Of a DNA stretch of 64,000 bases, positions 1-64,000 are shown in pieces. The DNA is taken from NCBI GenBank assembly GCA_947169235.1, contig CAMVOY010000001.1, forward strand, positions 6,743 to 70,742, in the 5' to 3' direction. This stretch comes from an uncultured Lachnospiraceae bacterium (GTDB lineage Bacteria > Bacillota > Clostridia > Lachnospirales > Lachnospiraceae). Numbering within the stretch: position 1 is the stretch's first letter; each line of letters starts with the position of its first letter. Made by a program: the position numbers and the translations under genes. The notes under the pieces are model-generated. The model worked only from the letters and a program-made list of their open reading frames with translations. It ran no database searches and had not been told where the DNA came from.

Positions 1-1722
1 GTTGTTCAGTATATTCAGGATGCACTGTTTTACGCGGATCTCATCACCGATCAAAAGGTGAGGTATCGTCTCATCAACGTCGATCTCAAATTTGAGATTT
101 TTTTCCTCGGCTTTTATGCTTATCATGTTTACGAGATCATTAAGTGCTGAACTCATTTCATATTCGACAGGGATGATCTCAAGCTTTCCGGCCTCTATCC
201 TCGAAAAGTCCAAAAGATCGTTAATAAGGCTGACCAGAGTTCTGCCCGATACCATGATATCATTTGCGTATTTTCGAATAGTCGGATCCTTTGATTCGCG
301 AAGGATCATTTCGTCCATGCCTAATACTGCATTTATAGGTGTGCGTATCTCGTGAGATACATTTGAAAGGAAGTTTGATTTGGCTTCGCTCGCCTTTTGA
401 GCAACCCGCAGATCTTCTCTGAGTTTCTGCTCCTCCTGCAGTCGTTCAATATAATCTATGACTTCATCAACGGTCGTAGCGAGGCTTTCATGCAGCACCT
501 GAACTTCGTCCTTTGTTTTTAAGGTGCGGCTTGTGATCTGAGAAGCCGCTGATTTTCTTTGCTCGAGAGAATCAGTTGCAAACTCACTCATTGCTAAGGA
601 CATACCTGCGATCGGAGCTATCATCCTACGCTCAAGCAGATAGTGCAGTAGCATGACTATAGGCATTACAATATTAAAAAGAAAGAGAATAAGCTTAATA
701 TCGAAAGCAAGTCCCTCAGCGTTCAAAACAAAGATCTCGGTTGTTCCGTCTTCATCACTGTCAAACGCACCAAGTCTGGTCCTGCTCATATACCAGTCGA
801 CTCTTTCTTTGATGTGATCTTCCAGTTTTTTTCTGTCTTCCTCGGACGGACCCGCAGCTGATCTTGAAACAGGAGCAGGAACATCTTTACTACCGTCTAT
901 TGAGCTTTCCGTGGAAGAGTTTGTCGAGGTTGAAGCCGGCTTTCTTGCAGGCTTAAACATAGCTGCACCGCCACTGACTCCGGGCCCCTGAGTTTCCACG
1001 ACTTCCCCGAGACCGGGTATAAGGGAGTTTGTTACCAAAGCGGAAAAAAAGCCAAGCACGAGAGCTTCGATGGCCAGTATCTGTATGATCTGTTTTCCCA
1101 AAGAACGTTTGGGCGCATGTTTAAGGTACTCATTGTACTCGTTATTTTTAATATGATTTTTGAAACGTCCGACAGGATAAATCCTGGTGCGTGATTCCGG
1201 AAGAAAGTTGAACTGAAGGTAAAGGATCACATATGCGATGATAATCTGGATAAGTATATCTGCCATACCAAGAAAATCAACGTTAGAAAATACATTTGAA
1301 AAGGTTCCTTCAGCCACGAGATGGTTGACGAAGAAGAATACGGAATTAAGGATGAAGCCTGAAATCAAGGCGCTTATAAGGGTCTTTGTAAGTGTTTTTA
1401 AAAACCCGTGATTGATACAAAACTCCAATATAATGATCATTACCAGGTGAAAGGTAAGCATGAATGCATCACCCGGAGACATGATGATGATCGGTATCAG
1501 GATCAAAGTGTAGGAGATCATGGCGCTCCTGATACCGTAGAGACCCTCGACAAAGATCAACGGGAAAGTATAAGCAATGGCAAGACTGAGTGTGGATAAC
1601 AAACCACCGAAGCTCTGACTCCAGCCGAAATGCATGTACGTAAACAAAAGAAAGGCTGAAAGCACAATGCATATTGCTTGAATCAGGTATGCGGATTTAC
1701 TTCTTTTATAAGTATAGGGCAT
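1..1722 (-). CDS. sensor histidine kinase, N-terminal ~574 aa (3' end runs off the window)
   Basis: Absent from the ORF track because it has no stop codon inside the window. My translation of the minus strand from ATG 1722 (RBS GGAGGA about 7 nt upstream) stays open to position 1. It has a polytopic N-terminus, then the H-box FLSNVSHEIRTPINAVLGMDEMILRES and the start of the ATPase N-box (GDEIRVKQCILNILNN). The + ORF 92..355 is its antisense shadow. It is a paralog of 11943..14774. Confidence 0.8.
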   Translation of the reverse strand, partial: MPYTYKRSKSAYLIQAICIVLSAFLLFTYMHFGWSQSFGGLLSTLSLAIAYTFPLIFVEGLYGIRSAMISYTLILIPIIIMSPGDAFMLTFHLVMIIILEFCINHGFLKTLTKTLISALISGFILNSVFFFVNHLVAEGTFSNVFSNVDFLGMADILIQIIIAYVILYLQFNFLPESRTRIYPVGRFKNHIKNNEYNEYLKHAPKRSLGKQIIQILAIEALVLGFFSALVTNSLIPGLGEVVETQGPGVSGGAAMFKPARKPASTSTNSSTESSIDGSKDVPAPVSRSAAGPSEEDRKKLEDHIKERVDWYMSRTRLGAFDSDEDGTTEIFVLNAEGLAFDIKLILFLFNIVMPIVMLLHYLLERRMIAPIAGMSLAMSEFATDSLEQRKSAASQITSRTLKTKDEVQVLHESLATTVDEVIDYIERLQEEQKLREDLRVAQKASEAKSNFLSNVSHEIRTPINAVLGMDEMILRESKDPTIRKYANDIMVSGRTLVSLINDLLDFSRIEAGKLEIIPVEYEMSSALNDLVNMISIKAEEKNLKFEIDVDETIPHLLIGDEIRVKQCILNILNN

Positions 1723-1759
1723 ATCGTATCCTCCGTAAGTGAAACAGGTGTTTATGTCA

Positions 1760-2152
1760 TCAGTCGTGGTTTAGCTTGCCATAAGCTTTTTCCCGGAAGG
1801 TTTTATTATCTATAATAAAGCGCTCGTGTGTGCCTGTGGCAATCTTTTCTTTTTCATCATATGCTTCGATACAAAATGTCAGCTTTCTCCGGTCGATGGA
1901 GGTGAGTTCAGTTTCGCAGCGCACAGTCATACCTACGGGAGTAGCGGCAATATGTGAAAGGTTCATATTGGTGCCGACCGTACCCTGATCAGTTTCCAGT
2001 TCATCAGCGACACTTTTCCACGCAGCCTCCTCCGCAAGGGCGATAAGTGCGGGAGTAGCCAGTACATCGAGTTCACCGCTTCCGATGATCTTTGCTGTCA
2101 TTTCCGAAGTGACGGTTTTTTTAATGCTTCCCTTGATTCCGGTTTCTATCAT
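1760..2152 (-). CDS. hotdog-fold thioesterase family protein
   Basis: 130-aa ORF with the size and pattern of small standalone thioesterases (..LATPALIALAEEAAW..HIAATPVGMTVRCE..). RBS GGAGAA precedes the ATG. Confidence 0.65.
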   Translation of the reverse strand: MIETGIKGSIKKTVTSEMTAKIIGSGELDVLATPALIALAEEAAWKSVADELETDQGTVGTNMNLSHIAATPVGMTVRCETELTSIDRRKLTFCIEAYDEKEKIATGTHERFIIDNKTFREKAYGKLNHD

Positions 2153-2287
2153 GGTAGTTCTCCTTTGGTGGTAAATATAAAAGAATTATACATCATTCAA
2201 ATGCGTATTTCAAGTGAAAATCATCTGTCGGAATGCCTGATATAGGGTATGAGAGGATGAAAAAATCAAAAAAATTTAAAAAAAGTG

Positions 2288-2344
2288 TTGACAATGGAAA
2301 ACTTGTGTGGTAGTATCAGCTTAACAAAACAATTGTGCACAAGT
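2288..2344 (+). promoter_or_regulatory. sigma-A type promoter with palindromic candidate OhrR operator
   Basis: TTGACA (2288-2293), 17 nt, TAGTAT (2311-2316). Downstream are overlapping perfect palindromes ACAATTGT (2329-2336) and TTGTGCACAA (2333-2342). There is also an inverted repeat ACTTGTG (2301-2307) / CACAAGT (2338-2344). Confidence 0.55.
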
Positions 2345-2374
2345 AAATGGCGCAAAAACAAAAGGAGAGTTGAC

Positions 2375-2839
2375 ATGAGTAAAACGGATGGTGGATATGA
2401 GTCTCTGAAGCTTTGCAACCAGGTGTGTTTTCCGCTGTATGCCTGCTCGAAGGAGTTGGTGAGACAGTACACTCCATACTTAAAGAAGCTTGATCTGACC
2501 TATACTCAGTATCTGGTCATGATGGTCCTGTGGGAGAGGGAGGAAGTATCGTCGAGAGAGCTCGCCGAGTGCCTTCATCTGGACTACGGGACATTGACAC
2601 CGGTACTGAAGAGATTGGAAAAATCTGAGCTTCTTGAGAGGCAGAGAATGGAAAAAGACGAGAGACTGCTTGCGATAAGGATCACCAAACAGGGGAAAGA
2701 ATTACAAAAAAAAGCGGTTGATATCCCGATATCCATGGCATCATGTATAGGACTTACGAAAAAGGAATTTGAAACGCTCTATCAGCTTACCTACAAGGCA
2801 CTAAGTAATATGGAAAACAATAACAAAAAGGGGGAATGA
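2375..2839 (+). CDS. ohrR: MarR-family organic-peroxide-sensing repressor (OhrR-like)
   Basis: Start at ATG 2375 behind AAGGAGAG, in frame with track ORF 2285. KLCNQVCFPLYA...LTYTQYLVMMVLWE...GTLTPVLKRLE..DERLL matches the OhrR pattern, including the N-terminal sensing Cys. Confidence 0.8.
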   Translation: MSKTDGGYESLKLCNQVCFPLYACSKELVRQYTPYLKKLDLTYTQYLVMMVLWEREEVSSRELAECLHLDYGTLTPVLKRLEKSELLERQRMEKDERLLAIRITKQGKELQKKAVDIPISMASCIGLTKKEFETLYQLTYKALSNMENNNKKGE

Positions 2840-2841
2840 AC

Positions 2842-3390
2842 ATGGCAACAGTATATGATTTCAAGGTGAAGGACAGATCAGGAAATGAAGTTAGTATCGG
2901 TGATTACAACGGAAAAGTGCTTCTTGTTGTAAACACAGCTACAGGATGTGGATTCACTCCGCACTACGAACCTCTCGAGTCAATGTATGACGAGCTTAAG
3001 GACAAGGGATTTGAGATTCTCGATTTCCCGTGCAACCAGTTTGCCGGACAGGCTCCGGGATCGGATGAGGAGATCCATGAGTTTTGTACATTAAAGTACG
3101 GAACGGAGTTTCCGCAGTTTTCAAAGATTGACGTAAATGGTGATGATGCCGATCCGCTCTTTGTTTATCTGGCCGGCGAGAAGCCCTTTGAGGGATTTGG
3201 AAAGGGCATGAAGGCAAAAGCGATGAACAAGTTCACCAAGATGAACAACAAAAAATACGGAGACAAGGCATATATCATGTGGAACTTCACGAAGTTTCTG
3301 GTAGACAGAAACGGAAATGTGGTTGCAAGATTTGAGCCTACCGTGGATATGGAAGATGTAAGAAAAGCAGTTGAAGAATTAGTGGGGTAG
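2842..3390 (+). CDS. glutathione peroxidase-family thiol peroxidase
   Basis: NTATGCGFT...FPCNQF...WNFTKFLVDRNG motifs. The track start 2836 abuts the RBS GGGGGA, so ATG 2842 has better spacing. Confidence 0.9.
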   Translation: MATVYDFKVKDRSGNEVSIGDYNGKVLLVVNTATGCGFTPHYEPLESMYDELKDKGFEILDFPCNQFAGQAPGSDEEIHEFCTLKYGTEFPQFSKIDVNGDDADPLFVYLAGEKPFEGFGKGMKAKAMNKFTKMNNKKYGDKAYIMWNFTKFLVDRNGNVVARFEPTVDMEDVRKAVEELVG

Positions 3391-3394
3391 AAGT

Positions 3395-4258
3395 ATGAAT
3401 AATAACCGCTTTGATATCGCGATCATAGGATGCGGACCTGCCGGAGTATCGGCAGCGATCACGGCTAAGATCAGGAATAAATCAGTTCTTTTGATAGGTG
3501 ATGAGATCAGCACTAAGGTGGGAAAAGCACATGAGATCAAGAATTATCCGGGACTTCCGGATATCACCGGAGAGGACCTGGCTGGAGCATTTTTATCACA
3601 TCTGAAAAAGATGGAGATCGACATCACAAAGAAACGTGTAAGCACTGTGTATGCGATGGGTGAATATTTCGCGATACAGGCGGATGAGGAAATGCTCGAG
3701 GCAGACAGCCTCATACTTGCTACCGGCATCGTGACCGGGAAATCACTTCCGGGTGAGGACGAGCTACTGGGTCGGGGTGTGAGCTACTGTGCCACATGCG
3801 ATGCATCACTGTATCGCGGAAAGTCGGCGATCGTCATCGGTTACAGTAAAAAGGAAGAGAGAGAGGCTGCTTTTCTCTCAGAGGTCTGCAGTGAGGTCAG
3901 GTATATCCCTGTTTATAAGGACGAAACCGAGCTGCCGGATAAAGTCAGTGTGGTGAAAGAGCAGGTAAAGGAAATCCGTTCCGACGGAGACAAACGCATC
4001 GTAGTCACATCAGAGAGAGAGTACGAAGCAGATGGAGTCTTCGTACTGAGAGACGCGATCGCGCCTGACAGGCTGGTTCCGGGACTTGAGACGGACGGAG
4101 GACATGTGGTAGTCGACCGTCATATGAAGACAAATCTTGACGGAGTATTTGCCTGTGGAGATATCACCGGAACACCGTATCAATATATAAAGGCTGCCGG
4201 TGAAGGTAATGTAGCAGCGCTTGAAGCAGTAAAGTATCTGGATAAAAAAAGAAAGTGA
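3395..4258 (+). CDS. thioredoxin-reductase-like flavoprotein lacking the NADPH-binding signature
   Basis: FAD motif GCGPAG and redox-active CATC are present. The second dinucleotide motif reads VIGYSKKEEREA where GGGxSAxEEA is expected, and no HRR motif is seen. Confidence 0.8.
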   Translation: MNNNRFDIAIIGCGPAGVSAAITAKIRNKSVLLIGDEISTKVGKAHEIKNYPGLPDITGEDLAGAFLSHLKKMEIDITKKRVSTVYAMGEYFAIQADEEMLEADSLILATGIVTGKSLPGEDELLGRGVSYCATCDASLYRGKSAIVIGYSKKEEREAAFLSEVCSEVRYIPVYKDETELPDKVSVVKEQVKEIRSDGDKRIVVTSEREYEADGVFVLRDAIAPDRLVPGLETDGGHVVVDRHMKTNLDGVFACGDITGTPYQYIKAAGEGNVAALEAVKYLDKKRK

Positions 4259-4268
4259 GGATGAGGCT

Positions 4269-4583
4269 ATGGTAAAGAAGGTAAATGCAGAGCAGTTTGA
4301 AAACGAAGCAAAAAAAAGTGAAGTAGCGGTTGTGGATTTCTCAGCAACATGGTGCGGACCGTGCCAGATGCTGGCGCCGGTACTCGAGCAGGTCAGCTCA
4401 TCATTGGGTGACCGGGTTGACTTTTACAACGTTGATGTAGATGACGCACCGGAGTTGGCGGGAGAGTATAAGGTACAGTCGGTTCCGTGTCTGATACTCA
4501 TGAAAAACGGAGAGTTGGTTGATCAATCCGTCGGTTTCAAACCGGAACCTGCGATCACAGGATGGATCGAGAGCCATCTTTAA
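4269..4583 (+). CDS. trxA: thioredoxin
   Basis: 104 aa with the WCGPC active site. Confidence 0.95.
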   Translation: MVKKVNAEQFENEAKKSEVAVVDFSATWCGPCQMLAPVLEQVSSSLGDRVDFYNVDVDDAPELAGEYKVQSVPCLILMKNGELVDQSVGFKPEPAITGWIESHL

Positions 4584-4605
4584 GATCAGATTTTATGACC
4601 ATGAT

Positions 4606-4634
4606 AAAAGCCTTGCAAAAGCAGGGCTTTTTTC
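4606..4634 (+). terminator. rho-independent terminator after trxA
   Basis: Stem AGCCTTGC / GCAGGGCT with loop AAAA, followed by a T-run. Confidence 0.7.
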
Positions 4635-4641
4635 GTATAAT
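4613..4641 (+). promoter_or_regulatory. candidate promoter for the GGDEF gene
   Basis: TTGCAA (4613-4618), 17 nt, TATAAT (4636-4641). It overlaps the trxA terminator. Confidence 0.45.
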
Positions 4642-4714
4642 GAATAATAGGTTTTACTCTTGACAGATGGTTCAAACGGGACGATCTCAAAGGATGACAG
4701 TATCGGAGGTGCCT

Positions 4715-6118
4715 ATGGATTTTCAAAAAGTCGTTGACAGTATGGGAGCTATGACGTGTATCGTTTCCGTAGAAAAACTCGAGGGTGACAGATACGGAAA
4801 GATCAGGATAGTTGCGGGCAACAAGGCATATGTGGAATCCATCGAGACCCCTGCACCCGGTACCGAGATGCTCACCGACAAGTTTGTTCCCAACATGGAA
4901 TACACTACCTATCTTACCAGAGACCTGAACTTCGAAGATTATTGTTACCGCGCTGCGGTTCAGAAAAAATGTCTGCATTCCTATGTTCATCCCGACAGGA
5001 TGAACGTATGGTTTAACATGAGTTTTTTGCCCCTTCTTCCAGATGATGGAAACATCTGCTATTGTCTGTACATGATGGAGATCAATTTCGAGCCGAACTC
5101 GGAGCACATGTCAAATATCTCCGGAGAGATGGCTTCCGCGGTTCTCGAGACCACCATAAAGCTTCGTGGAACTGATGATTTCAGGTCGACTATAAAGGAT
5201 GTTGTTGCCGATATCAGAGATATGTGTGATGCGGAGCATTGTTGTATACTTGCGATGAATGAGTATGACAGATCATGTGAGGTGCTCGGAGAGGCGTTTT
5301 CTGATGGAACGAATTTGAAATCCATGGATGAATACCTGGAAGGATTTTATGACATAGCGGAGTCATGGGAGGATACCATAGCAGGCAGCAACTGTCTTAT
5401 AGTGAAAAATGAACAGGACATGGAGGTTGTTAAGGAGCGAAATCCGGTTTGGCATAAGTCGCTCACCGATGCGGGAGGAAAGTCGATCGTTTTGTTCCCT
5501 CTCAAATCCAGAAACCAGCTTCTCGGATATATGTGGGCTATCAACTTTGATGCGGACAATGCGGTAACAATAAAAGAAACGCTTGAGCTGACCACGTTCA
5601 TCTTGGGATCTGAGCTCGGAAACTATCTCCTTCTTGACCGATTAAAAATACTCAGTTCGAGAGATCTGTTGACCGGTGTACTTAATCGTAATGAGATGAA
5701 CAACTATGTTGACAGCATGAGTGAGGGCGAGGAGTATTCCGGCTCTGTAGGGGTATGCTTTGCCGACTTAAACGGACTTAAAAAGGTCAATGACGAAGAG
5801 GGCCATCCTGCAGGTGATGCGCTGCTAAAAGATGCTGCAAAGGCTCTGTGTGAAGTGTTTGATGAGTCGGAGATATTCCGTGCCGGAGGAGATGAGTTCT
5901 CTATCATCGTAAGGGGAATAACATCAGAAGAGCTGGACAAAAAGATAGAGCGTGTACGTCAGGTTTCTATCCATTATGATAAGGTATCATTTGCACTGGG
6001 CGGCAGTGTTGAGCAGGACTGCAGGAATGTACGTCAGGCACTTCGAAACGCGGATGTAAACATGTATGAGGATAAGAAACGATACTATAATGAGTTTCCT
6101 GATCGTAAGCACAGATAA
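4715..6118 (+). CDS. diguanylate cyclase (GGDEF) with N-terminal sensory domains
   Basis: C-terminal LLTGVLNRNE...GDALLK...FRAGGDEFSII. Start at ATG 4715 behind GGAGGTG, in frame with track ORF 4667. Confidence 0.85.
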   Translation: MDFQKVVDSMGAMTCIVSVEKLEGDRYGKIRIVAGNKAYVESIETPAPGTEMLTDKFVPNMEYTTYLTRDLNFEDYCYRAAVQKKCLHSYVHPDRMNVWFNMSFLPLLPDDGNICYCLYMMEINFEPNSEHMSNISGEMASAVLETTIKLRGTDDFRSTIKDVVADIRDMCDAEHCCILAMNEYDRSCEVLGEAFSDGTNLKSMDEYLEGFYDIAESWEDTIAGSNCLIVKNEQDMEVVKERNPVWHKSLTDAGGKSIVLFPLKSRNQLLGYMWAINFDADNAVTIKETLELTTFILGSELGNYLLLDRLKILSSRDLLTGVLNRNEMNNYVDSMSEGEEYSGSVGVCFADLNGLKKVNDEEGHPAGDALLKDAAKALCEVFDESEIFRAGGDEFSIIVRGITSEELDKKIERVRQVSIHYDKVSFALGGSVEQDCRNVRQALRNADVNMYEDKKRYYNEFPDRKHR

Positions 6119-6129
6119 TCATATTCTTC

Positions 6130-6160
6130 AAAAAGCCCCGTATGTACAGGGCTTTTTGTT
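6130..6160 (+). terminator. rho-independent terminator
   Basis: AAAAGCCC ... GGGCTTTTT hairpin with a T-run. Confidence 0.7.
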
Positions 6161-6166
6161 TGTTTC

Positions 6167-6195
6167 TTGACAGGCTAATACTCGTTTGCTATAAT
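6167..6195 (+). promoter_or_regulatory. consensus sigma-A promoter
   Basis: TTGACA (6167-6172), 17 nt, TATAAT (6190-6195). Confidence 0.65.
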
Positions 6196-6266
6196 ATGGC
6201 TGATTGATGATAACCCGATAGGAATGATCGGAAGGAAGGATAAAACCTGACTTTGGAGGAATAAAC

Positions 6267-6857
6267 ATGTCAACAAAAGAAAAAATACTTGACTCGGCAT
6301 TGACTCTTTTTTCGAGAAACGGATACAGCGGGACGAGCGTGGAACAGATAGCAGAGAGAGTCGGCATCAAAGCGCCGTCTCTGTACAAGCATTTCAAAGG
6401 AAAGGCTGATATCCTGAACACTCTCATAGATGTTGTGAATGAACGTTATGATGAGCTCTTCGGATCTGAGGATCATACCGGTGAAATCCCGGACAGTATC
6501 GAATCATTTATTACAGATACCATGGGCAGAATAGACTTTACGATGCATGATCCTATGGTGGTCAGAACGCGCAAGATGGTTGTTCAGGAGCAGTTCAGAA
6601 ATGAGCATCTCGCTGAGACCGCAAGCAAGCATCAGCTGCACGGTATCCAGAGAATGTACACCAGAATATTGAAAGAAATGATGGACAAGGGTATATTTAA
6701 AAAAGATGATCCGGAGCTTATGGCGATGGAGATCACCGCACCGGTCGTTCTGTATCTGGCGCAGGTTGACAGACAGCCTAAAACAGAAAAAACGGCAGTT
6801 AAAAATATAGAGAGACATTTAAGACATTTTTGTGAAACTTATAAAGGGGAAAAATGA
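6267..6857 (+). CDS. TetR/AcrR family transcriptional regulator
   Basis: N-terminal HTH ILDSALTLFSRNGYSGTSVEQIAERVGIKAPSLYKHF. RBS GGAGGA. Confidence 0.9.
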   Translation: MSTKEKILDSALTLFSRNGYSGTSVEQIAERVGIKAPSLYKHFKGKADILNTLIDVVNERYDELFGSEDHTGEIPDSIESFITDTMGRIDFTMHDPMVVRTRKMVVQEQFRNEHLAETASKHQLHGIQRMYTRILKEMMDKGIFKKDDPELMAMEITAPVVLYLAQVDRQPKTEKTAVKNIERHLRHFCETYKGEK

Positions 6858-8191
6858 TCAACAAAGCATTTGGCAGAGTAGGAGCGCTTGCCTTGGCATT
6901 GCTTCTTACCGCATGTGGTACGGCGACCGATCTTGAGGTTTCATCTGCACCGGCGGATACAACCAAGCCTGCCGGAGGTATAGATGCTCCGGGCTTTGAG
7001 CGCACCATGATGAATGCGGAGCGTGAGGCGAGTGGAGAAAAATATGTCCACGGTGAGGAAGGATACTTTATGCTTTCTGATGAGGGAGCTGATCTGGAAT
7101 TAAAAATGCAAAAAGGTCAGCGGACCGGTTGGGTTTACGCTGCGTCCACATCCATGGAGAGTGCTGCTTATCTGAAAGAAGGAAAACAGATAAAGATAGA
7201 TCCTTTTGTTATCCTCAATGCTGTTTACGGGGACGAAAAAGAAGAGGGGTATTTTTCCGAATCAAATAATAATCTTGTTGTGAGTGGTCACGGACGCTAT
7301 GTGGCAGCAACCCTTTCAAACGGATTTTGTGTGGATACAGAGGATTCGAACGAAAGTGATTCGGGGTTTCGCGTGCTTACTGCGGCAAGAAACTTAGAAG
7401 ACCTAAGTCCGGATCAGATCAAAGAAGCGATAAAAACTCATGGAGCCATGACTATGGGAATAAAGGAAACCCATAACGGCAGAGGATTTAACGACGGTTA
7501 TTTTACTCAGTATGATAAGAATAATATTGATGATCATATAGTTGCGATCGTAGGATGGGATGACTGTTTCCCCAAGGAAATATTTGCGAAAACTCACTTT
7601 GTTGAAACACCTTCGCAGGACGGAGGATGGATAGTTCAGGACTCACTCATAGGTTCTGATTACGTGTATATTTCTTATGATACGGAGCTTAAGGATAACT
7701 ATATTTTTGAGAGCTCTGATGAGTATGGTTTTGTAGAATCCTACGATTCGGGAAATGAAAAAACTATTAAAACAAAAGATGCAACCACTCTTGCAAATGT
7801 ATTTCACAAAAAAGGAACGCTGAAGGGTGTCGGGACATTTTTCTCGGAGAATGGAGAAAGTATCAGAATAAGAATAGTTGATGAGAAATCCGGGACAGTC
7901 CTCCACGAGCAGACTGCGGAAGAACAGATAAAGGGTTATTATGTGATCCCGCTTGATAAAGAGGTAAAGGTTTCAGATTATCGTATTGAGATCACATACG
8001 CCGCAGGGGCGCCTGTGGAAGGGGAGAAGTGGTCTGACGGTCATATCAGATACAGTCCGAAAAGCAGTAAGGGACAGTCGTTTGTGAAGCTCGGGAAAAA
8101 ATGGTATGACCTTGCGGATAAAGGAACGAAAAAAAGACTTGGACTCGATTACACCCCGAATAACGCGTGTATCAAAGCACTTTATTCTTAA
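6854..8191 (+). CDS. lipoprotein with papain-like (C1) peptidase fold, probably catalytically inactive
   Basis: Lipobox LLLTAC. C1-like blocks are MQKGQRTGWVYAASTSMES, DDHIVAIVGWDD and GGWIVQDSLIG. Its start overlaps the TetR stop (ATGA). Confidence 0.65.
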   Translation: MINKAFGRVGALALALLLTACGTATDLEVSSAPADTTKPAGGIDAPGFERTMMNAEREASGEKYVHGEEGYFMLSDEGADLELKMQKGQRTGWVYAASTSMESAAYLKEGKQIKIDPFVILNAVYGDEKEEGYFSESNNNLVVSGHGRYVAATLSNGFCVDTEDSNESDSGFRVLTAARNLEDLSPDQIKEAIKTHGAMTMGIKETHNGRGFNDGYFTQYDKNNIDDHIVAIVGWDDCFPKEIFAKTHFVETPSQDGGWIVQDSLIGSDYVYISYDTELKDNYIFESSDEYGFVESYDSGNEKTIKTKDATTLANVFHKKGTLKGVGTFFSENGESIRIRIVDEKSGTVLHEQTAEEQIKGYYVIPLDKEVKVSDYRIEITYAAGAPVEGEKWSDGHIRYSPKSSKGQSFVKLGKKWYDLADKGTKKRLGLDYTPNNACIKALYS

Positions 8192-8282
8192 GGACTATTT
8201 AATAATTTAGATGTTAGAATTCCTCATGTCACAAAGGTAATGACAACTCTTTCAGTAAGTAGTTGTGAAATGGGGGATTAAA

Positions 8283-9548
8283 ATGAAAAGTGAAATCATG
8301 GAGAATGTAGAAGCTAAAAAGAGCAATTTCGGGAAGTTTATGCTTCTGTGGGCCGGTGAGCTGGTATCTTCGATAGGAGGAGGGTTGACCAGCTTCGGAC
8401 TCGGTGTATATGTTTTTAATCAGACGGGAAGCGCGGCCGGGATGGCACTGATAACGCTGCTCGGATTCCTGCCGACTTTTATATTCAGTGTGCCGGCAGG
8501 TGTCCTCGCTGACAGATATGACAGACGTGTGCTCATGATGATAGGAGACGGATTTTCGGCTCTCGGTATCATCTACATCCTGATATGCATGATGCAGGGT
8601 GAGTGCGCTATATGGCAGATAGGTATAGGTGTTTTTATCAGCTCGACATTTCAGGCATTGCTTGAGCCTGCTTATCGTGCCACGGTTACCGACCTTTTGA
8701 CCAAGGAGGAGTTTTCCAGAGCAAACGGTCTTGTAAGTATCGCGGGGAACTCACGATACCTGATCTCTCCGCTTATCGCAGGACTTCTTCTGAGTTTCAG
8801 TGATGTGAAGCTCTTGATGGTGATCGATATCTGTACATTTTTCCTGACGGTGACGTCAACCTTTGTTGTAAAAAAAGGGATTGAGACAAAAAAAGAAGGT
8901 GAAAAAGAAGGCTTTCTCGAGAGTTTCAAATCCGGATGGCAGGCAGTACATGGCAGACGCGGTGTATGGATCCTGATCCTGGTCTCATCAGCGATAACGT
9001 TGTTTATGGGAATGTTTCAGATACTTGCCGAGCCTATGATTCTCGCGTTTTCGGATGCAAAGACTCTCGGTATCACGGAAACCGTGTGCGCAAGCGGAAT
9101 GATGGTTTCAAGTATATTTTTGGGGATTATCGGGATAAAAAAGAACTATGTAAAAATACTCTCGATATCACTGGCTATAGCCGGGCTTTTTATTTTTGGT
9201 TTTGGTTTGTGGGAAAACATATATTTAATTGTGATGTTCGGTTTCGGATTTTTCCTTATGTTACCGTTACCGAACAACTGCCTGGATTATCTGGTCAGGA
9301 CAAATATTCCCGATGAACTCCAGGGTCGAGCCTGGGGATTTATAGGGTTTATCTCAAAGATAGGATACCTGATAGCATTTGGTGTTTCCGGCCTGATCTC
9401 TGATTTTCTCGGAGATATGCTAAAGATCGGTGTTGGCCGCGGCGCAGCTTTGGTAGTACAGAGTGCCGGAGTGCTCATGATAATCATCGCGCTTGTCATA
9501 CTGAGATTAAAGAGTGTCAGGGAACTGGAGAGCAAACATCAGGGATAA
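8283..9548 (+). CDS. MFS transporter (efflux type)
   Basis: About 12 hydrophobic spans, with the LADRYDRR loop motif. ATG 8283 lies behind GGGGGA. Confidence 0.85.
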   Translation: MKSEIMENVEAKKSNFGKFMLLWAGELVSSIGGGLTSFGLGVYVFNQTGSAAGMALITLLGFLPTFIFSVPAGVLADRYDRRVLMMIGDGFSALGIIYILICMMQGECAIWQIGIGVFISSTFQALLEPAYRATVTDLLTKEEFSRANGLVSIAGNSRYLISPLIAGLLLSFSDVKLLMVIDICTFFLTVTSTFVVKKGIETKKEGEKEGFLESFKSGWQAVHGRRGVWILILVSSAITLFMGMFQILAEPMILAFSDAKTLGITETVCASGMMVSSIFLGIIGIKKNYVKILSISLAIAGLFIFGFGLWENIYLIVMFGFGFFLMLPLPNNCLDYLVRTNIPDELQGRAWGFIGFISKIGYLIAFGVSGLISDFLGDMLKIGVGRGAALVVQSAGVLMIIIALVILRLKSVRELESKHQG

Positions 9549-9579
9549 TCTGTCAGTGTTGATAAAAAAGGAGAAAAAA

Positions 9580-10344
9580 ATGGAAGAAAAAGTCATGCTT
9601 GAGATCAAAAATTACACCAAGGTATACGGAGAGGGAAAGAAGGCCTGTGACGACGTATCACTTACAGTCATGAGCGGAGATATATATGGTTTTATCGGCC
9701 ACAACGGCGCCGGTAAATCCACCACGATCCGCGCGGTGGTGGGTGTACTTGATTTCTCCGAGGGGGATATTTTTATCGATGGTCACTCGGTAAAAACCGA
9801 GCCGATGGAGTGCAAAAAGATCACTGCATACATCCCTGACAACCCGGATCTTTACGAAAACCTGACAGGTATCCAGTATCTGAATTTCATTTCAGATGTT
9901 TTTGATATTGATGAAAAAACGCGTGAGGAGAGGATCAAAAAATATGCCGATATGTTTGAGATCACGAGTGCCCTCGGAGATCAGATCGGATCATATTCAC
10001 ACGGAATGAAGCAGAAAGTCGCTATCATCTCGGCACTCATCCATGAGCCGAAGCTTCTCGTTCTCGATGAGCCGTTCGTCGGACTCGACCCGAAAGCCTC
10101 CTTTACTCTGAAAGAAGTAATGCGCGAGATGTGCGGACGAGGTACAGCGATATTCTTCTCAACACATGTTCTTGATGTGGCCGAGAAGTTATGTAACAAA
10201 GTGGCTATCATCAAACAGGGAAAGATAATCACTACCGGAACGATGGAAGAGATCACGGAAGGAAACTCTCTCGAGGAAGCATTCCTTGAGGTGGAGGGTG
10301 TGAAAGTGGATAAGACAGCGGAAAGTGAGGCTGAGAATGAATAA
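9580..10344 (+). CDS. ABC transporter ATP-binding protein
   Basis: Walker A GHNGAGKST, signature YSHGMKQK, Walker B LLVLDEP. ATG 9580 lies behind AAGGAG. Confidence 0.9.
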   Translation: MEEKVMLEIKNYTKVYGEGKKACDDVSLTVMSGDIYGFIGHNGAGKSTTIRAVVGVLDFSEGDIFIDGHSVKTEPMECKKITAYIPDNPDLYENLTGIQYLNFISDVFDIDEKTREERIKKYADMFEITSALGDQIGSYSHGMKQKVAIISALIHEPKLLVLDEPFVGLDPKASFTLKEVMREMCGRGTAIFFSTHVLDVAEKLCNKVAIIKQGKIITTGTMEEITEGNSLEEAFLEVEGVKVDKTAESEAENE

Positions 10345-11938
10345 AAACATCCTACTCTTAAAAACTCTGCTCCTGTCTACTAGCCAGATAAACAAGCTCA
10401 AATACTGTAATGATAAAAAGAAAAAAAGCAAGATCATAGGCGGGATTATCGGAGTGGTGATAATATATCTTTTGATCATGGGCTTCGCTATTTTGACCTG
10501 TATCGGATATGGTGTTACGGGGATGATAGATGCTGCTCCAGTGATGTGCGCACTTATAGTCAGTCTGCTTGCCTTTGTTTTTACACTGTTTAAAACGAAC
10601 GGATATCTTTTCAATTTCAAAGAATACGATATGCTTATGAGTCTTCCTTTCGAACCGAAAAAGATAGCTGCCTGCAAGTTTTTATACATGTATATAAAGA
10701 GCATGGCGTGGCATGCAAGTATATCAGTGGCGATGATGATAGGCTATGGTCTTTTTGCAAAGCCTGCTTTTTATGTTTATATCATATGGGCGGTGTTAAC
10801 TGTAGTTTTACCTATAATCCCGACCTTGTTTGCTTCATTTTTAGGGTTTATTGTTGCGAGAGTATTTGCCGGATTTAAGAAGAGAAATATCCTTCAGACC
10901 ATATTTACTTTTATTTTTGTTATACTTGCTTTTTCATTCCGGTTCATAGTCGAGGGGATGTTTGAGAATAATAAAGTAAAGGAAACTCTTCAGTCAACCT
11001 ATGATATGACTGCAGGAGCGGCAAATATATATCTTCCTGCAAAGTGGTTTTCGGATGCGATAACAGCGGTTGATATCCTGTCAATAGTTCTTTTGACAGG
11101 TATAAGCGTTGTTCTTTTTGTTGTATTGTTTGCATTGGTTGGACGCTCCTACAGAAGGATCAATTCACAGCTAAAAAATCATGCTGCAGCCAGAAGTTTT
11201 AAGATGAGAACGCAGAAGAAAAAGAGCATATTAAACACGATCGCATATAAAGAGTTTAAGAGACTTACCGGATCGACAACATACATGACTAATGGAGCAA
11301 TGGGTGTGATACTGGCTTCCATACTTGGAGTGATCACACTTTTCATCGGTTTTGACAAGATAATCGGGCTGGTAACAAAAGGAGCGCATTTTGATTATTC
11401 AGTGGTTCAGCCGTCGATACCGTTTATCATTTTTTTCTTTATCGGGATGGTTTCGACTACCTGCTGTTCACCTTCTTTGGAGGGGAAGAATTACTGGATC
11501 ATCCAGAGCCTGCCTATCGACAAGAGAAAGGTTTATCAGGGCAAGATGCTTTTTAACATGTATATGAATGTGCCGGCCATGGCTCTTGCCACGCTGTGTA
11601 TGTGCATATCCGCCGGGGTTCCGGTACTTGATACGATCCTGTATTTGCTTTTAGGGTTTTCGATGTGCGCATTTTCGACGACATGGGGATGTGTATGTGG
11701 TATCAAACACATGAAGCTTGAATGGGAGAACGAGATAGAGGTTGTCAAGCAGGGAGCTGCAGTCACGATATATCTTCTTCCGAATATGTTTGTTACGATG
11801 ATATTCTGTGCACTATCAATATTCCTCGGAATTATAATTGGAAGTGTTATACCGACCGTGATATTTATTATTCTGTATTCGGGACTCGCGGCGATCAGTT
11901 ATATAGGGGCGATCTCGCTGGCAAGGAAGAGGGGCTGA
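10337..11938 (+). CDS. polytopic membrane protein, putative ABC permease partner
   Basis: About 530 aa and highly hydrophobic. Its start overlaps the stop of the ATPase. Confidence 0.65.
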   Translation: MNKNILLLKTLLLSTSQINKLKYCNDKKKKSKIIGGIIGVVIIYLLIMGFAILTCIGYGVTGMIDAAPVMCALIVSLLAFVFTLFKTNGYLFNFKEYDMLMSLPFEPKKIAACKFLYMYIKSMAWHASISVAMMIGYGLFAKPAFYVYIIWAVLTVVLPIIPTLFASFLGFIVARVFAGFKKRNILQTIFTFIFVILAFSFRFIVEGMFENNKVKETLQSTYDMTAGAANIYLPAKWFSDAITAVDILSIVLLTGISVVLFVVLFALVGRSYRRINSQLKNHAAARSFKMRTQKKKSILNTIAYKEFKRLTGSTTYMTNGAMGVILASILGVITLFIGFDKIIGLVTKGAHFDYSVVQPSIPFIIFFFIGMVSTTCCSPSLEGKNYWIIQSLPIDKRKVYQGKMLFNMYMNVPAMALATLCMCISAGVPVLDTILYLLLGFSMCAFSTTWGCVCGIKHMKLEWENEIEVVKQGAAVTIYLLPNMFVTMIFCALSIFLGIIIGSVIPTVIFIILYSGLAAISYIGAISLARKRG

Positions 11939-11942
11939 CATT

Positions 11943-14774
11943 TTGCGTGAACTACTTTTAACAATTCAGTATATAAGTATCGCAGGTGTTTTTATCGAGA
12001 GCCTGATAGTGGTAAGCAACTGGAAAAAACCGTTGCACACTTATTTGTTTTTGAGCTGTATGGCGACCTTTGTAAACAACCTCGGATATCTGTTTGAGAT
12101 GACTTCAAAGACCAGAGATGCATATGTGGTAGCGCTGAAGCTCTCTTATGCGGGACGTGTGTGGTTTGCATTTTTTATGTTTTTGTTTATATGTGAACTG
12201 GCCGGAAAACGAGTACCGACTATCATTAAAGGAATACTTATCGCTGCTCATACGGGAATATATGCAGTCTCTTTTATTATTGGCGGCGAGAATTTTTACT
12301 ATCGAAGAATGCAATTTGCAACGGGAGGAATCTTTCCGAGACTGACGCATGAAAACGGGGTTTTATACATAATATTTCTTGCGATGCAGATTCTCTACAT
12401 CATCATCGGGCTGACGATATTATTCACAACCAGAAAAAAACAAAGGAGAATAAAGAAGGCCAGAAAGAGAATAGATGTTATTATCATTTCCGTCATTGTG
12501 GAAACGTTGTTCTATATACTTCAGGTTATGGGTATCGGAACACTTACCGAAGAGTATGACATAACCATGCTCGGATACTTTATCGGTACTCTCATATTGC
12601 TCTTTGCCATAGTAAAATATGATCTTTTGGGTACGAGTGAGATCGCCAGAGACTTTGTGGTTGACAGGCTTGCAGAGGGTATTTTTGCAACAGATTCATA
12701 CGGTGAGATACAGTATTACAATGATCCCATGAAAGCTCTTTTTCCTGAGATAGAAAAGGATCCCGAGAGTGTATGTAAGTTTGTAAAAAGAGCGGTGGAA
12801 CATGATGAGACCATAAATGTAAACAGACGAGTATATATACCTGAGGAAAACGATCTCGAGTATGACGGTGAAAGAATAGGTAAGCTGTATGCGCTTGTGG
12901 ATGAGACGGACCACTTCAGATACATGGCTGAGCTCGAGGAGCAGAGAGCTCTTGCTGATCAGGCAAACCGGGCCAAGTCATCCTTCCTTGCAAATATGTC
13001 TCATGAGATCCGTACCCCGATCAACGCCGTCCTCGGTATGGATGAGATGATACTGAGAGAGAGCAGGGAAACCAGGACAAAGAAGTATGCTGCTGACATC
13101 ATGTCTGCAGGAAAAACGCTGCTTTCTTTGATCAATGATATCCTCGATCTGTCAAAGATAGAGGAAGGAAAGATGGAGATCATACCGGTTCAGTATGAAC
13201 TGGCATCTGTTATAAACGATCTGTTAAACATGGTTAGAGATCGGGCAGAAAAGAAGGGATTAAAGCTCGAAATAGATGTAGATGAAAATACGCCGTATCT
13301 TCTTTACGGTGATGAGATCCGCATCAGACAGTGCGCGCTCAATCTCCTTACAAATGCGGTTAAGTACACCGAAGAGGGAACAGTAAGACTTTCTGTTTCT
13401 TTTGAGAAAAAAGACGACGAGCATATATTACTTAATATAAAAGTTAGCGATACGGGAATCGGTATCAGGCACGAGGATTTGAAAAAACTTTTTGAGACCT
13501 TCACGCGTATCGAGGAAAAGAGAAACCGGACTATCGAGGGTACCGGTCTCGGTATGAATATAACTCAGGAACTGCTAAGCCTGATGGGAAGTAAGTTGGA
13601 TGTCAGGAGTGAATACGGAAAGGGTTCCGAGTTTTCATTTACGGTAGAGCAGAAGGTACTCGGATGGAACGGTATAGGTGACTATGCGAGTCGTTTTGAA
13701 AACGAAAAAGGGCATAACTATAATGCTCTTTTCCATGCGCCGGACGCGAGCATACTTGTTGTGGATGATACGGAGGTTAACCTGTCCGTGATCGAGAACC
13801 TCTTAAAGAGAACAAAGATCCAAGTCGATACGGCATCATCCGGAAAGGCCGCATTGAAGCTGGCGGAAGAAAAACAATATGATATTATTCTCCTTGATCA
13901 TATGATGCCTGAGATGGATGGAATCGAGACGCTGCATCATATGAAGGAGTCCGGTAAAAATACAGAGACACCGACAGTGGCTCTTACTGCGAATGCCGTT
14001 TCGGGCGCCAGAGAGAAGTATTTGAAAGCGGGCTTTACCACTTATATGTCAAAGCCTGTTGATGGAGAAAAACTTGAAAAACTGCTTTGTGATCTTCTCC
14101 CGGAAAACAAGATCGAGATGTATGAGATGGATACGGATGAAGCTTTTTCTGAGTATGCATCCAATAAAGAAAGTACGGACAGGATCCCCGATTGGCTTTT
14201 TGATGTTAAGGGAATAAATGTCAAAGACGGAGTCAAATTCGGTGGCGGCCAGGATGGATTTATGTCTATCTTAAATGTGTTCTATCGGACGGCAGATGGC
14301 AATGCCAACGAGATAGAAAAGCTTTATGACGAAGGTGATATAGAGAATTATACGATAAAGGTTCATGCGTTAAAAAGCGCTTCGAGGATAGTCGGAGCAG
14401 CGGAGATATCCGAACTCGCGAGAACGCTGGAGATGGCAGGCAAGAGCGGTGATAAGGAGTATATGGATGAGCATACTAAAGAGCTTTTGGATAAGTATCG
14501 AACACTAAAAAAGGATCTGAAGCCGCTTTTTCCCACGGATGAAAACGGCAAAGATGATAAGCCGGAGTTAAGTGGTGCGGAACTAAAGGAGGCTTATCAG
14601 ACCATCATCGAGATCGCCGGAAGTATGGACTTTGATATGATGGATGGGATACTGAAAGATCTTGAAAATTACAGATTACCTGAGAAGGATAGAGAGCTGT
14701 TGGAAGAGATAAAATCATTATGCCTTGATATGAATTGGGATATGATCAAAACAAAAGTACAGGAGGTTATGTAA
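11943..14774 (+). CDS. hybrid sensor histidine kinase (7TM-like N-term, HisKA, HATPase, REC, Hpt)
   Basis: H-box FLANMSHEIRTPINAVLGMDEM. G-boxes DTGIGI and GTGLGM. REC is ILVVDDTEVN...DIILLDHMMPEMDG...ALTAN. The C-terminal Hpt has HALKSASRIVGA. The track start is a TTG codon. Confidence 0.9.
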   Translation: MRELLLTIQYISIAGVFIESLIVVSNWKKPLHTYLFLSCMATFVNNLGYLFEMTSKTRDAYVVALKLSYAGRVWFAFFMFLFICELAGKRVPTIIKGILIAAHTGIYAVSFIIGGENFYYRRMQFATGGIFPRLTHENGVLYIIFLAMQILYIIIGLTILFTTRKKQRRIKKARKRIDVIIISVIVETLFYILQVMGIGTLTEEYDITMLGYFIGTLILLFAIVKYDLLGTSEIARDFVVDRLAEGIFATDSYGEIQYYNDPMKALFPEIEKDPESVCKFVKRAVEHDETINVNRRVYIPEENDLEYDGERIGKLYALVDETDHFRYMAELEEQRALADQANRAKSSFLANMSHEIRTPINAVLGMDEMILRESRETRTKKYAADIMSAGKTLLSLINDILDLSKIEEGKMEIIPVQYELASVINDLLNMVRDRAEKKGLKLEIDVDENTPYLLYGDEIRIRQCALNLLTNAVKYTEEGTVRLSVSFEKKDDEHILLNIKVSDTGIGIRHEDLKKLFETFTRIEEKRNRTIEGTGLGMNITQELLSLMGSKLDVRSEYGKGSEFSFTVEQKVLGWNGIGDYASRFENEKGHNYNALFHAPDASILVVDDTEVNLSVIENLLKRTKIQVDTASSGKAALKLAEEKQYDIILLDHMMPEMDGIETLHHMKESGKNTETPTVALTANAVSGAREKYLKAGFTTYMSKPVDGEKLEKLLCDLLPENKIEMYEMDTDEAFSEYASNKESTDRIPDWLFDVKGINVKDGVKFGGGQDGFMSILNVFYRTADGNANEIEKLYDEGDIENYTIKVHALKSASRIVGAAEISELARTLEMAGKSGDKEYMDEHTKELLDKYRTLKKDLKPLFPTDENGKDDKPELSGAELKEAYQTIIEIAGSMDFDMMDGILKDLENYRLPEKDRELLEEIKSLCLDMNWDMIKTKVQEVM

Positions 14775-15542
14775 ATGAGTAATTCAAGTGAAACAGGACA
14801 GGTTACTATCATCAGTGCGACAGAGAGTTTCCTTGCAAAAAGTCTGATATCGAAATTTAGGGGAAACGATATAAAGACTGAATTTGTACATGCAAAAATA
14901 AAAGATATAGAGGATGTTCTCGAAGATACGGAGCTGTTCATACTGTACATGAGTGAGGGCATGGATGAGATCGCTGATACGCTGGTGTACCTAAAGGATG
15001 CGGTGAGTGACAGAGATCTCGGACTTATACTAATCGGCGAACTTGATCAGTATGAGGCAGTGAAAAAGATCATCCCCGAGCAGAATATATTGGAGTGTTA
15101 TATGAGACCTCTGGATATCGACCTGCTCATGAAAAATGTAAATACTTATCTGGAAAAAAATACCGGTGAGAATCGCAAAAAGACAGTTATGATAGTAGAT
15201 GATGATCTGACCTATATGTGGACGGTCAGAGAATGGCTGAGTGGTACCTATCATGTGCGTATGGCGAACAATGGAGTTCAGGCTATATCCCAACTTGCGA
15301 AGAACAAAGTCGACTTGGTTCTCTTGGATTACGAGATGCCGATCGCAAACGGACCACAGGTCGCATCAATGCTTAAAAATGACTCGGATACCGGCAACAT
15401 CCCGGTCATGTTTTTAACAAGTCATGGAGATAGAGAAAGTGTTCTTTCCGTGATAAACTTGGAGCCGGCTGATTATCTGCTAAAAACTATCAGTAAGGAA
15501 AGTCTTCTTTCCAAACTGGAAGCTTTTTTTGAAAAACAATAA
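14775..15542 (+). CDS. response regulator without output domain (degenerate REC plus canonical REC)
   Basis: The C-terminal REC reads VMIVDDD...DLVLLDYEMP...FLTSHG...DYLLKT. The N-terminal half is REC-like but lacks the acidic pocket. Confidence 0.85.
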   Translation: MSNSSETGQVTIISATESFLAKSLISKFRGNDIKTEFVHAKIKDIEDVLEDTELFILYMSEGMDEIADTLVYLKDAVSDRDLGLILIGELDQYEAVKKIIPEQNILECYMRPLDIDLLMKNVNTYLEKNTGENRKKTVMIVDDDLTYMWTVREWLSGTYHVRMANNGVQAISQLAKNKVDLVLLDYEMPIANGPQVASMLKNDSDTGNIPVMFLTSHGDRESVLSVINLEPADYLLKTISKESLLSKLEAFFEKQ

Positions 15543-15562
15543 ATGACTAGGAGGTTATTTAA

Positions 15563-16474
15563 ATGAAGCTTGAAGTTAAAAAGTTAAACAAGAGCTTTGG
15601 GGAAAAGCATGTCCTAAAAGATGTGGATTTTTCCGTTCAAAGCGGACAGGCGTTGGGATTACTCGGAAGAAACGGTGCCGGGAAAACAACTACCATCCGT
15701 ATTCTCATGGATGTGTTCGGTGCTGATTCGGGTGAGGTCCTGATCGATGGAGCGCCTATAGATCACAGAAGTGTGACCAAGGGTTATCTGCCGGAGGAGA
15801 GAGGACTGTATCCAAAGAAAAAAATAGGTGATCAGCTTGTCTATCTTGCCAGGCTGAAAGGTATGAGTAAGTCAGATGCAGTAGCCGGCGTCGATAAATG
15901 GATGAAGAAACTCGGTATGCTTCATCATAAAGATCACCGATTGGATACACTCTCAAAGGGTAATCAGCAAAAGATCCAGCTTATCACAGCTGTAATACAT
16001 AATCCGGAGATCGTGATACTTGATGAGCCGTTCTCAGGTCTGGATCCCGTAAATGCAATGACTCTTGAGGATGTAGTTAAAGATCAGATCCAGGCAGGGA
16101 AGATAGTTCTCTTCTCAAGCCACCAGATGAATTATGTAGAGGAGTTCTGTGATAACATCGCGATACTTAATGAGGGTCACATAGTACTCGATGGAGATAT
16201 CCGCGAGATAAAGAGAAGTTACACCAGAGACAAGCTTGTTATCAGAAGTGAAAATGCAGAGGATATTCTTAATAGTTATGGTGATGCATGCAAGAAAAAA
16301 GAAGATGGTTCTTTGATCCTGAAAATGCCAAGTCCGGATGATAAAAAGCAGTTTATGCAAAAAATAGCATCTGAGTATGAGGTGGATGAAATACGCGTGT
16401 ATGAACCATCGATGAATGATATATTTGTTGAGTATACCGGAAGTGAGGTGAATACTGAAAATGAAACAGTTTAA
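15563..16474 (+). CDS. ABC-2 type transporter ATP-binding protein (NatA-like)
   Basis: GRNGAGKTT, LSKGNQQK and VILDEP motifs. Confidence 0.9.
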   Translation: MKLEVKKLNKSFGEKHVLKDVDFSVQSGQALGLLGRNGAGKTTTIRILMDVFGADSGEVLIDGAPIDHRSVTKGYLPEERGLYPKKKIGDQLVYLARLKGMSKSDAVAGVDKWMKKLGMLHHKDHRLDTLSKGNQQKIQLITAVIHNPEIVILDEPFSGLDPVNAMTLEDVVKDQIQAGKIVLFSSHQMNYVEEFCDNIAILNEGHIVLDGDIREIKRSYTRDKLVIRSENAEDILNSYGDACKKKEDGSLILKMPSPDDKKQFMQKIASEYEVDEIRVYEPSMNDIFVEYTGSEVNTENETV

Positions 16475-17714
16475 GACCATATTCGGATTTGAGTTTGGAG
16501 CTCATCTAAAAAACAAAGCCTTTGTCGGAGTCACTATCTTTTTGGTAGTCATTATTGCAGGTGCGTTGTTTTTGCCGCGCATCCTTGATTCTTTTTCCTC
16601 TGACTCCTCAGATCAACAGGGAGCGAGCAATACGGAAGTCAGCTCTGTTGCGATCGTAGTTGAGGGGGACGTCGATAAGGATCTTGCAAAGCAGGCTTTT
16701 GACGAGATTGCTAAGGATGACGGTAAGGAGCTTGTTATCGAGTCGGATATTGAAAAAGTCAAGGAAAAGATCATGTCGGGTGATTATGCATACGCATACG
16801 CAATCCATGATCTGAAGAGCTACACCTATTATGTGGAGACGTTAAATATCTATTCAGATATGCAGGGACCGTCCAACGCTGCCATGGAAAGACTGAATTA
16901 TTACACTATGATGAAGCAGTCCGGAATGAGTTTGGACGATGTAAAAAAAGCATCAGACATTACTGTTGAGGGTGTACCTGAGGTTCTCGGAAACGATCAG
17001 TCTCAGAATTATTTTTACACATATATCATGATATTTGCGCTTTATATGATCATACTCCTTTACGGACAGATGGTCGCTACAAATGTAGCCAGCGAGAAGA
17101 GCTCACGCGCGATGGAGGTACTTATCACTTCAGCGAGACCGGTGGCTTTGATGTTTGGAAAAATCCTTGCTGCATGTTTGGCCGGAATGAGTCAGCTCAT
17201 CCTCATATTCGGAACAGCGGTTATATGTTACAACGTAAACAGTGAATACTTTGAAGACAATCCTATTATCAGCTCGATATTCAATATCCCGACTGAGATG
17301 ATATTCTTCATGTTATTATTCTTCCTTCTTGGATTCCTGCTTTACGCTATGATGTTCGGAGCGATCGGATCCATGGCGACAAAGGTCGAGGATATTAATA
17401 CACTTCAGACACCCGTTACCATGATCTTTGTTATTGCGTTTATGATCGTTATTTTTGGAATGAATGGGGATGTAAACTCACCTATCATGGTAGTTGCATC
17501 TTATATACCTTTCACATCCCCGATGGCGATGTTTACGCGAGTTGTAATGGGAGATATAGCATGGTTTGAGATCGTGATTTCGGTAATTATTCTTATCGTA
17601 TCAACCATCGGTATCGGAATCCTTTCTGCGAGGATCTACCGTGCGGGAGTCCTTCATTACGGCAAAGCTCCTAAGTTTTCAGAGATGCTTTCCAAAGCTA
17701 AAACAAGTATCTGA
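16461..17714 (+). CDS. ABC-2 family permease (NatB-like)
   Basis: An N-terminal TM span, a large extracytoplasmic loop, then a C-terminal 5-6 TM bundle. It overlaps the ATPase stop. Confidence 0.85.
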   Translation: MKQFKTIFGFEFGAHLKNKAFVGVTIFLVVIIAGALFLPRILDSFSSDSSDQQGASNTEVSSVAIVVEGDVDKDLAKQAFDEIAKDDGKELVIESDIEKVKEKIMSGDYAYAYAIHDLKSYTYYVETLNIYSDMQGPSNAAMERLNYYTMMKQSGMSLDDVKKASDITVEGVPEVLGNDQSQNYFYTYIMIFALYMIILLYGQMVATNVASEKSSRAMEVLITSARPVALMFGKILAACLAGMSQLILIFGTAVICYNVNSEYFEDNPIISSIFNIPTEMIFFMLLFFLLGFLLYAMMFGAIGSMATKVEDINTLQTPVTMIFVIAFMIVIFGMNGDVNSPIMVVASYIPFTSPMAMFTRVVMGDIAWFEIVISVIILIVSTIGIGILSARIYRAGVLHYGKAPKFSEMLSKAKTSI

Positions 17715-17743
17715 TATACAGTATAACAGAGTAAGTATTCAAC

Positions 17744-17782
17744 AAAAAGGGAACACCGTACACGGCCGGTGCTCCCTTTTTG
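17744..17782. terminator. bidirectional terminator between convergent genes
   Basis: AAAAAGGGAACACCG ... CGGTGCTCCCTTTTT, with A/T runs on both sides. Confidence 0.7.
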
Positions 17783-17815
17783 TAATATCATATGTTGGGC
17801 AAACATATGCGCATT

Positions 17816-19582
17816 TTATTCTACATCCTGAAGTGCTGCAAAGTCTTCCTCTCCGGTTCTGATCTTTACGACTCTGTTTACCGGATATACAAAGATCTTT
17901 CCATCACCGATCTTTCCGGTGTAAAGAGTTTTCTTCGCTGTCTCGATGACGCTGTCGACAGGGATACCGCTGACCACTACCTCCAGTTTGATCTTTGGCA
18001 AAAGTGTCATGTCCATCTCTACTCCACGGTACATCTCGCCGGCACCCTTCTGGATACCGCAACCGCTGACCTGAGTAACTGTGATTCCGGTAACACCGAG
18101 TGTATTCAGTGCTCTCTTCATCTTGTCATAGCGTGACAGCTTTGTGATGATAACAACTTTATAGATACCCGAATCAGGTATGGTGCCCTCGAGTTCTTTG
18201 GCCACATTCTGAACCGGAACCGCGGCATTTCTCATAGCCTCACTCGCATCTTCATAAGCAGCGACACCGAGGTTTGTGTTTTCGTTTGCTGACATTGCAC
18301 CGGTAGATACATCCATGATCGAGAAGCCGGAATATGCGCTTGCCAGACCGTGCTCAGTCAGGTCGAGTCCCTCGAGCTCTTCTTCCTCACTTACTCTCAG
18401 ACCGAAAATAAGCTTAATGAGGCCGAATACGACGAGCATTCCGACTGCTGCCCATGCGGCTACTGCCGCAAATCCTACCAACTGGATACCGAGCTGCTCG
18501 AAGCCTCCTCCGTAGAAAAGACCTTCCTTAATACCCGCAAGCTCAAATCCCGGTGCGCTTGATGTTGCAAAAAGTCCGGTTGCGATCGTTCCCCAGATAC
18601 CGTTCATCATATGAACTGCCACGGCACCTACAGGATCATCAACATGAAGCTTGTAATCAAGGAGCCATACTCCGAAGATCACCAGAAGTCCTGATATAGC
18701 TCCAATAGCGATGGCACCCGATGCATCAGTAACATCACACGGAGCGGTGATGGCAACCAGTCCGGCAAGTGATGCGTTCAGACACATCGACACATCCGGC
18801 TTGCCATATCTGATCCAGGTAAAGACCATACATACCACGGTCGCAACGGAAGGTGCGATGGTAGTTGTGACAAATACTGATGCGAGCTGCTCCGTTGTGG
18901 TACATGCCGCACCGTTGAATCCGTACCAACCGAGCCACAGGATGAATACACCCAATGCTCCGATAACAAGGTTGTGACCCGGGAAGGCATTTACCTTGAT
19001 AACCTTTCCCGACTTATCCCTTTCAAACTTACCGATACGCGGACCGACCAAGATAGCTCCAACCAAAGCAGCAATACCGCCGACCATATGGATCGCACAT
19101 GACCCTGCAAAATCATGGAATCCCATCTGAGCGAGCCAGCCGCCTCCCCAGATCCAGTGAGCTTCGATCGGGTAGATCAAAGCTGAGATAACAGCGGAGT
19201 ATACACAGTAGCTCAAAAACTTTGTACGCTCTGCCATGGCGCCGGATACGATGGTCGCCGTGGTCGCACAGAACACCAGGTTAAATACGAAGTTTGACCA
19301 ATCGAAGTTCGCGTAGTTTGTAAAAATATCAAGTCCCGGCTTTCCGATCAGTCCGACCATATCTTCCCCCAGGAGAAGGCCGAAGCCGATCAGGATAAAT
19401 ACCACACACCCGATACAGAAGTCCATCAGGTTCTTCATGAGGATATTGCCGGCATTCTTTGCCCTGGCAAATCCTGACTCCACCATTGCAAATCCCGCCT
19501 GCATCCAAAAGACGAGTGCTGCGCCGATAAGGAACCAGACTCCAAAAAGTTTTCCGTCCATCAGCTGAATTAAATCGTCCAT
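17816..19582 (-). CDS. ammonium transporter fused to a C-terminal P-II (GlnB/GlnK) domain
   Basis: The Amt signature FWMQAGFAMVESGFARAKN and about 11 TM spans occupy the N-terminal part. The C-terminal ~112 aa (YKVVIITK...VTQVSGCGIQKGAGEMYRGVE...GDGKIFVYPV) is a P-II domain. ATG 19582 lies behind GGAGGA, and the track start 19669 sits inside the leader. Confidence 0.9.
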   Translation of the reverse strand: MDDLIQLMDGKLFGVWFLIGAALVFWMQAGFAMVESGFARAKNAGNILMKNLMDFCIGCVVFILIGFGLLLGEDMVGLIGKPGLDIFTNYANFDWSNFVFNLVFCATTATIVSGAMAERTKFLSYCVYSAVISALIYPIEAHWIWGGGWLAQMGFHDFAGSCAIHMVGGIAALVGAILVGPRIGKFERDKSGKVIKVNAFPGHNLVIGALGVFILWLGWYGFNGAACTTTEQLASVFVTTTIAPSVATVVCMVFTWIRYGKPDVSMCLNASLAGLVAITAPCDVTDASGAIAIGAISGLLVIFGVWLLDYKLHVDDPVGAVAVHMMNGIWGTIATGLFATSSAPGFELAGIKEGLFYGGGFEQLGIQLVGFAAVAAWAAVGMLVVFGLIKLIFGLRVSEEEELEGLDLTEHGLASAYSGFSIMDVSTGAMSANENTNLGVAAYEDASEAMRNAAVPVQNVAKELEGTIPDSGIYKVVIITKLSRYDKMKRALNTLGVTGITVTQVSGCGIQKGAGEMYRGVEMDMTLLPKIKLEVVVSGIPVDSVIETAKKTLYTGKIGDGKIFVYPVNRVVKIRTGEEDFAALQDVE

Positions 19583-19599
19583 ACTATCATCCTCCGTTT

Positions 19600-19696
19600 C
19601 TTTTTTTTGTATAAAACAAAAGGCGCCTCGGTCACAAAACCGAGACGCCCTTGCCTCAACGAAACACATCGTAACATAGTTAAACTATTTTGTCAA
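19600..19696 (-). promoter_or_regulatory. promoter plus leader with hexaloop hairpin and intrinsic terminator (copy 1 of 3)
   Basis: On the minus strand: TTGACA (19696-19691), 17 nt, TACGAT (19673-19668). Then comes the hairpin TTGAGGC-AAGGGC-GTCTCGG (19659-19640). It is nested in the 5' arm of a terminator, GGCAAGGGCGTCTCGG/CCGAGGCGCCTTTT, followed by a U-run. Confidence 0.7.
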
Positions 19697-19736
19697 CTAT
19701 TTTTTTTACACTTGTTAAAAATTATCAAATATTTAT

Positions 19737-21230
19737 TCACTTATTATTCCTCTTGGAAAGAGGTTGTTCAAACCGGTTTTTCTCCGTGTTTTCTGGCACC
19801 GGCGTAGGATACGCCCCTGTAAAACATGCGTTACAAAAGTCATTACTTCCGATCAACTCGTGAAGCGAATCAACCGGTAAATAACTTAGAGAATCTGCTC
19901 CTATGAGCTCTGCGATCTCATCAACCGAGTGATGACAGGCGATGAGGTTTTCCTCCGAATCGATATCTGTTCCGTAGTAACACGGATGCAGAAACGGAGG
20001 CGCGGAGATACGCATATGTATCTCCTTTGCTCCCGCTTCTCTAAGGAGTTTTACTATGTGTCCGCTGGTTGTACCTCGGACAATGGAGTCATCTATGAGA
20101 ATAATCCTCTTCCCTTCTACAGTCGAACGGACCGGATTAAGCTTGATCCGTACCTGATTCACTCTCTCCTCCTGAGTGGGAGAGATGAAGGTTCTTCCAA
20201 TATATTTATTTTTAATAAGGCCTATGCCATAAGGTATACCTGATTCCAGAGAATACCCGAGAGCTGCATCGAGCCCTGAGTCCGGTACACCTACTACCAC
20301 ATCGGCGATACTCTCCGAATCATTTCTCGCCAATATCTTTCCGGCACGGAGCCTGGCTTCATGTACGGATACACCGTCAATTACCGAGTCCGGTCTGGCA
20401 AAGTAGATATACTCGAATATGCATGTCTTTTTTTCTTTCTTTTGGACATGACCCATATAGCTTATGATGCCCGGTGCTTCCTTTGTGATGGTTACACCGT
20501 TTCTGGCAGGCGCGGATGAAAATGCTTTTTCATCGGACTGTCCGAAGACCAGAACCTCGCCGGGACTCAAGTCCCTGATAAACTCGGCTCCCACCGCCTC
20601 CAGTGCACAGCTCTCGGATGCGATGATATAGTGCCCATCATCTTTTTTTCCGTAGCAAAGCGGTCTGAATCCATGTGGATCACGGGCTGCGATAAGCTTG
20701 GTCGCGGACATCAATACCAGTGAGTACGCCCCTTCCAAAAGAGGCATGGTAGCCATCACTGCTTCCTCGATGGAAGGGTGAGTAAGTCTCTGCCTGGTCA
20801 CCAGATACGCGATGATCTCCGTATCTGATGTCGAATGAAAGATCGCTCCCGAAAGCTCGAGTTTACTTCTGAGTTCATAAGCATTACTTATGTTTCCGTT
20901 ATGAGCGAGCGCCATCCTTCCCTTCTGGTGGTTGACCTCCATCGGCTGGCAGTTATTTCTCCCGTCCCCACCTGTCGTCGAATACCTGACATGCCCGATA
21001 CCCATCGTCCCCGTGGGGAGCTTATCAAGTGTCTCTCCGTCAAATACCGTGCGGACCTCACCTATATCCTTATGTGAGAAAAATAATCCGTCGTTGCCGA
21101 CAACGATACCACAGCTTTCCTGCCCGCGATGCTGAAGCGAATACAGACCGTAGTAAACATCCTTTGCCACTGCATATGGCTTGTCTGCATAAACTCCGAA
21201 TACACCGCACTCTTCGTGAATGGAATGCAT
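19737..21230 (-). CDS. purF: amidophosphoribosyltransferase (glutamine PRPP amidotransferase)
   Basis: N-terminal MHSIHEECGVFGV...LQHRGQESCGI, the PRPP loop IILIDDSIVRGTT, and C-terminal Fe-S cysteines. ATG 21230 lies behind GGAGGT. Confidence 0.9.
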   Translation of the reverse strand: MHSIHEECGVFGVYADKPYAVAKDVYYGLYSLQHRGQESCGIVVGNDGLFFSHKDIGEVRTVFDGETLDKLPTGTMGIGHVRYSTTGGDGRNNCQPMEVNHQKGRMALAHNGNISNAYELRSKLELSGAIFHSTSDTEIIAYLVTRQRLTHPSIEEAVMATMPLLEGAYSLVLMSATKLIAARDPHGFRPLCYGKKDDGHYIIASESCALEAVGAEFIRDLSPGEVLVFGQSDEKAFSSAPARNGVTITKEAPGIISYMGHVQKKEKKTCIFEYIYFARPDSVIDGVSVHEARLRAGKILARNDSESIADVVVGVPDSGLDAALGYSLESGIPYGIGLIKNKYIGRTFISPTQEERVNQVRIKLNPVRSTVEGKRIILIDDSIVRGTTSGHIVKLLREAGAKEIHMRISAPPFLHPCYYGTDIDSEENLIACHHSVDEIAELIGADSLSYLPVDSLHELIGSNDFCNACFTGAYPTPVPENTEKNRFEQPLSKRNNK

Positions 21231-21240
21231 AGATACCTCC

Positions 21241-21325
21241 AAATAAGTAAAAGGCGCCCCGGATTTCTCCGAGACGCCTTTGCCTCAACGCTATGTATAA
21301 TATCACATGTGTGAGTGAGTGTCAA
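21241..21325 (-). promoter_or_regulatory. promoter plus leader with hexaloop hairpin and intrinsic terminator (copy 2 of 3)
   Basis: On the minus strand: TTGACA (21325-21320), 17 nt, TATTAT (21302-21297). Then the hairpin TTGAGGC-AAAGGC-GTCTCGG (21288-21269). The terminator is AAAGGCGTCTCGG/CCGGGGCGCCTTT plus a U-run abutting the RBS. Confidence 0.7.
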
Positions 21326-21364
21326 GTGGAATTTTTGAAAAGGATAGTGTTAGCGAGAAAACTC

Positions 21365-21393
21365 TTGCCATTTTCCTATATATATGATATACT
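21365..21393 (+). promoter_or_regulatory. candidate promoter for trpE
   Basis: TTGCCA, 17 nt, then TATACT preceded by TG. Confidence 0.5.
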
Positions 21394-21428
21394 TTACAAA
21401 ATTTTACACGGGAGGCAACACAGACATC

Positions 21429-22898
21429 ATGAACGTTTTTCCGTCGTTGGAGCAGGTCAAAGACTATGCTTCAAAAAAAGAATATGACATCGTACCTATA
21501 AGCATGGAGATACTGTCTGATTTTATTACTCCGATAGAGGCCATGCGTATTCTTCAAAATATCTCGGTTCACTGCTTTATGCTCGAGTCCGCCATGGCAC
21601 AGGAGCATTGGGGACGCTATACCTTTATGGGCTATGATCCCAAACTTGATATCACCTGTATCGACGGACATCTTCAGGCGGGAGATCTGATAGATATCGA
21701 CACGGATGACCCGTCTTCTTTTCTTCGCGATATATTAAAAAAATACCGCTCACCTCGTCTGCCCGAGCTTCCTCCTTTCACCGGAGGCCTGGTAGGTTAT
21801 TTTGCTTTTGATTATCTGGGATATTCGGAGCCTACGATACGAGTTGACGTGGAGGATGAGGAGGCATTTAAGGATGTCGATCTGATGCTTTTTGATAAAG
21901 TCATAGCCTTCGATCATGTACAACAAAAGATAGTACTGATAGTGAATATAAAGCTCGAAGATATTGAGACCTCCTATAACAGAGCAGTCGTTGAGCTGAA
22001 CCAGATGAAGGATCTTCTTAAAAACGGGACGAAAAAACAGGATTGTTCCGGTCATATCAAGGGTGAGGTTGAGTCTCTTTTTTCGGAAGAAGAGTACTGT
22101 GAGATGGTGGAAAAAGGAAAGAGATACATACGAGAGGGAGATATATTCCAGGTTGTTCTTTCCAACCGTCTTTCGGCGCCGTTTGAGGGAAGTCTTTTGA
22201 ACACATATCGTATGTTACGTACCATCAATCCATCGCCTTATATGTTTTATTTTTCGGGAACGGATGTCGAGGTTGCGGGTGCATCACCGGAGACACTTGT
22301 AAAGCTTGAAAACGGAGTGCTTCACACATTTCCACTAGCGGGTTCGCGACCGAGAGGTGTGACCGACGAGGAAGACAGAGCCCTTGAGGAAGAGCTTTTA
22401 AAGGATGAGAAAGAGCTCGCTGAGCACAATATGCTTGTTGATCTTGGAAGAAATGATATCGGTAGGATATCGAAGTTCGGAACGGTGGAAGTGGAGACCC
22501 TCAGGGAGGTGCAACGCTATTCACATATCATGCACATAGGTTCGACGGTCCGTGGTGAGATAGCAGATGACAAGGACGCACTTTCCGCAATTGAGGCGAT
22601 CCTTCCTGCAGGTACGCTTTCGGGTGCGCCGAAGATCCGCGCGTGCCAGATCATCGGAGAGCTCGAGAATAATAAAAGAGGAATCTACGGTGGTGCTATC
22701 GGATACATAGACTTCACCGGAAATATGGATACATGTATCGCTATCCGAATTGCATACAAGAAAAACGGTAAAGTGTTTGTCAGAAGCGGTGCCGGCATAG
22801 TCGCTGACAGTGTTCCTGAGACAGAGTACGTGGAAAGCATGAACAAAGCAAAGGCAGTGATAGTAGCTCTTCAAAAAGCAAGTGAGATGGACGACTGA
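21429..22898 (+). CDS. trpE: anthranilate synthase component I (TrpE family; PabB not excluded)
   Basis: FMLESA, GRYTFMG, INPSPYMFYF, GTLSGAPK and RGIYGGAIGY motifs. Confidence 0.8.
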   Translation: MNVFPSLEQVKDYASKKEYDIVPISMEILSDFITPIEAMRILQNISVHCFMLESAMAQEHWGRYTFMGYDPKLDITCIDGHLQAGDLIDIDTDDPSSFLRDILKKYRSPRLPELPPFTGGLVGYFAFDYLGYSEPTIRVDVEDEEAFKDVDLMLFDKVIAFDHVQQKIVLIVNIKLEDIETSYNRAVVELNQMKDLLKNGTKKQDCSGHIKGEVESLFSEEEYCEMVEKGKRYIREGDIFQVVLSNRLSAPFEGSLLNTYRMLRTINPSPYMFYFSGTDVEVAGASPETLVKLENGVLHTFPLAGSRPRGVTDEEDRALEEELLKDEKELAEHNMLVDLGRNDIGRISKFGTVEVETLREVQRYSHIMHIGSTVRGEIADDKDALSAIEAILPAGTLSGAPKIRACQIIGELENNKRGIYGGAIGYIDFTGNMDTCIAIRIAYKKNGKVFVRSGAGIVADSVPETEYVESMNKAKAVIVALQKASEMDD

Positions 22899-22955
22899 TC
22901 ACCCGGATCAACCGTACTTTGCGATATGAACATGAATCAGAAAGGACCTGTAGAC

Positions 22956-23570
22956 ATGATATTACTTATAGATAATTATGACAGTTTTTCTTATAATCTG
23001 TACCAGATGATCGGTTCGATAGATCCCGATATCAAGGTTGTCAGAAATGACGCGCTTTCGACCTCCGAGATAAAAGACATGCATCCGACATGTATCATCC
23101 TTTCACCGGGACCGGGACGTCCTGTTGATGCAGGTATATGCGAGGATGTGGTTCGGGACCTGGCAGCGGAGTTTCCGATACTTGGAGTATGTCTCGGCCA
23201 TCAGGCAATATGTGAGGCGTATGGTGCGACAGTAACATACGCAAAGACTTTAATGCATGGCAAACAGTCCGAGACAGAGTTTGATACGGACTGTCCTGTT
23301 TTTGCATCGTTACCTGATAAAGCTCCGGTGGGAAGATATCACTCACTTTCCGTTGATAAAAAAACAATCCCGGATGAGCTTAGGATCACCGCGACTGCCG
23401 ATGACGGAGAGGTTATGGCTCTATGCCACAAAACACTTCCCGTATACGGACTTCAGTTCCATCCGGAATCGATTCTTACTCCATACGGGAAGCAGATGCT
23501 CGAAAACTTTTTGGAAGAGAGTCATCGTTTCAAGGCCCGCCAGTATGATGCGAGCAGTTATGGAATCTGA
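22956..23570 (+). CDS. trpG: anthranilate/aminodeoxychorismate synthase glutamine amidotransferase component II
   Basis: ILLIDNYDSFSYNLYQ, GVCLGHQ and LQFHPES triad motifs. Confidence 0.8.
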   Translation: MILLIDNYDSFSYNLYQMIGSIDPDIKVVRNDALSTSEIKDMHPTCIILSPGPGRPVDAGICEDVVRDLAAEFPILGVCLGHQAICEAYGATVTYAKTLMHGKQSETEFDTDCPVFASLPDKAPVGRYHSLSVDKKTIPDELRITATADDGEVMALCHKTLPVYGLQFHPESILTPYGKQMLENFLEESHRFKARQYDASSYGI

Positions 23571-23631
23571 TTTTTGCCGGCTATAGGCTGGGCTTATAGC
23601 CGGCGATAGAATAATCCTTATCAAAAACTCC

Positions 23632-23660
23632 TTTACAACCGCACTTTATTCGTGTATAAT
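23632..23660 (+). promoter_or_regulatory. candidate promoter of the ECF/B12-like cluster
   Basis: TTTACA (23632-23637), 17 nt, TATAAT (23655-23660). Confidence 0.55.
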
Positions 23661-23670
23661 GTTGATGTTT

Positions 23671-23736
23671 TTTTGAGAGAAATGCTGTGAAAGCCAGCGC
23701 TGTTAGCCCAACTGTTAGAGTCAGACTTTCTCAAAA
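23671..23736 (+). ncRNA. candidate compact cobalamin riboswitch aptamer
   Basis: A closing stem TTTTGAGAGAAA / TTTCTCAAAA encloses GTGAAAGCC...GCTG...GCCCAACTGT...AGTCAGAC. These resemble the conserved GGTGAAAxTCC, CCCGCxACTGT and B12-box AGYCAGGAGAC elements. The match is by eye only. Confidence 0.4.
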
Positions 23737-23785
23737 GGATTAAAACTATAACGCACTACCTGACGGTTAAGGAGGGAGTAACACT

Positions 23786-26176
23786 ATGAAACGCAGAGGT
23801 AATCTGTCTATTTTTGTATGTCTTGTTTTGGTATTTTCTTTAGTTAATGTAAATATACCAAATGCGACAATCTCAAGAGCCACATCGGCTCAAACTACCA
23901 AAACACTTACTGAGCTTCGCAATGAATACGGAGCAATCACAATCGAACTTTATAATATCGGAGGCGGATATCTGCTCGAGCCGACCCTTTATAAAAAGGA
24001 CAGCAGATCTGTAGGAGATATCACGGTGGATACCCTGGATGAAAAAAGTCTGGGTTATAGCGGTTCCACTTCATACTTCTCGGGTTTTGAGGGAGATGAC
24101 AGCGCCACAGCTGACTGGCCATGGTATTTTTATGAGGAAGATGACTATGGTGATGAAGTAATAGCTGAAGCATATGAGTATTTTCTTGAAGACACTCCTT
24201 CAAACCAGGATGGTTATATCGGTGAAATGGACTATGGTATAATGTCCGGATGGTGCTACACCGTCAATGACTGGTGGGCTTCATTAGGAGCCGGCGACGC
24301 GGTTCCCGGAGAAACCATCCAGGATTATAATTCAGAAGAAGATGTAACTCTGGGTGATGTGATCAGATGGCATTATACAGTTTACGGTTATGGCTGCGAC
24401 TGCGGATATCCGGGTAATGCAATGGCTGATTCCTGTGGCGGAAACCTGTTTACACAGAACATGCGTGATGATCTGATCTTCGATCTGGCAGCAATAAACT
24501 CGTACTATGGAAATAAGAATACAGCGGTAAACTACAGAAATCAGAGAGTATATAAAGATGCTGTTAATGTGGCAATCAATCCGACGGTAAGCTCCAGCAG
24601 TATAAGCACGGTTCAGACAGCCTTGGAAAAGTTTATCGAGGATACTTATCATCCGGTAGCGTCAAATACACAGAGTGCGTCCGGAAGCAGGATCGGAGGA
24701 CAGACTGCTCAGGGTAGTGGAGTGACAGCAGCTTCCATGACTAACGCTCAGATGAAGGATTATGCTGTTCAGAGCATCCAGGCATCAGTAACGGATCCTG
24801 TCGTTGGTTCAATAGGTGGAGAGTGGGCAGTACTCACACTCGGAAAGACAGGCAGCGCTACAGATGATTTCAAAAACAAATACCGCACAAAGGTTAAGGC
24901 TGCGGTAGCAAATGCAACAAACGGAAAGCTCGACGCAAACAAAGCGACGGAAAACGAGCGCGTTATGATCGGACTTTCTTCTATAGGAGATGGCGTAGTT
25001 GTGGATGGAGTCGACCTGGCTGATCCGCTCTATGATGTTTCATATACTACAAAGCAGGGAATAAACGGTGCCATCTTTGGCTTGACAGCACTCGATATGT
25101 CGGGTTACTATAAAGCTACAGAGGCTGAGAACCAGACGAGTGCAGAGGATCCGGTTTCCGTCAGAGACGACCTGCTCAGATATATTTTGAACAAAGAGTT
25201 GACCGCAGGTGGATGGATACTTGGACCGGGCACGAGCCCTGATCCCGACATTACCTTCATGGCGATCCAGGCGCTCGCTCCTTACTATACGAAGGATACA
25301 TCCGTAAAGGCGGCAGTAGACAGGGCGCTGACCGCGATGAGTGCAAAGCAGGATGAAAACGGTGGTTACTCAACCGCACTTTCCGGTACAGTCACTGCGA
25401 CATCTGAAAGTGCATCACAGGCTATCACGGCACTTACATCACTTGGAATCGATCCGAGAACAGATACACGTTTTATCAAAAATGGCAAGTCACTTGTTGA
25501 TAACCTTCTTTCATTTAAGGTAAACGGTGGCTACGCTCATATCGGAACTGATCATAACCAGATGGCTACAGAGCAGGCCTCATATGCGAGTGTGGCACTG
25601 TGGTTACTGGACAGTGGCAAGCATCTTTATGACAGAGTGGGCGATATCTACAGAGCACCTGCTGCCACGGCGTCACCGAGTCCGTCACCGGCTGTAACAG
25701 TTAAGCCGGGTGCAACACCATCGGCAACGCCATCAGCTACACCGAGTGCAACACCTTCTGCTACTCCGACAGCGAGTCCTTCGGCAAGTCCTAGCACAAC
25801 TCCGTCGGCCAGCCCAAAGCCGACAGCAGCACCACAGACCAAAACAAACGGTGTTACATATGAGAAGGGAAAATCGGGTGCAGTAGTAGCTGATCTTCCG
25901 AACAAGGCAACAGTAAGTGTAAAGAGCACTGTTAAGATTGACGGAAAGACTGTAAAAGTAACAACACTTGCAAAGGGTGCGTGTGACGGCCTTTCAAAAA
26001 CAAAGAAGCTTAAGGTAACCTCAAAGTATCTTAAAAAGGTTGAGAAGGGTGCGCTCTCCGGCCTGAATAAAGATGCAATTATATACATTCCGAAGGAAAA
26101 GTTTAAACTATATAAAAAGCTCTTTACTAAAAAGGGTACAGGATATAAATCATCAATGAAGTTTAGAAAGATTTAA
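23786..26176 (+). CDS. secreted surface protein: DUF4430 (transcobalamin-like beta domain), alpha/alpha-toroid repeats, PT-rich linker, C-terminal repeat domain
   Basis: Signal peptide present. DUF4430 hallmark GIMSGWCYTVNDWW...IRWHYT. Prenyltransferase/terpene-cyclase-like repeats (GGEWAVLTLG, GAIFGLTAL, GGWILGP, ENGGYS). Linker (ATPS)n. Confidence 0.8.
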   Translation: MKRRGNLSIFVCLVLVFSLVNVNIPNATISRATSAQTTKTLTELRNEYGAITIELYNIGGGYLLEPTLYKKDSRSVGDITVDTLDEKSLGYSGSTSYFSGFEGDDSATADWPWYFYEEDDYGDEVIAEAYEYFLEDTPSNQDGYIGEMDYGIMSGWCYTVNDWWASLGAGDAVPGETIQDYNSEEDVTLGDVIRWHYTVYGYGCDCGYPGNAMADSCGGNLFTQNMRDDLIFDLAAINSYYGNKNTAVNYRNQRVYKDAVNVAINPTVSSSSISTVQTALEKFIEDTYHPVASNTQSASGSRIGGQTAQGSGVTAASMTNAQMKDYAVQSIQASVTDPVVGSIGGEWAVLTLGKTGSATDDFKNKYRTKVKAAVANATNGKLDANKATENERVMIGLSSIGDGVVVDGVDLADPLYDVSYTTKQGINGAIFGLTALDMSGYYKATEAENQTSAEDPVSVRDDLLRYILNKELTAGGWILGPGTSPDPDITFMAIQALAPYYTKDTSVKAAVDRALTAMSAKQDENGGYSTALSGTVTATSESASQAITALTSLGIDPRTDTRFIKNGKSLVDNLLSFKVNGGYAHIGTDHNQMATEQASYASVALWLLDSGKHLYDRVGDIYRAPAATASPSPSPAVTVKPGATPSATPSATPSATPSATPTASPSASPSTTPSASPKPTAAPQTKTNGVTYEKGKSGAVVADLPNKATVSVKSTVKIDGKTVKVTTLAKGACDGLSKTKKLKVTSKYLKKVEKGALSGLNKDAIIYIPKEKFKLYKKLFTKKGTGYKSSMKFRKI

Positions 26177-26199
26177 ATCGCTAGAATTTAGGAGAGTTT

Positions 26200-27030
26200 A
26201 TGTATTTCTTCAAGCGGAACTGGAAAAATCTGACGGTCTTCGCGCTGTGTGTGATTTGTCTCGTCCTGTGGATATGCACTATCAGAACAGGATCAGTTGA
26301 ACAGACGCAGCGTGTAAGTCGCTCCGTGGCAGGCATGGAAACACCCATGCCCGCTGTTTCCGGTTCTGCTGTTTTTAATAACACTGATTCGGATGCTGCA
26401 ACAGGCAGCAGTGTTTCTGAAAATGAAACAGATAAAAATAAAGAAAAAAATCCTGAAAAGGTAAAACAAAAAAACAGTAAAGACAAGAACGATAAAAGCA
26501 AAGAAGAACCAAATAAAAGAAAAGTATCAGATGGTACGAGAAAGGGTAAGGATAAATATGAAACCGATCCCGTACCCACCGGAAAGCCTGAGCCTGTAAA
26601 TGAAGAGGATCAGACTGTAAGTAAGGATTGGTTCTATGTATATCTTTCTATCGATTGTAAGATGATACTCGATCACATGGACGATCTGACAGAGGGTCTG
26701 GAAAAATACGTCGGCGACGGTACTATCCTAAAGAGAACAAAGGTAAAATGCTACAAGGGTGAATCCGTCTGGGATGTTCTGCTTCGCGAGTGTAAGGCAA
26801 GAGGAATCAATCTCGAATCTGAATATACTGCCGTATATGGATCTGTATATGTAGAAGCGATAAATAACCTCGGTGAGTTCGACTGTGGAGAGCTTTCCGG
26901 ATGGTGCTACTGTGTAGACGACTGGTATCCGAACTACGGTGCATCCAGATATGTACTGAAGGAATCAGAGGAAATAAAGTGGCGCTATACATGCGATCTC
27001 GGAAGAGATCTGGGAGCTAACGTATCCTGA
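26200..27030 (+). CDS. membrane-anchored DUF4430 (transcobalamin-like) domain protein
   Basis: N-terminal TM span, a Lys/Asp-rich linker, then ELSGWCYCVDDWYPNYGASRYVLKESEEIKWRYT. Confidence 0.85.
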   Translation: MYFFKRNWKNLTVFALCVICLVLWICTIRTGSVEQTQRVSRSVAGMETPMPAVSGSAVFNNTDSDAATGSSVSENETDKNKEKNPEKVKQKNSKDKNDKSKEEPNKRKVSDGTRKGKDKYETDPVPTGKPEPVNEEDQTVSKDWFYVYLSIDCKMILDHMDDLTEGLEKYVGDGTILKRTKVKCYKGESVWDVLLRECKARGINLESEYTAVYGSVYVEAINNLGEFDCGELSGWCYCVDDWYPNYGASRYVLKESEEIKWRYTCDLGRDLGANVS

Positions 27031-27048
27031 AAGGAGACTTTTTAGACC

Positions 27049-27858
27049 ATGCAGCTGAGGCATCCCCTGGTGGAGTTCATAGGATATATAGCACTGTTAC
27101 TATATATCAGCTTTTCACTTAACCCGGTTGGGATAGGGATTGTTTTGGTCGGCCTGCTTATAATAAAACCGAAATCTATTCCTGTTATAGCGATTATTAT
27201 TCTTCTTACAACAATCGTAAATCCACTTGTTAATCATAAGGGTGAAACCTATCTTTTTTATCTGAACGATAATATAATTACTCTCGAGTCTATAGTATAC
27301 GGAGTTTTGCTCGGCTGTCAGGTCAGCTGCCTGATACTCGGTTTCAAGCTTATGAGCGATAACATGACCTCCGAAAAAATAATCTCTGTAACGTCATATC
27401 TTTTTCCACCAGTTTCACTGCTGTTATCAATGGCAGTCAGATCTCTAGGAAAGTATTCAAGAAAAACAAAGGAAGTATACCTGTATCAGAAAACCTTCTC
27501 GGAAAAAACCGGTTTCTTCCGGATGATTATTATCTGTATAAATACTTTCTCGATCATGGTGGGCTGGATACTGGAAAACTCGATAGAAACGGCCGACTCC
27601 ATGATGTGCAGGGGGTATGGTTCTGCCAGAAGGACAACCTTCAGAAAGGTACGGATAAACAGAAACGATATAATTGAAATACTCTTAATAATACTATTAT
27701 TCATTACTTTTTATATAACGATCCCGATCACAATAATCGTGCCTTATATTGATATAGGTATCGATGTTATAAATATAATTGCAGTAAGTGTTTTCATAGT
27801 ATATGAGGTGTTCAATGAAAGATTTCGATGTGAATATAAAACGACTTTCAATAGATGA
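27049..27858 (+). CDS. ECF transporter transmembrane (T) component, CbiQ family
   Basis: Polytopic, with a C-terminal coupling motif (MCRGYGSARR), in an ECF gene context. Confidence 0.75.
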   Translation: MQLRHPLVEFIGYIALLLYISFSLNPVGIGIVLVGLLIIKPKSIPVIAIIILLTTIVNPLVNHKGETYLFYLNDNIITLESIVYGVLLGCQVSCLILGFKLMSDNMTSEKIISVTSYLFPPVSLLLSMAVRSLGKYSRKTKEVYLYQKTFSEKTGFFRMIIICINTFSIMVGWILENSIETADSMMCRGYGSARRTTFRKVRINRNDIIEILLIILLFITFYITIPITIIVPYIDIGIDVINIIAVSVFIVYEVFNERFRCEYKTTFNR

Positions 27859-29203
27859 TCGTGAGATACTCCATGATATCAATCTGAGAATTAGTGACGG
27901 TATCACCGTGATAGCTGGAGCGAGCGGAGCCGGAAAGACTCAGTTTGTAAGACGCTTAGTACCGAAGCTCTCCAAGATAGGAGACCTCCAAGGAACGATC
28001 ACGTACGGAGGGGAGCCAATCGAAAGTATCAGGCCGGGAACCATAGGCTTTATATCACAGAATCCGGACAACCAGATCGTATGTGATAAGGTGTGGCATG
28101 AGCTCGCGTTCGGGCTCGAGTCTGTCGGGATGAAGAGTGATCTGATCAGAAACAGAGTGGCCGAGGTGGCGACGGTATTCGGTATCGATCCTATCTTCGA
28201 CCAGGCTACGGACACTCTTTCAGGAGGTCAGAAACAGAAGGTAGTATTGGCCTCAGTGCTTTGTATGGATCCTGATGTGGTTGTGATGGATGAGCCGTCT
28301 TCAATGCTCGATCCGATAGCAACTGTAGAGTTTTTTGAATTGGTAGTGAGACTTAATCGTGACCTCGGAGTATCATTTATAATAGTAGAGCACAACCTCG
28401 ATTACATCCTTGACTATGCTGATAAAACAATATATATCGAGGATGGAACTATCTCGGACAAAGTATTAAAAACAACAAAACAAAAGCTTATTGATAAGCT
28501 GGGCGATCCTTCAGCACGATATGAAGTAACACAAAACAGATGCGATATAAACAAAACTGTTTATAAACAAAAATCCATCAGGAAATCCTTTGGTGCTTTT
28601 ACGTTGAACATACCAAGCCTCGAGATACATGAGGGTATCACCTGTATCATCGGACCTAACGGAGCAGGTAAATCTACGCTTGCAAAATACCTTTCAGGCT
28701 TCTACGGAAAAAAGAAGCTGGATTCCGTAAGCCTCCTTCCGCAGGATGTTCTTATGATATTTGTAAAGGATACGGTAAGGGAGGAGCTCGAGTGTATAGC
28801 TCCGATCCCTGACTATCTGGATGAGGAGCTGAAGCTTCTTTATGATAAGCATCCACTTGACATCTCTGGTGGAGAGCAGCATTTGGTGGCGCTTGCGAAG
28901 ATAATGCTCAGGGGATCAAAGCTTACTATACTTGACGAGCCGACAAAGGGAATGGATGAGGATTATAAGGTGCGGGTGAAAGCACTGATAGAAAAAGGCT
29001 TCGAAGGTCGTGACGTTATCATCATAACACATGATCTCGAGTTCGTAGCCGAGATCGCGGACGATGTTATCTTTATGTTTGGCGGGGATATCGCTTCTCA
29101 GGGCGAGGCGCATGATGTACTCTGTTCAAACACGATGTATAAACCTACTATATCTAAACTGTGGAAAGGCGCATTGCGATGGCAGGAAGTAAAAGTATAC
29201 TGA
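27815..29203 (+). CDS. ECF transporter ATPase, fused tandem ABC domains
   Basis: Two Walker A motifs (GASGAGKT, GPNGAGKST), two signatures (LSGGQKQK, ISGGEQH) and two Walker B motifs (VVMDEP, TILDEP). ATG 27815 lies behind GAGGTG. Confidence 0.9.
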   Translation: MKDFDVNIKRLSIDDREILHDINLRISDGITVIAGASGAGKTQFVRRLVPKLSKIGDLQGTITYGGEPIESIRPGTIGFISQNPDNQIVCDKVWHELAFGLESVGMKSDLIRNRVAEVATVFGIDPIFDQATDTLSGGQKQKVVLASVLCMDPDVVVMDEPSSMLDPIATVEFFELVVRLNRDLGVSFIIVEHNLDYILDYADKTIYIEDGTISDKVLKTTKQKLIDKLGDPSARYEVTQNRCDINKTVYKQKSIRKSFGAFTLNIPSLEIHEGITCIIGPNGAGKSTLAKYLSGFYGKKKLDSVSLLPQDVLMIFVKDTVREELECIAPIPDYLDEELKLLYDKHPLDISGGEQHLVALAKIMLRGSKLTILDEPTKGMDEDYKVRVKALIEKGFEGRDVIIITHDLEFVAEIADDVIFMFGGDIASQGEAHDVLCSNTMYKPTISKLWKGALRWQEVKVY

Positions 29204-29802
29204 TCGACAATTATTATCTGATCAGCCTGATCATCATACTTATCGGAATAGTGGTCGTAGGTCTTTATTATCGCAGACGTATACTGGCGAGAGAGATCGT
29301 TTTGATCACGTCTCTTTCTGCGCTCATAGCAATCTCCAGAGGTGTGATGGCATGGGCTCCTGAGTTAAAGCCGGTCTCCGCGCTTATCATCACGGTCGCG
29401 TCGATATTCGGTTCTGTTCCGGGGATGCTGATCGGTGCGTTGTCGGCTTTTTTGTCAAACTTTTTTATCGGGCAGGGGCCATGGACACCGTTCCAGATCA
29501 TCGCGTGGGCATTGGTCGGTTATCTTGGAGGCTTTATTAAAACGGAGAACAAGATAGTTCCGATGCTTCTTTCTATACCGCTCGTTCTCGGTGTATACTC
29601 GGTTCTTGTCAACATAGCATCCGCCATCCTGATCACGGGAAGTCTCACCTGGGACTCCTTTGTTGCGATGGAGATATCAGGCTTTCCGTTGGACCTGGTG
29701 CACACGGGATTTACGGTTGTCATGATATTTTTTATATGGAAACCGTTCAGGAAAAAGCTTATGCGTATGCACACAAAGTACAGGATACTCGCGAGATTTT
29801 AA
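29179..29802 (+). CDS. ECF S-component-like membrane protein
   Basis: About 207 aa with about 6 TM spans, last gene of the ECF cluster. Substrate assignment is inference only. Confidence 0.6.
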   Translation: MAGSKSILIDNYYLISLIIILIGIVVVGLYYRRRILAREIVLITSLSALIAISRGVMAWAPELKPVSALIITVASIFGSVPGMLIGALSAFLSNFFIGQGPWTPFQIIAWALVGYLGGFIKTENKIVPMLLSIPLVLGVYSVLVNIASAILITGSLTWDSFVAMEISGFPLDLVHTGFTVVMIFFIWKPFRKKLMRMHTKYRILARF

Positions 29803-29825
29803 ATAACATCATTATAATGATTGCT

Positions 29826-29864
29826 ATTAAGAAGGGACCTCCTAATCGAAGATCCCTTCTTAAT
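29826..29864. terminator. strong hairpin at the cluster/island junction (no clear U-run)
   Basis: ATTAAGAAGGGA ... TCCCTTCTTAAT, a 12-bp stem. Confidence 0.4.
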
Positions 29865-29915
29865 GTCAATTAGACGTATTCTTTTAGTTACCTGACCATA
29901 TCCCCATCTCTTCCG

Positions 29916-30269
29916 TTACAGACATGTCAGTGCAAGATCGATTGTGTCTTGATCTATCCCGGCATTTCGAAGTTCATCTTCGGATTTACCACCCTTGAGC
30001 ATATGGATCGCTTCTGCCAGTTCGTTTTGACCATTTGCTCGGGCTCGTTTGTCACTCTGCAGTTGATTCTGCATTCTGATAAGATAATCCCTTCTCAACG
30101 CTGAATCCATTTTTGCTTTTTCAATAGCCATATTTACCCTCCTAACATAACTGTCATCTGACATTTTTCCTGCCACATAATCAAGGAATGCTTTCATTTT
30201 GTTGTCCACGTCATTAGCAGTTCCTACCGCGTTGAGGATGATACTTTTGGTTCCATCCATCAATTCCAA
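29916..30269 (-). pseudogene. C-terminal fragment of an Rpn-family (PD-(D/E)XK) recombination-promoting nuclease/transposase
   Basis: DGTKSIILNAVGT..MKAFLDYVAGKMSDDSYV is the typical middle/C-terminal Rpn pattern. The nuclease N-terminal half is missing. The frame opens only 5 codons upstream of the TTG start used by the track. Confidence 0.6.
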
Positions 30270-30285
30270 ATCTTTGGATTCCGTT

Positions 30286-30453
30286 TTAGCACCTGCATCT
30301 CAACGGTAAATGCTCTTTCGCGCTGATCTTTTGCATATACATCAAATCTGACACCATATCGATTCTCAGAGATTCCCAATGATTTATAAACGATTCACTC
30401 ATAGACGCATCAATCTCAGATTCGTCATTTAGTTTTATATTCGATATAGCCAT
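30286..30453 (-). CDS. small hypothetical ORF (55 aa) abutting the Rpn fragment
   Basis: ATG 30453 lies behind a strong RBS AGGAGGTG. No recognisable family. Confidence 0.3.
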   Translation of the reverse strand: MAISNIKLNDESEIDASMSESFINHWESLRIDMVSDLMYMQKISAKEHLPLRCRC

Positions 30454-30760
30454 ATCTACACCTCCTATTTTACAAGAAAAACCTGATTTAGTCAACTAAA
30501 TAAAGCCATTATTCGCGAGATGTATGGATATGGTTTTTGAGTTTGGGCACAAAAAAGAAACGTCATATCGACTTAAACTGTGCTATTCACTTGTCTTTGA
30601 TACGCGGAATAGGCCGCGTAAATAGAAAAATGAGAAATCACCCTCTAGCACAGATAGGGGGGATTGGTAAAAATTATATCACAAGAGGTAGGGAAAAGCA
30701 AGACTATTTTTGAAATCGGGTGAATTGATGTGTTTATCCTGCCGGGATTTGAAATGAGGC

Positions 30761-30864
30761 TTGACTTTTCCGGAAAAGGTGATAGAATGATATCAACAGG
30801 AGAGTCCTGCCAATAAGTGGACGTTCAAACAGGATGGCATCGCTACGGTGGTGCCATTATTTTT
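30761..30864 (+). promoter_or_regulatory. promoter, short untranslated RNA and terminator hairpin upstream of the ToxN-like ORF
   Basis: TTGACT (30761-30766), 16 nt, TAGAAT (30783-30788). Two loosely similar ~33-nt units start TCAACAGGA and TCAAACAGGA. Hairpin ATGGCA...TGCCAT is followed by TATTTTT (30834-30864). Confidence 0.4.
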
Positions 30865-30889
30865 ACATCTTGCTTGGGAGTAAAACAAC

Positions 30890-31126
30890 ATGGAACAACA
30901 TGAGCTGCGATTGTATATGGTAGATATGAAGTATTGTGTGCCTCTCTCAAAGCCCAAAGACAAACATAAAGAAATGCGTGATAAAATTGATTTCAAACGC
31001 ATTATTGTTGATGAAAAAATCATTGGTGTTATCAATTTCAATCTTATGATTCCTGTAGAGGAAGATCAGCTACGAGAGATTGACACAGAGATACATAAGC
31101 ACGATAACAGAGATACACGCAGCTAA
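30890..31126 (+). pseudogene. truncated ToxN/AbiQ-family type III toxin remnant
   Basis: LYMVDMKY..VPLSKPKDKHKEM..DF..I...IGVINFNLMIPV matches the ToxN/AbiQ core blocks. About 30 aa between the first two blocks and the whole C-terminal half are missing. Confidence 0.5.
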
Positions 31127-31223
31127 TCCGAGGCGAGGTGTAGTGATGGATCCGCTGAGGACAGGGAGTGTGGTGTTTTACGGAAGACCATATGTGGGAT
31201 AAACAAAAATCTGAAAAATGAGA

Positions 31224-31251
31224 TTGAATTCGTAAAAAAACATGTTATAAT
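31224..31251 (+). promoter_or_regulatory. candidate promoter
   Basis: TTGAAT, 16 nt, then TATAAT with an upstream TG. Confidence 0.5.
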
Positions 31252-31272
31252 GACATTGAGGGGGTGATTCAC

Positions 31273-31503
31273 ATGAGTCCACGAATGACCTGGAGCGATA
31301 TAAAAAAAGCATATCCTGATCAGCACGTCGGTTTAGCTGACGTAGAATTTGGGGATCACAACGAAATCAAGTCTGCTGTCGTGATGTATTCTGAAACCAA
31401 TACATCTAAAAACCAGATTTTTGAACAGGCAATCGGCGGCAAAGTGATACAGGCTTACACCTCGCCTGATAAAATTCTAAATCTGGGGGCAGTATCAAAA
31501 TGA
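31273..31503 (+). CDS. small hypothetical protein (76 aa)
   Basis: ATG 31273 lies behind GAGGGGG. Its stop overlaps the start of the next gene (ATGA). Confidence 0.5.
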   Translation: MSPRMTWSDIKKAYPDQHVGLADVEFGDHNEIKSAVVMYSETNTSKNQIFEQAIGGKVIQAYTSPDKILNLGAVSK

Positions 31504-31943
31504 AAGAAATATCATTTAAGCTGAATCCGGATTATATTCGGCCTGTTATTAGGTTATACGGTCTTGATGCACTCATTGACACTGGAGCAAAGTTCCCGGT
31601 AACTACTATTTCAAAAGAAATATTAGTCAATAATTTCAATGCAAAATGCATCGTTCCCGAAACTCAGATCAACGGATTTGGAGGGAATTGTACCGGAGCA
31701 GTATATGAACTTGAGTCATTCCATGTTGGTGATCTGATTTTCCCAAGGATGACTATTTTCCAAACGGATGAAGATATTGGGTTTCCACTTATCCTTAGTG
31801 CGGGGATGTTTGATGGGTTGGATGTAGTATTGAGTTTCAATCAAAAAACGATACTGTTTCAGGTTCCAGATAATCAGCTTGTCAGAAATCAACATGTAAA
31901 AGACTCAGATGGAAATGTTTGGATCCTAAATGCTTCAAAGTAA
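31500..31943 (+). CDS. retropepsin-like aspartic endopeptidase
   Basis: 147 aa with the ALIDTGA (D-T-G-A) active-site motif, the size of single-lobe retropepsins. Confidence 0.75.
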   Translation: MKEISFKLNPDYIRPVIRLYGLDALIDTGAKFPVTTISKEILVNNFNAKCIVPETQINGFGGNCTGAVYELESFHVGDLIFPRMTIFQTDEDIGFPLILSAGMFDGLDVVLSFNQKTILFQVPDNQLVRNQHVKDSDGNVWILNASK

Positions 31944-31964
31944 TCTAATAGAACGAAATACAAT

Positions 31965-31994
31965 AAGCACCTGCTTTTTGTGGGTGCTTTTTTA
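31965..31994 (+). terminator. rho-independent terminator
   Basis: AAGCACC ... GGTGCTT followed by TTTTT. Confidence 0.7.
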
Positions 31995-32013
31995 ATGCAA
32001 AAAGGAGAAACAT

Positions 32014-32157
32014 ATGCGAGATAAGAAACCATGGATCGTCATCATCCTCATCATCGGGATTATGGCGTTTCCATTTTTCACTAGAAATAGCATACTGCAC
32101 CATTTTCAAGCGCTTTCCAAGATTCCTAAGCCGTATTTCTACTCCACTGATCTTTAA
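32014..32157 (+). CDS. small membrane peptide ORF (47 aa, below the track cutoff)
   Basis: ATG 32014 lies behind AAAGGAGAAAC. It has a hydrophobic core WIVIILIIGIMAFPFF. I translated it manually. Confidence 0.3.
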   Translation: MRDKKPWIVIILIIGIMAFPFFTRNSILHHFQALSKIPKPYFYSTDL

Positions 32158-32379
32158 ACGATCATACGGAGCATCCAGAGTGATAAATAATCTGATCCAC
32201 AGTACTCACTTGCAAACTTCGATCCTATTTGTATGATGTCACCAGTCTCAGAAACAATTATCTGTCCACTGATATTATCCGTGATGTATTTCTCAACATG
32301 GATATTACGGTGCGGCGGAGCCGCCGTTCCGATGCGGCGTGAGCCGCTTGTCCGGAACGGGTTGAGCCACCGCTTGTTG

Positions 32380-33153
32380 TTATTTCTGTTTTGACTTTAA
32401 GCCGTACACCTCACGCATTGAGATATCTTTTGTAGGGTCGATACTCTCGATGTTTATCTCGTATCCATCATGGATTATGCGATCCAGGATCGCATCTGCA
32501 AGTGGAGATGCACTGCCACCAAGTTGATCATACCATCCTTCCTTGCGGTACTGTGAGCAAAAGATGGTTGATGATTTTTTGCGTCGTCTGTGCAACAGTT
32601 CAAAGATACACTGTTGTTCATACTCATCAGGAGTAAGAAGTAACCACTCATCTAGAATGAGTAGTGTGGGGTTGGCGTATTTACCAAGAGTCTTTTTAAA
32701 ATGATTCTCTTCTCGGGCCATCTTCAGGTCGAGAAGGAGATCCGGCATGCGGACATACTTGGTATTGTAAAAGTGTTTACAAGCTTCCATCCCCAGAGCA
32801 CAGGCAAGGTAGCTCTTACCACTGCCTGTGGCGCCGGTTATGAATACGTTAAGGTATTCCGTGATATAATCACATGTGGCGAGTCTAAGTATAAGATCCT
32901 TGTTAAGCTTTCGTCCGGAAGTATAGTCTATATCAACTACACTTGCTTCCGGTTGATCGAAACTGGCGTTTTTGATCAATCGCTTAAGACGGTTGCTCTT
33001 GCGACTTGAATACTCGATGTCAACCAGCATTGCCAATCGATCTTCGAAGGAAACCTCCTTCAGTTTTGGATCTTCCGATTGGATTATGAGAGCGTTTGCC
33101 ATTGATGTAAGACGCATCTCGATAAGCTTATTTATAGTACTTTGTTCAAACAT
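32380..33153 (-). CDS. istB: IS21-family helper ATPase IstB
   Basis: Walker A GATGSGKS, Walker B LLILDEW, and the typical IstB N-terminus. Confidence 0.95.
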   Translation of the reverse strand: MFEQSTINKLIEMRLTSMANALIIQSEDPKLKEVSFEDRLAMLVDIEYSSRKSNRLKRLIKNASFDQPEASVVDIDYTSGRKLNKDLILRLATCDYITEYLNVFITGATGSGKSYLACALGMEACKHFYNTKYVRMPDLLLDLKMAREENHFKKTLGKYANPTLLILDEWLLLTPDEYEQQCIFELLHRRRKKSSTIFCSQYRKEGWYDQLGGSASPLADAILDRIIHDGYEINIESIDPTKDISMREVYGLKSKQK

Positions 33154-33159
33154 TGACGA

Positions 33160-34698
33160 TTACCTCCTGTTATAGTAGTCGGCACCTCTCGTGATGCCGT
33201 AGGGATTGACGGTGGGTTCGGAAGACTGTTCTTCCGGTTTAGCTAGATCAGGCTTGGCTTTCAAGATGTTCAATACACTCTTGTAGCTCGGCGATGATGT
33301 TAAACTCAACGCTTTTGCACAGGCAGCTTCTAGTTGATTTGGAGAGTACCTCTCCGAAAGCTTTAGAAGCCCCATACAGCCCTTATAGGTCTGTTGCTCC
33401 ACTCGTCTGGAGGTAAGTATAGCGTCCACAACCTTGTAGGTATTTATCCCTATATGCTCCGCCCATTTGCGGAATCGATCACCGTTCCATTCCAAGAACT
33501 TTTGGTGATCCGGTGGCATATGTTCCGTTACCGTAGAATACTGTCCTTTGCGACCATACAGGCGCACATGGGTTGCGATACGGTTTTGGTTGTAGAATAC
33601 TTCAATAGTTTTGTCCGTTACCCGTACGTCGACACGTTTTTTTATGTACTCATATGGAACTGAGTATAGACAACCGTCGACAGATATGTGATAATTGAAC
33701 TGAACGGTGGCTTGTTTCCATTCCGCCAGTTCGTATGGGGTAGCGGGTAATGACGCCAGAAATGGTAATTCTTCGGTTCGGAATAGTTCATATCGGCTAC
33801 CCTCTTTTTTCTGAAAGGGTTTCCGATTGTAGGCATCGAGCTTTGCCCGTATCGCCTGATTCATCTCTCTGAACGAGAAAAACTGTTCATTTCTGAGAGC
33901 GGCTATGATCCACGTAGACACATGTCCTACGGATCCTTCCGCATTTGGTTTATCCTTTGGTTTTCGTACCCGTGCTGGGATGATGGCTGTCCCATAGTGT
34001 TCCGCCATCTCATGGTAGACTGCGTTTATCCGCGGATCTTCATATCTCTTGTTTTGATTGACCGCAGTTTTACAGTTATCCGGTATGAGGATTCGTGCTA
34101 CGCCACCAAAGAAGTCGTACATGTGGATATGGGCACTGATCCATGCTGCCTGCTTTTCGTCGGGGAATGCCTCAACGTAAGCGTACTGGCTGTAAGACAG
34201 GACTCCCACAAAGATGTGGGCATCGATGATCTCACCGGTATTCCGGTCGATGATCTGTGCCTTATCACCTGCCCAGTCCACTTCCACCTGCTCTGCAGGC
34301 TTGCGGTCGATATGCATGGTGGCACGTCGTTTCTGCTCATCCTGTTGGATGTAGTAGCAGAACTGAGAATACATGAGAGGATCATCCCCGTTTAATCGGC
34401 ACTCCTCCAAGTATTCGACCCATAGTAGTTTCTTGGAGACTCCGTTACGGAGAAGCTCCTTGCGGATGTAGTCGTAATCCGGCATCCGCTTGTCGCTTGA
34501 AGATTTGGGTTTCGGAAAAAGCTTTTCCTCAAGTGCCACATCCGTTAGTTCTTTCGGAAGCGGCCAGGACAATCCGAGCTCTTCGGCGCGTTTAAGCGCC
34601 TTAGCGACAGTGTTTCGCGAGCACGGGACACTTAATGCGATGTTCCGCGCGCTGAATCCAAGGCTGTTTAGCCTTAGGATTTCTCGGTACTTGTTCAT
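33160..34698 (-). CDS. istA: IS21-family transposase IstA
   Basis: 512 aa with N-terminal HTH (NIALSVPCSRNTVAKALKRA) and a DDE core. RBS AAGGAGGG. Confidence 0.95.
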   Translation of the reverse strand: MNKYREILRLNSLGFSARNIALSVPCSRNTVAKALKRAEELGLSWPLPKELTDVALEEKLFPKPKSSSDKRMPDYDYIRKELLRNGVSKKLLWVEYLEECRLNGDDPLMYSQFCYYIQQDEQKRRATMHIDRKPAEQVEVDWAGDKAQIIDRNTGEIIDAHIFVGVLSYSQYAYVEAFPDEKQAAWISAHIHMYDFFGGVARILIPDNCKTAVNQNKRYEDPRINAVYHEMAEHYGTAIIPARVRKPKDKPNAEGSVGHVSTWIIAALRNEQFFSFREMNQAIRAKLDAYNRKPFQKKEGSRYELFRTEELPFLASLPATPYELAEWKQATVQFNYHISVDGCLYSVPYEYIKKRVDVRVTDKTIEVFYNQNRIATHVRLYGRKGQYSTVTEHMPPDHQKFLEWNGDRFRKWAEHIGINTYKVVDAILTSRRVEQQTYKGCMGLLKLSERYSPNQLEAACAKALSLTSSPSYKSVLNILKAKPDLAKPEEQSSEPTVNPYGITRGADYYNRR

Positions 34699-34852
34699 AA
34701 CAAGCGCCCTCCTTTACATGAATTTACACAGAATGTGCATAAACTCATTATAAAGGATTATATATAATTGGCTCAACCGTTATCGGAATGATGGCTCACT
34801 GTAACCGGAAGGGTGGCTCACCCTCTGTCGGACAGGTGGCTCATCTGGGCCA

Positions 34853-34932
34853 AGAATACTCACAACACTGTTCAAATCCGGATTTTTGCCAGGGAATATC
34901 ATCTTTTTCACTTGAATATACTCTTTACCCAT
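34853..34932 (-). pseudogene. 5' stub of a small gene interrupted by the IS21 element
   Basis: An extended -10 (TGATATAAT) and RBS AAGGGGGG are followed by MGKEYIQVKKMIFPGKNPDLNSVVSIL. The frame then runs into the IS end. A possible 3' remainder (..NIHVEKYITDNISGQIIV..*) lies at 32154-32309 on the same strand. Confidence 0.4.
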
Positions 34933-35114
34933 AATATCCCCCCTTCTTATTATATCACGCGTTGCATGGAAATGCAGGCAGTTTTTAAAAAAGCAAGCGA
35001 TCCGCGTCAACGAATCACCTGCTCAAAATAACGGAAGTGTATTGAAAAGAAATAAAACAATATTCCCACAGTAATAAAGTGCTTTTATTTCCCCTACCCT
35101 ACCATCGCTCACGC

Positions 35115-35438
35115 TCAATCAATAAACAATTCCTTCTTGGAAGCATTAATGACCGCAGCAATAATATCCTTTGGCTTATTCTTGGATGACTCACAACTTT
35201 TTTGGCTGACACTTGGACCATCACTTCGTGATGCATCATAGGTTATAGAGACTTTGTTAAATTCTGGACTTGTTGTAATTACAAGAGAATATGTATGCTT
35301 ATAATCTCGGGAAGTATAATCAATATCTAAGGGTTTTCCATCTAACACAATATCCAATTTATAGTTTTCAGTCAAACCGCTATAATTATTAATATAATTG
35401 TTAACTATCTCTATTTCCTGATCGTTTACTTTCATCAT
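35115..35438 (-). CDS. hypothetical protein (107 aa), last gene of an AT-rich 3-gene operon
   Basis: RBS AAAGGAG. It overlaps the upstream gene by 38 nt in another frame. No family recognised. Confidence 0.6.
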   Translation of the reverse strand: MMKVNDQEIEIVNNYINNYSGLTENYKLDIVLDGKPLDIDYTSRDYKHTYSLVITTSPEFNKVSITYDASRSDGPSVSQKSCESSKNKPKDIIAAVINASKKELFID

Positions 35439-37173
35439 ATGACTCCTTTTTTATTTCATTTCGATCCAACTTATAGGGTTTAATCTCATCGGTTTCCCTA
35501 TAAAACAAATGCTCACCTATCAAAATATAATTCTCTGTTTCCTTTTCTATTCTTGTAAGCGCTTGTCCAATTAAACCATGTGAGAACGCATAGGCTCTCT
35601 CTCCTATCGTTAAACCTGCACCATCAACATAATTACGTTTAAAAACCCGTTTAGTACACTCCGTTTCCTGATCATATACATAGAGTGCTCCTTTCTTTGA
35701 ATATGCGATATATGGATAGTATGCTGAAAGTGATTCGTAATCGTCCGGAATATCTATCTCTTTTGATTCGTTATTAAAGTTTTCGCCGGAGTCCAAATCA
35801 AAATAGGAAAGAACATGTTTAGGTTTATTTAATCTATCATCATTTTTAATTCTATCAAATAAGATCCAAAGATGGTTTCTATGATTAATCGCCCCAACCA
35901 AATTAACAATCCATCTATTTTTCTTAAACTTACTTTTCAAAAACTCAGTGCTATACTCACTTGTATCAAGCGAATCCAACGAAAATCTAAACACCTTTTG
36001 ATGAAATGTTACCAAATCGTTTTTTACCGTCTCATGTCCGAAATATAAGTACCCCTCATAACAGCCAAGAAGTTGAGAATCTTTTTTGATTTCCTCAACA
36101 ACAAAACTTTTCATTTCAAGACCCTTTAGATTTAAAATATGACAAGTGCTTTTCATAGCTTCTCTGAAAAATAATTTTTTGCCCCTATACACACACATAT
36201 AGTTTATATTATGAAACTCATCACGCGAACATACCATCATTGACTCTTCATCGTTAAACTTATAACAATACAACACATTCTTACTTATATAATAAACTGT
36301 TCTACCCCATATACAAAAACATTTTATAGGAAATCTCAATTCATAAGGTATCAAATGCAACTCACCTGTTTCTTTGTCTACACAACAAAAATCATCTCCA
36401 TTAATATATGCCAAGCACTCATTGCTTTCAATATAGTCAGATGTAAGGCTATGAGGATCTAAGATTTTTTTTGCATATCCTTGTGCACACTCGTAACTAA
36501 TAGCCTTATACTCATCCTCCTCTTCACACGAAAAGTCCACATCAAACTTTTCATAATCATCAGATATTCCATAGTATCGTACAAGTCCCTCTTCACAAAA
36601 AACAAATTCGATAAGCCTAATTTCTGCATCAATCGTGTCCTTAATACTGTCATTTAGATTAAAGCGCGAGAATAACACTTTATCATAGTTATCCAGTTTG
36701 TCATCAACATCCTCATATAAAAAGAAGAATATCCGAAGCGCCTTATACAATACCTTTGAGTTCTCAACTAATTCAATTCTTTCAAAACTGGAAAAATCAT
36801 ACTCGGCATCTGGTTGCCATGAAAGCAACCCAAGTGCAGACTTTATATTAGTGCAATACTCAGTCTGATTTGCATTTTTTCCATCCAAAGAGAGCCTTGT
36901 CAATGCATTTAAAAGCATTCTCTTTTCATGATCTTCTAAATGTTCCAATCCATACGGATGTGTAATCCCAAAAAGCCTTTCAACAGCTTCATCATTAAAA
37001 TTATCTATTAAACTATCGATCGCATCAGACATTCCATCAACGTCATGACCAACATCAGTTATCAATTTTTTTAGATAATTAAGTGCGGACAGCTCCTTTT
37101 GAACTAATTCTTTATTGAGTTTAAGACCATATTTAACTCCCTCACCGAATTCATTTACATCTTTTTTGCTCAT
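35401..37173 (-). CDS. hypothetical protein: TerB-like helical N-domain plus C-terminal beta-propeller-like repeats
   Basis: LEDHEKRMLLNALTRLSLDGKNANQTEYCTNIKSALGL resembles the TerB/DjlA-N pattern. The C-terminal half has recurring (V/L)YY / LY(F/V) blades (TVYYISKNVLYCYKF, GYLYFGHE, ALYVYDQE, HLFYRE). ATGA overlap with the upstream gene. Confidence 0.7.
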   Translation of the reverse strand: MSKKDVNEFGEGVKYGLKLNKELVQKELSALNYLKKLITDVGHDVDGMSDAIDSLIDNFNDEAVERLFGITHPYGLEHLEDHEKRMLLNALTRLSLDGKNANQTEYCTNIKSALGLLSWQPDAEYDFSSFERIELVENSKVLYKALRIFFFLYEDVDDKLDNYDKVLFSRFNLNDSIKDTIDAEIRLIEFVFCEEGLVRYYGISDDYEKFDVDFSCEEEDEYKAISYECAQGYAKKILDPHSLTSDYIESNECLAYINGDDFCCVDKETGELHLIPYELRFPIKCFCIWGRTVYYISKNVLYCYKFNDEESMMVCSRDEFHNINYMCVYRGKKLFFREAMKSTCHILNLKGLEMKSFVVEEIKKDSQLLGCYEGYLYFGHETVKNDLVTFHQKVFRFSLDSLDTSEYSTEFLKSKFKKNRWIVNLVGAINHRNHLWILFDRIKNDDRLNKPKHVLSYFDLDSGENFNNESKEIDIPDDYESLSAYYPYIAYSKKGALYVYDQETECTKRVFKRNYVDGAGLTIGERAYAFSHGLIGQALTRIEKETENYILIGEHLFYRETDEIKPYKLDRNEIKKESYDESKRSGNRDS

Positions 37174-38495
37174 GTCCCACCTCCCTCGTATAGAAACGAA
37201 TAATTATCTCCAACAATTCTCTCATACAGTTTTTCTTCCAAGAACTCTTTTCTAATATTCCCTTGCAATTCACTATTAATTGCAATCTGATGTATTGCGT
37301 GAATATATCCACCAATGTCGATGTGCGATACTGCTTTTTTAGTCAACGGCTGAACTCCTGATAAAACTCCTACTAAAACACCTGCAGCCACCGCTACGAT
37401 ATTCAAACTTTCCGCAATAATTGATGATATTGCAAGAATCCTTTTTGTTCTCACCAAATAAATGTTATAATCACCATCTTTTTCCGGATTATACATAAAA
37501 GAATGTATTATTTCAATACATGTGCTGATGAACTCAGCCCAAAAATAATTCACTTTAATACCATTCATAGCCCCCTTTGCTATTTTTTCGAGTTCCTTGC
37601 TATTCCAATTCTTGTTAAGCATTTTTTGTTTTTTCTCAGGATTTATAAACGGAATAGGAAGCCCCTTTTTTGTATTCTTATCTGAAAGCATATGAGCTCT
37701 ATGCTTTTCCAATGCATTTTTCAATCGATCTGGATCCTCCGATACTGATCGAATAACATCTGCCACCATCATCGAAAACGAATATGGAGGAAATTCAGTG
37801 ATCCATTGCGTTCCACCTTCACGAGCAACTTTCATCGTCAAACAAAATGCCCCCTTTTCAATATCAAAAGAATCTTCTTCGGGATTAATCAATCTAGCAT
37901 TTTGAAAAGTAATTGAACGTGTCATTATGTTCATCGGGCCAAATACAAATCCTATAATCGGGTCATGACCAAGTGTCGCCGAATGATGATTCACGCCATT
38001 TAACTGTGCATACTCACCTTTCTTAAGACCAGGTATCCATATAAACTCTGTGCCTTCCGTTGCATCATAGGGAACAGGGAAATCTAATATCTCTTGTGCA
38101 GTAGGTAATTCATACAAATTGTCAGGTATCTCCTTCAACCTTCTCGAATCAAGCTTCGGATCTTTTTTTCCTTCTTCACCACTATCTTTTCTGTCCGAAA
38201 CATCAGGCGCAAGTGTTTTTTCATCTAATGTAGGTATCATAATCCACCTCAAACACTGTAACGCAACTGCAGTCCATAAAAATATAAGATCCTTTTTATT
38301 GAGAATCCCTGTCTTTTCCGAAAACTCCACATAGATATCATCAAAAACCTCATCTATCGTATTTATTTCACCTAACACACGATTTGCATTATCCTGCATT
38401 TCTGTTATCGCAGAATCCAGCTTTGAGATATTCTTGTGAAAGCTGTTACACGATTTATTGTAATTGTTTTTTATCCCTTTATATTTTTCAAGCAT
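37170..38495 (-). CDS. hypothetical protein (441 aa): coiled-coil N-terminus and two hydrophobic helices
   Basis: ATG 38495 lies 8 nt behind GGGAG; the track start 38501 is a GTG. Hydrophobic segments are LIFLWTAVALQCLRWIMIP and ILAISSIIAESLNIVAVAAGVLVGVLSGV. No family recognised. Confidence 0.7.
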   Translation of the reverse strand: MLEKYKGIKNNYNKSCNSFHKNISKLDSAITEMQDNANRVLGEINTIDEVFDDIYVEFSEKTGILNKKDLIFLWTAVALQCLRWIMIPTLDEKTLAPDVSDRKDSGEEGKKDPKLDSRRLKEIPDNLYELPTAQEILDFPVPYDATEGTEFIWIPGLKKGEYAQLNGVNHHSATLGHDPIIGFVFGPMNIMTRSITFQNARLINPEEDSFDIEKGAFCLTMKVAREGGTQWITEFPPYSFSMMVADVIRSVSEDPDRLKNALEKHRAHMLSDKNTKKGLPIPFINPEKKQKMLNKNWNSKELEKIAKGAMNGIKVNYFWAEFISTCIEIIHSFMYNPEKDGDYNIYLVRTKRILAISSIIAESLNIVAVAAGVLVGVLSGVQPLTKKAVSHIDIGGYIHAIHQIAINSELQGNIRKEFLEEKLYERIVGDNYSFLYEGGGT

Positions 38496-38534
38496 TCCCA
38501 CATCTCCCGTTTACAAAAAGGCCAATTCTATGCA

Positions 38535-38563
38535 ATCATACCATATATCTATGTATTTTTCAA
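38535..38563 (-). promoter_or_regulatory. candidate promoter of the AT-rich 3-gene operon
   Basis: On the minus strand: TTGAAA (38563-38558), 17 nt, TATGAT (38540-38535) preceded by TG. Confidence 0.55.
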
Positions 38564-38705
38564 GTACTCTACCTCAAAACGGTCCTTGGTCTTGACACAT
38601 TCATAAGTTTTTTACACCGTGAACAGCAACCTCTTCTGATATGTGTAATTCTACACACATAGACACTCATCATTCTTCTGAATCAAATGTATCTTCTGTA
38701 TCATC

Positions 38706-39584
38706 CTATTCATCATCCTGATTATTCTCCGGCTCTTCCTCATACACCGCCGCTATACAGTGCAATGACGCCCTTTCCCCAGAAATCGAGCAATCCACAT
38801 CCACATAGAACGATCCGCTTCCATTTATCGTCAATTCTCCGGATTTCGTTATGGAAGCTATATCCGGATCACCCTCGGTGACATCAACTTTGTATTCATA
38901 TTTGTTATATTTATCATGAGTAATATAATCACTTATATTGATGGTCTGATTCTCAACTATGAACACAACATGGCCAATGTATTCTGTAAAGATGCCCGGT
39001 TCCTTGAAATCTTCATCATACTGCTCATAAAAACCATCCGCACTGTCAAATCTCAAAAAATGCGGTTTGTAAGTCAGGGATTTCTTCAGATTCTTTATTT
39101 TTTTCTTGAGAGACTTAATCTGATTCTCATACTTCGTAGGCGAGGCAGTCACCTTGACACATTTAACCACAGTACATGTATATCCGTTATAGGTCTTTGT
39201 CTTACCTGTCTTCTTGAAATAACCCATGCCACCTAGCGTGCTGTAGTTTTTAGTACCGCTGGCGACCCAGTAATATCCTTTATTTACATTGAGTAAGCCT
39301 TCATAATACACAATCAACGGATTATACGAGATAGTGGTCGCTCCAAATACCGCAAACGTACCCTTTGTTTGCTTCTTGTATTTCTTTTTTGCCGCTTTAT
39401 ATCGCTTTTGTGCGGTCTTCAGTTTTTTCTGCGTCTTCTTAATCTCATTCTTCACAGATGTTTTTGTCCAGGTCTTTGCCTGCGATACCGAACTGTTTGC
39501 ACCGATTCCGGCAAAAACCGACAGTGATAATACCATAACCAGCGTCAACACAAGGCTCAAGCCTCTTTTTTTCAATCCTTTCAT
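38706..39584 (-). CDS. secreted Lys-rich protein with C-terminal Ig-like (Big_2-like) domain
   Basis: Signal peptide MKGLKKRGLSLVLTLVMVLSLSVFAG. Lys-rich helices (KKTQKKLKTAQKRYKAAKKKYKK). C-terminal DIASITKSGELTINGSGSFYVDV and an acidic tail. ATG 39584 lies 2 nt after the upstream stop, behind GGAGGTG. Confidence 0.75.
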   Translation of the reverse strand: MKGLKKRGLSLVLTLVMVLSLSVFAGIGANSSVSQAKTWTKTSVKNEIKKTQKKLKTAQKRYKAAKKKYKKQTKGTFAVFGATTISYNPLIVYYEGLLNVNKGYYWVASGTKNYSTLGGMGYFKKTGKTKTYNGYTCTVVKCVKVTASPTKYENQIKSLKKKIKNLKKSLTYKPHFLRFDSADGFYEQYDEDFKEPGIFTEYIGHVVFIVENQTINISDYITHDKYNKYEYKVDVTEGDPDIASITKSGELTINGSGSFYVDVDCSISGERASLHCIAAVYEEEPENNQDDE

Positions 39585-39586
39585 GA

Positions 39587-40678
39587 TCAAACACCTCCAT
39601 TTTCATAATAATAAGCTAATCTCCAATACAACAACGCCATCGCTACATCGTCCGCTCTGGGATGATACAGCATCATTCCAAGATCAGACAGACACTCCAT
39701 CAGGTTTTCCGGAAGATAATAGTCCCGGAATTGCTTGTCAACAGGATACCTATACCAACCATTTTTCAGAATCTCCCGACACATATGGTCAATTTCTACC
39801 GCTGCTTGTTTGTCGCTAAAACACTTTGAGAGGAAGATTTTATAGACATCATCTCGTGATGACGGGATTCTTTTTTCTGAAACATCTCCATATCGGAGCC
39901 ACCAAAGCAACTTTTCCTGATTCTGTACGGTACCATGCAAAAAACCGATCACTCGTACAAGATCATAAAAGCTCTCAATAGGATATTCATCAAGTAGTTC
40001 CTCCAGATATTCTGCGTTTTCACCTCTAGCAAAGATACCTTTCTGTATCAACTCTTTGACGTTCGGGATTATGAATGCGACCGGAACTTCTCTGTCATCA
40101 AACGACGGTGTACTCATCGGAGCATTTGATTCATCCACGATTGCAGACAGCCTATCCACTGAGCAATCAGATATTATGGTACTCAGCTCATCCTTGTAGA
40201 TATAGGAATCTCCCTTTGATTCCATGTTTGTTTCTGCTAATTCACGATCAGATGCACATAGATCCCTTAAGTACTCTCGCCCCTTTGAGGATTGGACCAT
40301 CATCACATGCCTCATTCCGTTCTTTGGCAAGTTCTCAAGATAGATTTCTGCCGGAAGATTGTATGTGATAGGGTTTACATCGCCAGATAATCCCATGAGA
40401 TAGCTGACCAGAAGATTCGACATGGGTCCTCTTGGCATGTACTCCCAGGAATGAACTTGCATATCTCGGATTCTCATGGCGTTCTTTAGGATCCTTACAT
40501 CATTGCCTGTTTCTCGAGCTATCTTGAGTTCATATTCAAGACGATCTGATATGTTAACAGGAAGCGGATCACCGTATACCTTCTTTGCCCGCGACATGCA
40601 GGTGTTATGAAGGATCTCTCCTGGGTTGCTCTTTCCTGATCCTTTATGAAATGTGCCGTTTTTCAGAATCCCCCACAT
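39587..40678 (-). CDS. PolC-derived protein lacking the polymerase palm (about 363 aa)
   Basis: ATG 40678 lies 5 nt behind GGGGGTG; the track start 40732 lies in the promoter region. Blocks resembling Firmicute PolC are listed in the findings. No counterpart of the PDIDLNF catalytic segment was found. Confidence 0.7.
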   Translation of the reverse strand: MWGILKNGTFHKGSGKSNPGEILHNTCMSRAKKVYGDPLPVNISDRLEYELKIARETGNDVRILKNAMRIRDMQVHSWEYMPRGPMSNLLVSYLMGLSGDVNPITYNLPAEIYLENLPKNGMRHVMMVQSSKGREYLRDLCASDRELAETNMESKGDSYIYKDELSTIISDCSVDRLSAIVDESNAPMSTPSFDDREVPVAFIIPNVKELIQKGIFARGENAEYLEELLDEYPIESFYDLVRVIGFLHGTVQNQEKLLWWLRYGDVSEKRIPSSRDDVYKIFLSKCFSDKQAAVEIDHMCREILKNGWYRYPVDKQFRDYYLPENLMECLSDLGMMLYHPRADDVAMALLYWRLAYYYENGGV

Positions 40679-40727
40679 AAAAACACCCCCTATTGATGAT
40701 CTTAAGACCATTATAGAGGGTGGGGTA

Positions 40728-40742
40728 GACATATTCTGTCAC
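40728..40742 (-). promoter_or_regulatory. candidate operator, copy 1 (GTGACAGAATATGTC on the minus strand)
   Basis: 16/20 identical to the copy at 42046-42061. TGACAG lies exactly 20 nt upstream of TATAAT (40715-40710). Confidence 0.5.
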
Positions 40743-40844
40743 TTGTTCATTTTTTCACCAATTTTTTTTAACTCTTTCTTCATCTCTAACTTAGACATCG
40801 TCATTAAACTCACTCAAAAAGAAACTCATATCATATAGTTTCTC

Positions 40845-41798
40845 CTATGCAATCAGTTTAATCGAATCCCCTTGGCTTCTGAGCCACATATCAATACCCT
40901 TGCCAAACACCTCTGCCTGCACCGTATAGACACCATCATGCTCATCAAGGATCTGTGCGGTCGGGAGCCGATCAAGAATACAATTGATATCGAGACCACT
41001 GTACTCAAACTTCACGCGCTCAAGCCTACCCCCATACATGAACTGAATCCTTTTCCGGAACTCGCCCTCCTCAAACCTGCTGCTATACGGGATGTGGAAC
41101 TTCTCGTCCAGTATCTTCATGGACTGAATCCTGTCAATCCGGTAGATCGTCGGGAACGAGTCGTTGATAACATCAAAATGATCCCTAGTCTCCTTATCAT
41201 CGATAAAGGCGGTCAGATAAAAATAGTATTCAGAAAAGAGGATAGCTACCGGGCGGAGTTTCCGCTTGACTACCTGCTTATCCTTCAGTCGCAGGTAATC
41301 AACCTCAATCAGCTTGCTTTCCCTTATCGCCTGCCCGATATCCCAGATCTTGTCGATAAACTCCGAACCATGCCGCGGCTCAATATAATGAAAAGCCTCA
41401 TTGCGGATCAAATCCTTGACTCTCTCCTGATTACTCTTCGGCACGCAGCAGGAGATCAGTTTATCGAGCATTTCCTGAACAACTTCCTTTGAAAAAGCTC
41501 TGGCTTCGAGAAGAATCTTGCAGATCGCGAGTATCTCGGAATTATCAAGCTTCAGATTGTAGACCTGATCCAGCTTGTAACCCCTGCTCTTATAATCGTA
41601 GATTACGGAGTTGACGATACCTGTTCGCTCAGCATCATTGTCCAAAAACGCTCTTACATCATCGATATCTCTCTGAATTGAACGCTCCGTAACACCGTAT
41701 TTCTGTGCCTCATTAGCCTTATTGATAACCTCGCCTTCACAAAGTCTCGTATAAAGCTGAAGCACCCTAGAAATCTTGTCTCTCTTGTCATCATCCAT
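40845..41798 (-). CDS. HTH-WYL domain transcriptional regulator (BrxR/CapW/YafY-like)
   Basis: N-terminal wHTH (RVLQLYTRL...YGVTERSIQRDIDDVRAFL). Central WYL-type block RKLRPVAILFSEYYFYLTAF. There is a C-terminal extension. ATG 41798 lies 5 nt behind AGGTGA. Confidence 0.8.
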   Translation of the reverse strand: MDDDKRDKISRVLQLYTRLCEGEVINKANEAQKYGVTERSIQRDIDDVRAFLDNDAERTGIVNSVIYDYKSRGYKLDQVYNLKLDNSEILAICKILLEARAFSKEVVQEMLDKLISCCVPKSNQERVKDLIRNEAFHYIEPRHGSEFIDKIWDIGQAIRESKLIEVDYLRLKDKQVVKRKLRPVAILFSEYYFYLTAFIDDKETRDHFDVINDSFPTIYRIDRIQSMKILDEKFHIPYSSRFEEGEFRKRIQFMYGGRLERVKFEYSGLDINCILDRLPTAQILDEHDGVYTVQAEVFGKGIDMWLRSQGDSIKLIA

Positions 41799-41803
41799 AC
41801 AGA

Positions 41804-41980
41804 TCACCTATCCCTTCCGATATCCCATGGATCAAAGTCATCGTCCCATTTTTCCTTATCGAAGAACTTCCGTTTCAAAATATGAAACAATACGGCGAAT
41901 ATGATAACACATATCATACTGCCAATAACGAATGTTTCTTGATCCCAGTTTTCCACCCCAGTAGTCAACAATTCCTGCAT
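41804..41980 (-). CDS. small single-pass membrane protein (58 aa)
   Basis: ATG 41980 lies behind GAGGGGG. TM segment FVIGSMICVIIFAVLFHIL with an acidic, Trp-rich tail. Its stop is 5 nt before the WYL regulator start. Confidence 0.45.
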   Translation of the reverse strand: MQELLTTGVENWDQETFVIGSMICVIIFAVLFHILKRKFFDKEKWDDDFDPWDIGRDR

Positions 41981-42045
41981 GTGTATATACCCCCTCGTTC
42001 TTATGCAAGTTTCATGTTTCTGTCTATAAGTATAATTATCCGGAT

Positions 42046-42061
42046 GGACAGATTCTGTCAT
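42046..42061 (-). promoter_or_regulatory. candidate operator, copy 2 (ATGACAGAATCTGTCC on the minus strand)
   Basis: Contains the perfect inverted repeat GACAG-AAT-CTGTC. TGACAG lies exactly 20 nt upstream of TATACT (42034-42029). Confidence 0.5.
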
Positions 42062-42324
42062 TTATCCGACTCTTTTTTTCTTTTCTTTTTCCTGACTATA
42101 GTCTACCAAATCAAGTGTCCCTTTGTCCGTACTTCCAACAAAAATCGATAGAATCCCTACAGTGCCTGAAATATCGTTATTCCAAGATGTGAAACATTAT
42201 ATTATCTTAATTTTTATCAACAGAATTGATATTATTTAGCCTCCGTTTTGATTCGACATTTTCATCAAGATAGAATTCTCACGCCTCACGAATCCTCCAC
42301 AGTTTTCCGAATTACAGGGAATGC

Positions 42325-42353
42325 TTGACATCCCGGTTTTGTTTTGCTATAAT
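42325..42353 (+). promoter_or_regulatory. consensus sigma-A promoter
   Basis: TTGACA (42325-42330), 17 nt, TATAAT (42348-42353). Confidence 0.65.
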
Positions 42354-42384
42354 CAGCTAATAAACATTAGCGAGGAGAATGGAT

Positions 42385-43386
42385 ATGTCACCAATTATAA
42401 GTATAAAAAATGTAACAAAAGAGTTCAAAGTTCTCAATCGTCATGAAGGATTAAAGGGAAGTATAAAGGATCTGTTTTCAAGAGATTACAAGATCATCCG
42501 TGCCGTGGACAACGTATCGATGGATATAGAGCAGGGCGAGATAGTCGGATATCTCGGACCGAACGGTGCAGGCAAATCCACTACCATAAAAATGATGACC
42601 GGGGTGCTGAAACCGACGTCCGGAGAGATAAGAGTAAACGGTGTGATACCTTATCAAAACCGAGCCAAAGGTGCTCAGGACATAGGTGTCGTATTCGGTC
42701 AGAGAACGCAGCTCTGGTGGGCACTTCCTCTGATCGAGTCTTTTAATGTACTAAAAGAGATATATCGTATTCCGGATTCGGATTACAAGGATATGATCGA
42801 TCTGTTTCAGTCATTGGTAGATATAGAGTCGCTTTTACATAAGCCCGTACGTCAGATGTCGTTGGGGCAGCGGACGCTAAGCGATATACTCGCGTCATTT
42901 TTACACAATCCGAAGATAGTCTATCTCGATGAGCCGACGATAGGACTTGATGTAGCCATGAAAGCGAAGATAAGGACGCTGATATATGAGCTGAACAGGG
43001 AGAAAAATACCACGGTCATCCTTACCACACACGACATGGGTGATGTGGATGCTCTTTGCGAAAGGATAGTTATAATCGATAAAGGCAAGATGCTTTACGA
43101 TAACGACATAGAGCATTTGAAAGGATTCTTTGGTTCATATCGTACTCTGAAAATCCGCACGGATAAGGATCCGTCCGCACATGTGGATGAAGTCAGTAAG
43201 GCAGTCCCTGAGTTTCAGGTATCAAGTGATGATGAGTGGATATCAGTCCTTGTAGATGAAGGAAAGTCAAAGGTCATGAAGGTACTGAATCATCTTCAGG
43301 AATCCTTCAATATCAGAGATATGCAGCTTGATGAGATCTCAACCGAGGATGTTATCAAGAAGATATATGAGGAGGGGATGAAGTGA
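42385..43386 (+). CDS. ABC transporter ATP-binding protein
   Basis: GPNGAGKST, LSLGQRT and VYLDEPT motifs plus a C-terminal extension. Confidence 0.9.
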   Translation: MSPIISIKNVTKEFKVLNRHEGLKGSIKDLFSRDYKIIRAVDNVSMDIEQGEIVGYLGPNGAGKSTTIKMMTGVLKPTSGEIRVNGVIPYQNRAKGAQDIGVVFGQRTQLWWALPLIESFNVLKEIYRIPDSDYKDMIDLFQSLVDIESLLHKPVRQMSLGQRTLSDILASFLHNPKIVYLDEPTIGLDVAMKAKIRTLIYELNREKNTTVILTTHDMGDVDALCERIVIIDKGKMLYDNDIEHLKGFFGSYRTLKIRTDKDPSAHVDEVSKAVPEFQVSSDDEWISVLVDEGKSKVMKVLNHLQESFNIRDMQLDEISTEDVIKKIYEEGMK

Positions 43387-44186
43387 GTTTAAAAAGATGC
43401 TTGATCCTGACTCGTGCCGGCGTTATAGAAAACCTGCAGTTCAGGCTTTCTTCCGTGATCATGGTCATAGGAAACATACTTTATCTTATCGTGATATTCT
43501 TTCTGTGGAAAGCCATATATGCTTCTGCCGGAACGGATGTTGTTAACGGGATGACGTTTTCCGATACCCTGATCTATCTGGTACTTGCTACCGCCCTCAC
43601 CGGTTTTATGAACATGTATACGGTGTGGATGATGGGACGCGATATACAGTCGGGAAAGATCGTACTTGATCTGTTGAAGCCGATGGAATATAAAAGGTAT
43701 TTGTTCTGGTCCTATTCGGGCAACCTTGTAACCAATTTCTTCTTTACATTTTTACCGACTTTTATAGTTGTAGTTGTGGTTACAAAAGGGGCGATACCTT
43801 TGGGATTGAACCTGCTTTGGTTCATGATATCCGTGATCATGGCGATACTGATTAATTTCAATATTGATTATTTTGTCGGTACCATATGTATGTACACGGA
43901 GTCCATCTGGGGAATAGATATCATGAAACAGGTGATCGTACTTCTGTTTTCCGGAGCGACGATACCTATCGCATTTTTCCCGGAACCGCTGTTTACGATA
44001 GTAAAATGGCTTCCGTTCCAATCAGTGTACAACACGCCGCTTTCGCTGTTGTTAAATAAGAATCCTGATATAAAATCCGTGATGATAGCTCTGGGTACAC
44101 AGCTGATATGGGTTGTAGTTATGTATCTGATAAACAGGGTATTCTGGAGGATATCGCTGAAACAGATTACGGTAAACGGAGGATGA
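43383..44186 (+). CDS. ABC-2 family permease
   Basis: 6-TM protein. The GTG start overlaps the ATPase stop, behind GAGGAGGGG. Confidence 0.8.
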   Translation: MSLKRCLILTRAGVIENLQFRLSSVIMVIGNILYLIVIFFLWKAIYASAGTDVVNGMTFSDTLIYLVLATALTGFMNMYTVWMMGRDIQSGKIVLDLLKPMEYKRYLFWSYSGNLVTNFFFTFLPTFIVVVVVTKGAIPLGLNLLWFMISVIMAILINFNIDYFVGTICMYTESIWGIDIMKQVIVLLFSGATIPIAFFPEPLFTIVKWLPFQSVYNTPLSLLLNKNPDIKSVMIALGTQLIWVVVMYLINRVFWRISLKQITVNGG

Positions 44187-44187
44187 T

Positions 44188-44991
44188 ATGAAGAAGAGTA
44201 AACTGAGATTCTATCTGCGGATATACAGAAAGGTTCTGGTACAGGATCTGAAAAGTAAGATGAGCTACCGTTCTGATTTTATCATATCCATAATAGGTAT
44301 GCTCTTTACCAATATATCCGGATTTATCACGTTTTGGATCCTGTTTCAGAACTTCCCGTCCATCAACGGATGGGGTTATTATGAGATGATGTTTTTATAC
44401 GGATTCTCGCTTGTCTCGTTGACTCCGGTGCAGTGTTTTTTTGACAACAACTGGCAGCTCCGTATGTACGTTTACTCCGGAGATTTTATCAAGTATTGCT
44501 TTCGCCCGATAAATCTTTTCTTTTATTATCAGTCGGAGATATTTGATATAAAAGGACTCGGTCAGTTGGCGTTCGGGATCGGGACGATAGCATACTCATG
44601 GAGTCATATGTCTCTGCCTTTTGACGCGTTGATGGTACTGAAACTGATAGTATTTCTTATCACGGCGTCTCTGGTTATGATAGCACTTCAGACCGCGGGA
44701 GCAGCGACATGCTTTTGGACACACAATTCGTTTTTTGTTCTCGATCTGGCGTTTAAATTCAAGGATTATGCAAAATACCCGGTAACGATCTTCAGCTCGG
44801 TATTCAAGTTTATATTTACATTTATCGTACCGATAGCTTTCATAGCATACTATCCTTCGCTCGTTATCCTTCGTCCTGATGCGGTGCCTTTGCTATCATG
44901 GCTTTCACCGGTATTTGGCGTGATCTTCTTTGTGATCGCATACAAAATATGGATGTTTGGAGCCATGAGATACAGCGGAACCGGCTCATGA
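44188..44991 (+). CDS. ABC-2 family permease (second subunit)
   Basis: 6-TM paralogous partner. RBS GGAGGA. Confidence 0.8.
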   Translation: MKKSKLRFYLRIYRKVLVQDLKSKMSYRSDFIISIIGMLFTNISGFITFWILFQNFPSINGWGYYEMMFLYGFSLVSLTPVQCFFDNNWQLRMYVYSGDFIKYCFRPINLFFYYQSEIFDIKGLGQLAFGIGTIAYSWSHMSLPFDALMVLKLIVFLITASLVMIALQTAGAATCFWTHNSFFVLDLAFKFKDYAKYPVTIFSSVFKFIFTFIVPIAFIAYYPSLVILRPDAVPLLSWLSPVFGVIFFVIAYKIWMFGAMRYSGTGS

Positions 44992-45012
44992 TACAAAAAT
45001 TATAAAAAAATC

Positions 45013-45106
45013 TTGACAAGATCACTTAAGTGTGATAACATGACGTGCAGTGAGGCAAAGGCGTCTCAGAGGAAACTCTGGGACGTCTTTGCCTTTCTTT
45101 GGTTTT
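45013..45106 (+). promoter_or_regulatory. promoter plus leader with hexaloop hairpin and intrinsic terminator (copy 3 of 3)
   Basis: TTGACA (45013-45018), 17 nt, TAACAT (45036-45041). Hairpin TGAGGC-AAAGGC-GTCTCA (45051-45068). An 18-bp terminator stem pairs 45054-45071 with 45076-45093, followed by TTTCTTTGGTTTT and then the RBS AGGAGG. Confidence 0.75.
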
Positions 45107-45120
45107 AGGAGGATGAAAAA

Positions 45121-46821
45121 ATGTGTGCGATACTGACTTATGCCCGCACGGATGTGACTGAAAACTTCTTTACGGATATGCTCATGAAGACACAGTCGAG
45201 GGGTCCGGATATGACTGACCATATCAAGACTAAGGGTGGTTGGATCGGATTCAACCGTCTGTCGATCATGGGACCGGAGCCCACGGGAATGCAGCCGTTT
45301 ACGCATCGCGGAAATGCGGTTGTATGTAACGGTGAGATCTATGGATTCGGACCGTTAAAAGAGTATCTGGCTTCGATCGGATATCCGTTTGAAAGCGGAA
45401 GTGACTGCGAACTGTTGATGCCACTTTATGAGAAACTCGGCACGGCGATGTTTGGCATATTGGATGCGGAGTTTGCATGTGTCATCTATGACGGGGAGAA
45501 AAATGAGTTCATAGCCGCGAGAGATCCGATCGGGATCAGACCTTTGTACTACGGATATGACGAAGACGGATATATCATTTTTGCATCAGAGCCTAAAAAC
45601 ATGGTGGGGGTAGTTAAGGAAATAAAACCGTTTCCGCCTGGGCATTTTTATAAGGACGGGGAGTTCGTATGTTACCGCGATATGACAACGGGCGGTGTTT
45701 ATGCGAAGGATGAATGGAACCCCGGAAAGGCAGGACAGGGACGGCACTTAAGCGGAGTCGGAAACGCCCTGAGTCGAAAGACCAAAGGCAGCATGACGCT
45801 GTCGAACGGGATCGGGATTCACGACGAGGGAGTCGATGCGATCTGTGAGGGAATACACGACAGACTGTTAAACGGTATCAGAAAAAGACTTACCGCAGAC
45901 CAGCCGGTAGGATTCCTACTCTCGGGAGGACTTGATTCTTCACTGGTATGCGGAGCGGCAGCTAAGCTGTGGGACGGTCCGATCGAGACATTTGCTATCG
46001 GAATGGATATCGATGCGATCGATCTGAAATACGCGAGACAGGTTGCCGATTATATCCATTCAAATCACCATGAGGTGATAATCACGGCAGACGATGTCAT
46101 CGAGGCTGTCGAGCCGGTAATACAGGCGCTCGCTACATATGACATTACGACGATCAGAGCGTCGATAGGAATGTATCTTCTCTGCAAATGGATCCATGAG
46201 AACACCAACATAAAGGTGCTCCTCACCGGAGAGATATCGGATGAGCTGTTCGGATACAAATACACCGACTTTGCACCGGATGCGGAGAGCTTCCAGGAGG
46301 AATCGAAAAAAAGGATCAGGGAGCTTCATATGTATGATGTGCTCCGCGCCGATCGCTGCATCAGCGTAAACTCACTTGAGGCGAGGGTGCCGTTCGGAGA
46401 TCTCGATTTCGTCGATTACGTGATGGCGATCGATCCTGAGAAAAAGATGAACACCTACGGCATCGGAAAGTATCTTTTGAGACACGCTTTTGAAAATGAC
46501 GAGCTGATACCTCACGAGATACTGATGAGAGAAAAGGCAGCGTTCTCTGACGCGGTTGGGCACTCACTAAGAGACGACCTGATGGACTTCGCTGAAAAGA
46601 CCTACACAGACGAATCATTTGAAGAAGGAATAAAAAAGTATTCGCACGCACAGCCGTTTACCAAGGAGTCACTCCTATACCGTGACATCTTCGAAAAATA
46701 TTATCCGGGCCAATCCCATATGGTAGACGATTTCTGGATGCCGAATAAGTCCTGGGAAGGCTGTAACGTTAATGATCCGTCGGCGCGCGTTCTGTCAAAT
46801 TATGGCGCGAGCGGAGAGTAA
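45121..46821 (+). CDS. asnB: asparagine synthase (glutamine-hydrolysing)
   Basis: N-terminal MCAI nucleophile Cys2, the PP-loop LLSGGLDSS, and conserved C-terminal synthetase blocks. Confidence 0.9.
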   Translation: MCAILTYARTDVTENFFTDMLMKTQSRGPDMTDHIKTKGGWIGFNRLSIMGPEPTGMQPFTHRGNAVVCNGEIYGFGPLKEYLASIGYPFESGSDCELLMPLYEKLGTAMFGILDAEFACVIYDGEKNEFIAARDPIGIRPLYYGYDEDGYIIFASEPKNMVGVVKEIKPFPPGHFYKDGEFVCYRDMTTGGVYAKDEWNPGKAGQGRHLSGVGNALSRKTKGSMTLSNGIGIHDEGVDAICEGIHDRLLNGIRKRLTADQPVGFLLSGGLDSSLVCGAAAKLWDGPIETFAIGMDIDAIDLKYARQVADYIHSNHHEVIITADDVIEAVEPVIQALATYDITTIRASIGMYLLCKWIHENTNIKVLLTGEISDELFGYKYTDFAPDAESFQEESKKRIRELHMYDVLRADRCISVNSLEARVPFGDLDFVDYVMAIDPEKKMNTYGIGKYLLRHAFENDELIPHEILMREKAAFSDAVGHSLRDDLMDFAEKTYTDESFEEGIKKYSHAQPFTKESLLYRDIFEKYYPGQSHMVDDFWMPNKSWEGCNVNDPSARVLSNYGASGE

Positions 46822-46927
46822 TTGTGGCGCGAGCGGAGAATAATATTAGCGCGAGCGCTATGGTAGCTTTATATCCTCGCTCGCGCATATGAAGCGCTCC
46901 TCGGATATAAACTACCGCCGCTCGCGC
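46801..46927 (+). repeat. GC-rich repeat cluster: 3 direct and 2 inverted copies of GCGCGAGCG
   Basis: Direct copies at 46805, 46827 and 46849 (22-nt period). Inverted copies CGCTCGCGC at 46878 and 46919. The first two units duplicate the last 21 nt of asnB, stop codon included (19/21 identical). Confidence 0.8.
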
Positions 46928-47029
46928 GGGAACACTAAAGAATAGTTTGTTCATCCGACAAGCAAAGATTAACAACGAGGGTTTGTTTGTACCAATTGGA
47001 GTATAAACTCCACATGTAACCAAAAAGCA

Positions 47030-47109
47030 TGTGCAAGCGGCAGGAGATATATTCCGAGGAGTGCTTTAATGCACGAGCGAGGAATATATACTCCGATCGC
47101 GCTTGCACA
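47030..47109 (+). other. 80-nt extended imperfect hairpin just upstream of the glnN RBS
   Basis: TGTGCAAGCG/CGCTTGCACA (47030-39/47100-09), GGAGATATATTCC/GGAATATATACTCC (47043-55/47081-94), GTGC-TTTAAT-GCAC (47061-74). No U-run follows. Confidence 0.6.
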
Positions 47110-47140
47110 GGAAACTTTAGTAAAATAGGAGGGAATTATC

Positions 47141-49249
47141 ATGATGGAAGCAAAGAGATTACCTGAGGAATACGGAAGTTTAGTTTTCGGCGACAAGGTT
47201 ATGCGCGAGCGTCTGCCAAAGGATGTTTACAAAGCAGTCCACAAGACGATCGTAAGCGGCACGCATCTTGAACTCGACGTCGCCAACGCAGTTGCAGTGG
47301 CGATGAAGGAATGGGCGATCGAGAACGGTGCGACACACTACACACACTGGTTCCAGCCGATGACAGGACTCACCGCTGAGAAACATGACAGCTTTATCTC
47401 ACCGGAAGGTGACGGCAGTGTGATCATGGAGTTCTCAGGTAAAGAGCTTGTAAAGGGAGAGCCGGATGCGTCGAGTTTTCCGTCCGGAGGCTTGCGTGCT
47501 ACATTTGAGGCGAGAGGATATACCGCATGGGATCCTTCTTCACCGGCATTTATCAAGGACGGATCGCTCTACATCCCGACAGCGTTCTGCTCATACGGAG
47601 GCGAGGCTCTCGATAAAAAGACACCGCTTCTGCGTTCTATGGAAGCGCTTTCTAAGGAAGCGGTAAAAATAATGAACATCCTGGGTTATGAGGATGTAAG
47701 TCGGGTAAATACAACGATCGGATCCGAGCAGGAATATTTCCTTATCGACAAGGAAGATTATAAACAGAGAAAGGACCTTCTCTTCACGGGACGTACTCTT
47801 ATCGGTGCGCCTGCTACAAAGGGACAGGAGATGGAGGATCACTACTTCGGAGTTATCAAGCCGAAGGTATCAGCATTCATGCATGATCTCGATGAGGAGC
47901 TGTGGAAGCTCGGTATCCCGGCAAAGACCAAGCACAACGAGGTTGCTCCTTCACAGCACGAGATGGCTCCTGTTTTTGAGACGGCAAATGTGGCTGTCGA
48001 TCACAACCAGCTGACTATGGAGGTTATGAAAAAAGTTGCCGACAAGCACGGATATGCATGCCTCCTTCATGAAAAACCATTCGACGGTATCAACGGTTCA
48101 GGAAAGCATAATAACTGGTCAATCTGTACGGACACCGGTATCAACCTCCTTGATCCGGGCAAGCATCCTGATGACAACGTACCGTTCCTCGTAACACTGA
48201 TCGCGGTTATCGCGGCGGTTGACGAGTACGCTGAGCAGCTTCGTCTGTCGGTGGCATCTGCAGGAAATGATCATCGACTCGGAGCAAACGAGGCGCCGCC
48301 GGCAGTTATCTCAATCTTCGTCGGCGATGAGCTTGCAAAGGTGCTTGAGAGCATCGAGCAGGGTACAGCCTTCAAGGGCGGAGCAAAGGTAAAAATGGAG
48401 ATGGGTGCTGAAGTACTTCCGCACATCACCAAGGATAACACGGACCGTAACCGTACATCACCGTTTGCCTTCACGGGCAACAAGTTCGAGTTCCGTATGC
48501 CGGGTTCAAGCGTGTCAGTTGCAAACGCAAACATCGTACTCAACACGGCAGTTGCCGAGATCCTCTCACGCATGAGCGCAGAGCTCGACGGACTTACCGG
48601 AGACGCTCTTCATGACAAACTGACAGAGCTCTTAAAGACAACACTTGTTGATCACAAGAGAGTACTTTTTAACGGAAACGGATATACGGACGAGTGGATC
48701 GAGGAAGCAGCAAAGAGAGGTCTTCCGAACCTCAAGTCACTTCCGGATGCCATGCCGGAGTGGATCTCAGACAAGTCGATCAAGCTCTTTACTTCACACC
48801 AGATCTTCACTGAGGAAGAGATCAGATCACGTTATGAGATACTGCTTGAGAATTATTCAAAGTCGATCAATATCGAAGCGCTCACCATGCAGGAGATGGT
48901 TCGCAAGGATCTGACTTCAGGGATCATAGCGTATGAGCAGGATCTTACAAATGAGATCCTCCAGAAGGAGAAAGCGCTTCCGGGCGCCAAGGCAGCACTT
49001 GAGGGACAGATCCTTAAAACTCTTGATGATACATCAGCGGAGATCGCTGAGAAACTCGAGACCCTGAAAAAGGATACGTTCGAGGCTGAGAGTATCAAGG
49101 ATGTCCAGAAGCAGGCTGACTTCTATGAGAAAAAAGTCCTTGCTGATATGGATGAGTTGAGAATATATGCAGATCAGGCAGAGGCACTTATCCCTGATGA
49201 GTATCTCAGCTATCCGACCTACGGACAGATGCTGTTTTCACTCAGATGA
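47141..49249 (+). CDS. glnN: glutamine synthetase type III
   Basis: 702 aa. N-terminus ..FGDKVMRERLPKDVYKAV..ATHYTHWFQPMTG is typical of GS-III. RBS GGAGGG. Confidence 0.9.
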   Translation: MMEAKRLPEEYGSLVFGDKVMRERLPKDVYKAVHKTIVSGTHLELDVANAVAVAMKEWAIENGATHYTHWFQPMTGLTAEKHDSFISPEGDGSVIMEFSGKELVKGEPDASSFPSGGLRATFEARGYTAWDPSSPAFIKDGSLYIPTAFCSYGGEALDKKTPLLRSMEALSKEAVKIMNILGYEDVSRVNTTIGSEQEYFLIDKEDYKQRKDLLFTGRTLIGAPATKGQEMEDHYFGVIKPKVSAFMHDLDEELWKLGIPAKTKHNEVAPSQHEMAPVFETANVAVDHNQLTMEVMKKVADKHGYACLLHEKPFDGINGSGKHNNWSICTDTGINLLDPGKHPDDNVPFLVTLIAVIAAVDEYAEQLRLSVASAGNDHRLGANEAPPAVISIFVGDELAKVLESIEQGTAFKGGAKVKMEMGAEVLPHITKDNTDRNRTSPFAFTGNKFEFRMPGSSVSVANANIVLNTAVAEILSRMSAELDGLTGDALHDKLTELLKTTLVDHKRVLFNGNGYTDEWIEEAAKRGLPNLKSLPDAMPEWISDKSIKLFTSHQIFTEEEIRSRYEILLENYSKSINIEALTMQEMVRKDLTSGIIAYEQDLTNEILQKEKALPGAKAALEGQILKTLDDTSAEIAEKLETLKKDTFEAESIKDVQKQADFYEKKVLADMDELRIYADQAEALIPDEYLSYPTYGQMLFSLR

Positions 49250-49279
49250 TGAGATCAAATATGCTGTAATTTAGAATGG

Positions 49280-52200
49280 ATGATGATGATGAATAATAGT
49301 GACAATAATAATCAGGTTATTAATGCCGATTGGTGGAAAAATGAACACGATGCTTGTGGTATCGGAGCTGTTATAAATATTGACGGCAAGAAGGACCATA
49401 GGGTACTTGATGATGCATTAAGCATCGTTGAAAAACTGGAGCACCGCGCCGGGAAGGACGCTACCGGAAAGGTCGGTGACGGTGTCGGGATCCTGACTCA
49501 GATCTCGCACACATTTTTCAAAAAAATATGTAAAAGATCAGGTATAGAAATTGGCGATGAAGGCGACTACGGAATCGGTATGTTTTTCTTTCCGCAGGAT
49601 GATATCAAGCGTCGTTTTGCAATGAGGATGCTTGAGGTCATCGCGGAAAAGGAAGGCATCGGGTTCCTCGGCTGGCGTGATGTGGATACGCATCCGGAGT
49701 TACTCGGTCAGGTGGCCGTGGACTGCATGCCTCATATCAGCCAGTGCTTTCTCAAGAGACCTGACGATGTAGAAAAGGGACTCGATTTCGACAGAAGACT
49801 TTTCTGTCTGCGTCGTGAATATGAGCAGAGTTCCGAGGATACATATATCTGTTCACTGTCCTCTCGTACCATCGTGTACAAGGGTATGTTTTTGGTAGGA
49901 CAGCTCAGAAACTTCTACGAGGATCTGCTGTCAAAGGATTATAAAACAGCGATCGCACTCGTTCACTCCAGATTCTCGACCAATACCACTCCGTCATGGC
50001 AGCGTGCTCATCCGTATCGTATGATCGCGCACAACGGTGAGATCAACACGATCCGCGGTAATGCAGATCGTATGCTCGCCCGTGAGGAGACCATGAGCGG
50101 AGCGGTCCTTACTGACGATCTCAAAAAAGTATATCCTGTTATCGCAGCATCAGGTTCTGATTCCGCGATGCTTGATAACACATTGGAATTCCTTTACATG
50201 AACGGAATGGAGCTCCCACTCGCCATGATGATCACGGTACCGGAGCCGTGGAAACATGATGACGCGATGAGTCAGGAGCGCAAAGATTTTTATCACTATT
50301 ATGCAACCATGATGGAGCCATGGGACGGCCCGGCAGCCATTCTTTTTACAGACGGAGAACTATTCGGTGCGACGCTCGACAGAAACGGACTTCGTCCGAG
50401 CCGTTACTATGTAACAAAGGATAAGAGGCTCATCCTCGCATCAGAGGTGGGTGTACTTGACATACCCGAGGATACGATCGAAAAGAAATCGAGACTGTCA
50501 CCGGGAAGGATGCTCGTAGTTGATACCAAAGAGGGCAGGATCCTCACAGATACGGAGCTCAAGGAGCGTTATGCTCACGCTCATCCGTACGGCGAGTGGC
50601 TCGATCGTCATCTTCTTCATTTGGATCATTTAAACATCCCGAATAAAAAGATCCCGACACATGAGCAGTCTGTACGTGACCGTCTTTACAAGGTTTTCGG
50701 TTACTCCTATGAGGATATAAAAAACCAGATACTCCCGATGGCGATGGACGGCGTGGAGCCTACGGTATCAATGGGAAATGATGTTCCGCTCGCGATGCTC
50801 TCATCACATCACCAGCCGCTGTTCTGTTATTTCAAGCAGTTATTCGCGCAGGTGACCAATCCGCCGATCGATTCACTCAGGGAGAAGATCGTAACAGATA
50901 CCACCGTCTACATAGGTTCAGACGGTGATCTTTTGCAGGTAAAGAGTGACAACTGTCGTGTGCTCGAGGTGAACAGCCCGATCCTTACCGGTGTAGATCT
51001 GATGAAGATAGAAGCGCTCGATATGGAGGGATTCCGCACTGCAAAGGTGTCATTACTTTATTATAAAAATACTCCGCTCGAGCGTGCTCTCGATCAGTTA
51101 AACATTGCAGTTGACAGAGCCGTATCAGAGGGGGCAAATATAATCACTCTTTCAGACCGCGGTGTCGATGAAAACCATATGCCGATACCGTCACTTCTTG
51201 CGGTATCATCGGTTGAGCAGCATCTGGTACGCACCAAGAAGAGAACCCAGGTATCACTTATACTCGAGAGCGGCGAGCCGAGAGATGTGCATCAGATCGC
51301 ATGCCTTCTTGGCTATGGTGTACGTGCCATCCATCCTTATCTCGCGCATGAATGCATCGCCGAGATGATAGACATCGGCATGATCGATAAGGATTATCAT
51401 ACTGCGATTGAAGATTATAACAAAGCACTTTTAAACGGTGTAGTAAAGATCGCTGCGAAAATGGGAATATCAACGCTGCAGTCTTATCAGTCTGCGCGTA
51501 TTTTTGAAGCGATCGGATTATCTAAAGAATTGATAGATACTTACTTTACAGGTACCGTGAGTCGCGCAGGCGGTATCGGGATCCGTGAGATCGGAGAGGA
51601 TGTAGAGCTGTGTCATAATAAGGCATTTGATCCTTTGGGTCTTCCTGTTGACTCGACGCTTGATTCGATCGGTTTCCATGGACTCAGAAGCGGTGCCGAC
51701 AAAGAGGATCATATGTACACGCCGAAGACGATCGTAACACTCCAGCGTGCAGTAAGAGAGGGCGACTACGATATATTCAAGGAGTACGCCCGTATGGTCG
51801 ACGACGAGAACAGACCGCATACGCTGCGAGCGCTGCTCGAGTTTATTCCGGCTAAAAAACCTATTCCTTTGGATGAAGTGGAGAGCGAGGATGAAATAGT
51901 AAAACGCTTCCAGACAGGAGCCATGTCATATGGTTCCCTGTCACAGGAGGCGCACGAGACGCTCGCGATCGCCATGAACAGACTCGGTGGCAGATCAAAT
52001 ACGGGCGAAGGTGGCGAGGCTACTGAGCGTTTCGGAACGGAGAGAAACTCTGCGGTCAAGCAGGTGGCCAGCGGAAGGTTCGGTGTGACCTCTAGCTACC
52101 TCATGAGCGCAAAAGAAATACAGATAAAAATGGCCCAGGGCGCGAAGCCCGGCGAGGGCGGACATCTCCCCGGCAAAAAGGTTTACCCGTGGGTAGCCAA

Positions 52201-53833
52201 GACCAGATTTTCAACACCGGGTGTATCACTTATCTCACCGCCACCGCACCATGATATCTACTCGATCGAGGATCTGGCTCAGTTGATCTACGATCTGAAA
52301 AATGCCAACGACCGGGCCCGTATCTCAGTCAAGCTTGTATCCGAGGCAGGAGTAGGAACCATCGCATCAGGTGTTGCAAAAGCCGGTGCGGGCGCCATTC
52401 TTATCTCAGGATACGACGGAGGAACAGGAGCAGCGCCATCCTCGTCAGTACATCATGCGGGACTTCCGTGGGAGCTCGGTGTCAGTGAGGCACACAGGAG
52501 TCTGGTTGAGAACGGACTTCGTTCACATGTCGTCCTCGAGACAGACGGAAAGCTGATGACCGGACGTGATGTAGCGATCGCGGCCCTGCTTGGAGCAGAG
52601 GAGTTTGGCTTTGCGACAGCTCCGCTTGTTTCTCTCGGATGTATGATGATGAGAGTCTGCTCGAAGGATACTTGTCCGGTAGGTATCGCGACTCAGAATG
52701 AATGCCTGAGAAAGCGTTTCGCAGGAAAGCCGGAGCATGTGATGAACTTCATGAGATTTGTGGCAAGACAGCTCCGTGAGATCATGAGCGAGATGGGATT
52801 CAAATCCGTCGAGGAGATGGTAGGCCGTACGGATCGATTGAAGACGAGACTTGAAGGTCGTACGGATCGTGCGGTGCTCGCTGATCTTTCAAGGATACTG
52901 AACAGCGATTACGCTGAAAAGAAAGAGCTTAACACTCATTTCATAAAGAAAAATGCATACGATTTCGGTCTTGATAAAACGATCGATGCAAAGTCTCTGA
53001 TCCCTGCTTATAAAAAGAAAAAGGGTAAGGGAGCACAGACCATCGAGGTCGAGATCTCGAGTACCGACAGATCGTTTGGAACTCTCCTCGGATCTCGCAT
53101 CACTGCTGATCATGAGGACAAACTTAAGGATGACGCAGTCACTGTAGTGGCTCACGGAGGAGCAGGTCAGTCATTCGGTGCATATATTCCGAACGGTCTC
53201 ACGCTGAGGCTTTACGGTGACGCGAATGACGGTTTCGGTAAAGGCCTCTCAGGAGGAAAGCTGATCGTAACTCCTGCAAAGGAAGCAGCATACGATGCAC
53301 ATGATAACATCATCATCGGCAATGTCGCTCTTTATGGAGCGACTGCCGGAAAGGCATATATAAACGGTATCGCAGGAGAACGTTTCTGCGTCAGGAATTC
53401 GGGCGCGACTGCTGTAGCAGAGGGCTGCGGTGATCATGGTCTGGAGTACATGACAGGAGGACGCGCAGTGATACTCGGTATGACCGGAAAGAACTTTGCA
53501 GCCGGTATGAGCGGCGGTATCGCTTATGTCCTTGATACCGAGCATACCCTGTATCTGAGGATGAACAAGGATATGGCTTCGCTTACCGAAGTTACCGGTG
53601 AATATGATATTATAGAGCTTAAATCGATCCTTACTGACTATGTGAAGGAGACAGGGTCAGAGTTCGGAAAAACCGTGCTTGATAACTTCGATGAGTATCT
53701 TCCGGATTTCAAGAAGATCGTTCCGAATGACTATCAGAAGATGTTAACTGCGATAAGTCATTTCGAAGAGCAGGGTATAGATCCTGAAACAGCAGTATAC
53801 GAAGCATTCAAAGAAGTTACAGGGACAAACTGA
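49280..53833 (+). CDS. gltB: glutamate synthase large subunit
   Basis: 1517 aa with an N-terminal Ntn amidotransferase Cys (HDACGIGAV), an FMN/Fe-S central domain and a C-terminal GXGXG domain. Which of the four tandem ATG codons is the start is unresolved. Confidence 0.95.
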   Translation: MMMMNNSDNNNQVINADWWKNEHDACGIGAVINIDGKKDHRVLDDALSIVEKLEHRAGKDATGKVGDGVGILTQISHTFFKKICKRSGIEIGDEGDYGIGMFFFPQDDIKRRFAMRMLEVIAEKEGIGFLGWRDVDTHPELLGQVAVDCMPHISQCFLKRPDDVEKGLDFDRRLFCLRREYEQSSEDTYICSLSSRTIVYKGMFLVGQLRNFYEDLLSKDYKTAIALVHSRFSTNTTPSWQRAHPYRMIAHNGEINTIRGNADRMLAREETMSGAVLTDDLKKVYPVIAASGSDSAMLDNTLEFLYMNGMELPLAMMITVPEPWKHDDAMSQERKDFYHYYATMMEPWDGPAAILFTDGELFGATLDRNGLRPSRYYVTKDKRLILASEVGVLDIPEDTIEKKSRLSPGRMLVVDTKEGRILTDTELKERYAHAHPYGEWLDRHLLHLDHLNIPNKKIPTHEQSVRDRLYKVFGYSYEDIKNQILPMAMDGVEPTVSMGNDVPLAMLSSHHQPLFCYFKQLFAQVTNPPIDSLREKIVTDTTVYIGSDGDLLQVKSDNCRVLEVNSPILTGVDLMKIEALDMEGFRTAKVSLLYYKNTPLERALDQLNIAVDRAVSEGANIITLSDRGVDENHMPIPSLLAVSSVEQHLVRTKKRTQVSLILESGEPRDVHQIACLLGYGVRAIHPYLAHECIAEMIDIGMIDKDYHTAIEDYNKALLNGVVKIAAKMGISTLQSYQSARIFEAIGLSKELIDTYFTGTVSRAGGIGIREIGEDVELCHNKAFDPLGLPVDSTLDSIGFHGLRSGADKEDHMYTPKTIVTLQRAVREGDYDIFKEYARMVDDENRPHTLRALLEFIPAKKPIPLDEVESEDEIVKRFQTGAMSYGSLSQEAHETLAIAMNRLGGRSNTGEGGEATERFGTERNSAVKQVASGRFGVTSSYLMSAKEIQIKMAQGAKPGEGGHLPGKKVYPWVAKTRFSTPGVSLISPPPHHDIYSIEDLAQLIYDLKNANDRARISVKLVSEAGVGTIASGVAKAGAGAILISGYDGGTGAAPSSSVHHAGLPWELGVSEAHRSLVENGLRSHVVLETDGKLMTGRDVAIAALLGAEEFGFATAPLVSLGCMMMRVCSKDTCPVGIATQNECLRKRFAGKPEHVMNFMRFVARQLREIMSEMGFKSVEEMVGRTDRLKTRLEGRTDRAVLADLSRILNSDYAEKKELNTHFIKKNAYDFGLDKTIDAKSLIPAYKKKKGKGAQTIEVEISSTDRSFGTLLGSRITADHEDKLKDDAVTVVAHGGAGQSFGAYIPNGLTLRLYGDANDGFGKGLSGGKLIVTPAKEAAYDAHDNIIIGNVALYGATAGKAYINGIAGERFCVRNSGATAVAEGCGDHGLEYMTGGRAVILGMTGKNFAAGMSGGIAYVLDTEHTLYLRMNKDMASLTEVTGEYDIIELKSILTDYVKETGSEFGKTVLDNFDEYLPDFKKIVPNDYQKMLTAISHFEEQGIDPETAVYEAFKEVTGTN

Positions 53834-53936
53834 CAGTTTCCGATCAGGGGTTTGAACTGCGCAACAACGCTCGCAAATGCCCCCTTGTAAAAACTGTTAT
53901 CCGGACCCCTTGCATTTTTAGAAATGGAGTGATAGA

Positions 53937-55403
53937 ATGGGTAAGATTGGTGGATTTTTGGAATATGATCGAAAGGAGAATCAGAAAGTTTCTCCGATTG
54001 ACAGGATTAAGAGTTTCCGGGAATTCTATGTCGTAAATAATGCCGAGGAGCGAAGATGTCAGGCGGCGAGATGTATGGACTGCGGGGTGCCGTTCTGTCA
54101 GTCGGCGATGAGCCTTGGCGGGATGGTTGTAGGATGTCCGCTTCACAACCTGATCCCGGAATGGAATGATGCTATATTCAGAGAGCAGGACAAGCATGCG
54201 TTAAGCAGACTTTTAAAAACGAATCCTTTTCCGGAGTTTACGGGCAGGGTTTGTCCGGCGCTGTGTGAGAAGGCCTGCATCAATGGTCAGGACGGTGAGA
54301 GTGTCACTGTTCATGATAACGAGAGATACATCATTGAGACAGCTTATAAAAATGGCTGGATGAAGCCGCGTGAGATCCGCCACAGAAGCGGCAAAAAGGT
54401 TGCGGTGATCGGCAGCGGTCCGTCCGGACTGAGCACTGCAGATACGCTTAATAAGCGAGGTCATCAGGTGACCGTATTTGAGAGAGAGGATCGCATCGGC
54501 GGACTCCTCATGTATGGTATCCCAAATATGAAGCTTGATAAGGAAGTTATATCACGCAGGCAAAAGCTCATGGAGGAAGAAGGAGTAGTCTTTAAGACAG
54601 GTGTGGATGTCGGAAGGGATATAAAGATAGCCCAACTGAAAAAAGACTATGATGCCATCGTGATGTGCTGTGGAGCAAAGAAAGCAAGGGCGCTTACGGC
54701 AAAGGGAATCGATGGAGTAAAGGGTGTCAGATTTGCCGTTGATTTTCTCACGGAGGTAACGAAAAATCTCCTTGAGGATACGCTTGATAAATCCGTTTCC
54801 AAACAGGTTAAAAATAAGCATATTGTAGTGGTCGGCGGAGGTGATACAGGTAATGATTGTATCGGTACTTCCATAAGACTCGGAGCAAAGAGCGTGACTG
54901 CTCTTGAGATGATGCCGAAGCCGCCTGTAGAGCGTACCGAGAGCAATCCGTGGCCGCAGTGGCCGAAGGTATTAAAAACAGATTACGGTCATGAAGAAGC
55001 CATAGAAAAATATGGTGAAGATCCGAGAGTTTTTGAGACCACTGTTAAAGAAGTTATTTCAGAAAACGGAAAGATAAAAAGTATAGTAACAGTAAAGGTA
55101 AGATTTGAAAACGGAAAGCTTACCGAGGTGAAGGGTTCCGAGCAGACTCTTCCGTGTGACCTTCTTTTGATCGCGGCAGGCTTCGTAGGAGCTGAGGAGT
55201 ATCTTCCGAAAAATGCAAAGATAAAGCTCAGTCCCAAAGGGACGGTAGAAACAGATCAGGGTAGCTACAGCTCGAGCGTTGAGGGCATTTTTACAGCGGG
55301 AGATATGCATCGAGGACAGTCGCTGGTGGTGTGGGCAATCGCAGAAGGAAAGGCCTGCGCCAGAGAGGTAGACGACTATCTGATGGGCTATACTAATCTA
55401 TAA
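53937..55403 (+). CDS. gltD: glutamate synthase small subunit (NADPH)
   Basis: Fe-S cysteine clusters (CMDCGVPFC, CPALCEKAC), dinucleotide folds VAVIGSGPSGL and VVVGGGDTGNDC. Confidence 0.95.
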   Translation: MGKIGGFLEYDRKENQKVSPIDRIKSFREFYVVNNAEERRCQAARCMDCGVPFCQSAMSLGGMVVGCPLHNLIPEWNDAIFREQDKHALSRLLKTNPFPEFTGRVCPALCEKACINGQDGESVTVHDNERYIIETAYKNGWMKPREIRHRSGKKVAVIGSGPSGLSTADTLNKRGHQVTVFEREDRIGGLLMYGIPNMKLDKEVISRRQKLMEEEGVVFKTGVDVGRDIKIAQLKKDYDAIVMCCGAKKARALTAKGIDGVKGVRFAVDFLTEVTKNLLEDTLDKSVSKQVKNKHIVVVGGGDTGNDCIGTSIRLGAKSVTALEMMPKPPVERTESNPWPQWPKVLKTDYGHEEAIEKYGEDPRVFETTVKEVISENGKIKSIVTVKVRFENGKLTEVKGSEQTLPCDLLLIAAGFVGAEEYLPKNAKIKLSPKGTVETDQGSYSSSVEGIFTAGDMHRGQSLVVWAIAEGKACAREVDDYLMGYTNL

Positions 55404-55420
55404 ATAAGGAGACATGATCC

Positions 55421-56512
55421 ATGGAAGCAAAACAAAAAAAGCTGATCCTCGAGGACGGGACGGTCTTTGTAGGGGAAGGCTTCGGGGCGGATACGGACGC
55501 TGTATGTGAGCTCGTATTCAATACGTCTATGGTAGGCTATCAGGAGATAGTATCCGACCCATCCTACACTGATCAGGCGGTGGTGATGAGTTATCCTCTC
55601 ATTGGTAATTATGGTATCACGGATGAGGATTTCGAGAGCAGGCTTGTCGCGCCGAAAGCGTTGATCGTAAGAGATTATAATGATCAACCGTCCAACTTCC
55701 GGTACACGAAGACTTTATCGGAACTACTTCATGATAACGATATACCCGGAGTGACAGGGATCGATACCAGGAAGCTGGTCAGGCATATCAGGGATCATGG
55801 ATCACAGAGAGTTCTTATTACCTCCGATAATATAAGCGCGGAGGAGGGGCAAAAAAAGATCGCGGATACACCTGTTCCACACGATGCGGTAATGAGAGTC
55901 AGTTCGAAAAAAAGGTGGTATGCGCGTACCGCAAATCCTAAGTATAATGTGGTCGCAATCGACTGTGGGATCAAATTAAATATCGTCCGTATGCTGAACA
56001 AATATGGCTGCAACGTCGTTGTAGTGCCGTATGACACGGGAAGTGATAATATCCTTCAGATGCATCCGGACGGTGTTTTTGTGTCTAACGGACCCGGAGA
56101 TCCTGCTGATGTCGGTGTGGTCACACAGACGATAAAAAACCTTATCGGACGTCTTCCGATATTCGGAATATGTTTGGGGCATCAGCTTATCGCAAGAGCA
56201 TACGGAGCGGATACTTACAAGTTAAAATTCGGCCACAGGGGAGGAAACCATCCCGTTAAAAATATGTTTACGGATAAGATAGAAATAACCTCCCAGAATC
56301 ACAGCTACGCTGTAGATGAAAAGACGATTAAAAATGATAAAATAAAGGTATCACATATGAACCTTTTGGACAATACGGTAGAGGGTATAGTTTGTGCTGA
56401 GGATAAAGTAATGTCGGTGCAGTATCATCCCGAGAGTGCACCGGGACCGAAGGACAGCGCGTATCTTTTTGATCAGTTTGTAGCGTTAATGGAGGAAGAT
56501 AAAAATGCCTAA
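55421..56512 (+). CDS. carA: carbamoyl-phosphate synthase small subunit
   Basis: [16 protein letters not shown].., the triad motif GICLGHQ, and QYHPES. Confidence 0.95.
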
Positions 56513-59500
56513 AAGAAATGATATTAAAAAGGTATTGGTGATAGGATCGGGACCTATCGTTATCGGTCAGGCAGCGGAGTTTGATTATGCCGGTACACAG
56601 GCATGTCTTGCTCTGAAGGAAGAGGGCTATGAGGTTATATTAGCGAACTCCAATCCCGCTACCATCATGACAGATACTACAATCGCGGATAAGGTTTATA
56701 TGGAGCCTTTGACTCTGGAGTTCATGGCGAGGATCTGCCGTTATGAAAGACCCGATGCAATAGTACCCGGTATCGGTGGTCAGACGGGACTTAACCTGGC
56801 ACTCCAGCTAAGCGAAAAAGGAGTTCTCGATGAGTGCGAGATAGAGCTTTTGGGAACTGATAAGGAGAGCATCCAAAGAGCAGAGGACAGGGAGCTTTTT
56901 AAGGAGCTTTGTGAGGAGATCGGCGAGCCGGTCATACCGTCTCAGATCACCTACTCTATCGAGGAAGGTCTAAAGGCTGCCGAGGAGATCGGCTATCCTG
57001 TTATCCTTCGTCCGGCATTCACGCTCGGTGGAACAGGCGGCGGATTCGCTTACGACGAAGAAGAGATGAAGGTCAGGATGGAGCGCGCACTCGAGGCTTC
57101 ACCTGTTCACCAGGTGCTCGTAGAGAAGAGTATCAGAGGATATAAAGAGATCGAGTATGAGGTTATCCGCGATGCGAATGACACAGCGATAGTAGTCTGC
57201 AACATGGAGAATCTGGACCCTGTCGGCATCCACACCGGAGATTCGATAGTGGTCGCTCCTTCTCAGACTCTCACAAACAGAGAGTATCATATGCTCAGAG
57301 ATTCGGCGCTAAAGATCATCAGAGCCCTGAAGGTAGAAGGCGGTTGCAACGTTCAGTACGCTCTGGATCCGGAGAGCTTCCGTTACTATGTGATCGAGGT
57401 TAATCCGAGAGTGTCCAGATCATCCGCACTCGCATCCAAGGCGAGCGGATATCCGATCGCGAGAGTATCGGCAAAGATCGCAGTCGGCATGCGACTCGAT
57501 GAGATACAGCTTGCAAATACACCTGCATGTTTCGAGCCGTCACTTGACTACGTAGTTACAAAAATGCCCCGATTCCCGTTTGATAAGTTTACCACTGCGT
57601 CAAATACTCTGTCGACTCAGATGAAGGCGACGGGCGAGGTCATGAGCGTCGGACGTACCATGGAGGAGAGTCTGCTCAAAGCTATACGCTCATTAGAGGA
57701 TGGCAAAAACCACATCCATCTGGAGAAGTTTGATTCAAAGAATATGACGGTTGATGAGCTTTTGGATTATATCAAAGAGGGTACCGATGACAGACTTTAT
57801 GCTATCGCACAGCTCATGTGGACAGGTGTCGATCCTTCCGTTATAAATCAGAGAACAATGATCGATATGTTCTTCTTAGACAAGATAAAAAATATAGTTA
57901 TGTTTGAGAAGGAACTCGAGGGAGCACATCTGACAAATAACCTGGTAAAAAGAGCAAAGAAGATGGGGTTCTCAGATTCGTACATTGCCGAGCTTACGGG
58001 CAAAACTGAGGATGATATCTGGAAATACAGAAGAGAAAATAACATCTATCCCGTGTATAAAATGATCGATACATGCGCGAGTGAGTTTGAGAGTTATGTT
58101 CCTTATTTTTACTCTACTTATGAGGAAGAAAATGAGAGTATAGTAAGTGAAAAAGAAAAGATAATCGTACTCGGCAGCGGACCGATAAGGATAGGCCAGG
58201 GAGTCGAGTTTGATTACTCTACTGTACATGCCATCCGTGCTATCAGAGAGCTCGGGTATGAGGCTATAGTTATTAACAATAACCCGGAGACGGTATCAAC
58301 AGATTATACTACTGCGGATAAGCTTTATTTCGAGCCACTGACCATCGAGGATATCATGAATATCATCGATCTCGAAAAGCCAAAAGGAGTTATAGTAACA
58401 CTCGGTGGGCAGACGGCGGTGAACCTTGCAGAGCCTCTTACGAGACGTGGTGTTACGATCATAGGAACAGACAGTGAGGCCATCGATAAGGCAGAAGACA
58501 GAGACTCATTTGAGTCTGTTATAAGAGAGCTTGAGATACCGCATCCTACGGGTGAGGCGGTAACAAGTATCGAGGATGGTGTTGAGGCAGCAAAGAGGAT
58601 CGGTTATCCCGTACTCGTACGTCCGAGCTTCGTACTCGGAGGACGTGCGATGGAGATCGTGGCGAACGAAGAGATGCTCAGAACTTATCTGAAAAACGCC
58701 GTTGAAGTAGATGTAGATAAGCCTGTTTTGGTAGACCGTTATATCGTCGGAAAAGAAGTCGAGGTCGATGCGATATGTGATGGAGAGGATGTATTTATCC
58801 CGGGTATCATGGAGCTTGTTGAGAGGACGGGAGTTCACTCGGGAGACTCGACAAGTGTATATCCGCCGTTCTCGATCTCCGAGAAGGTAAAAGAAACGAT
58901 CCGCGAGTATACTACGAGGATCGGAAAGGGCATCGGTATAGTTGGTCTTTTCAATATCCAGTATATAGTTGACGGAGAAGAGGTTTACATCATAGAGGTC
59001 AACCCGAGGGCGAGCCGAAGCGTGCCATTTTTATCAAAGAGTACGGGCTTCTCATTAGTTGGTATCGCTACCAAGGCAATGCTCGGTGTATCGATAAGAG
59101 ATCAGGGTATAGAAAGCATGTATCCGGCGGAAAAAGAATATCACTTCGTAAAGGCGCCTGCATTCTCGTTTGAGAAGCTCGCCGGGATGGACGCATATCT
59201 CTCACCCGAGATGAAGTCGACGGGTGAGGCGATCGGATATGACGCACAGTTAAACAGGGCGTTTTATAAAGCGCTTCAGGCGTCCGGAATAAAGATGAAG
59301 GAGTACGGAACAGTCGTTGTCACGCTCGCCGATGAGGATAAGGAAGAGGCGCTGCCTCTGGTAGAGAGGTTCTACCAACTCGGCTTCAACATAGAGGCGA
59401 CACCGGGAACCGCGACATTTTTGAAAAATCATGGTATCAGGACACGCATGCGCGGAAAGCTCTCCGAGGGAAGCGACGAGATACTGAAGTCGATCCGCGC

Positions 59501-59684
59501 AGGTTATGTCAGCTACATCCTGAATACCAGGGCGATACTTTCGGGCGTGCATTATGAGGACGGTGTCGCGATCAGAAAGTGTGCAGTCGCAAACGGAGTG
59601 ACGATGTTCACGTCGCTTGATACGGTGAAGATACTGCTGGATGTACTGGAGGAGATATCACCGCGCATCAGAGCGTTGGAGTAA
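56505..59684 (+). CDS. carB: carbamoyl-phosphate synthase large subunit
   Basis: 1059 aa with duplicated ATP-grasp halves ([19 protein letters not shown] / [19 protein letters not shown]) and a C-terminal MGS-like domain. Confidence 0.95.
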
Positions 59685-59702
59685 GTAGAAAGGAAGGAAA
59701 CT

Positions 59703-60872
59703 ATGACCTATACTAAAGAAGAGATAATGCAATACATGGAGGAGGAAGACGTTAAGTTTATACGTCTTATGTTCCGTGATGCATTCGGCGTGCAGAAAAA
59801 TATCTCGATAATGCCGACCGAGTTAAAAAAAGCATTCGAGGGCGGCATAGGTATCAATGCGAGGAGGATACCCGGTTTTGAAAAAAGTGAGACCGCGGAG
59901 CTCTATCTGGTACCTGATCCCGAGACCATCACCGTGCTTCCGTGGAGACCTGAGAGCGGAAGGGTAGTAAGGATGTACTGCGACGTGTGCGGTCCTGACC
60001 GCACCCCTCAGAAAAATGACACTCGCGTGATGCTTAAAAATGCGATCGAGCATGCTAAAAAAGAAGGCATCGAGTTTAAGTTCGGATCGAAGTCTGAGTT
60101 CTATCTTTTCAAACTTGATGACGAGGGAAACCGCACGGAGATCCCTTATGATGACGCGGGATATATGGATATCGCACCTCTCGATATGGGTGAAAATATC
60201 CGTCGTGAGATATGTCTTACGATCGAGAAGATGGGGCTTCGTCCGGAGCGCTCACACCATGAGCAGGGACCGGGTCAGAATGAGATAGATTTCCATCACG
60301 GCGAGCCGCTGACGGCAGCGGATCAGATGTCTACTTTTATGATGGCGGTGCAGACCATCGCCGGGAGGAACGGATTGTATGCTGACTTCTCACCGGTGCC
60401 TATAAAGGATATGCCGGGTAACGGTTATCATATAAACATGTACGCTTCGGACTCAGAGGGTAATGATGTATGTCGATATGCGGCAGCGGGAATACTTGAT
60501 AAGATCAGAGAGATAACTCTGTTTTTAAATCCGAGTGAAAACTCCTATCGCAGGTTCGGGACCAACACTGCTCCGGATCGCATAAACTGGACGGCAGAGG
60601 GTGAGACCTCGCTTATGCATGTATCGGAAAAACTCGGAGGGATAAGAGCCGAGCTTCGTTCGCCGGATGCACTTTCTAATCCTTATCTGGCTTACTCGAT
60701 ACTTATCGAGGCGGGCCTGTATGGAATTAAAAATAAGCTTGAACTGCCGACAGAAACCGGTGATGAAAACCTCCTTCCGCAGTCACTCAAGGAAGCCAGA
60801 GAGATCGCCGCAAAAAGTGAGTTTATAAAGGGGATTGTTCCTGAAGATATTTTTGATGAATATATGGGTTGA
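59703..60872 (+). CDS. glnA: glutamine synthetase family protein, short type-I-like (389 aa)
   Basis: Beta-grasp N-domain (VKFIRLMFRDAFG) and catalytic blocks HHEQGPGQNEIDF, GNGYHINMY, NSYRRF. It is shorter than canonical GS-I. Confidence 0.85.
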   Translation: MTYTKEEIMQYMEEEDVKFIRLMFRDAFGVQKNISIMPTELKKAFEGGIGINARRIPGFEKSETAELYLVPDPETITVLPWRPESGRVVRMYCDVCGPDRTPQKNDTRVMLKNAIEHAKKEGIEFKFGSKSEFYLFKLDDEGNRTEIPYDDAGYMDIAPLDMGENIRREICLTIEKMGLRPERSHHEQGPGQNEIDFHHGEPLTAADQMSTFMMAVQTIAGRNGLYADFSPVPIKDMPGNGYHINMYASDSEGNDVCRYAAAGILDKIREITLFLNPSENSYRRFGTNTAPDRINWTAEGETSLMHVSEKLGGIRAELRSPDALSNPYLAYSILIEAGLYGIKNKLELPTETGDENLLPQSLKEAREIAAKSEFIKGIVPEDIFDEYMG

Positions 60873-60878
60873 TAGTAT

Positions 60879-61475
60879 ATGGCTGATGGAAGCGTAAGAC
60901 AACACGATATACTGATCGTCTCGTCAAACGAGAAGTTCAGTGACAGTGTGACGCGGGCTCTCTCGGATGGGAGATACCGCGATGTTGACGTGCGCAAAAG
61001 TGCTTCCTCAGCCCGCAGAGAACTCCTCGAAAAAAGCTATGATGTAGCTATGATAAACATGCCCCTTTCGGATGAGCCGGGAGTGGATCTTGCGATAGAT
61101 ATAGCATCGACTTATCCCACCGGAGTGATGATAATAGCTTCCCCGGAGATCAGTGAAGACGTCGCGGAAAAGGTGACAGACGACGGAATAATAGTGATCG
61201 CCAAGCCCGCCTCCGCACGCATCGTAAAGCGTGCTGTCAGGGTTTTGTGTGCACTCCTCGATAAGCTGAAAAAATCCGAAAAAAAAGTCCTCACTCTGGA
61301 GGAAAAGATGGAGGAGATCCGCATCGTTAATCGTGCAAAATGGAAGCTTATAGATGAGAAGAAAATGGGCGAAGATGAAGCCCATCGCTACATCGGAAAG
61401 CTGGCGATGGATAAGTGCATATCAAAAGGTGATGCCGCAAAGGAAATATTAGGAGGGAAAGTCAATATTCCTTGA
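60879..61475 (+). CDS. ANTAR-domain antiterminator with pseudo-receiver domain (NitR/AmiR-like)
   Basis: C-terminal ANTAR pattern EEIRIVNRAKWKLIDEKKMGEDEAHRYIGKLAMDKCISKGDAAKEIL after a coiled coil. The N-terminal REC-like fold has IVSSNE for the DD pocket and AMINMP for the phospho-Asp. Confidence 0.85.
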   Translation: MADGSVRQHDILIVSSNEKFSDSVTRALSDGRYRDVDVRKSASSARRELLEKSYDVAMINMPLSDEPGVDLAIDIASTYPTGVMIIASPEISEDVAEKVTDDGIIVIAKPASARIVKRAVRVLCALLDKLKKSEKKVLTLEEKMEEIRIVNRAKWKLIDEKKMGEDEAHRYIGKLAMDKCISKGDAAKEILGGKVNIP

Positions 61476-61500
61476 CAAAACCGCCCATTTGTGGTATATT
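61472..61500 (+). promoter_or_regulatory. candidate promoter for trpB2
   Basis: TTGACA overlapping the nitR-like stop codon, 17 nt, then TATATT preceded by TG. Confidence 0.5.
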
Positions 61501-61571
61501 TCCTTACATATTTATATGGTGTCACGGATGCCAGGAAAATATTGAAGGGAAAATGATTGGAGGACAGTAAA

Positions 61572-62936
61572 ATGAGTGAAATACCTTACAAAATCTATCT
61601 CGAAGAAAACGAGATGCCAAAAGAGTGGTACAACGTACGTGCCGACATGAAGAATAAACCGGCACCGCTTCTTAATCCGGGAACAGGTCAGCCGCTTAAT
61701 GCCGAAGAGCTCGGAGCAGTGTTCTGTGATGAGCTTGTGGCTCAGGAGCTTGATAATGACACAGCTTTTATCGAGATCCCGCAGGAGATCAGAGATTTTT
61801 ACAAGATGTATCGTCCGTCACCTTTGGTTCGTGCGTACTGCCTTGAGAAAAAGCTCGATACTCCGGCAAAGATCTACTACAAGTTCGAAGGTAATAATAC
61901 GAGCGGTTCACATAAGCTTAACTCAGCTATAGCTCAGGCATATTACGCAAAGAAGCAGGGACTTAAGGGTGTGACCACAGAGACCGGAGCAGGTCAGTGG
62001 GGTACGGCGCTTTCGATGGCATGTGCTTATCTTGATCTCGATTGTAAGGTTTACATGGTTAAGGTTTCATACGAGCAGAAGCCTTTCAGAAGAGAGGTTA
62101 TGCGTACATACGGTGCGACGGTAACACCGTCACCTTCAGAGACGACAGAGGTTGGTAAAAAGATCCTCGCTGAGCACCCTGGAACGACAGGAAGTCTCGG
62201 ATGTGCTATCTCGGAGGCTGTCGAGGTGGCAGGAAGAGATCCGGGATACAGATATGTTCTCGGTAGTGTACTTAACCAGGTGCTTTTGCATCAGTCAGTC
62301 ATCGGTCTGGAGACCAAGGCTGCCTTAGATAAATACGGAATCAAACCGGACATCATCATCGGGTGCGCAGGAGGCGGATCAAACCTCGGCGGACTCATCT
62401 CCCCGTTCATGGGAGAGAAGCTTCGCGGAGAGGCTGACTATCGTATCATCGCAGTAGAGCCGGCATCATGTCCGAGCTTCACGCGCGGAACATATGCATA
62501 TGACTTCTGCGATACCGGTATGATCTGTCCGCTTGCAAAAATGTACACACTCGGCAGCAGCTTCATCCCGAGTGCGAACCACGCAGGAGGCCTTCGCTTC
62601 CACGGCATGAGTCCGACACTGTCACAGCTTTATCATGACGGATACATGGAGGCTGTCAGCGTTGAGCAGACATCCGTATTCGAGGCTGCTGAGCAGTTCG
62701 CAAGAGTCGAGGGAATCCTTCCTGCACCGGAGAGTTCACATGCTATCCGAGCTGCTATCGACGAGGCGCTGAAGTGCAAGGAGACCGGTGAGGAGAAGAC
62801 CATAGTATTTGGTCTGACCGGAACAGGTTACTTCGATATGGTTGCTTATGAGAAGTATAATAATGGTGAGATGAGTGATACCATTCCGACCGATGAAGAT
62901 ATCGCAGCAAGTATTGCGAAACTTCCAAAGGTCTGA
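61572..62936 (+). CDS. TrpB-like PLP-dependent enzyme (TrpB2 clade)
   Basis: N-terminus MSEIPYKIYLEENEMPKEWYN, the PLP lysine block NNTSGSHKLN, and GGGSN. ATG 61572 lies behind GGAGGA; the track start is an upstream TTG. Confidence 0.85.
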   Translation: MSEIPYKIYLEENEMPKEWYNVRADMKNKPAPLLNPGTGQPLNAEELGAVFCDELVAQELDNDTAFIEIPQEIRDFYKMYRPSPLVRAYCLEKKLDTPAKIYYKFEGNNTSGSHKLNSAIAQAYYAKKQGLKGVTTETGAGQWGTALSMACAYLDLDCKVYMVKVSYEQKPFRREVMRTYGATVTPSPSETTEVGKKILAEHPGTTGSLGCAISEAVEVAGRDPGYRYVLGSVLNQVLLHQSVIGLETKAALDKYGIKPDIIIGCAGGGSNLGGLISPFMGEKLRGEADYRIIAVEPASCPSFTRGTYAYDFCDTGMICPLAKMYTLGSSFIPSANHAGGLRFHGMSPTLSQLYHDGYMEAVSVEQTSVFEAAEQFARVEGILPAPESSHAIRAAIDEALKCKETGEEKTIVFGLTGTGYFDMVAYEKYNNGEMSDTIPTDEDIAASIAKLPKV

Positions 62937-62957
62937 TATAATTAATGTTATAACCCT

Positions 62958-62996
62958 GGGGAGGCGGAGTGATTCGCCTCCTTCGGTGCATTTTTA
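62958..62996 (+). terminator. probable terminator after trpB2
   Basis: GGAGGCG-AGTGATT-CGCCTCC followed by a delayed T-run. Confidence 0.45.
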
Positions 62997-63023
62997 CAAT
63001 AGTGATTAAGGAGACTGAGAGTA

Positions 63024-64000
63024 ATGGAAATCACGGGTGCGCAGCTTTTTGTTAAGGCATTGCAAAAGGAAAACGTTGATACTTTGTTTGCTTATCCGGG
63101 AGGACAGGCGATCGATCTTTTTGACGCGCTCTACGGGGTGGAGGACATCAATATGATCCTGCCTCGTCACGAGCAGGGACTGGTCCATGCCGCTGACGGA
63201 TACGCGAGAGCGACGGGAAAGGTAGGCGTGTGTCTGGTCACGAGTGGACCGGGTGCGACGAACCTCGTCACCGGTATAGCTACGGCGAACTTTGACAGTG
63301 TGCCGCTGGTCTGCTTTACAGGTCAGGTGCCGTTACATCTGATCGGAAACGATGCATTCCAGGAGGCTGATATCGTCGGTATCACGAGAAATATCAGCAA
63401 GTGGTCGACGACGGTAAGACGCCGCGAGGATCTGGCTGCGACCATCAAAAAAGCGTTTTATATCGCCCGCTCGGGAAAACCGGGAGTAGTGTTGGTAGAC
63501 CTTCCGAAAAATATCCAGCTCGAGCTCGGCTCTGATGAGTATCCGGAAGAGGATATAGAGATCCGCAGTTATAAACCGAATACCGAGGTACATATCGGTC
63601 AGGTAAAACGTGCGGTACGCGTATTGAAAAAAGCAGAGAAACCTCTGTTTTTACTCGGAGGCGGTGTTAATGTTGCCAGAGCAAATGAAGAGATGACTGC
63701 GCTTGCCGAGAAGCTTCATATCCCCGTGATCACAACGATCATGGGTAAGGGAGCTATACCTACGGATCATCCGCTTTTCATCGGTAACCTCGGCATACAC
63801 GGAAGTGTTGCTGCAAACAGAGCGGTTTGCGAGTGTGATGTACTGATAAGTATCGGTTCGAGATTTAATGACCGAATAACAGGAAAAATAGATGAGTTTG
63901 CAAAGAATGCAAAGATAATACATTTTGATATAGATACCGCTTCTATTTCGAGAAATATAAAGGTAGATATTCCGATAGTAGGTGATGCCGGAAATGCCAT
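63024..64000 (+). CDS. ilvB: acetolactate synthase large subunit, 5' part (continues past the window)
   Basis: Absent from the track because there is no stop in the window. I translated from ATG 63024 behind AAGGAGA: MEITGAQLFVKALQKENVDTLFAYPGGQAIDLFDAL...HEQGLVHAADGYARATGKVGVCLVTSGPGATNLVTGIATA. Confidence 0.9.
   Translation, partial: MEITGAQLFVKALQKENVDTLFAYPGGQAIDLFDALYGVEDINMILPRHEQGLVHAADGYARATGKVGVCLVTSGPGATNLVTGIATANFDSVPLVCFTGQVPLHLIGNDAFQEADIVGITRNISKWSTTVRRREDLAATIKKAFYIARSGKPGVVLVDLPKNIQLELGSDEYPEEDIEIRSYKPNTEVHIGQVKRAVRVLKKAEKPLFLLGGGVNVARANEEMTALAEKLHIPVITTIMGKGAIPTDHPLFIGNLGIHGSVAANRAVCECDVLISIGSRFNDRITGKIDEFAKNAKIIHFDIDTASISRNIKVDIPIVGDAGNA

What the first reader, a model, noticed from the sequence alone, without database searches (positions are those of the whole stretch)
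19600..21325. Three near-identical promoter, hexaloop-hairpin and terminator leaders in front of amt-PII, purF and asnB
Copies lie at 19600-19696 (-), 21241-21325 (-) and 45013-45106 (+). Each has a perfect TTGACA, a 17-nt spacer and a -10 hexamer. About 8 nt later comes (T)TGAGGC-AA(A/G)GGC-GTCTC(A/G). That segment can fold as a 6-bp stem with a hexaloop carrying A at position 1 and G at position 4.

The whole small hairpin lies inside the 5' arm of a longer stem (12-18 bp) followed by a U-run, which is an intrinsic terminator. The two structures are therefore mutually exclusive. The terminator stems contain G-U pairs at equivalent positions in all three copies, so they pair only as sense-strand RNA.

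As I recall it, this is the logic and loop signature reported for ANTAR-protein targets. An ANTAR protein is encoded in the window at 60879-61475. Unlike the canonical two-hairpin ANTAR substrate, I see only one hairpin between the predicted transcription start and the terminator.
Basis: partly seen in the sequence, partly recalled or inferred. Interest (0 to 1): 0.65.

Follow-up and report, generated by a model that had tools for sequence, protein, structure and literature searches.

The report
One-hairpin ANTAR nitrogen attenuator leaders
Three nitrogen-metabolism operons of this rumen Lachnospiraceae bacterium start with the same tiny RNA hairpin buried in a transcription terminator, most likely a one-hairpin version of the switch that ANTAR antiterminator proteins normally read as two hairpins, and the same design recurs across gut and rumen Clostridia.

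Summary
Three leaders each carry an extended -10 promoter, then a 5-7 bp hairpin with hexaloop AA(A/G)GGC that starts at about +1. That hairpin lies inside the 5' arm of a strong, strand-specific intrinsic terminator. They precede amt-PII, purF and asnB.

The ANTAR reading is supported. The loop and its closing C-G pair match published EutV and NasR target hairpins. The hairpin stem covaries. In loci fetched only through homologues of the window's ANTAR protein, the motif is about 20-fold enriched. It sits before GSIII glnA, gltB, asnB, amt-PII, purF, guaA, glmS, gdh and the regulator's own operon.

In most leaders the promoter leaves no room for an upstream P1 hairpin, so a single hexaloop is the conserved unit. 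A few relatives do have two hairpins.

The regulator has Asn in place of the phospho-accepting Asp, so its receiver domain is a pseudo-receiver. In 64 of 66 loci it follows a C-terminally truncated glutamine-synthetase paralogue, a likely sensor partner.

There is no Rfam match, and I found no paper describing this leader. I could obtain no transcript or binding data, so the mechanism is inferred. Verdict: a new variant of a known kind.

The parts
19668..19696 (-). Promoter of the amt-PII leader: TTGACA (19696-19691), 17-nt spacer containing TGt, and TACGAT (19673-19668).
   Evidence: Sequence read. The same promoter layout is seen in 74 related leaders.
19639..19660 (-). ANTAR-type hairpin of the amt-PII leader: (GU)UGAGGC - AAGGGC - GUCUCG(GU). 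It begins about 8 nt after the -10 hexamer.
   Evidence: -6.6 kcal/mol alone, not significant against shuffles.
19611..19652 (-). Intrinsic terminator of the amt-PII leader. Its 5' arm is the hairpin's loop plus 3' arm (AAGGGCGUCUCGG). The 3' arm is CCGAGGCGCCUUU, followed by a U run.
   Evidence: -33.8 kcal/mol, z -5.4; antisense -21.8 kcal/mol; covariance-model hit of 62.4 bits.
17816..19582 (-). Ammonium transporter fused to a C-terminal PII domain (588 aa). This is the regulated gene.
   Evidence: Pfam PF00909 at 7e-120 and PF00543 at 1e-22.
21297..21325 (-). Promoter of the purF leader: TTGACA (21325-21320), 17-nt spacer containing TGa, and TATTAT (21302-21297).
21269..21288 (-). ANTAR-type hairpin of the purF leader: UUGAGGC - AAAGGC - GUCUCGG.
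   Evidence: -8.0 kcal/mol.
21241..21281 (-). Intrinsic terminator of the purF leader: AAAGGCGUCUCGGA - GAAA - UCCGGGGCGCCUUU plus a U run. It has two U-G pairs.
   Evidence: -28.3 kcal/mol, z -4.9; antisense -15.9 kcal/mol; 66 bits.
19737..21230 (-). purF, amidophosphoribosyltransferase (glutamine-dependent), starting at the ATG at 21230.
   Evidence: NCBIfam TIGR01134, 503 bits against a cut-off of 350.
45013..45041 (+). Promoter of the asnB leader: TTGACA, 17-nt spacer containing TGa, and TAACAT.
   Evidence: 10 of 12 matches, TG present.
45051..45068 (+). ANTAR-type hairpin of the asnB leader: UGAGGC - AAAGGC - GUCUCA.
   Evidence: (-7.9 kcal/mol).
45052..45105 (+). Intrinsic terminator of the asnB leader: a 20-bp stem that swallows the whole small hairpin, followed by a U run.
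   Evidence: 20 pairs, 10 of them G-C; -37.8 kcal/mol, z -6.7; antisense -26.1 kcal/mol.
45121..46821 (+). asnB, asparagine synthase (glutamine-hydrolysing).
   Evidence: NCBIfam NF006949, 578 bits against a cut-off of 499.
47141..59684 (+). GSIII glnA, gltB, gltD, carA and carB, downstream of asnB on the same strand. No strong terminator or leader motif of their own was found in between. They are probably co-transcribed from the asnB leader or from internal promoters.
   Evidence: Pfam; terminator scan. In relatives the same leader sits directly before GSIII or gltB.
59703..60872 (+). Glutamine-synthetase paralogue (389 aa) lacking the C-terminal ~60 residues of GSI. It is the candidate sensor partner of the ANTAR protein.
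   Evidence: TIGR00653 at 260 bits against a cut-off of 429, matching model positions 1-402 of 462. It has GSKSEF where GSI has GxExEF (the GSI consensus is from memory). It lies directly upstream of the ANTAR gene in 64 of 66 loci.
60879..61475 (+). Pseudo-receiver ANTAR protein (198 aa), the candidate antiterminator.
   Evidence: Pfam PF03861 at 51 bits against a cut-off of 27.3. The phospho-Asp position is Asn and the acidic pair is SS. A profile hits Rv1626, AmiR, EutV and NasR. RNA-contact positions are kept.

Best explanation
The three leaders are protein-dependent transcription attenuators of a nitrogen (glutamine) regulon.

Sequence of events:
1. Transcription starts at a strong sigma-A promoter.
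2. The first ~18 nt of the RNA form a weak hairpin: a 5-7 bp stem with a closing C-G pair, a G-U pair below it, and the hexaloop A-A-N-G-G/A-C/U.
3. If nothing holds this hairpin, its loop and 3' arm pair with sequence ~15-30 nt downstream. That makes a far more stable intrinsic terminator, and transcription stops before the gene.
4. When the ANTAR protein encoded at 60879-61475 is free, it binds the hexaloop hairpin on the nascent RNA. The terminator's 5' arm stays sequestered, and RNA polymerase reads into amt-PII, purF or asnB. Behind asnB it probably continues into GSIII-gltBD-carAB, the GS-like gene and the ANTAR gene itself.

One hexaloop hairpin, placed at the very 5' end of the transcript, is the whole recognition element in these copies.

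The regulator's receiver domain cannot be phosphorylated. It is most likely controlled by protein-protein contact with the truncated glutamine-synthetase paralogue encoded immediately upstream, in the manner of AmiC-AmiR or NasS-NasT. That paralogue would report glutamine or nitrogen status.

Shown here:
- the anatomy of the leaders;
- the mutual exclusivity and strand specificity of the two structures;
- conservation and covariation of the hairpin;
- identity with published ANTAR loops;
- co-occurrence with the ANTAR/GS-like gene pair;
- the regulon content.

Inferred:
- the transcription start;
- binding by this protein;
- antitermination in vivo;
- the role of the GS-like protein and the signal it senses.
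For: Anatomy.

Identity with canonical ANTAR hairpins: the loops AAAGGC, AAUGGC, AACGGC and AAAGAC with a closing C-G pair appear in the eut and nasF seed alignment. Ramesh 2012 showed that A1, G4 and the closing pairs are required.

Spread: a genome scan found 29 loci, nearly all rumen Lachnospiraceae or Clostridia, with the core before gltB, GSIII, asnB, purF, amt-PII, guaA and glmS.

Variants: a covariance model and generic scans found divergent copies with compensatory stems. These are GAGGC/GUCUC, AAGGC/GUCUU, UGAGC/GUUCA, GAGAC/GUCUC and AAGGC/GCUUU.

Covariation, on leaders selected without any stem requirement:
- 83.5% of cells paired, against 66.6% when shuffled and 30-53% when the register is slid;
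- covariation score 0.50 against 0.22, reached by 0 of 500 shuffles.

Enrichment: in the full locus set, which includes the loci picked by the motif, the scan gave 106 loop-matching hits against 2-6 in dinucleotide shuffles. In the 85 loci fetched only by ANTAR-protein homology it gave 64 hits. 21 of the 26 loci of 15 kb or more carry the motif.

Loop conservation in leaders chosen only by promoter plus terminator, in loci chosen only by the protein: 24 of 28 hairpins at about +1 have AA.G.. loops.

No room for P1: the -10 hexamer ends 13-15 nt before the closing C in 51 of 74 leaders.

Link to the canonical two-hairpin form: L007, L008 and L028 have two hairpins.

Regulator:
- ANTAR domain above the Pfam cut-off;
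- profile hits to Rv1626, AmiR, EutV and NasR;
- Asn at the phospho-acceptor position in 17 of 18 homologues of 42-82% identity;
- a GS-like gene adjacent in 64 of 66 loci.

Structural plausibility: Walshe 2022 (PMC8934654) showed that both ANTAR domains of a EutV dimer contact a single hexaloop, and redefined the minimal target as one hexaloop.
Against: There is no experimental datum for this organism.
- The transcription start is predicted from the promoter only.
- Public metatranscriptomes gave no usable 5' or 3' ends.

For EutV, deleting P1 abolished induction, and a single stem-loop bound clearly worse than two (Ramesh 2012). A lone hairpin may therefore be insufficient without some further factor.

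The isolated hairpin is not more stable than shuffled sequence (z -0.6 to -1.5).

The covariation rests mainly on two or three stem classes, so there are few independent events.

The rest of the genome is not visible, so another RNA-binding protein cannot be excluded.

The sensor role of the GS-like protein rests only on conserved adjacency and the pseudo-receiver.
Confidence: 0.72

Rival explanations
1. The leaders are ANTAR targets, but the functional substrate still has two elements. The second is not recognised here. It could be a non-canonical hairpin in the terminator apex, a start site further upstream, or a second RNA or protein partner. On this reading, the single hairpin is an artefact of how the leaders were read.
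For: EutV needs both P1 and P2 in vivo. Some relatives do have a second A..G.. hexaloop hairpin:
- L007, L008 and L028 have one upstream.
- The second attenuator of L030 and the L032 leader have one inside the terminator loop.
- In L075, L082, L084 and L085 it forms the terminator apex.

Copy A has a UUUGUG hexaloop (G4 but U1) in its terminator apex.
Against: In the window, the terminator apices of copies B and C are GAAA tetraloops.

Across 74 leaders the promoter sits at a fixed 13-15 nt before the closing C. This holds even in the two-hairpin leaders, where it is P1 that occupies +1.

No second hairpin is conserved across the family.
Confidence: 0.12
2. The conserved 18-mer acts as DNA, not RNA. 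It would be an imperfect inverted repeat (GAGGC-N6-GTCTC) at +1 to +20 serving as the operator of a nitrogen repressor. The terminator would then be a constitutive or unrelated feature.
For: The element is a near-palindrome lying just downstream of the -10 hexamer, a typical operator position.
Against: The second stem pair is G-U in 50 of 58 leaders, which would be a fixed asymmetry between half-sites. Outer pairs include many U-G pairs.

The 6-nt centre is conserved, asymmetric and identical to ANTAR loops.

Second copies occur in tandem behind the first terminator, far from any promoter (L030, L068, L072, L075, L084, L113).

Every copy overlaps a terminator whose 3' arm covaries with it, and which folds about 12 kcal/mol better on the sense strand.
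Confidence: 0.05
3. The hairpin is read by something other than the ANTAR protein. Candidates are the GS-like protein itself, a PII protein or another RNA-binding protein, or the leader could be a ligand- or ribosome-independent attenuator set by transcription kinetics alone.
For: No binding data exist. The GS-like gene is as tightly linked to the motif as the ANTAR gene. Rfam has no family for it.
Against: The loop and closing pair match experimentally defined ANTAR determinants exactly. The ANTAR domain keeps RNA-contact positions: Lys in RAK, Glu, and His at the Tyr164 position as in AmiR. An 18-nt hairpin is too small for a metabolite-binding pocket.
Confidence: 0.08

Closest known systems
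EutV / eut leaders of Enterococcus faecalis (Ramesh 2012 PMC3369931; Walshe 2022 PMC8934654)
   Same: Both use a short hairpin with a hexaloop carrying A1 and G4 and a conserved closing C-G pair. Loops are identical (AAAGGC, AAUGGC, AACGGC, AAAGAC). The hairpin overlaps the 5' arm of an intrinsic terminator. The regulator is REC-coiled coil-ANTAR.
   Different: The eut leaders have two hairpins 5-12 nt apart, and both are required. Here a single hairpin sits at +1. The pair below the closing pair is G-U here, against A-U in eutP. EutV is phosphorylated by EutW, whereas this regulator lacks the phospho-Asp and no kinase gene is adjacent. The regulon is nitrogen assimilation, not ethanolamine use.
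AmiR-AmiC of Pseudomonas aeruginosa and NasT-NasS
   Same: An ANTAR protein with a non-phosphorylated pseudo-receiver is controlled by a separately encoded ligand-binding partner from the same operon. His occupies the position of EutV Tyr164, as in AmiR.
   Different: The partner here is a truncated glutamine-synthetase paralogue, not a periplasmic-binding-protein-like sensor. The targets form a multi-operon regulon.
NitR (glnA-nitR) of Clostridium saccharobutylicum / C. acetobutylicum, and Clo1313_2030 of C. thermocellum
   Same: An ANTAR regulator is encoded next to a GS gene inside a GS/GOGAT cluster in Clostridia. It is reported to induce GS/GOGAT genes on nitrogen limitation (PMC6316151 citing Stutz 2007; PMC4676874).
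   Different: I could not read the primary paper, so I do not know what leader structure was described there. The RNA motif, its one-hairpin form, the pseudo-receiver and the breadth of the regulon are worked out here for Lachnospiraceae and Oscillospiraceae.
NasR / nasF leader of Klebsiella oxytoca
   Same: The P2 hairpin GGAU-AAAGGC-GUCC has the same loop. The A1/G4 rule was first defined there. It also links nitrogen assimilation to antitermination.
   Different: It has two hairpins, a NIT sensor domain fused to ANTAR, and a single operon as target.
BglG/SacY/LicT RAT antiterminators
   Same: It works alike: one protein-stabilised hairpin overlaps the terminator's 5' arm.
   Different: The protein fold is unrelated (CAT/PRD). 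The RAT hairpin is 29-30 nt with internal loops, and regulation is through the PTS.
Bacillus subtilis GS-TnrA/GlnR
   Same: The idea that a glutamine-synthetase protein reports glutamine status to a regulator by direct contact.
   Different: The regulators there bind DNA and the GS is the active enzyme. Here the partner would be an RNA-binding ANTAR protein and a degenerate GS paralogue. This is an analogy only.

Membership tests
ANTAR-target RNA (as defined by Ramesh 2012) | Short stem capped by a hexanucleotide loop. | tested here: met
   The window copies have a 6-8 bp stem and a 6-nt loop. 69 of 74 promoter-anchored leaders have a stem of 4 bp or more around the hexaloop, without the stem being used for selection.
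ANTAR-target RNA (as defined by Ramesh 2012) | A at loop position 1 and G at position 4. | tested here: met
   The window loops are AAGGGC, AAAGGC and AAAGGC. In leaders chosen only by promoter plus terminator, in loci chosen only by protein, 24 of 28 hairpins at about +1 have AA.G.. loops. Positions 3, 5 and 6 vary. Divergent covariance-model hits keep A1 and G4.
ANTAR-target RNA (as defined by Ramesh 2012) | Sequence-conserved closing base pairs. | tested here: met
   The closing C-G pair is the same as in 16 of 18 seed hairpins. The next pair is G-U in 50 of 58 leaders.
ANTAR-target RNA (as defined by Ramesh 2012) | Two tandem hairpins (P1 and P2) separated by a short linker. | tested here: not met
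   The -10 hexamer ends 8-9 nt before the only hairpin in all three copies. No dual hairpin plus T run exists in the window. The fixed promoter spacing in 51 of 74 relatives leaves no room for P1. Only L007, L008 and L028 have an upstream P1, with a linker of about 29-30 nt.
ANTAR-target RNA (as defined by Ramesh 2012) | The hairpin overlaps the 5' arm of an intrinsic terminator, so the two structures are mutually exclusive. | tested here: met
ANTAR-target RNA (as defined by Ramesh 2012) | An ANTAR protein is encoded in the same genome, and the motif co-occurs with it. | tested here: met
   PF03861 protein at 60879-61475. The motif lies within 10 kb of ANTAR homologues in 21 of 26 long loci.
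ANTAR-target RNA (as defined by Ramesh 2012) | Direct binding by the ANTAR protein, and protein-dependent read-through. | not testable with these tools
   This needs a gel shift, in vitro transcription or genetics.
ANTAR domain proteins (Pfam PF03861) | ANTAR domain scoring above the curated cut-off, and homology to solved ANTAR proteins. | tested here: met
   51.2 bits against a cut-off of 27.3. The profile hits Rv1626 at 1.6e-19, AmiR at 2e-9, EutV at 2e-8 and NasR at 1e-5.
Two-component response regulators (phosphorylated REC) | A phospho-accepting Asp at the end of beta-3, and an acidic pair after beta-1. | tested here: not met
   Asn aligns with the phospho-Asp of Rv1626. ILIVSS replaces the acidic pair. 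Asn is present in 17 of 18 homologues. The REC score of 28.9 bits is below the Pfam cut-off of 30.2.
Type I glutamine synthetase (TIGR00653 equivalog) | Full-length match above the trusted cut-off. | tested here: not met
   260 bits against a cut-off of 429, covering model positions 1-402 of 462. It has GSKSEF in place of the GxExEF metal-binding motif (the motif consensus is from memory).
Intrinsic (Rho-independent) terminator | G+C-rich stem-loop immediately followed by a U run. | tested here: met
   Function in vivo was not tested.
Any Rfam 15 family | Covariance-model score at or above the gathering threshold. | tested here: not met
   There were 0 hits at the gathering threshold in the window. 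Around the leaders only sub-threshold chance hits appeared.

The most novel reading that the evidence does not exclude
A single 5'-terminal hexaloop hairpin is sufficient in vivo for ANTAR-mediated transcription antitermination. It defines a large glutamine regulon in gut and rumen Clostridia, covering ammonium uptake, GS/GOGAT and most glutamine amidotransferases. The regulator is a pseudo-receiver ANTAR protein that is held or released by a catalytically degenerate glutamine-synthetase paralogue acting as the nitrogen sensor. That would be a new input module for ANTAR proteins.
Probability: 0.4. Interest if true: 0.72.

Novelty: new variant of a known kind. Interest (0 to 1): 0.6.

Why it matters
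ANTAR antitermination has been defined by a two-hairpin RNA. The 2022 EutV-RNA structure suggested that one hexaloop is the true minimal target, and its authors asked for bioinformatic evidence of single-hexaloop sites.

These leaders are natural candidates for such sites. There are dozens of them, they are conserved, they covary, and they sit in front of coherent nitrogen genes. Searches built on the two-hairpin model appear to have missed them in Lachnospiraceae. In Table S2 of Ramesh 2012, the hits in Butyrivibrio, Roseburia and E. eligens lie next to hypothetical proteins.

The finding also gives a concrete, testable model for nitrogen control in abundant rumen and human-gut Clostridia. 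Nitrogen regulation in these organisms is poorly known and matters for ammonia assimilation in the gut.

The GS-like partner and the pseudo-receiver would add a new sensing module to the ANTAR family.

An 18-nt hairpin plus terminator is also a compact part for synthetic control.

Tried and rejected
1. Rfam. There were no hits at the gathering threshold in the window. Around the leaders there were only weak chance hits to unrelated sRNA families.

2. Transcript evidence.
- The look-up of sequencing runs and read laying on the amt/purF and asnB leaders returned only assembled contigs of rumen metagenomes and metatranscriptomes.
- The conserved amt segments attract cross-species matches, and depth over the leaders is 0-5.
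- Nothing can be said about the start site or termination.

3. A canonical two-hairpin substrate in the window. None was found.

4. Palindromes in the three promoter spacers (ATAGTTTAACTAT, TCACACATGTGA, ATCACTTAAGTGTGAT). I considered them as operators or as an upstream P1. They differ from each other, lack A1/G4 loops, and are not kept in the P6B14 orthologues. I take them as chance.

5. The DNA-operator reading of the 18-mer. I rejected it because of the fixed G-U asymmetry, the asymmetric conserved loop, and tandem copies that lie away from promoters.

6. Two of the 29 genome hits look like chance or unrelated terminators. L024 (Chitinophagaceae) has no U run. L018 (Armatimonadetes) lies before a flavoprotein-type ORF.

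7. The primary NitR paper (Stutz 2007) is not held. Six literature searches found no description of this leader.
Full report
**Observation**

All three have the same layout:
- TTGACA, a 17-nt spacer ending in TGn, and TAnnAT;
- 8-9 nt later, (U)UGAGGC-AA(A/G)GGC-GUCUC(G/A);
- then sequence complementary to the loop and 3' arm of that hairpin;
- then a U run, a Shine-Dalgarno sequence and the start codon.

The 17-nt core occurs exactly three times in the window. None of 100 dinucleotide shuffles gave three matches, even with 3 mismatches allowed.

Folded alone, the small hairpins are weak, at -6.6 to -8.0 kcal/mol, and not better than shuffles. The full leaders fold into 13-20 bp terminators at -28.3 to -37.8 kcal/mol, with z-scores of -4.9 to -6.7. 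The reverse complements fold about 12 kcal/mol worse, with mismatches where the sense RNA has G-U pairs. The structures are therefore sense-strand RNA structures.

The genes behind the leaders are an ammonium transporter fused to PII, purF and asnB.

**Surroundings**

Downstream of asnB, on the same strand, lie GSIII glnA, gltB, gltD, carA, carB, a 389-aa glutamine-synthetase paralogue and a 198-aa REC-ANTAR protein. No strong terminator or leader motif of their own separates them. The regulator is probably part of its own regulon.

Rfam has no family matching the leaders. No further copy, and no canonical two-hairpin ANTAR substrate, is present in the window.

**Relatives found by the RNA motif**

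I ran one scan of species-representative genomes with the pattern GAGGCAARGGCGTCTC...GRCGYCTT. It returned 29 loci.
- Almost all are rumen Lachnospiraceae or Clostridia MAGs and isolates.
- Lachnospiraceae bacterium P6B14 carries the same three leaders before the same three genes. Its proteins are about 95% identical to the window's.

In the other genomes the leader precedes gltB (ten loci), GSIII glnA, asnB, purF, amt-PII, guaA and glmS.

A covariance model built on the terminator structure found further, divergent copies in these loci.
- The stem changes by compensatory substitutions. GAGGC/GUCUC becomes AAGGC/GUCUU or UGAGC/GUUCA.
- The loop varies as AAAGGC, AAGGGC, AAUGGC, AAUGGU, AAGGGU, AAAGAC and AGAGGC.
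- A1 and G4 are kept throughout.

**Relatives found by the protein only**

To avoid circularity I fetched loci through the ANTAR protein alone. It has 1370 homologues in the protein search. I read contexts of three homologues and of 80 metagenome loci at 40-70% identity.

A generic scan asked for a closing C-G pair, an A..G.. hexaloop, a stem of 4 bp or more, and an overlapping terminator.
- In these 85 loci it gave 64 hits with loops of the form A[AG]NG[AG][CT].
- 21 of the 26 loci of 15 kb or more carry at least one hit.
- The same scan on dinucleotide-shuffled sequence gave 2-6 such hits in 1.22 Mb.

The genes behind all copies, counted as 75 unique ORFs, are:

| Gene | Count |
|---|---|
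| GSIII glnA | 23 |
| gltB | 17 (plus 3 archaeal-type GOGAT) |
| asnB | 8 |
| amt-PII | 7 |
| purF | 5 |
| GS-like/ANTAR operon | 5 |
| guaA, gdh, an aminotransferase | 1 each |

glmS (L028) is a further target seen in the motif-based genome scan.

This is a coherent regulon. It covers ammonium uptake, GS/GOGAT and glutamine-consuming amidotransferases.

**Is the hairpin real?**

I selected leaders by promoter plus the 8-nt closing-pair/loop pattern only, with no demand on the stem.
- 69 of the 74 unique leaders have a stem of 4 bp or more.
- On the 58 distinct 24-mers, 83.5% of cells pair. The figure is 66.6% after shuffling and 30-53% when the register is slid.
- The covariation score is 0.50 against 0.22, reached by 0 of 500 shuffles.
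- Three pairs switch between G-C, A-U and U-A.
- The pair below the closing C-G pair is G-U in 50 of 58.

The caveat is that most of the variation falls into two or three stem classes, so the number of independent events is small.

I also took leaders chosen only as promoter plus leader terminator, in the protein-selected loci. Of the 28 hairpins at about +1, 24 have AA.G.. loops. The other four are unrelated hairpins.

**Is it an ANTAR target?**

The published seed alignment of ANTAR substrates (Ramesh 2012, Figure S1) contains:
- eutA P2, UUAAGC-AAAGGC-GCUUAA;
- eutG P1, GUGUAC-AAUGGC-GUAUAC;
- eutS P1, GCAC-AACGGC-GUGC;
- nasF P2, GGAU-AAAGGC-GUCC.

These are the same loops and the same closing C-G pair as here. 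That paper showed experimentally that A1, G4 and the closing pairs are needed, and that the hairpin next to the terminator competes with it.

The window protein has an ANTAR domain above the Pfam cut-off. A profile of its family hits Rv1626, AmiR, EutV and NasR. Aligned to EutV, it keeps the Lys of RAK and the Glu that contact G4. At the position of Tyr164, which stacks on G4, it has His, as AmiR does.

**One hairpin or two?**

In 51 of 74 leaders the -10 hexamer ends 13-15 nt before the closing C. The hairpin therefore begins at about +1, and an upstream P1 cannot be part of the RNA. The three window copies follow this rule.

The family is nevertheless linked to the two-hairpin form.
- In L007, L008 and L028 the promoter sits at the same distance from a different hairpin, AUGUC-AAAGGG-GACAU or GUGUC-AAUGGC-GACAU. 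The GAGGC hairpin with its terminator follows about 29-30 nt later.
- In the second attenuator of L030, and in L032, a second hexaloop hairpin lies inside the terminator loop.
- In L075, L082, L084 and L085 it forms the terminator apex.

None of these second elements is conserved across the family. The terminator apices of window copies B and C are GAAA tetraloops.

Several loci have two complete hairpin-terminator units in tandem. That also argues against the 18-mer acting as a promoter-bound DNA operator.

Walshe 2022 found that both ANTAR domains of a EutV dimer grip one hexaloop. They redefined the minimal target as a single hexaloop and asked for bioinformatic discovery of such sites. Against this, EutV in vivo needs both hairpins.

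**The regulator and its likely input**

The receiver domain has ILIVSS in place of the acidic pair, and Asn in place of the phospho-accepting Asp. Asn is present in 17 of 18 homologues of 42-82% identity. The domain is a pseudo-receiver, as in AmiR.

A GS paralogue of about 390-400 aa lies directly upstream on the same strand in 64 of 66 loci.
- It scores 260 bits against the GSI equivalog cut-off of 429.
- It lacks the last ~60 residues of GSI.
- It has GSKSEF where GSI has the GxExEF metal-binding motif (the motif consensus is from memory).

I infer, and have not shown, that this protein senses glutamine or nitrogen status and holds or releases the ANTAR protein. AmiC does this for AmiR and NasS for NasT. 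The idea is the same as for B. subtilis GS and TnrA.

**Known context and novelty**

Three things were already known:
- ANTAR control of nitrogen genes, with two-hairpin hits before GS, PII, amt and GOGAT in several Clostridia (Ramesh 2012);
- the NitR regulator next to glnA in C. saccharobutylicum (PMC6316151);
- a homologous cluster in C. thermocellum (PMC4676874).

In Ramesh's Table S2, the hits in the Lachnospiraceae Butyrivibrio proteoclasticus, Roseburia hominis and Eubacterium eligens lie next to hypothetical proteins. The nitrogen regulon described here was evidently not captured there.

Six literature searches found no description of a one-hairpin ANTAR nitrogen leader. The primary NitR paper could not be read.

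I rate the finding a new variant of a known kind. The family and mechanism are the same. The substrate is reduced to one hexaloop at the 5' end of the RNA, and the input module is a pseudo-receiver with a GS-like partner.

**Limits**

- Nothing here shows transcription start, termination, binding or a nitrogen response.
- Public RNA data were uninformative.
- Only 64 kb of the genome is visible.

Noticed in passing
window 46840-47110 (asnB-GSIII spacer): A ~265-nt near-perfect long hairpin (-118 kcal/mol, z -10.2) with nested inverted repeats. It is preceded by three 22-nt direct repeats (AATTRTGGCGCGAGCGGAGART), the first of which overlaps the end of asnB. It is present in Lachnospiraceae P6B14 (L006, 97% identity). 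In RUG381 (L026) only the flanks remain and the spacer is 79 nt, so it looks like a ~225-nt palindromic insertion (MITE-like or structured RNA) inside the operon. No other copy occurs in the window or in the fetched loci.
   Followed up: partly
L007:1490-1620(+), L008:4635-4770(-), L028:3450-3590(+): These are two-hairpin leaders in relatives. A first ANTAR-like hairpin (AUGUC-AAAGGG-GACAU or GUGUC-AAUGGC-GACAU) sits at about +1. A linker of about 29-30 nt follows, then the GAGGC hairpin and terminator. They precede gltB and glmS.
   Followed up: yes
L030:3200-3370(-), L068, L072, L075, L084, L113: Two complete hairpin-terminator units lie in tandem before GSIII glnA. The second has no promoter of its own. 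In the second unit of L030 the terminator pairs with the hairpin's 5' arm plus loop instead of its loop plus 3' arm.
   Followed up: partly
L075, L082, L084, L085 (leader before GSIII): The apex of the terminator is itself a hexaloop hairpin, UGAGC-AAUGGG-GCUCA (A1 and G4), directly abutting the first hairpin. This second ANTAR-like loop is compatible with the terminator rather than exclusive with it.
   Followed up: no
window 61472-61500 and 61557-62936: The best sigma-70-like promoter of the region (TTGACA-17-TATATT with TG) starts in the last codons of the ANTAR gene. It precedes a TrpB-like PLP enzyme (NF009057, 689 bits). No hexaloop hairpin or terminator lies in that leader.
   Followed up: partly
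window 17816-19582 (-): The ammonium transporter and a PII domain are fused in one 588-aa protein. The same fusion is seen in relatives and in C. thermocellum (Clo1313_2260, according to PMC4676874).
   Followed up: no
window 21384-22898 (+): Anthranilate synthase component I (trpE-like) is transcribed divergently from the purF leader. The window also holds glutamine-amidotransferase-type genes with no leader motif in front of them.
   Followed up: no
runs X20-X22 laid on window 45051-45091: Contigs from sheep-gut runs share the 40-nt hairpin/terminator core and then continue into different downstream sequences. These are other copies or other species carrying the same leader in the same communities.
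   Followed up: no
L030/L031 10599-12206, L032 10674-12017: In more distant relatives the GS-like/ANTAR pair is followed by pyrG (CTP synthase, another glutamine amidotransferase) or by gdh. The glutamate synthase there is of the split archaeal type.
   Followed up: no

Follow-up and report, generated by a model that had tools for sequence, protein, structure and literature searches.

Gene organization of the locus

Three overlapping ORFs are found on the minus strand of the window, i.e. the whole stretch of 64,000 nucleotides which was analysed. P1 (37170-38495, 441 aa) is assigned to the BnzB family by PADLOC, hhalign and its homologues and is presumed to be a membrane-directed effector; P2 (35401-37173, 590 aa), which directly follows P1 in most of the loci and belongs to a family defined with HMMER, is its presumed sensor partner; P3 (35115-35438, 107 aa) is a small soluble protein restricted to this lineage, and its translation is coupled to that of P2. 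The initial annotation had placed three tightly coupled genes at these coordinates, and both the ORFs and their overlaps were borne out. The length of P1 is counted from an ATG with the Shine-Dalgarno sequence GGGAG 8 nt upstream, and its database copy P0002 likewise has 441 aa; the mechanical ORF list gives a longer P1, with the start moved out to a GTG at 38501. P1 and P2 overlap by 4 nt at the junction acATGAgc, just before which GAGGGAGG is found. P2 and P3 overlap by 38 nt, and the Shine-Dalgarno sequence AAAGGAG is located 6 nt ahead of the ATG of P3. P3 contains no hydrophobic segment, in keeping with its first description as small and soluble. None of the three proteins gave a Pfam or NCBIfam match above threshold.

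A σ70-like promoter candidate, TTGAAA-17-TGgTATGAT, is located at 38535-38563 (minus strand) in the 205-nt gap before P1. It reaches a score of 10/12 and has an extended -10 TG. Promoter-like matches are frequent in the AT-rich DNA of this region (38 versus 26.5 ± 4.7 in shuffled sequences); the position of the site makes it credible, and as a consensus match it is a plausible promoter. Of the earlier claim that the operon has its own promoter, the promoter-like sequence at 38563-38535 stands, as a candidate. Across 35-38 kb, the GC content is 0.334-0.358, which is the minimum of the window (next lowest value 0.376; flanks 0.44-0.50), as expected from its description as the most AT-rich stretch. 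The low GC content compared to the flanks was counted as support for a mobile, defence-type context. The flanks carry housekeeping genes (amt-glnK, purF, trpE/G-like genes, an ECF transporter, an ABC transporter, asnB and glnA), hence the defence-island context assumed at first was abandoned; no further defence system was found near the cassette in the window.

A WYL-domain transcription regulator is encoded at 40845-41807 on the minus strand (320 aa if it starts at a GTG, 317 aa with the ATG at 41798). It matches the WYL profiles of Pfam (8.4e-8, above the cut-off) and PADLOC (2.6e-18), and a weak HTH_11 match was obtained for the N-terminus. The gene lies upstream of P1, with two genes in between, and a similar displacement is seen in the related locus L010. 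Both interposed genes are on the minus strand. One (39587-40732, 381 aa) encodes a highly diverged, internally deleted PolC-like protein (Pfam DNA_pol3_alpha, 5.9e-7), which aligns collinearly to residues 857-935 and 1136-1316 of PolC (9qpc); the other (38706-39590, 294 aa) encodes a protein that has a hydrophobic signal or anchor segment at the N-terminus (aa 8-36) and a Lys-rich coiled coil, for which all coiled-coil matches were sub-threshold. Among the related loci, these two genes occur in L007 only, and they are not part of the conserved cassette. The regulator shows 49% identity (E 2e-122) to the WYL protein directly preceding P1 in locus L001 and matches those of L010-L014 with E-values of 1e-143 to 1e-153. 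With this identity to the P1-abutting WYL of relatives, and a divergence like that of P1 (47% identity between the window and L001), the gene is, judged by sequence, the cassette's own regulator, set apart from P1 by two inserted genes. The initial annotation, in which the operon merely lay next to a WYL-regulated unit, was revised on this point.

An operator-like palindrome, TGACAGAATCTGTCC, is present at 42046-42060 in the promoter region upstream of a small ORF and the WYL gene, and a second copy, TGACAGAATATGTCT, at 40727-40741 at the start of the 381-aa gene. No copy was found in front of P1, and the number of palindromes across the window is not significant. In 8 of 26 distinct related loci, WYL is preceded at a distance of 40-70 nt by a related GACA-N5-TGTC palindrome, and the WYL protein may bind this palindrome. 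The small ORF (41804-41980, minus strand, 58 aa) was read from the sequence, contains one hydrophobic helix, overlaps the WYL start and is a called gene in L007; its membership in the system is uncertain.

Features of P1 and P2

P1 matches the PADLOC profile for BnzB (PDLC03834) with an E-value of 1.9e-26 over profile positions 231-464 of 504, and eight of its relatives do so at 1e-13 to 1e-28. Using hhalign, an E-value of 7e-5 was obtained against the experimentally verified L. animalis BnzB and a probability of 91% (E 9e-7) against a 2-sequence BnzB profile. The motifs YDA, NHH, H.P, H..SD and GLP.P are common to P1 and the BnzB proteins of L. animalis and E. coli. By these comparisons, P1 is a clear BnzB homologue. 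Canonical BnzB matches the HMM of the P1 family, for which 218 homologues were found, at only 2e-9; P1 therefore represents a separate paralogous clade.

The conserved core of P1 (aa ~139-300; 37596-38081, minus strand) was delimited by the invariant columns in alignments of 20 and 78 sequences and contains the motifs VPYDA, NHHSATLGHDP..G..FG..NI.T, H268..SD272 and GLPIP. Its invariant His/Asp motifs look like a metal or active site. The earlier statement that no enzymatic domain is present thus holds for Pfam and NCBIfam, but has to be qualified for these motifs. The main hydrophobic helix comprises aa 352-385 (37341-37442, minus strand; Kyte-Doolittle 2.14) and a second, weaker one aa 69-88 (38232-38291, minus strand; 1.66). 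In the AlphaFold2 model (pLDDT 88.5), the N-terminus forms a helical hairpin and both hydrophobic segments are long helices, which agrees with the coiled-coil head and the two hydrophobic helices described initially. Foldseek searches of the model against PDB and BFVD revealed no structural neighbour (best E-value 0.5 in PDB, none < 0.45 in BFVD), and consequently pore formation or an enzymatic activity could only be inferred for P1. Structural similarity to the alpha-pore-forming toxins of the ClyA/Smh/Hbl type was not found (SmhB, E 1.4, TM 0.17).

P2 is acidic (net charge -30) and has no TM-like segment, with a maximum 19-residue Kyte-Doolittle value of 0.86. A word-index filter had made P2 seem an orphan; its relatives surfaced in an exhaustive HMMER search, which yielded 153 clusters sharing a ~210-aa N-terminal helical domain, with highly variable C-termini. 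Homology is confined to this family-defining domain (aa 1 to ~210; 36544-37173, minus strand), which was modelled with a pLDDT > 90 over aa 70-200 and contains the conserved residues E83, L87, N100 and Q103. Pfam TerB (PF05099) matched neither P2 nor 70 family members, and a profile search of PDB sequences likewise gave no match; the hhalign probability of the N-domain against the TerB structure 2JXU was 0.1-0.2%, in a comparison which was uninformative, as the control, verified BnzA against TerB, also gave just 0.2%. The TerB-like domain proposed for P2 at first is thus retained as a tentative label.

For the C-terminal half of P2 (aa ~245-570; 35464-36441, minus strand), AlphaFold2 predicts all-beta hairpin repeats with a pLDDT of 50-88. 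Foldseek returned 236 PDB matches at E ≤ 1e-3, and Kelch and WD40 propellers were matched with a probability of 1.0 over ~300 columns (Keap1 Kelch, Utp21 WD40 and tricorn at E-values of 2e-6 to 3e-5). According to the model this half is a beta-propeller fold, consistent with the propeller-like repeats noticed at first, and no Pfam repeat family reached the threshold in it. The region is hypervariable, and no alignment with the partners from L001, L004 and L006 was possible; between the window and L001, P2 is 30% identical over the N-terminal ~360 aa alone. Other partners carry a beta-helix or, in P0159, BnzA-N-like domains at the C-terminus.

Conservation and relation to described systems

Over 85 related loci, the recurrent unit is (WYL)-P1-P2. 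A P2-type gene is located directly downstream of P1 in 45 of 54 distinct loci; in five of the 54, it is replaced by a LeoA-like dynamin GTPase. P1 is thus constant and its partner variable, and the sequences display modular partner swapping. WYL directly precedes P1 in 17 of 45 loci and is found elsewhere in the locus in 8, and 20 have no nearby WYL gene. With a P2N-family gene directly after P1 and a cognate WYL gene, the window belongs to this family. The conservation of all three genes as a unit, which the initial annotation had proposed to check, was not observed: of the related loci, only L007, the same element as that of the window, contains P3, and no relatives of P3 were found in plasmids, phages or metagenome contigs. 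P3 is a lineage-specific add-on to the P1-P2 pair. The distribution of the system is rare and patchy (11 loci in 185,579 species genomes), and P2 is pseudogenised in several genomes. Relatives are found on the phage-resistance plasmid pNP40, beside integrase, relaxase or RecT genes, on an IMG/VR contig and near IS elements. Such surroundings are those in which defence genes are found, and together with the patchy distribution and the P2 pseudogenes they were counted in favour of a mobile, defence-type context.

Bunzi consists of BnzA, which is annotated as a TerB protein, and BnzB; the system of Ligilactobacillus animalis was verified in B. subtilis and proposed to act in membrane surveillance (Millman et al. 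2022). This proposal and the hydrophobic helices of P1 were counted as a membrane link. P1 and BnzB share a coiled-coil head, an internal hydrophobic helix and the YDA/NHH/H..SD/GLP.P core, both systems comprise two tightly linked genes, and the mechanism is unsolved for either. Canonical Bunzi on plasmid pLLI11B is also WYL-associated: there, a single WYL gene lies upstream of a P1-like gene and its neighbours, canonical BnzA (E 1.5e-74) and BnzB (E 3.9e-79). The difference lies in the partner. BnzA has two TM helices (glycine-zipper), whereas P2 has neither TM helices nor the BnzA N-terminal domain but a distinct ~210-aa helical domain and a beta-propeller, and the canonical order, taken from gene OIDs and strand and from pLLI11B, is BnzA then BnzB, in contrast to P1 then P2 in the window. 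PADLOC gave no BnzA match for P2 or any of five partners, and the hhalign probability of the P2 N-domain against BnzA was ~1%; one of 70 P2-family members matches BnzA, via BnzA-N-like domains in its variable region. On these grounds, P2 cannot be recognised as a BnzA. PADLOC-style rules demanding both proteins would miss the locus of the window. The BnzB homology of P1 places the module with the Bunzi kind (Millman et al. 2022), and contrary to the earlier suggestion it is therefore not wholly undescribed; the cassette is a distant, unannotated Bunzi relative and the P1-P2 arrangement probably a Bunzi variant.

The unannotated pNP40 locus of Lactococcus lactis (WP_012477759/58/57) also comprises WYL, a P1-like protein (406 aa, BnzB E 1.9e-13) and a P2-type partner, the N-domain of which aligns to that of P2 (P2N HMM 1e-34, BLASTP 4e-5). 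In contrast to the window, WYL abuts the P1-like gene, P3 is absent, and the partner ends in an EF-Tu domain-3 module where P2 of the window has its beta-propeller. Loci with a dynamin partner, e.g. on the Lachnospira eligens megaplasmid (EUBELI_RS12505-12490), likewise start with WYL, followed by a P1-like first effector-like gene (BnzB E 3.5e-21), and in some loci such a module is in tandem with a P1-P2 module. Unlike the window cassette, which has no GTPase, these loci, which are grouped with Eleos (LeoA/LeoBC), have as partner not a P2-type protein but a Zn-ribbon plus dynamin-family GTPase (LeoA 2.4e-10), together with a third protein of ~253 aa.

WYL regulators of the BrxR/CapW type (wHTH-WYL-WCX) are described as established repressors of defence loci (PMC9122601, PMC11662680). 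The WYL protein of the window resembles them in its WYL domain and HTH N-terminus, in the palindrome upstream of its own gene and in heading a defence-like cassette; it differs in being parted from P1-P2 by the two inserted genes, with no operator copy before P1. In Shango and other TerB-containing defence systems, the TerB domain has been associated with membrane surveillance. The window cassette differs from the Shango type in having no helicase or ATPase partners, and no Pfam TerB signal is found in P2 or in 70 family members.

Proposed mode of action and alternatives

The locus is probably a defence module of the Bunzi kind, two-component and WYL-associated, which was acquired horizontally and carries a third gene specific to this lineage; in it, P2 would act as sensor and P1 as membrane effector in abortive infection. 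The early suggestion of a membrane protein paired with a sensor-like repeat-domain partner is supported, and relatives with WYL are found on plasmids, integrative elements and a viral contig. P1, with its N-terminal coiled-coil hairpin, His/Asp-rich alpha/beta core and C-terminal hydrophobic helices, would be the constant effector and may act on the cytoplasmic membrane, either by insertion and permeabilisation or through an activity that depends on a metal and is directed at a component of the membrane. The N-terminal helical domain of P2 may dock to or restrain P1, and the hypervariable beta-propeller may recognise either a protein from the phage or a perturbation brought about by infection, upon which P1 would be freed and the infection aborted. 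WYL would repress its own operon via the GACA-N5-TGTC palindrome, similar to BrxR/CapW-type regulators. In the window, two unrelated genes are inserted between WYL and P1, and P1-P2-P3 have a promoter-like site to themselves but lack a copy of the operator. Counted against the defence module were that P2 is not a detectable BnzA and lacks TM helices, the P1 fold without structural neighbours, the missing operator before P1, the non-significant palindrome count across the window, the 20 of 45 loci without a nearby WYL, the lack of another defence system nearby, and a lactococcal locus predicted as 'Bunzi' which gave no protection against the phages tested there (PMC11381338).

The roles of the two proteins could also be swapped in a Bunzi-like defence, P1 being a membrane-resident sensor, e.g. 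of phage DNA injection or holin action, and P2 or the dynamin a responder at the membrane. The hydrophobic helices are carried by P1, the partner found in place of P2 is a dynamin-like GTPase, which remodels membranes and is not a typical sensor, and membrane surveillance is the role that Millman et al. proposed for Bunzi. However, P2 of the window is without a catalytic or membrane-active signature, its propeller and the other exchanged C-terminal modules, EF-Tu domain 3 among them, look like binding modules, and the strictly conserved His/Asp core of P1 is as expected of an effector, so that a swap is considered rather unlikely. A toxin, secreted or contact-dependent, that is accompanied by accessory proteins and has P3 as its immunity protein (LXG- or alpha-pore-forming-toxin-like) is highly improbable. 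The helical N-terminal heads of P1 and P2, the small gene downstream and the toxins SmhB (alpha-pore-forming) and pyocin S5 among the weak top Foldseek matches of P1 would fit, but these matches are non-significant (E > 0.5, TM < 0.2), a signal peptide, LXG/WXG or toxin-domain matches and nearby secretion-system genes are all absent, P3 is not kept alongside the P1-P2 pair, and the BnzB homology of P1 points elsewhere.

A function other than anti-phage defence, in mobile-element maintenance or membrane stress (a TA-like addiction pair or membrane repair) travelling with WYL regulators, is judged improbable, slightly more so than the swap of roles. Dynamin partners are known from membrane repair and are present in sister loci; the occurrence on plasmids and integrative elements and the tight two-gene coupling, which resembles TA organisation, would also be explained, as would the unprotective lactococcal 'Bunzi' (PMC11381338). 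On the other hand, a system of the BnzB family was protective in experiments (Millman 2022), the sizes of 441 and 590 aa and the hypervariable binding domain would be unusual in a TA pair, and a diversifying partner is a signature of host-parasite conflict, all of which favours the defence module.

As a broader and quite speculative possibility, P1, canonical BnzB and the dynamin-linked clade may form one widespread effector family with a previously unseen fold, the His/Asp metal centre of which would attack the membrane; interchangeable partners would arm these effectors, and some partners would be decoys of essential host proteins. If so, such decoys would be EF-Tu domain 3 on pNP40 and perhaps also the PolC-like protein with its internal deletion, inserted beside the cassette of the window, and the beta-propeller would be a further bait or a receptor in a decoy-guard form of bacterial immunity.

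Operon layout and genomic surroundings

The three minus-strand genes at 35115-38563, P1 (441 aa), P2 (590 aa) and P3 (107 aa), were recovered in the ORF list at the coordinates claimed earlier, and both junctions agree with the overlapping operon proposed in the initial annotation. The mechanical ORF list begins P1 two codons earlier, at a GTG. The start was placed at the ATG at 38495, which gives 441 aa, agrees with the database copy (P0002) and is preceded by GGGAG 8 nt upstream. The P1/P2 junction reads acATGAgc, with GAGGGAGG immediately before. P3 looks translated, because its start overlaps P2 by 38 nt and AAAGGAG is located 6 nt 5' of its ATG. The GC content of 0.334-0.358 over 35-38 kb, compared to 0.44-0.50 in the flanks, is the minimum of the window, as had been described. 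The promoter assigned to the operon was found as quoted at 38535-38563 (10/12 match, extended -10 TG), within a 205-nt gap. Since promoter-like matches are frequent in AT-rich DNA (38 observed vs. 26.5 ± 4.7 in shuffled sequences), the consensus match stands, and only the position in this gap speaks for a promoter of the operon's own.

The flanks were annotated from the translations and from the gene table of L007, a second contig of the same element. One flank carries an ABC-2 permease, amt-glnK, purF, trpE/G-like genes, a surface protein and an ECF transporter, the other an ABC transporter, asnB and glnA. These are chromosomal housekeeping genes. The locus is an approximately 7-kb low-GC islet and no multi-system island was found, hence the suggested defence-island context was abandoned. 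The islet is set in a nitrogen-metabolism neighbourhood (17816-23570 and 45121-53833) comprising an Amt-GlnK fusion, purF, trpE/G-like genes, asnB, a type III glnA and a 1517-aa ORF. P3 adjoins an IS21-family element (istA, 512 aa, and istB, 257 aa, at 32380-34698) which reaches up to ~35000. TGAGCCA-type terminal motifs are repeated around 34770-34830, and the element is inserted ~100-300 nt downstream of P3; the L007 contig ends inside the IS21 terminal repeats.

No relatives of P3 were found in plasmids, phages or JGI metagenome contigs. Among 85 fetched loci, P3 occurs in L007 alone; the three genes are therefore not the conserved unit initially envisaged, and P3 is best regarded, from its sequence distribution, as a lineage-specific accessory. 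An ORF of ~76 aa recurs after the P2-type gene in seven loci (L006, L041, L045, L049, L072, L073, L078). It is confined to one subclade and is unrelated to P3 of the window.

Homology and predicted structure of P1 and P2

P1 matches BnzB in PADLOC (E 1.9e-26), one of the two proteins of Bunzi, which is a validated defence system without known mechanism. For comparison, the first 400 residues each of BnzA and BnzB from Ligilactobacillus animalis were taken from the supplement of Millman et al. 2022. The P1 family aligned with this verified BnzB in hhalign with an E-value of 7e-5, and with a two-sequence BnzB profile with a probability of 91% (E 9e-7). Alignments of the P1 family contain the invariant polar motifs VPYDA, NHHSATLGHDP..G..FG..NI.T, H268..S-D272, GLPIP, WNS.EL and H331, and the verified BnzB carries P1's motifs as VNYDA, NNHH..H.PD, H..SD and GLPAP. 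In total, 218 homologues of P1 were collected, the closest being 47% identical; most of them stem from Lachnospiraceae and gut metagenomes, and Treponema and Leptotrichia contributed some. Because canonical BnzB, encoded on plasmid pLLI11B, matches the P1 HMM at just 2e-9, P1 is assigned to a separate paralogous clade of BnzB.

In the confident AlphaFold2 model of P1 (78 sequences; pLDDT 88.5, pTM 0.71), a helical hairpin is present at the N-terminus, aa 67-86 form a hydrophobic helix, the core is of the alpha/beta type, and the long helices of the C-terminal part include a hydrophobic one at aa 352-385. This agrees with the coiled-coil head and the two strongly hydrophobic helices noticed before. 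A Foldseek search with the model gave no significant neighbour in PDB or BFVD, and the resemblance to pore-forming toxins was dropped on this account; the P1 sequence retrieved noise alone from the PDB. The statement that no enzymatic domain can be recognised holds insofar as P1, P2 and P3 have nothing above threshold in Pfam, NCBIfam and PHROGs, but has to be amended for P1 in view of its invariant His/Asp motifs, which resemble a metal or active site.

Word-indexed searches with P2, as a single sequence or as a 6-sequence profile, returned only P2 itself and one other protein. This orphan status is an artefact, as BLASTP against the neighbours of P1 homologues and exhaustive HMMER searches do find relatives. 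Genes of ~590 codons located 3' of P1 homologues encode proteins that share 24-30% identity with P2 within the initial 270-360 residues (E 3e-39 to 9e-13), and phmmer against 1.84 billion representatives yielded 153 clusters at E ≤ 1e-3. Homology within the family, whose members measure 170-894 aa, is essentially limited to residues 1-210. AlphaFold2, using 70 family sequences, predicts a well-defined helical N-domain, with pLDDT > 90 between aa 70 and 200, and a C-terminal half of beta structure only. For the latter, Foldseek found 236 PDB matches at E ≤ 1e-3, Kelch and WD40 propellers among them with a probability of 1.0; the modelled half is a predicted beta-propeller, as anticipated from its repeats. 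With a net charge of -30, P2 is an acidic protein, and hydrophobic segments are absent from it.

The TerB-like domain attributed to P2 in the initial annotation was searched with several methods. Neither P2 nor 70 relatives have a TerB match in Pfam, and TerB was not among the matches of the P2 profile to PDB sequences, where P2 and P2-family profiles gave noise alone. In hhalign, the P2 N-domain reached a probability of 0.1-0.2% against TerB (sequence verified as 2JXU), a comparison in which the positive control, verified BnzA against TerB, fails equally, so that it speaks neither for nor against TerB. The P2 N-domain against BnzA was not significant (probability ~1%). One family member, P0159, matches BnzA in PADLOC (E 5.6e-14), because its variable region contains two copies of the BnzA N-terminal domain (local phmmer). 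Homology between the N-terminal hairpins of P1 and P2 was rejected as too weak (probability 42% over 42 coiled-coil columns).

The conserved cassette and its exchangeable partners

P1 homologues are found in tightly packed contexts in the order WYL, P1, P2-type gene. The WYL-domain regulator of the window (40845-41807, minus strand) is 49% identical to that of a related locus, L001 (E 2e-122). Since this divergence is like that of P1, the WYL gene is assigned by sequence to the cassette as its own regulator; the operon does not merely adjoin a WYL-regulated unit, as formerly assumed. Of 45 loci, 17 have WYL directly upstream of P1, 8 have it at another place in the locus, and 20 have none.

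Scans of genomes, metagenomes and viruses being added, partners were counted for the 54 distinct P1 genes whose downstream sequence was long enough. A full-length P2-type partner follows P1 in 39 of these loci and a truncated one in 6; 5 loci have a dynamin-like GTPase plus a ~253-aa protein, and 4 have another partner. Split or truncated partners next to an intact P1 were seen in L005 (7283-9059), L020 (7223-9054), L042, L046, L053 and L054, with the complete chromosome of Leptotrichia rugosa among these genomes. Recurrent inactivation of the P2-type partner is suggested by these sequences. Composite loci with modules in tandem have the order WYL-P1a-P2-P1b-Dyn-253aa (L062/L063/L065/L084, 916-8826), one copy being on the IMG/VR viral contig IMGVR_UViG_3300045988_121847, and a sibling locus has only WYL-P1b-Dyn-253aa (L064, 3689-8826). 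It follows that modules enter these loci behind WYL, which is also the case in the window.

Plasmids show further arrangements. On pNP40 (L022, NC_010901), WYL and a P1-like gene are accompanied by a partner (6185-7645) whose N-domain matches that of P2, whereas its C-terminus is a module of EF-Tu domain 3 (PF03143, E 7e-23) instead of the beta-propeller. This protein unites part of an essential translation factor with a defence-type adaptor domain; no description of the locus was found in the literature searched. A Lachnospira eligens megaplasmid carries a dynamin-type locus (LeoA match, 2.4e-10). On pLLI11B (L085, NZ_PP589806, 2070-8490), WYL is followed by genes for a 205-aa protein and a P1-like protein and then by the canonical pair BnzA (E 1.5e-74) and BnzB (E 3.9e-79). 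Two BnzB paralogues thereby share one operon-like array with a single WYL at its head.

The window locus shares BnzB with Bunzi through P1 and is set apart from canonical Bunzi because it differs in BnzA, TM helices and gene order. PADLOC's paired models do not recognise it, as only one of two proteins is found. Among the literature searched, the locus is a previously undescribed variant of the Bunzi kind and not the wholly undescribed module proposed initially. It is not categorically new and widens an unsolved defence family. A lactococcal locus predicted as 'Bunzi' failed to protect against the tested phages (PMC11381338). BnzB belongs to a larger paralogous family with a core of invariant His/Asp motifs and a fold without solved or viral relative (PDB, BFVD). 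Members of this family occur with partners of at least three unrelated types, namely TerB-TM BnzA, proteins that combine a helical domain with exchangeable C-terminal modules, and GTPases of the dynamin-like type. WYL regulators stand at the head of all three. Current annotation misses such variants, with PADLOC seeing one of two proteins and word-indexed searches calling P2 an orphan, an artefact common for fast-evolving, AT-rich sensor proteins.

Proposed mechanism and regulation

We infer a mechanism in which P1, being constant, motif-rich and hydrophobic, would be the likely effector at the membrane, and P2 the likely sensor, combining a conserved docking domain with a binding module that is exchangeable and diverges fast. 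Activation would lead to abortion of infection. Alternatively, the roles may be swapped, with P1 sensing membrane events and the partner responding, a reading kept alive by the dynamin partners in sister loci. The natural EF-Tu domain 3 and propeller partners offer handles on infection sensing and effector action of Bunzi-type systems.

The palindrome TGACAGAATCTGTCC is located in the WYL promoter region (42046-42060) and a variant at the start of a 381-aa gene (40727-40741); both are putative operators, operator-like by sequence. None was found 5' of P1, and the palindrome count across the window is not in excess over chance. In 8 of 26 distinct loci, similar palindromes of the type GACA-N5-TGTC stand 40-70 nt 5' of WYL, with an estimated chance expectation of ~0.06 per locus. 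By analogy to BrxR and CapW (PMC9122601, PMC11662680), WYL autoregulation is plausible.

Two genes between WYL and P1 were found in the window and L007 only, and their proteins have no matches in plasmids, phages or metagenomes. The 381-aa protein (39587-40732, minus strand), encoded directly after WYL with the operator-like palindrome at its start, is collinear with two separated parts of a 1474-aa PolC (residues ~857-935 and ~1136-1316). It appears to be a PolC-like protein that has diverged strongly and lacks the central palm segment; it might act as a decoy or sensor, or else constitute a separate module under WYL control. The 294-aa gene (38706-39590, minus strand) overlaps the end of the 381-aa gene by 4 nt, and its product has a hydrophobic signal/anchor near the N-terminus (aa 8-36) and coiled-coil segments rich in Lys. 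An ORF of 58 aa with one hydrophobic helix (41804-41980, minus strand), whose stop overlaps the WYL start, is also a gene call in L007.

Follow-up and report, generated by a model that had tools for sequence, protein, structure and literature searches.

The stretch of DNA that we analyzed (the window; 64,000 nucleotides from an uncultured rumen Lachnospiraceae bacterium) carries an island in which an open reading frame related to the replicative polymerase PolC lies among a ToxN remnant, IS21, a BnzB-like gene, and a gene for a WYL regulator (Table 1). The PolC-like frame is directly followed on the same strand by a gene for a predicted exported protein, and we refer to these two genes as the cassette. 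Their junction is tight: the ATG of the exported partner lies 2 nt past the PolC-like stop codon, and its ribosome-binding site (GGAGGTG) falls within the final PolC-like codons. An earlier sequence-only reading of the window had described the PolC-like frame as intact and preceded by a good ribosome-binding site, and both points were confirmed, with AGGGGGTG lying ahead of the ATG. No tRNA genes flank the island, and a search against Rfam returned no RNA family in the window.

TABLE 1 Genes, regulatory sites, and protein motifs of the cassette and its surroundings in the window
Feature	Position	Strand	Basis or remark
107-aa protein	35115-35438	minus	In low-GC module 35115..38501
590-aa protein	35401-37173	minus	In low-GC module 35115..38501
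BnzB-like membrane protein	37170-38501	minus	PADLOC BnzB, E 2e-26, profile positions 231-464 of 504
Second cassette gene, 292-aa exported protein (predicted)	38706..39584	minus	In L001 and L100, conserved alongside the PolC-like gene
PolC-derived pseudo-polymerase gene	39587..40678	minus	Intact ORF, 363 aa, ATG at 40678
Fingers part, residues 175-359	39602..40156	minus	Alignment with PolC 1136-1316; helices in model
STIIS, residues 166-170	40169..40183	minus	Counterpart of PolC LKLDILG strand; alignment; predicted strand 166-170
MRHVMMV, residues 122-128	40295..40315	minus	Counterpart of PolC PDIDLNF strand; MAFFT alignment with real PolCs; predicted beta-strand 124-128
RGPMS	40418..40432	minus	Degenerate remnant of RGS(V)GSS "GS motif" (nucleotide binding, Pol-beta-like palm); PDB/PolC alignments
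Cassette leader/promoter	40679..40786	minus	DNA block conserved with L001/L002 begins at 40786; alignments, motif searches
Leader ribosome-binding site of PolC-like gene, GGGGGTG	about 40684-40690		AGGGGGTG 6 nt 5' of ATG
Operator-like palindrome TGACAGAATATGTC	40728-40741	minus	Followed by 12 nt, then -10-like TATAAT at 40710-40715
HTH-WYL regulator, 320 aa	40845..41807	minus	Directly upstream of cassette, same strand; PF13280 WYL, E 8e-8
Second operator-like copy	42029..42060	minus	TGACAGAATCTGTC at 42047-42060, TATACT at identical 12-nt spacing; upstream of 85-aa ORF/WYL unit

To place the 363-aa protein, we compared it with profiles and structures of bacterial polymerases. It matched the palm/NTPase profile PF07733 of Pfam significantly, with a score of 29.8 bits where the gathering cutoff is 23.9 (E = 6e-7). 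In NCBIfam, the polC model TIGR01405 gave an E value of 1e-10, compared to 2e-3 for a DnaE model; the TIGR01405 score, 40 bits, is far below the equivalog cutoff (1043), so that this match indicates homology, not equivalence. Residues 857 to 935 and 1136 to 1316 of the PolC structure 9qpc aligned with the protein (E = 3e-6), and PolC 3f2b matched it too. The similarity forms two colinear blocks, and PolC models and structures outscored DnaE in all of the comparisons that we ran. The overall shape of a polymerase core was preserved in an AlphaFold (AF2) model of the protein (pLDDT, 79.8; pTM, 0.85), and a Foldseek search with this model, whose input was an alignment of family members, returned C-family polymerases as all of its top 17 PDB matches, with PolC 3f2b as the best (E = 8e-8; TMq, 0.68). 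Colinear PolC blocks and a specific relationship to PolC had been proposed beforehand in the sequence-only reading. The PolC strings given there agree with real PolC sequences, and the blocks were borne out by the alignments to PF07733, TIGR01405, 9qpc, and 3f2b, as was the relationship by the profile and fold comparisons. Profiles and predicted fold thus indicate that the product of this gene is a real PolC homologue, diverged to the point that its identity to genuine PolC is only about 16 to 25%.

What the protein shares with PolC (PDB 3F2B) is a homologous palm and fingers, marked by the colinear motifs YGDPLP..RLE.EL, RG..S..V.YL.G...NP, GL.HGT, RDD, and P[KR]A...WR.AYY, in a chain about one-quarter as long and encoded in an accessory island rather than at the replication locus. 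It starts about 20 residues ahead of the first palm helix, has no match to the PHP profile PF02811, and terminates in the fingers, at about position 1316 of PolC in the 9qpc alignment. The N-terminal OB, PHP, and exonuclease regions and the C-terminal clamp, HhH, and OB parts are absent; the start and end of the protein relative to PolC bear out what the sequence-only reading had said of the N-terminal regions and of the clamp/HhH region. Relative to 3f2b, two further segments are deleted, namely, a Zn-finger insert of about 41 aa and the thumb with the HPGGIIVVP...TTHFD hairpin (about 89 aa). PolC docks to its partners through its clamp motif and its C-terminal (tau-binding) region. The mini-protein contains no canonical QL[SD]LF clamp-binding motif, and a loose QKGIF (residues 212 to 216) lies within a predicted helix.

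The palm had been described as excised, and the segment between the PolC blocks had been described as having no counterpart. The first of these statements did not hold, as both palm strands are present in the alignments (MRHVMMV and STIIS). The second held for the deleted Zn-finger insert but not for the PDIDLNF strand, to which MRHVMMV corresponds. The catalytic residues D973, D975, and D1098 of Geobacillus kaustophilus PolC, the third of which we mapped to 3f2b chain position 684, are replaced here by H124, M126, and T167. The steric-gate motif of PolC, KYMFPKAH, is degraded to LYHPRAD; in the fingers, GFLHGT corresponds to PolC GLSHGT and SSRDD to CRDD. On the alignments and the model, the palm beta-sheet is retained and is predicted to be catalytically dead, and the loss of the aspartates and of the steric gate supports the earlier view that the protein is non-catalytic. 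Because the nucleotide-pocket residues, the thumb, and the HhH are gone, any binding of DNA or deoxynucleoside triphosphates may be weak or absent.

Despite its divergence from PolC, the gene does not look like a fresh fragment. Comparison with a 91%-identical homologue yielded a dN/dS of 0.23 (39 synonymous and 36 nonsynonymous changes), and no stop or frameshift was found in the 363 codons. The reading frame is unbroken in all of the contigs that cover the gene (the window, L001, and L002), and two C-terminal fragments (L100 and P0002) agree with the protein over their extent. This pattern of substitutions indicates purifying selection on the gene, consistent with the initial description of a maintained derivative. 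Close relatives were nevertheless absent from 185,579 species-representative genomes, IMG/VR, and GenBank phages, and a search of plasmids returned only a remote 914-aa protein, encoded in a replication module of Cetobacterium. The lineage therefore appears to be rare, with no evidence in these collections for carriage by phages or plasmids. A metagenome scan returned almost exclusively genuine 1400-aa PolC genes and was of no use for context statistics.

The second cassette gene encodes a 292-aa protein composed of a signal peptide, a Lys-rich helix, a conserved beta domain, a helix, a Big_2/Ig-like domain, and an acidic tail. Distant homologues of this protein carry the Big_2 domain PF02368, and its predicted structure was of low confidence (pLDDT, 57), with weak matches only to Ig-like folds. 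The dN/dS of the partner gene was 0.16. The two genes were strongly unequal in divergence (dS of 0.19 versus 1.03), which points to recombination within the cassette. The ribosome-binding site, the leader, and the stop-start junction of the cassette are kept in independent contigs, and the flanks vary: the neighbors in L001 are different, and the genes downstream in L100 are different again. Across these contigs, the PolC-like gene and the exported Ig-like gene behave as a two-gene cassette that moves between defense islands. The idea of a single obligatory island operon had to be given up, since a promoter-like leader directly precedes the cassette, whose neighbors are different in L001 and L100. 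We also considered a toxin-immunity pair, in which an exported toxin would be matched by a target-mimicking immunity protein, and set it aside because nothing in the partner could be recognized as a toxin domain and the two genes are in an atypical order. The link between an exported partner and a cytoplasmic DNA-binding module is not an obvious one.

Directly upstream of the cassette lies the HTH-WYL regulator, which also matched the PADLOC WYL models (E values of 3e-18 and 1e-14). The promoters of the cassette and of the regulator unit share a common pattern, TGACAG-N4-TGTC followed after 12 nt by a -10-like hexamer. Within the window, TGACAGAATNTGTC had only two matches, one upstream of the WYL unit and one upstream of the cassette, and the palindrome was absent from 180 unrelated loci (about 1.9 Mb). 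A related arrangement was found in L017, which holds a mini-PolC, a BnzB-like gene, and a WYL regulator 64.7% identical to that of the window. There, three copies of TGACA(G/T)-N4-TGTCA with TATAAT occur, one of them ahead of the unit containing the mini-PolC, and the motif count of 7 compares to an expectation of 1.2 and was reached in none of 200 shuffles. No WYL gene was present within the short, 8.9-kb contig of L001. Given that the same palindrome occurs at the cassette and WYL promoters, repression by the WYL protein is the most likely mode of regulation, and putative WYL control of the cassette is supported by these shared sites. The arrangement resembles BrxR of BREX and CapW of CBASS, in that an HTH-WYL gene lies directly upstream of the regulated genes in the same orientation and an operator-like inverted repeat is common to the putative regulator promoter and the downstream unit. 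It differs in that the regulated genes do not belong to BREX, CBASS, or any other listed system.

On the other side of the cassette, the genes for the 107-aa, 590-aa, and BnzB-like proteins make up a module with a GC content of 33 to 37%, a promoter-like site of its own (38563 to 38535), and no copy of the palindrome. These features suggest that it may be an independent system, and whether it belongs to the same system as the cassette is uncertain. BnzB is one of the two components of Bunzi, which pairs it with the TerB protein BnzA and for which a membrane site of action has been proposed (Millman et al. 2022, bioRxiv 10.1101/2022.05.11.491447). The likeness lies in the BnzB-like membrane protein beside the cassette and in the predicted exported partner, which would also be on the membrane side. 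In contrast to Bunzi, Pfam and PADLOC searches found no TerB/BnzA match in the 590-aa protein, the 107-aa protein, or any other island protein, and neither the PolC-like protein nor its partner matched a Bunzi model. The minis of L001 and L017 likewise have BnzB-like genes in their vicinity. Synteny between the window and L001 beyond the cassette was rejected, as the BnzB-like proteins of the two loci share just 24% identity across 143 residues.

In the usual view, a C-family polymerase is either a strictly essential replicase or an enzyme of translesion synthesis. An exhaustive search for relatives of the window protein yielded 149 representative clusters, dozens of which are PolC- or DnaE-like minis of 300 to 560 aa that mostly lack the DxD motif and share the same domain boundaries. 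By an anchored motif count, which is approximate, DxD was missing in 49 of the 65 anchorable proteins of up to 560 aa and kept in 136 of the 150 proteins of 561 to 1000 aa. We discarded an alternative count of the catalytic triad by hmmalign on a PolC HMM because it misaligned proteins of the DnaE type; in P0252, for example, an evident PDIDIDF was read as gaps. The proteins of about 810 aa with PHP, palm, and fingers that dominated the profile search were likewise rejected as relatives of the same kind, because they keep the DID; they are probably active polymerases of phage or ICE type. The minis from Bacteroidota matched phrog_405 (E = 5e-100), shared 50% identity with a polymerase from a viral contig, and had PYIALDF in place of PDIDIDF, and by these comparisons they clearly derive from phage-type DnaE polymerases. 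Nucleotide-pocket residues are kept by most other minis and lost in the lineage of the window. The protein studied here is not a one-off but one lineage of a broad family of apparently dead C-family minis.

The minis sit in defense islands, beside candidate defense genes of nuclease type or beside genes for BnzB-like membrane proteins. A WYL regulator lies nearby in six of the nine lineages whose contexts we inspected, and this, together with the shared palindrome and the architecture of L017, bore out the WYL linkage that the first reading had proposed. In L001, the neighbors include DUF2201/VWA, PDC-M09A/B, and BnzB-like genes. In L003, L008, and L011, the gene immediately upstream is a Metallophos gene (PDC-S10), and PDDEXK_4, WYL/WCX, and GmrSD lie nearby; L016 has a PDDEXK_4 gene (PDC-S26) directly downstream of the mini. 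The tightly packed locus of L017 comprises NERD, the mini, an ADP-ribosylglycohydrolase (ARH), a transmembrane protein, and BnzB-like, WYL, and dynamin-like genes; L263 has WYL, an exported cell-wall-binding protein, and the mini; and L014 has WYL and, farther along, the mini and an AAA gene. PDC-S10 and PDC-S26 are candidate single-gene systems in PADLOC, listed without a polymerase-like partner. They are immediate neighbors of dead minis in the sister lineages but are not found beside the window gene.

Neither PADLOC nor our literature search contained a described system with such a component, in line with the sequence-only reading. The PolC-like protein, its partner, and the minis P0154 and P0003 had no family match in PADLOC-DB v2; the 811-aa P0252 had one weak match to PglX (E = 0.0017), with no separate stretch above the threshold. 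That inactive polymerase homologues can serve as scaffolds is established for the Y-family proteins ImuB and iPolY (PMC12926913). As in these proteins and in PolX with an inactive site, selection appears to have preserved the polymerase fold of the mini although its active site is gone. It differs from them in belonging to the C family rather than the Y or X family, in its defense-island setting, and in having no canonical clamp motif. Two large surveys of C-family polymerases (PMC3919608 and PMC12926913) set truncated sequences aside, and the passages retrieved from them describe no dead truncated C-family proteins.

The gene neighborhood, in nine contexts, suggests a role in defense. We favor, at a probability of roughly 45%, the reading that the pseudo-polymerase is the recognition or adaptor module of a WYL-inducible defense locus and acts by binding. 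The WYL protein would repress the cassette and release it upon DNA damage or infection, as in loci of the BrxR/CapW type. Once made, the pseudo-polymerase would act through binding rather than synthesis, with its remnant DNA or nucleotide cleft, or a surface bared by loss of the PHP domain, recognizing a ligand associated with an invader, for example, its DNA during entry or replication. Recognition might then be coupled to membrane-associated partners, namely, the exported Ig-like protein and the BnzB-like protein, and in sister lineages the same role might be coupled to nuclease-type neighbors (Metallophos/PDC-S10, PDDEXK_4/PDC-S26, and NERD). More tentatively, mini-PolC/DnaE proteins could constitute an unrecognized class of immune components, repeatedly trimmed from host- or phage-type polymerases, repressed by WYL proteins, and paired with membrane or nuclease effectors, which would sense invading or replicating DNA or jam the replisome of the invader. 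If so, they would represent a new way to make a sensor or inhibitor from replication machinery and an extra component type for defense catalogues, in which PDC-S10 and PDC-S26 might become two-gene systems, and the palindromes would supply testable candidate operator sites for a subfamily of WYL regulators.

The retained shape of a polymerase core would also suit a replication poison. Once induced, the dead core would compete with the PolC-type replicase of the host or of a phage for the primer-template or for a contact in the replisome, and the stall in DNA synthesis would itself bring about abortive infection or act as a damage checkpoint, so that a separate effector would not be needed. A WYL-type promoter, probably responsive to damage or infection, and the phage-type DnaE origin of the Bacteroidota minis would fit such a poison. 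We nonetheless consider it unlikely: every docking element that is known (clamp motif, tau-binding C-terminal region, thumb, HhH, and OB) is missing, the nucleotide pocket is degraded in this lineage, and the recurrence of minis beside separate effector-like genes fits a sensor better. Some of the same absences weigh against the decoy or guard put forward in the sequence-only reading, which would mimic a PolC surface attacked by phage or plasmid proteins and either absorb the inhibitor or trigger defense, because the partner-docking parts of PolC are exactly those that are gone. Homology to PolC rather than DnaE, purifying selection without catalysis, and the defense-island setting speak for a decoy; yet with so little identity to PolC and strongly diverged surface motifs, the protein would imitate host PolC poorly, and since the family includes DnaE-type and phage-derived minis, mimicry of host PolC is not its general rule. 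To our knowledge, no phage inhibitor targets PolC, and we regard this explanation as improbable.

We hold a role in DNA damage tolerance to be about as improbable as a decoy. The WYL regulators PafBC and DriD control damage responses, and dead-polymerase scaffolds exist, so a WYL-controlled scaffold that organizes repair or translesion factors in the manner of ImuB has precedents on both counts. Against it, imuA, dnaE2, Y-family, and recA genes were all absent from the nine contexts (the window and eight others), where the neighbors are defense-type genes, insertion sequences, and integrases; the gene is also very rare and strain specific, missing as it is from the species representatives, and has only the loose QKGIF where a clamp motif would be wanted. 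Least probable, in our estimation, is a functionless, decaying remnant of a mobile-element polymerase carried along with a neighboring gene. The very narrow distribution of the lineage, its extreme divergence from PolC, and its setting, with fragmented genes and an IS element around it, are what such a remnant would show, but the dN/dS and uninterrupted frame, the conservation of the ribosome-binding site, leader, and stop-start junction in independent contigs, the compact and confident model, and the recurrence of the same domain boundaries across dozens of mini clusters all argue for maintenance. Even if the favored immune role does not hold, this sizeable family of short, apparently dead C-family derivatives, which lie in accessory or defense islands and often near WYL regulators, would still be a rare case in which the main bacterial replicase has given rise to a pseudoenzyme.

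The 363-aa protein encoded by the PolC-like gene is genuinely similar to PolC. Pfam model PF07733 (Pol III alpha palm) matched it with 29.8 bits against a curated cutoff of 23.9 (E 6e-7), and the NCBIfam PolC models gave E values of 1e-10 and 1.5e-8, compared with 2e-3 for a DnaE model. A phmmer search of PDB sequences returned PolC only, namely 9qpc (857-935 and 1136-1316) and the Geobacillus kaustophilus PolC 3f2b, in two colinear stretches; the PolC strings given in the sequence-only reading agree with the alignments obtained. Built from the family alignment, an AlphaFold2 model was confident (pLDDT 79.8, pTM 0.85), and its best 17 PDB structure matches were all C-family polymerases, with PolC at the top (E 8e-8, TMq 0.68). 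The family profile, compared with 3f2b, gave E 4e-115 for PolC and 1e-37 for DnaE, and among viral models the protein matched full-length phage DnaE-type polymerases only. A longer reading of 381 aa, starting at 40732, was disfavored, as the ATG at 40678 has AGGGGGTG 6 bases upstream and a promoter-like stretch further upstream. The source genome is that of a rumen-type, Lachnospiraceae-like member of the Clostridia: one housekeeping protein shares 69% identity with its counterpart in a rumen Clostridiales MAG, and Lachnospiraceae supply most of the remaining best hits.

Features of the window and of the compared loci (coordinates refer to the window unless a locus is named)
Feature	Location	Strand	Details
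PolC-like ORF	39587-40678	-	363 aa, ATG at 40678
Exported-protein gene	38706-39584		starts 2 nt past the PolC-like stop; RBS within the last PolC-like codons
Low-GC module: BnzB-like, 590-aa and 107-aa proteins	35115-38501	-	BnzB-like PADLOC E 2e-26
IS21-family element, intact	32380-34698	-	IstA 512 aa (rve/Mu-transposase C-terminal domain), IstB 257 aa; adjoins the low-GC BnzB-like module
ToxN type III toxin fragment	30890-31126	+	78 aa, PF13958 E 4e-16, profile positions 42-102/159
Metallophos (PDC-S10), then 371-374 aa dead mini	L003 9290-11125; L008 2661-4487; L011 75-1907		hotspot downstream of mnmE
Exported protein with choline/cell-wall-binding repeats	L263 4650-5483		between WYL and the P0005 mini

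The anatomy was read from an alignment to real PolCs and from the profile comparison with 3f2b. The protein lacks the PolC Zn-finger insert (∼41 aa) and an 89-aa segment comprising the thumb and the hairpin HPGGIIVVP...TTHFD. Also lost are all parts that precede the palm (N-domain, OB, PHP, and exonuclease) and all those beyond approximately PolC 1316 (clamp motif, HhH, and C-terminal region). In the AlphaFold2 model the palm sheet is retained, with strands at 80-83, 124-128, 148-151, 158-162, and 166-170. The PDIDLNF strand of PolC reads MRHVMMV here, and the LKLDILG strand, which holds the third catalytic aspartate (D1098, mapped from the 3f2b comparison), reads STIIS; the catalytic-triad positions are therefore H124/M126/T167. 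The GS motif has shrunk to RGP and the steric-gate KYMFPKAH to LYHPRAD. Judged by these residues, the protein has lost catalysis. The sequence-only reading had described a PolC with its palm excised and no catalytic activity; given a retained sheet and a lost triad, the second part of this description stands, but the first does not.

Among 5.8 billion proteins, the sole close homologue cluster was P0001 (91% identity), carried by contigs L001 and L002. Contig L100, whose first residues read ...AYYYENGGV*, carries a third copy truncated by the contig end, and the fragment P0002 is a fourth. Between the window and L001, the PolC-like gene displays 39 synonymous and 36 nonsynonymous differences (dN/dS 0.23) and no stops; it is maintained under selection. 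The DNA common to the window and L001/L002 runs from 40786 to 38728, covering a ∼110-nt leader, the PolC-like gene and its downstream neighbor between unrelated flanks, which defines a two-gene cassette. The product of the second gene is exported; it combines a signal peptide and a Lys-rich helix with a conserved beta domain, and its end is Big_2/Ig-like. Its gene has a dN/dS of 0.16 and a dS of 1.03, versus 0.19 for the PolC-like gene. This roughly 5-fold gap (window 38706-40678 versus L001 2333-4305) suggests either recombination within the cassette, between its two genes, or a diversifying replacement of the exported partner.

The sequence TGACAGAATNTGTC, a palindrome of the form GACAG-N3-CTGTC, occurs exactly twice in the window: at 40728-40741, 51 nt ahead of the start codon of the PolC-like gene, and at 42047-42060, upstream of a unit formed by a small ORF and the WYL gene. 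In both cases a TATAAT or TATACT hexamer comes 12 nt later. We estimate a probability of ∼0.002 that the exact sequence would recur by chance in the window, and none was found in 180 other loci (∼1.9 Mb). Two copies occur in L001, one preceding the cassette and the other a different small gene; L002 has one. We regard the palindromes shared by the cassette and the WYL unit as putative operator sites. L017, a locus with a different mini (see below), encodes a WYL protein 64.7% identical to that of the window, compared to 28.6% for the minis and 27% for the BnzB-like proteins. It contains three TGACA(G/T)-N4-TGTCA sites with TATAAT 11 to 12 nt further on, one of them just upstream of the mini-containing unit; the motif matched 7 times, against an expectation of 1.2 and fewer than 7 in each of 200 shuffles. 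A 48-nt repeat includes two of these sites (GGGAGTGACAGATGATGTCATTCCC.TTTTTTATAAT..., 873-920 and 3009-3056) and stands ahead of two transcription units; the third palindrome, a related one, is at 266-281. All of them are candidate operators for the WYL subfamily of the window and L017. The shared palindromes and the L017 pattern thus support the earlier proposal of a WYL-regulated operon as far as the regulator is concerned, but the cassette is a transcription unit of its own. In L001 the cassette promoter element is duplicated (1557-1611 and 2270-2330), before an unrelated 120-aa gene, which implies a small regulon of genes with this element.

The cassette lies in a defense island (∼29.9 to 42.1 kb) flanked by an ECF-transporter operon on one side and an ABC-transporter operon on the other. 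The ToxN fragment, the IS21 element, the low-GC module, and the HTH-WYL regulator belong to this island as well. The ToxN fragment looks like a truncated remnant. The genes of the low-GC module have a GC content of 33 to 37%, versus 42 to 45% for the PolC-like and WYL genes, and possess a promoter-like site of their own. Published descriptions present Bunzi as a TerB/membrane system. No TerB partner was found in the window island, and the module may represent a variant of Bunzi in which an unrecognized protein substitutes for BnzA. In L001, the cassette sits between a DUF2201 metallopeptidase/VWA gene and PDC-M09B, PDC-M09A, and a BnzB-like gene whose product is only distantly related to that of the window; the downstream genes of L100 are different again.

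Searched exhaustively with an HMM, 1.84 billion representatives yielded 149 clusters. The PolC-derived ORF of the sequence-only reading is real, and the phenomenon is more general than that reading supposed. Many clusters are complete proteins of 300 to 560 aa (minis) that start, like the PolC-like protein, immediately N-terminal to the first palm helix; the core of these proteins spans 292 to 420 residues, versus 450 to 490 in real PolC. In an anchored motif count, DxD was absent from 49 of 65 minis and retained in 136 of 150 proteins of 561 to 1,000 aa. The PolC-like protein is an orphan lineage, with 22 to 29% identity to any other member. Minis descended from different parents: those of Firmicutes are PolC-type, some still with a Zn finger, and a Bacteroidota group (P0154 and relatives) is of phage-type DnaE ancestry (phrog_405, E 5e-100; PDIDIDF changed to PYIALDF). 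For the lineages tested, no mini was found on viral contigs. No PADLOC-DB v2 model matched the PolC-like protein, its exported partner, or other minis. Full-text literature searches returned nothing on a part played in defense by truncated or inactive C-family polymerases, and two surveys of C-family polymerases exclude truncated sequences and, in the passages retrieved, describe no dead minis. The family is large and apparently undescribed; its nearest concepts are ImuB-type dead polymerases and BrxR/CapW-regulated defense loci.

The Bacteroidota minis always directly follow a Metallophos gene matching the PADLOC single-gene candidate PDC-S10 (E 1e-70), with PDDEXK_4, WYL/WCX, and GmrSD close by; PDC-S10 may really be a two-gene unit in which Metallophos replaces the lost PHP domain. 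The region around P0013 is phage-tail-like, with a serine recombinase next to the mini and PDDEXK_4 (PDC-S26) after it; P0012 has a WYL gene upstream and an AAA protein downstream. The order around P0005 is WYL/WCX, exported cell-wall-binding protein, and mini, with ARH and GIY-YIG genes downstream; in this locus, L263, a dead mini is tightly linked to a surface protein for the second time, independently of the cassette in the window. P0004 of L017 belongs to a tight array (NERD, mini, ARH, TM protein, BnzB-like, WYL, and dynamin-like), and the flanks of P0003 (L019) were uninformative. A WYL gene lay within ∼6 genes in six of nine mini lineages, and BnzB-like genes lay near minis in three loci (the window, L001 with the same cassette lineage, and L017); these counts are not background corrected, and the adjacency is suggestive.

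We propose that the WYL protein would repress the cassette until induction releases it, and that the PolC-like protein would then act by binding, as a recognition or adaptor module partnered with membrane or nuclease proteins. Rival readings would make the same PolC-derived protein a replication poison, a decoy, or an ImuB-like repair scaffold, or would see in it a functionless remnant.

The search also recovered longer proteins. P0252 (L006/L007 8001-10436) and >100 similar clusters form a very abundant family of ∼755 to 818 aa, with PHP, palm (DID intact), and fingers and without the clamp-binding, HhH, and OB parts. In one case the gene comes after AbiEii, WYL/WCX, RNase T, two GmrSD genes, and a PLD-like gene within an island of Bacteroidota type; on viral contigs, the closest relative is an 821-aa polymerase. 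These proteins may be minimal polymerases that are active and belong to mobile elements or defense loci. Finally, the 189-kb Cetobacterium somerae plasmid p3 (L102, NZ_CP143322.1) encodes, among helicase genes, a 914-aa "hypothetical protein" (3768-6512) with a PolC-like palm block, which is probably a divergent, unannotated replicative polymerase.
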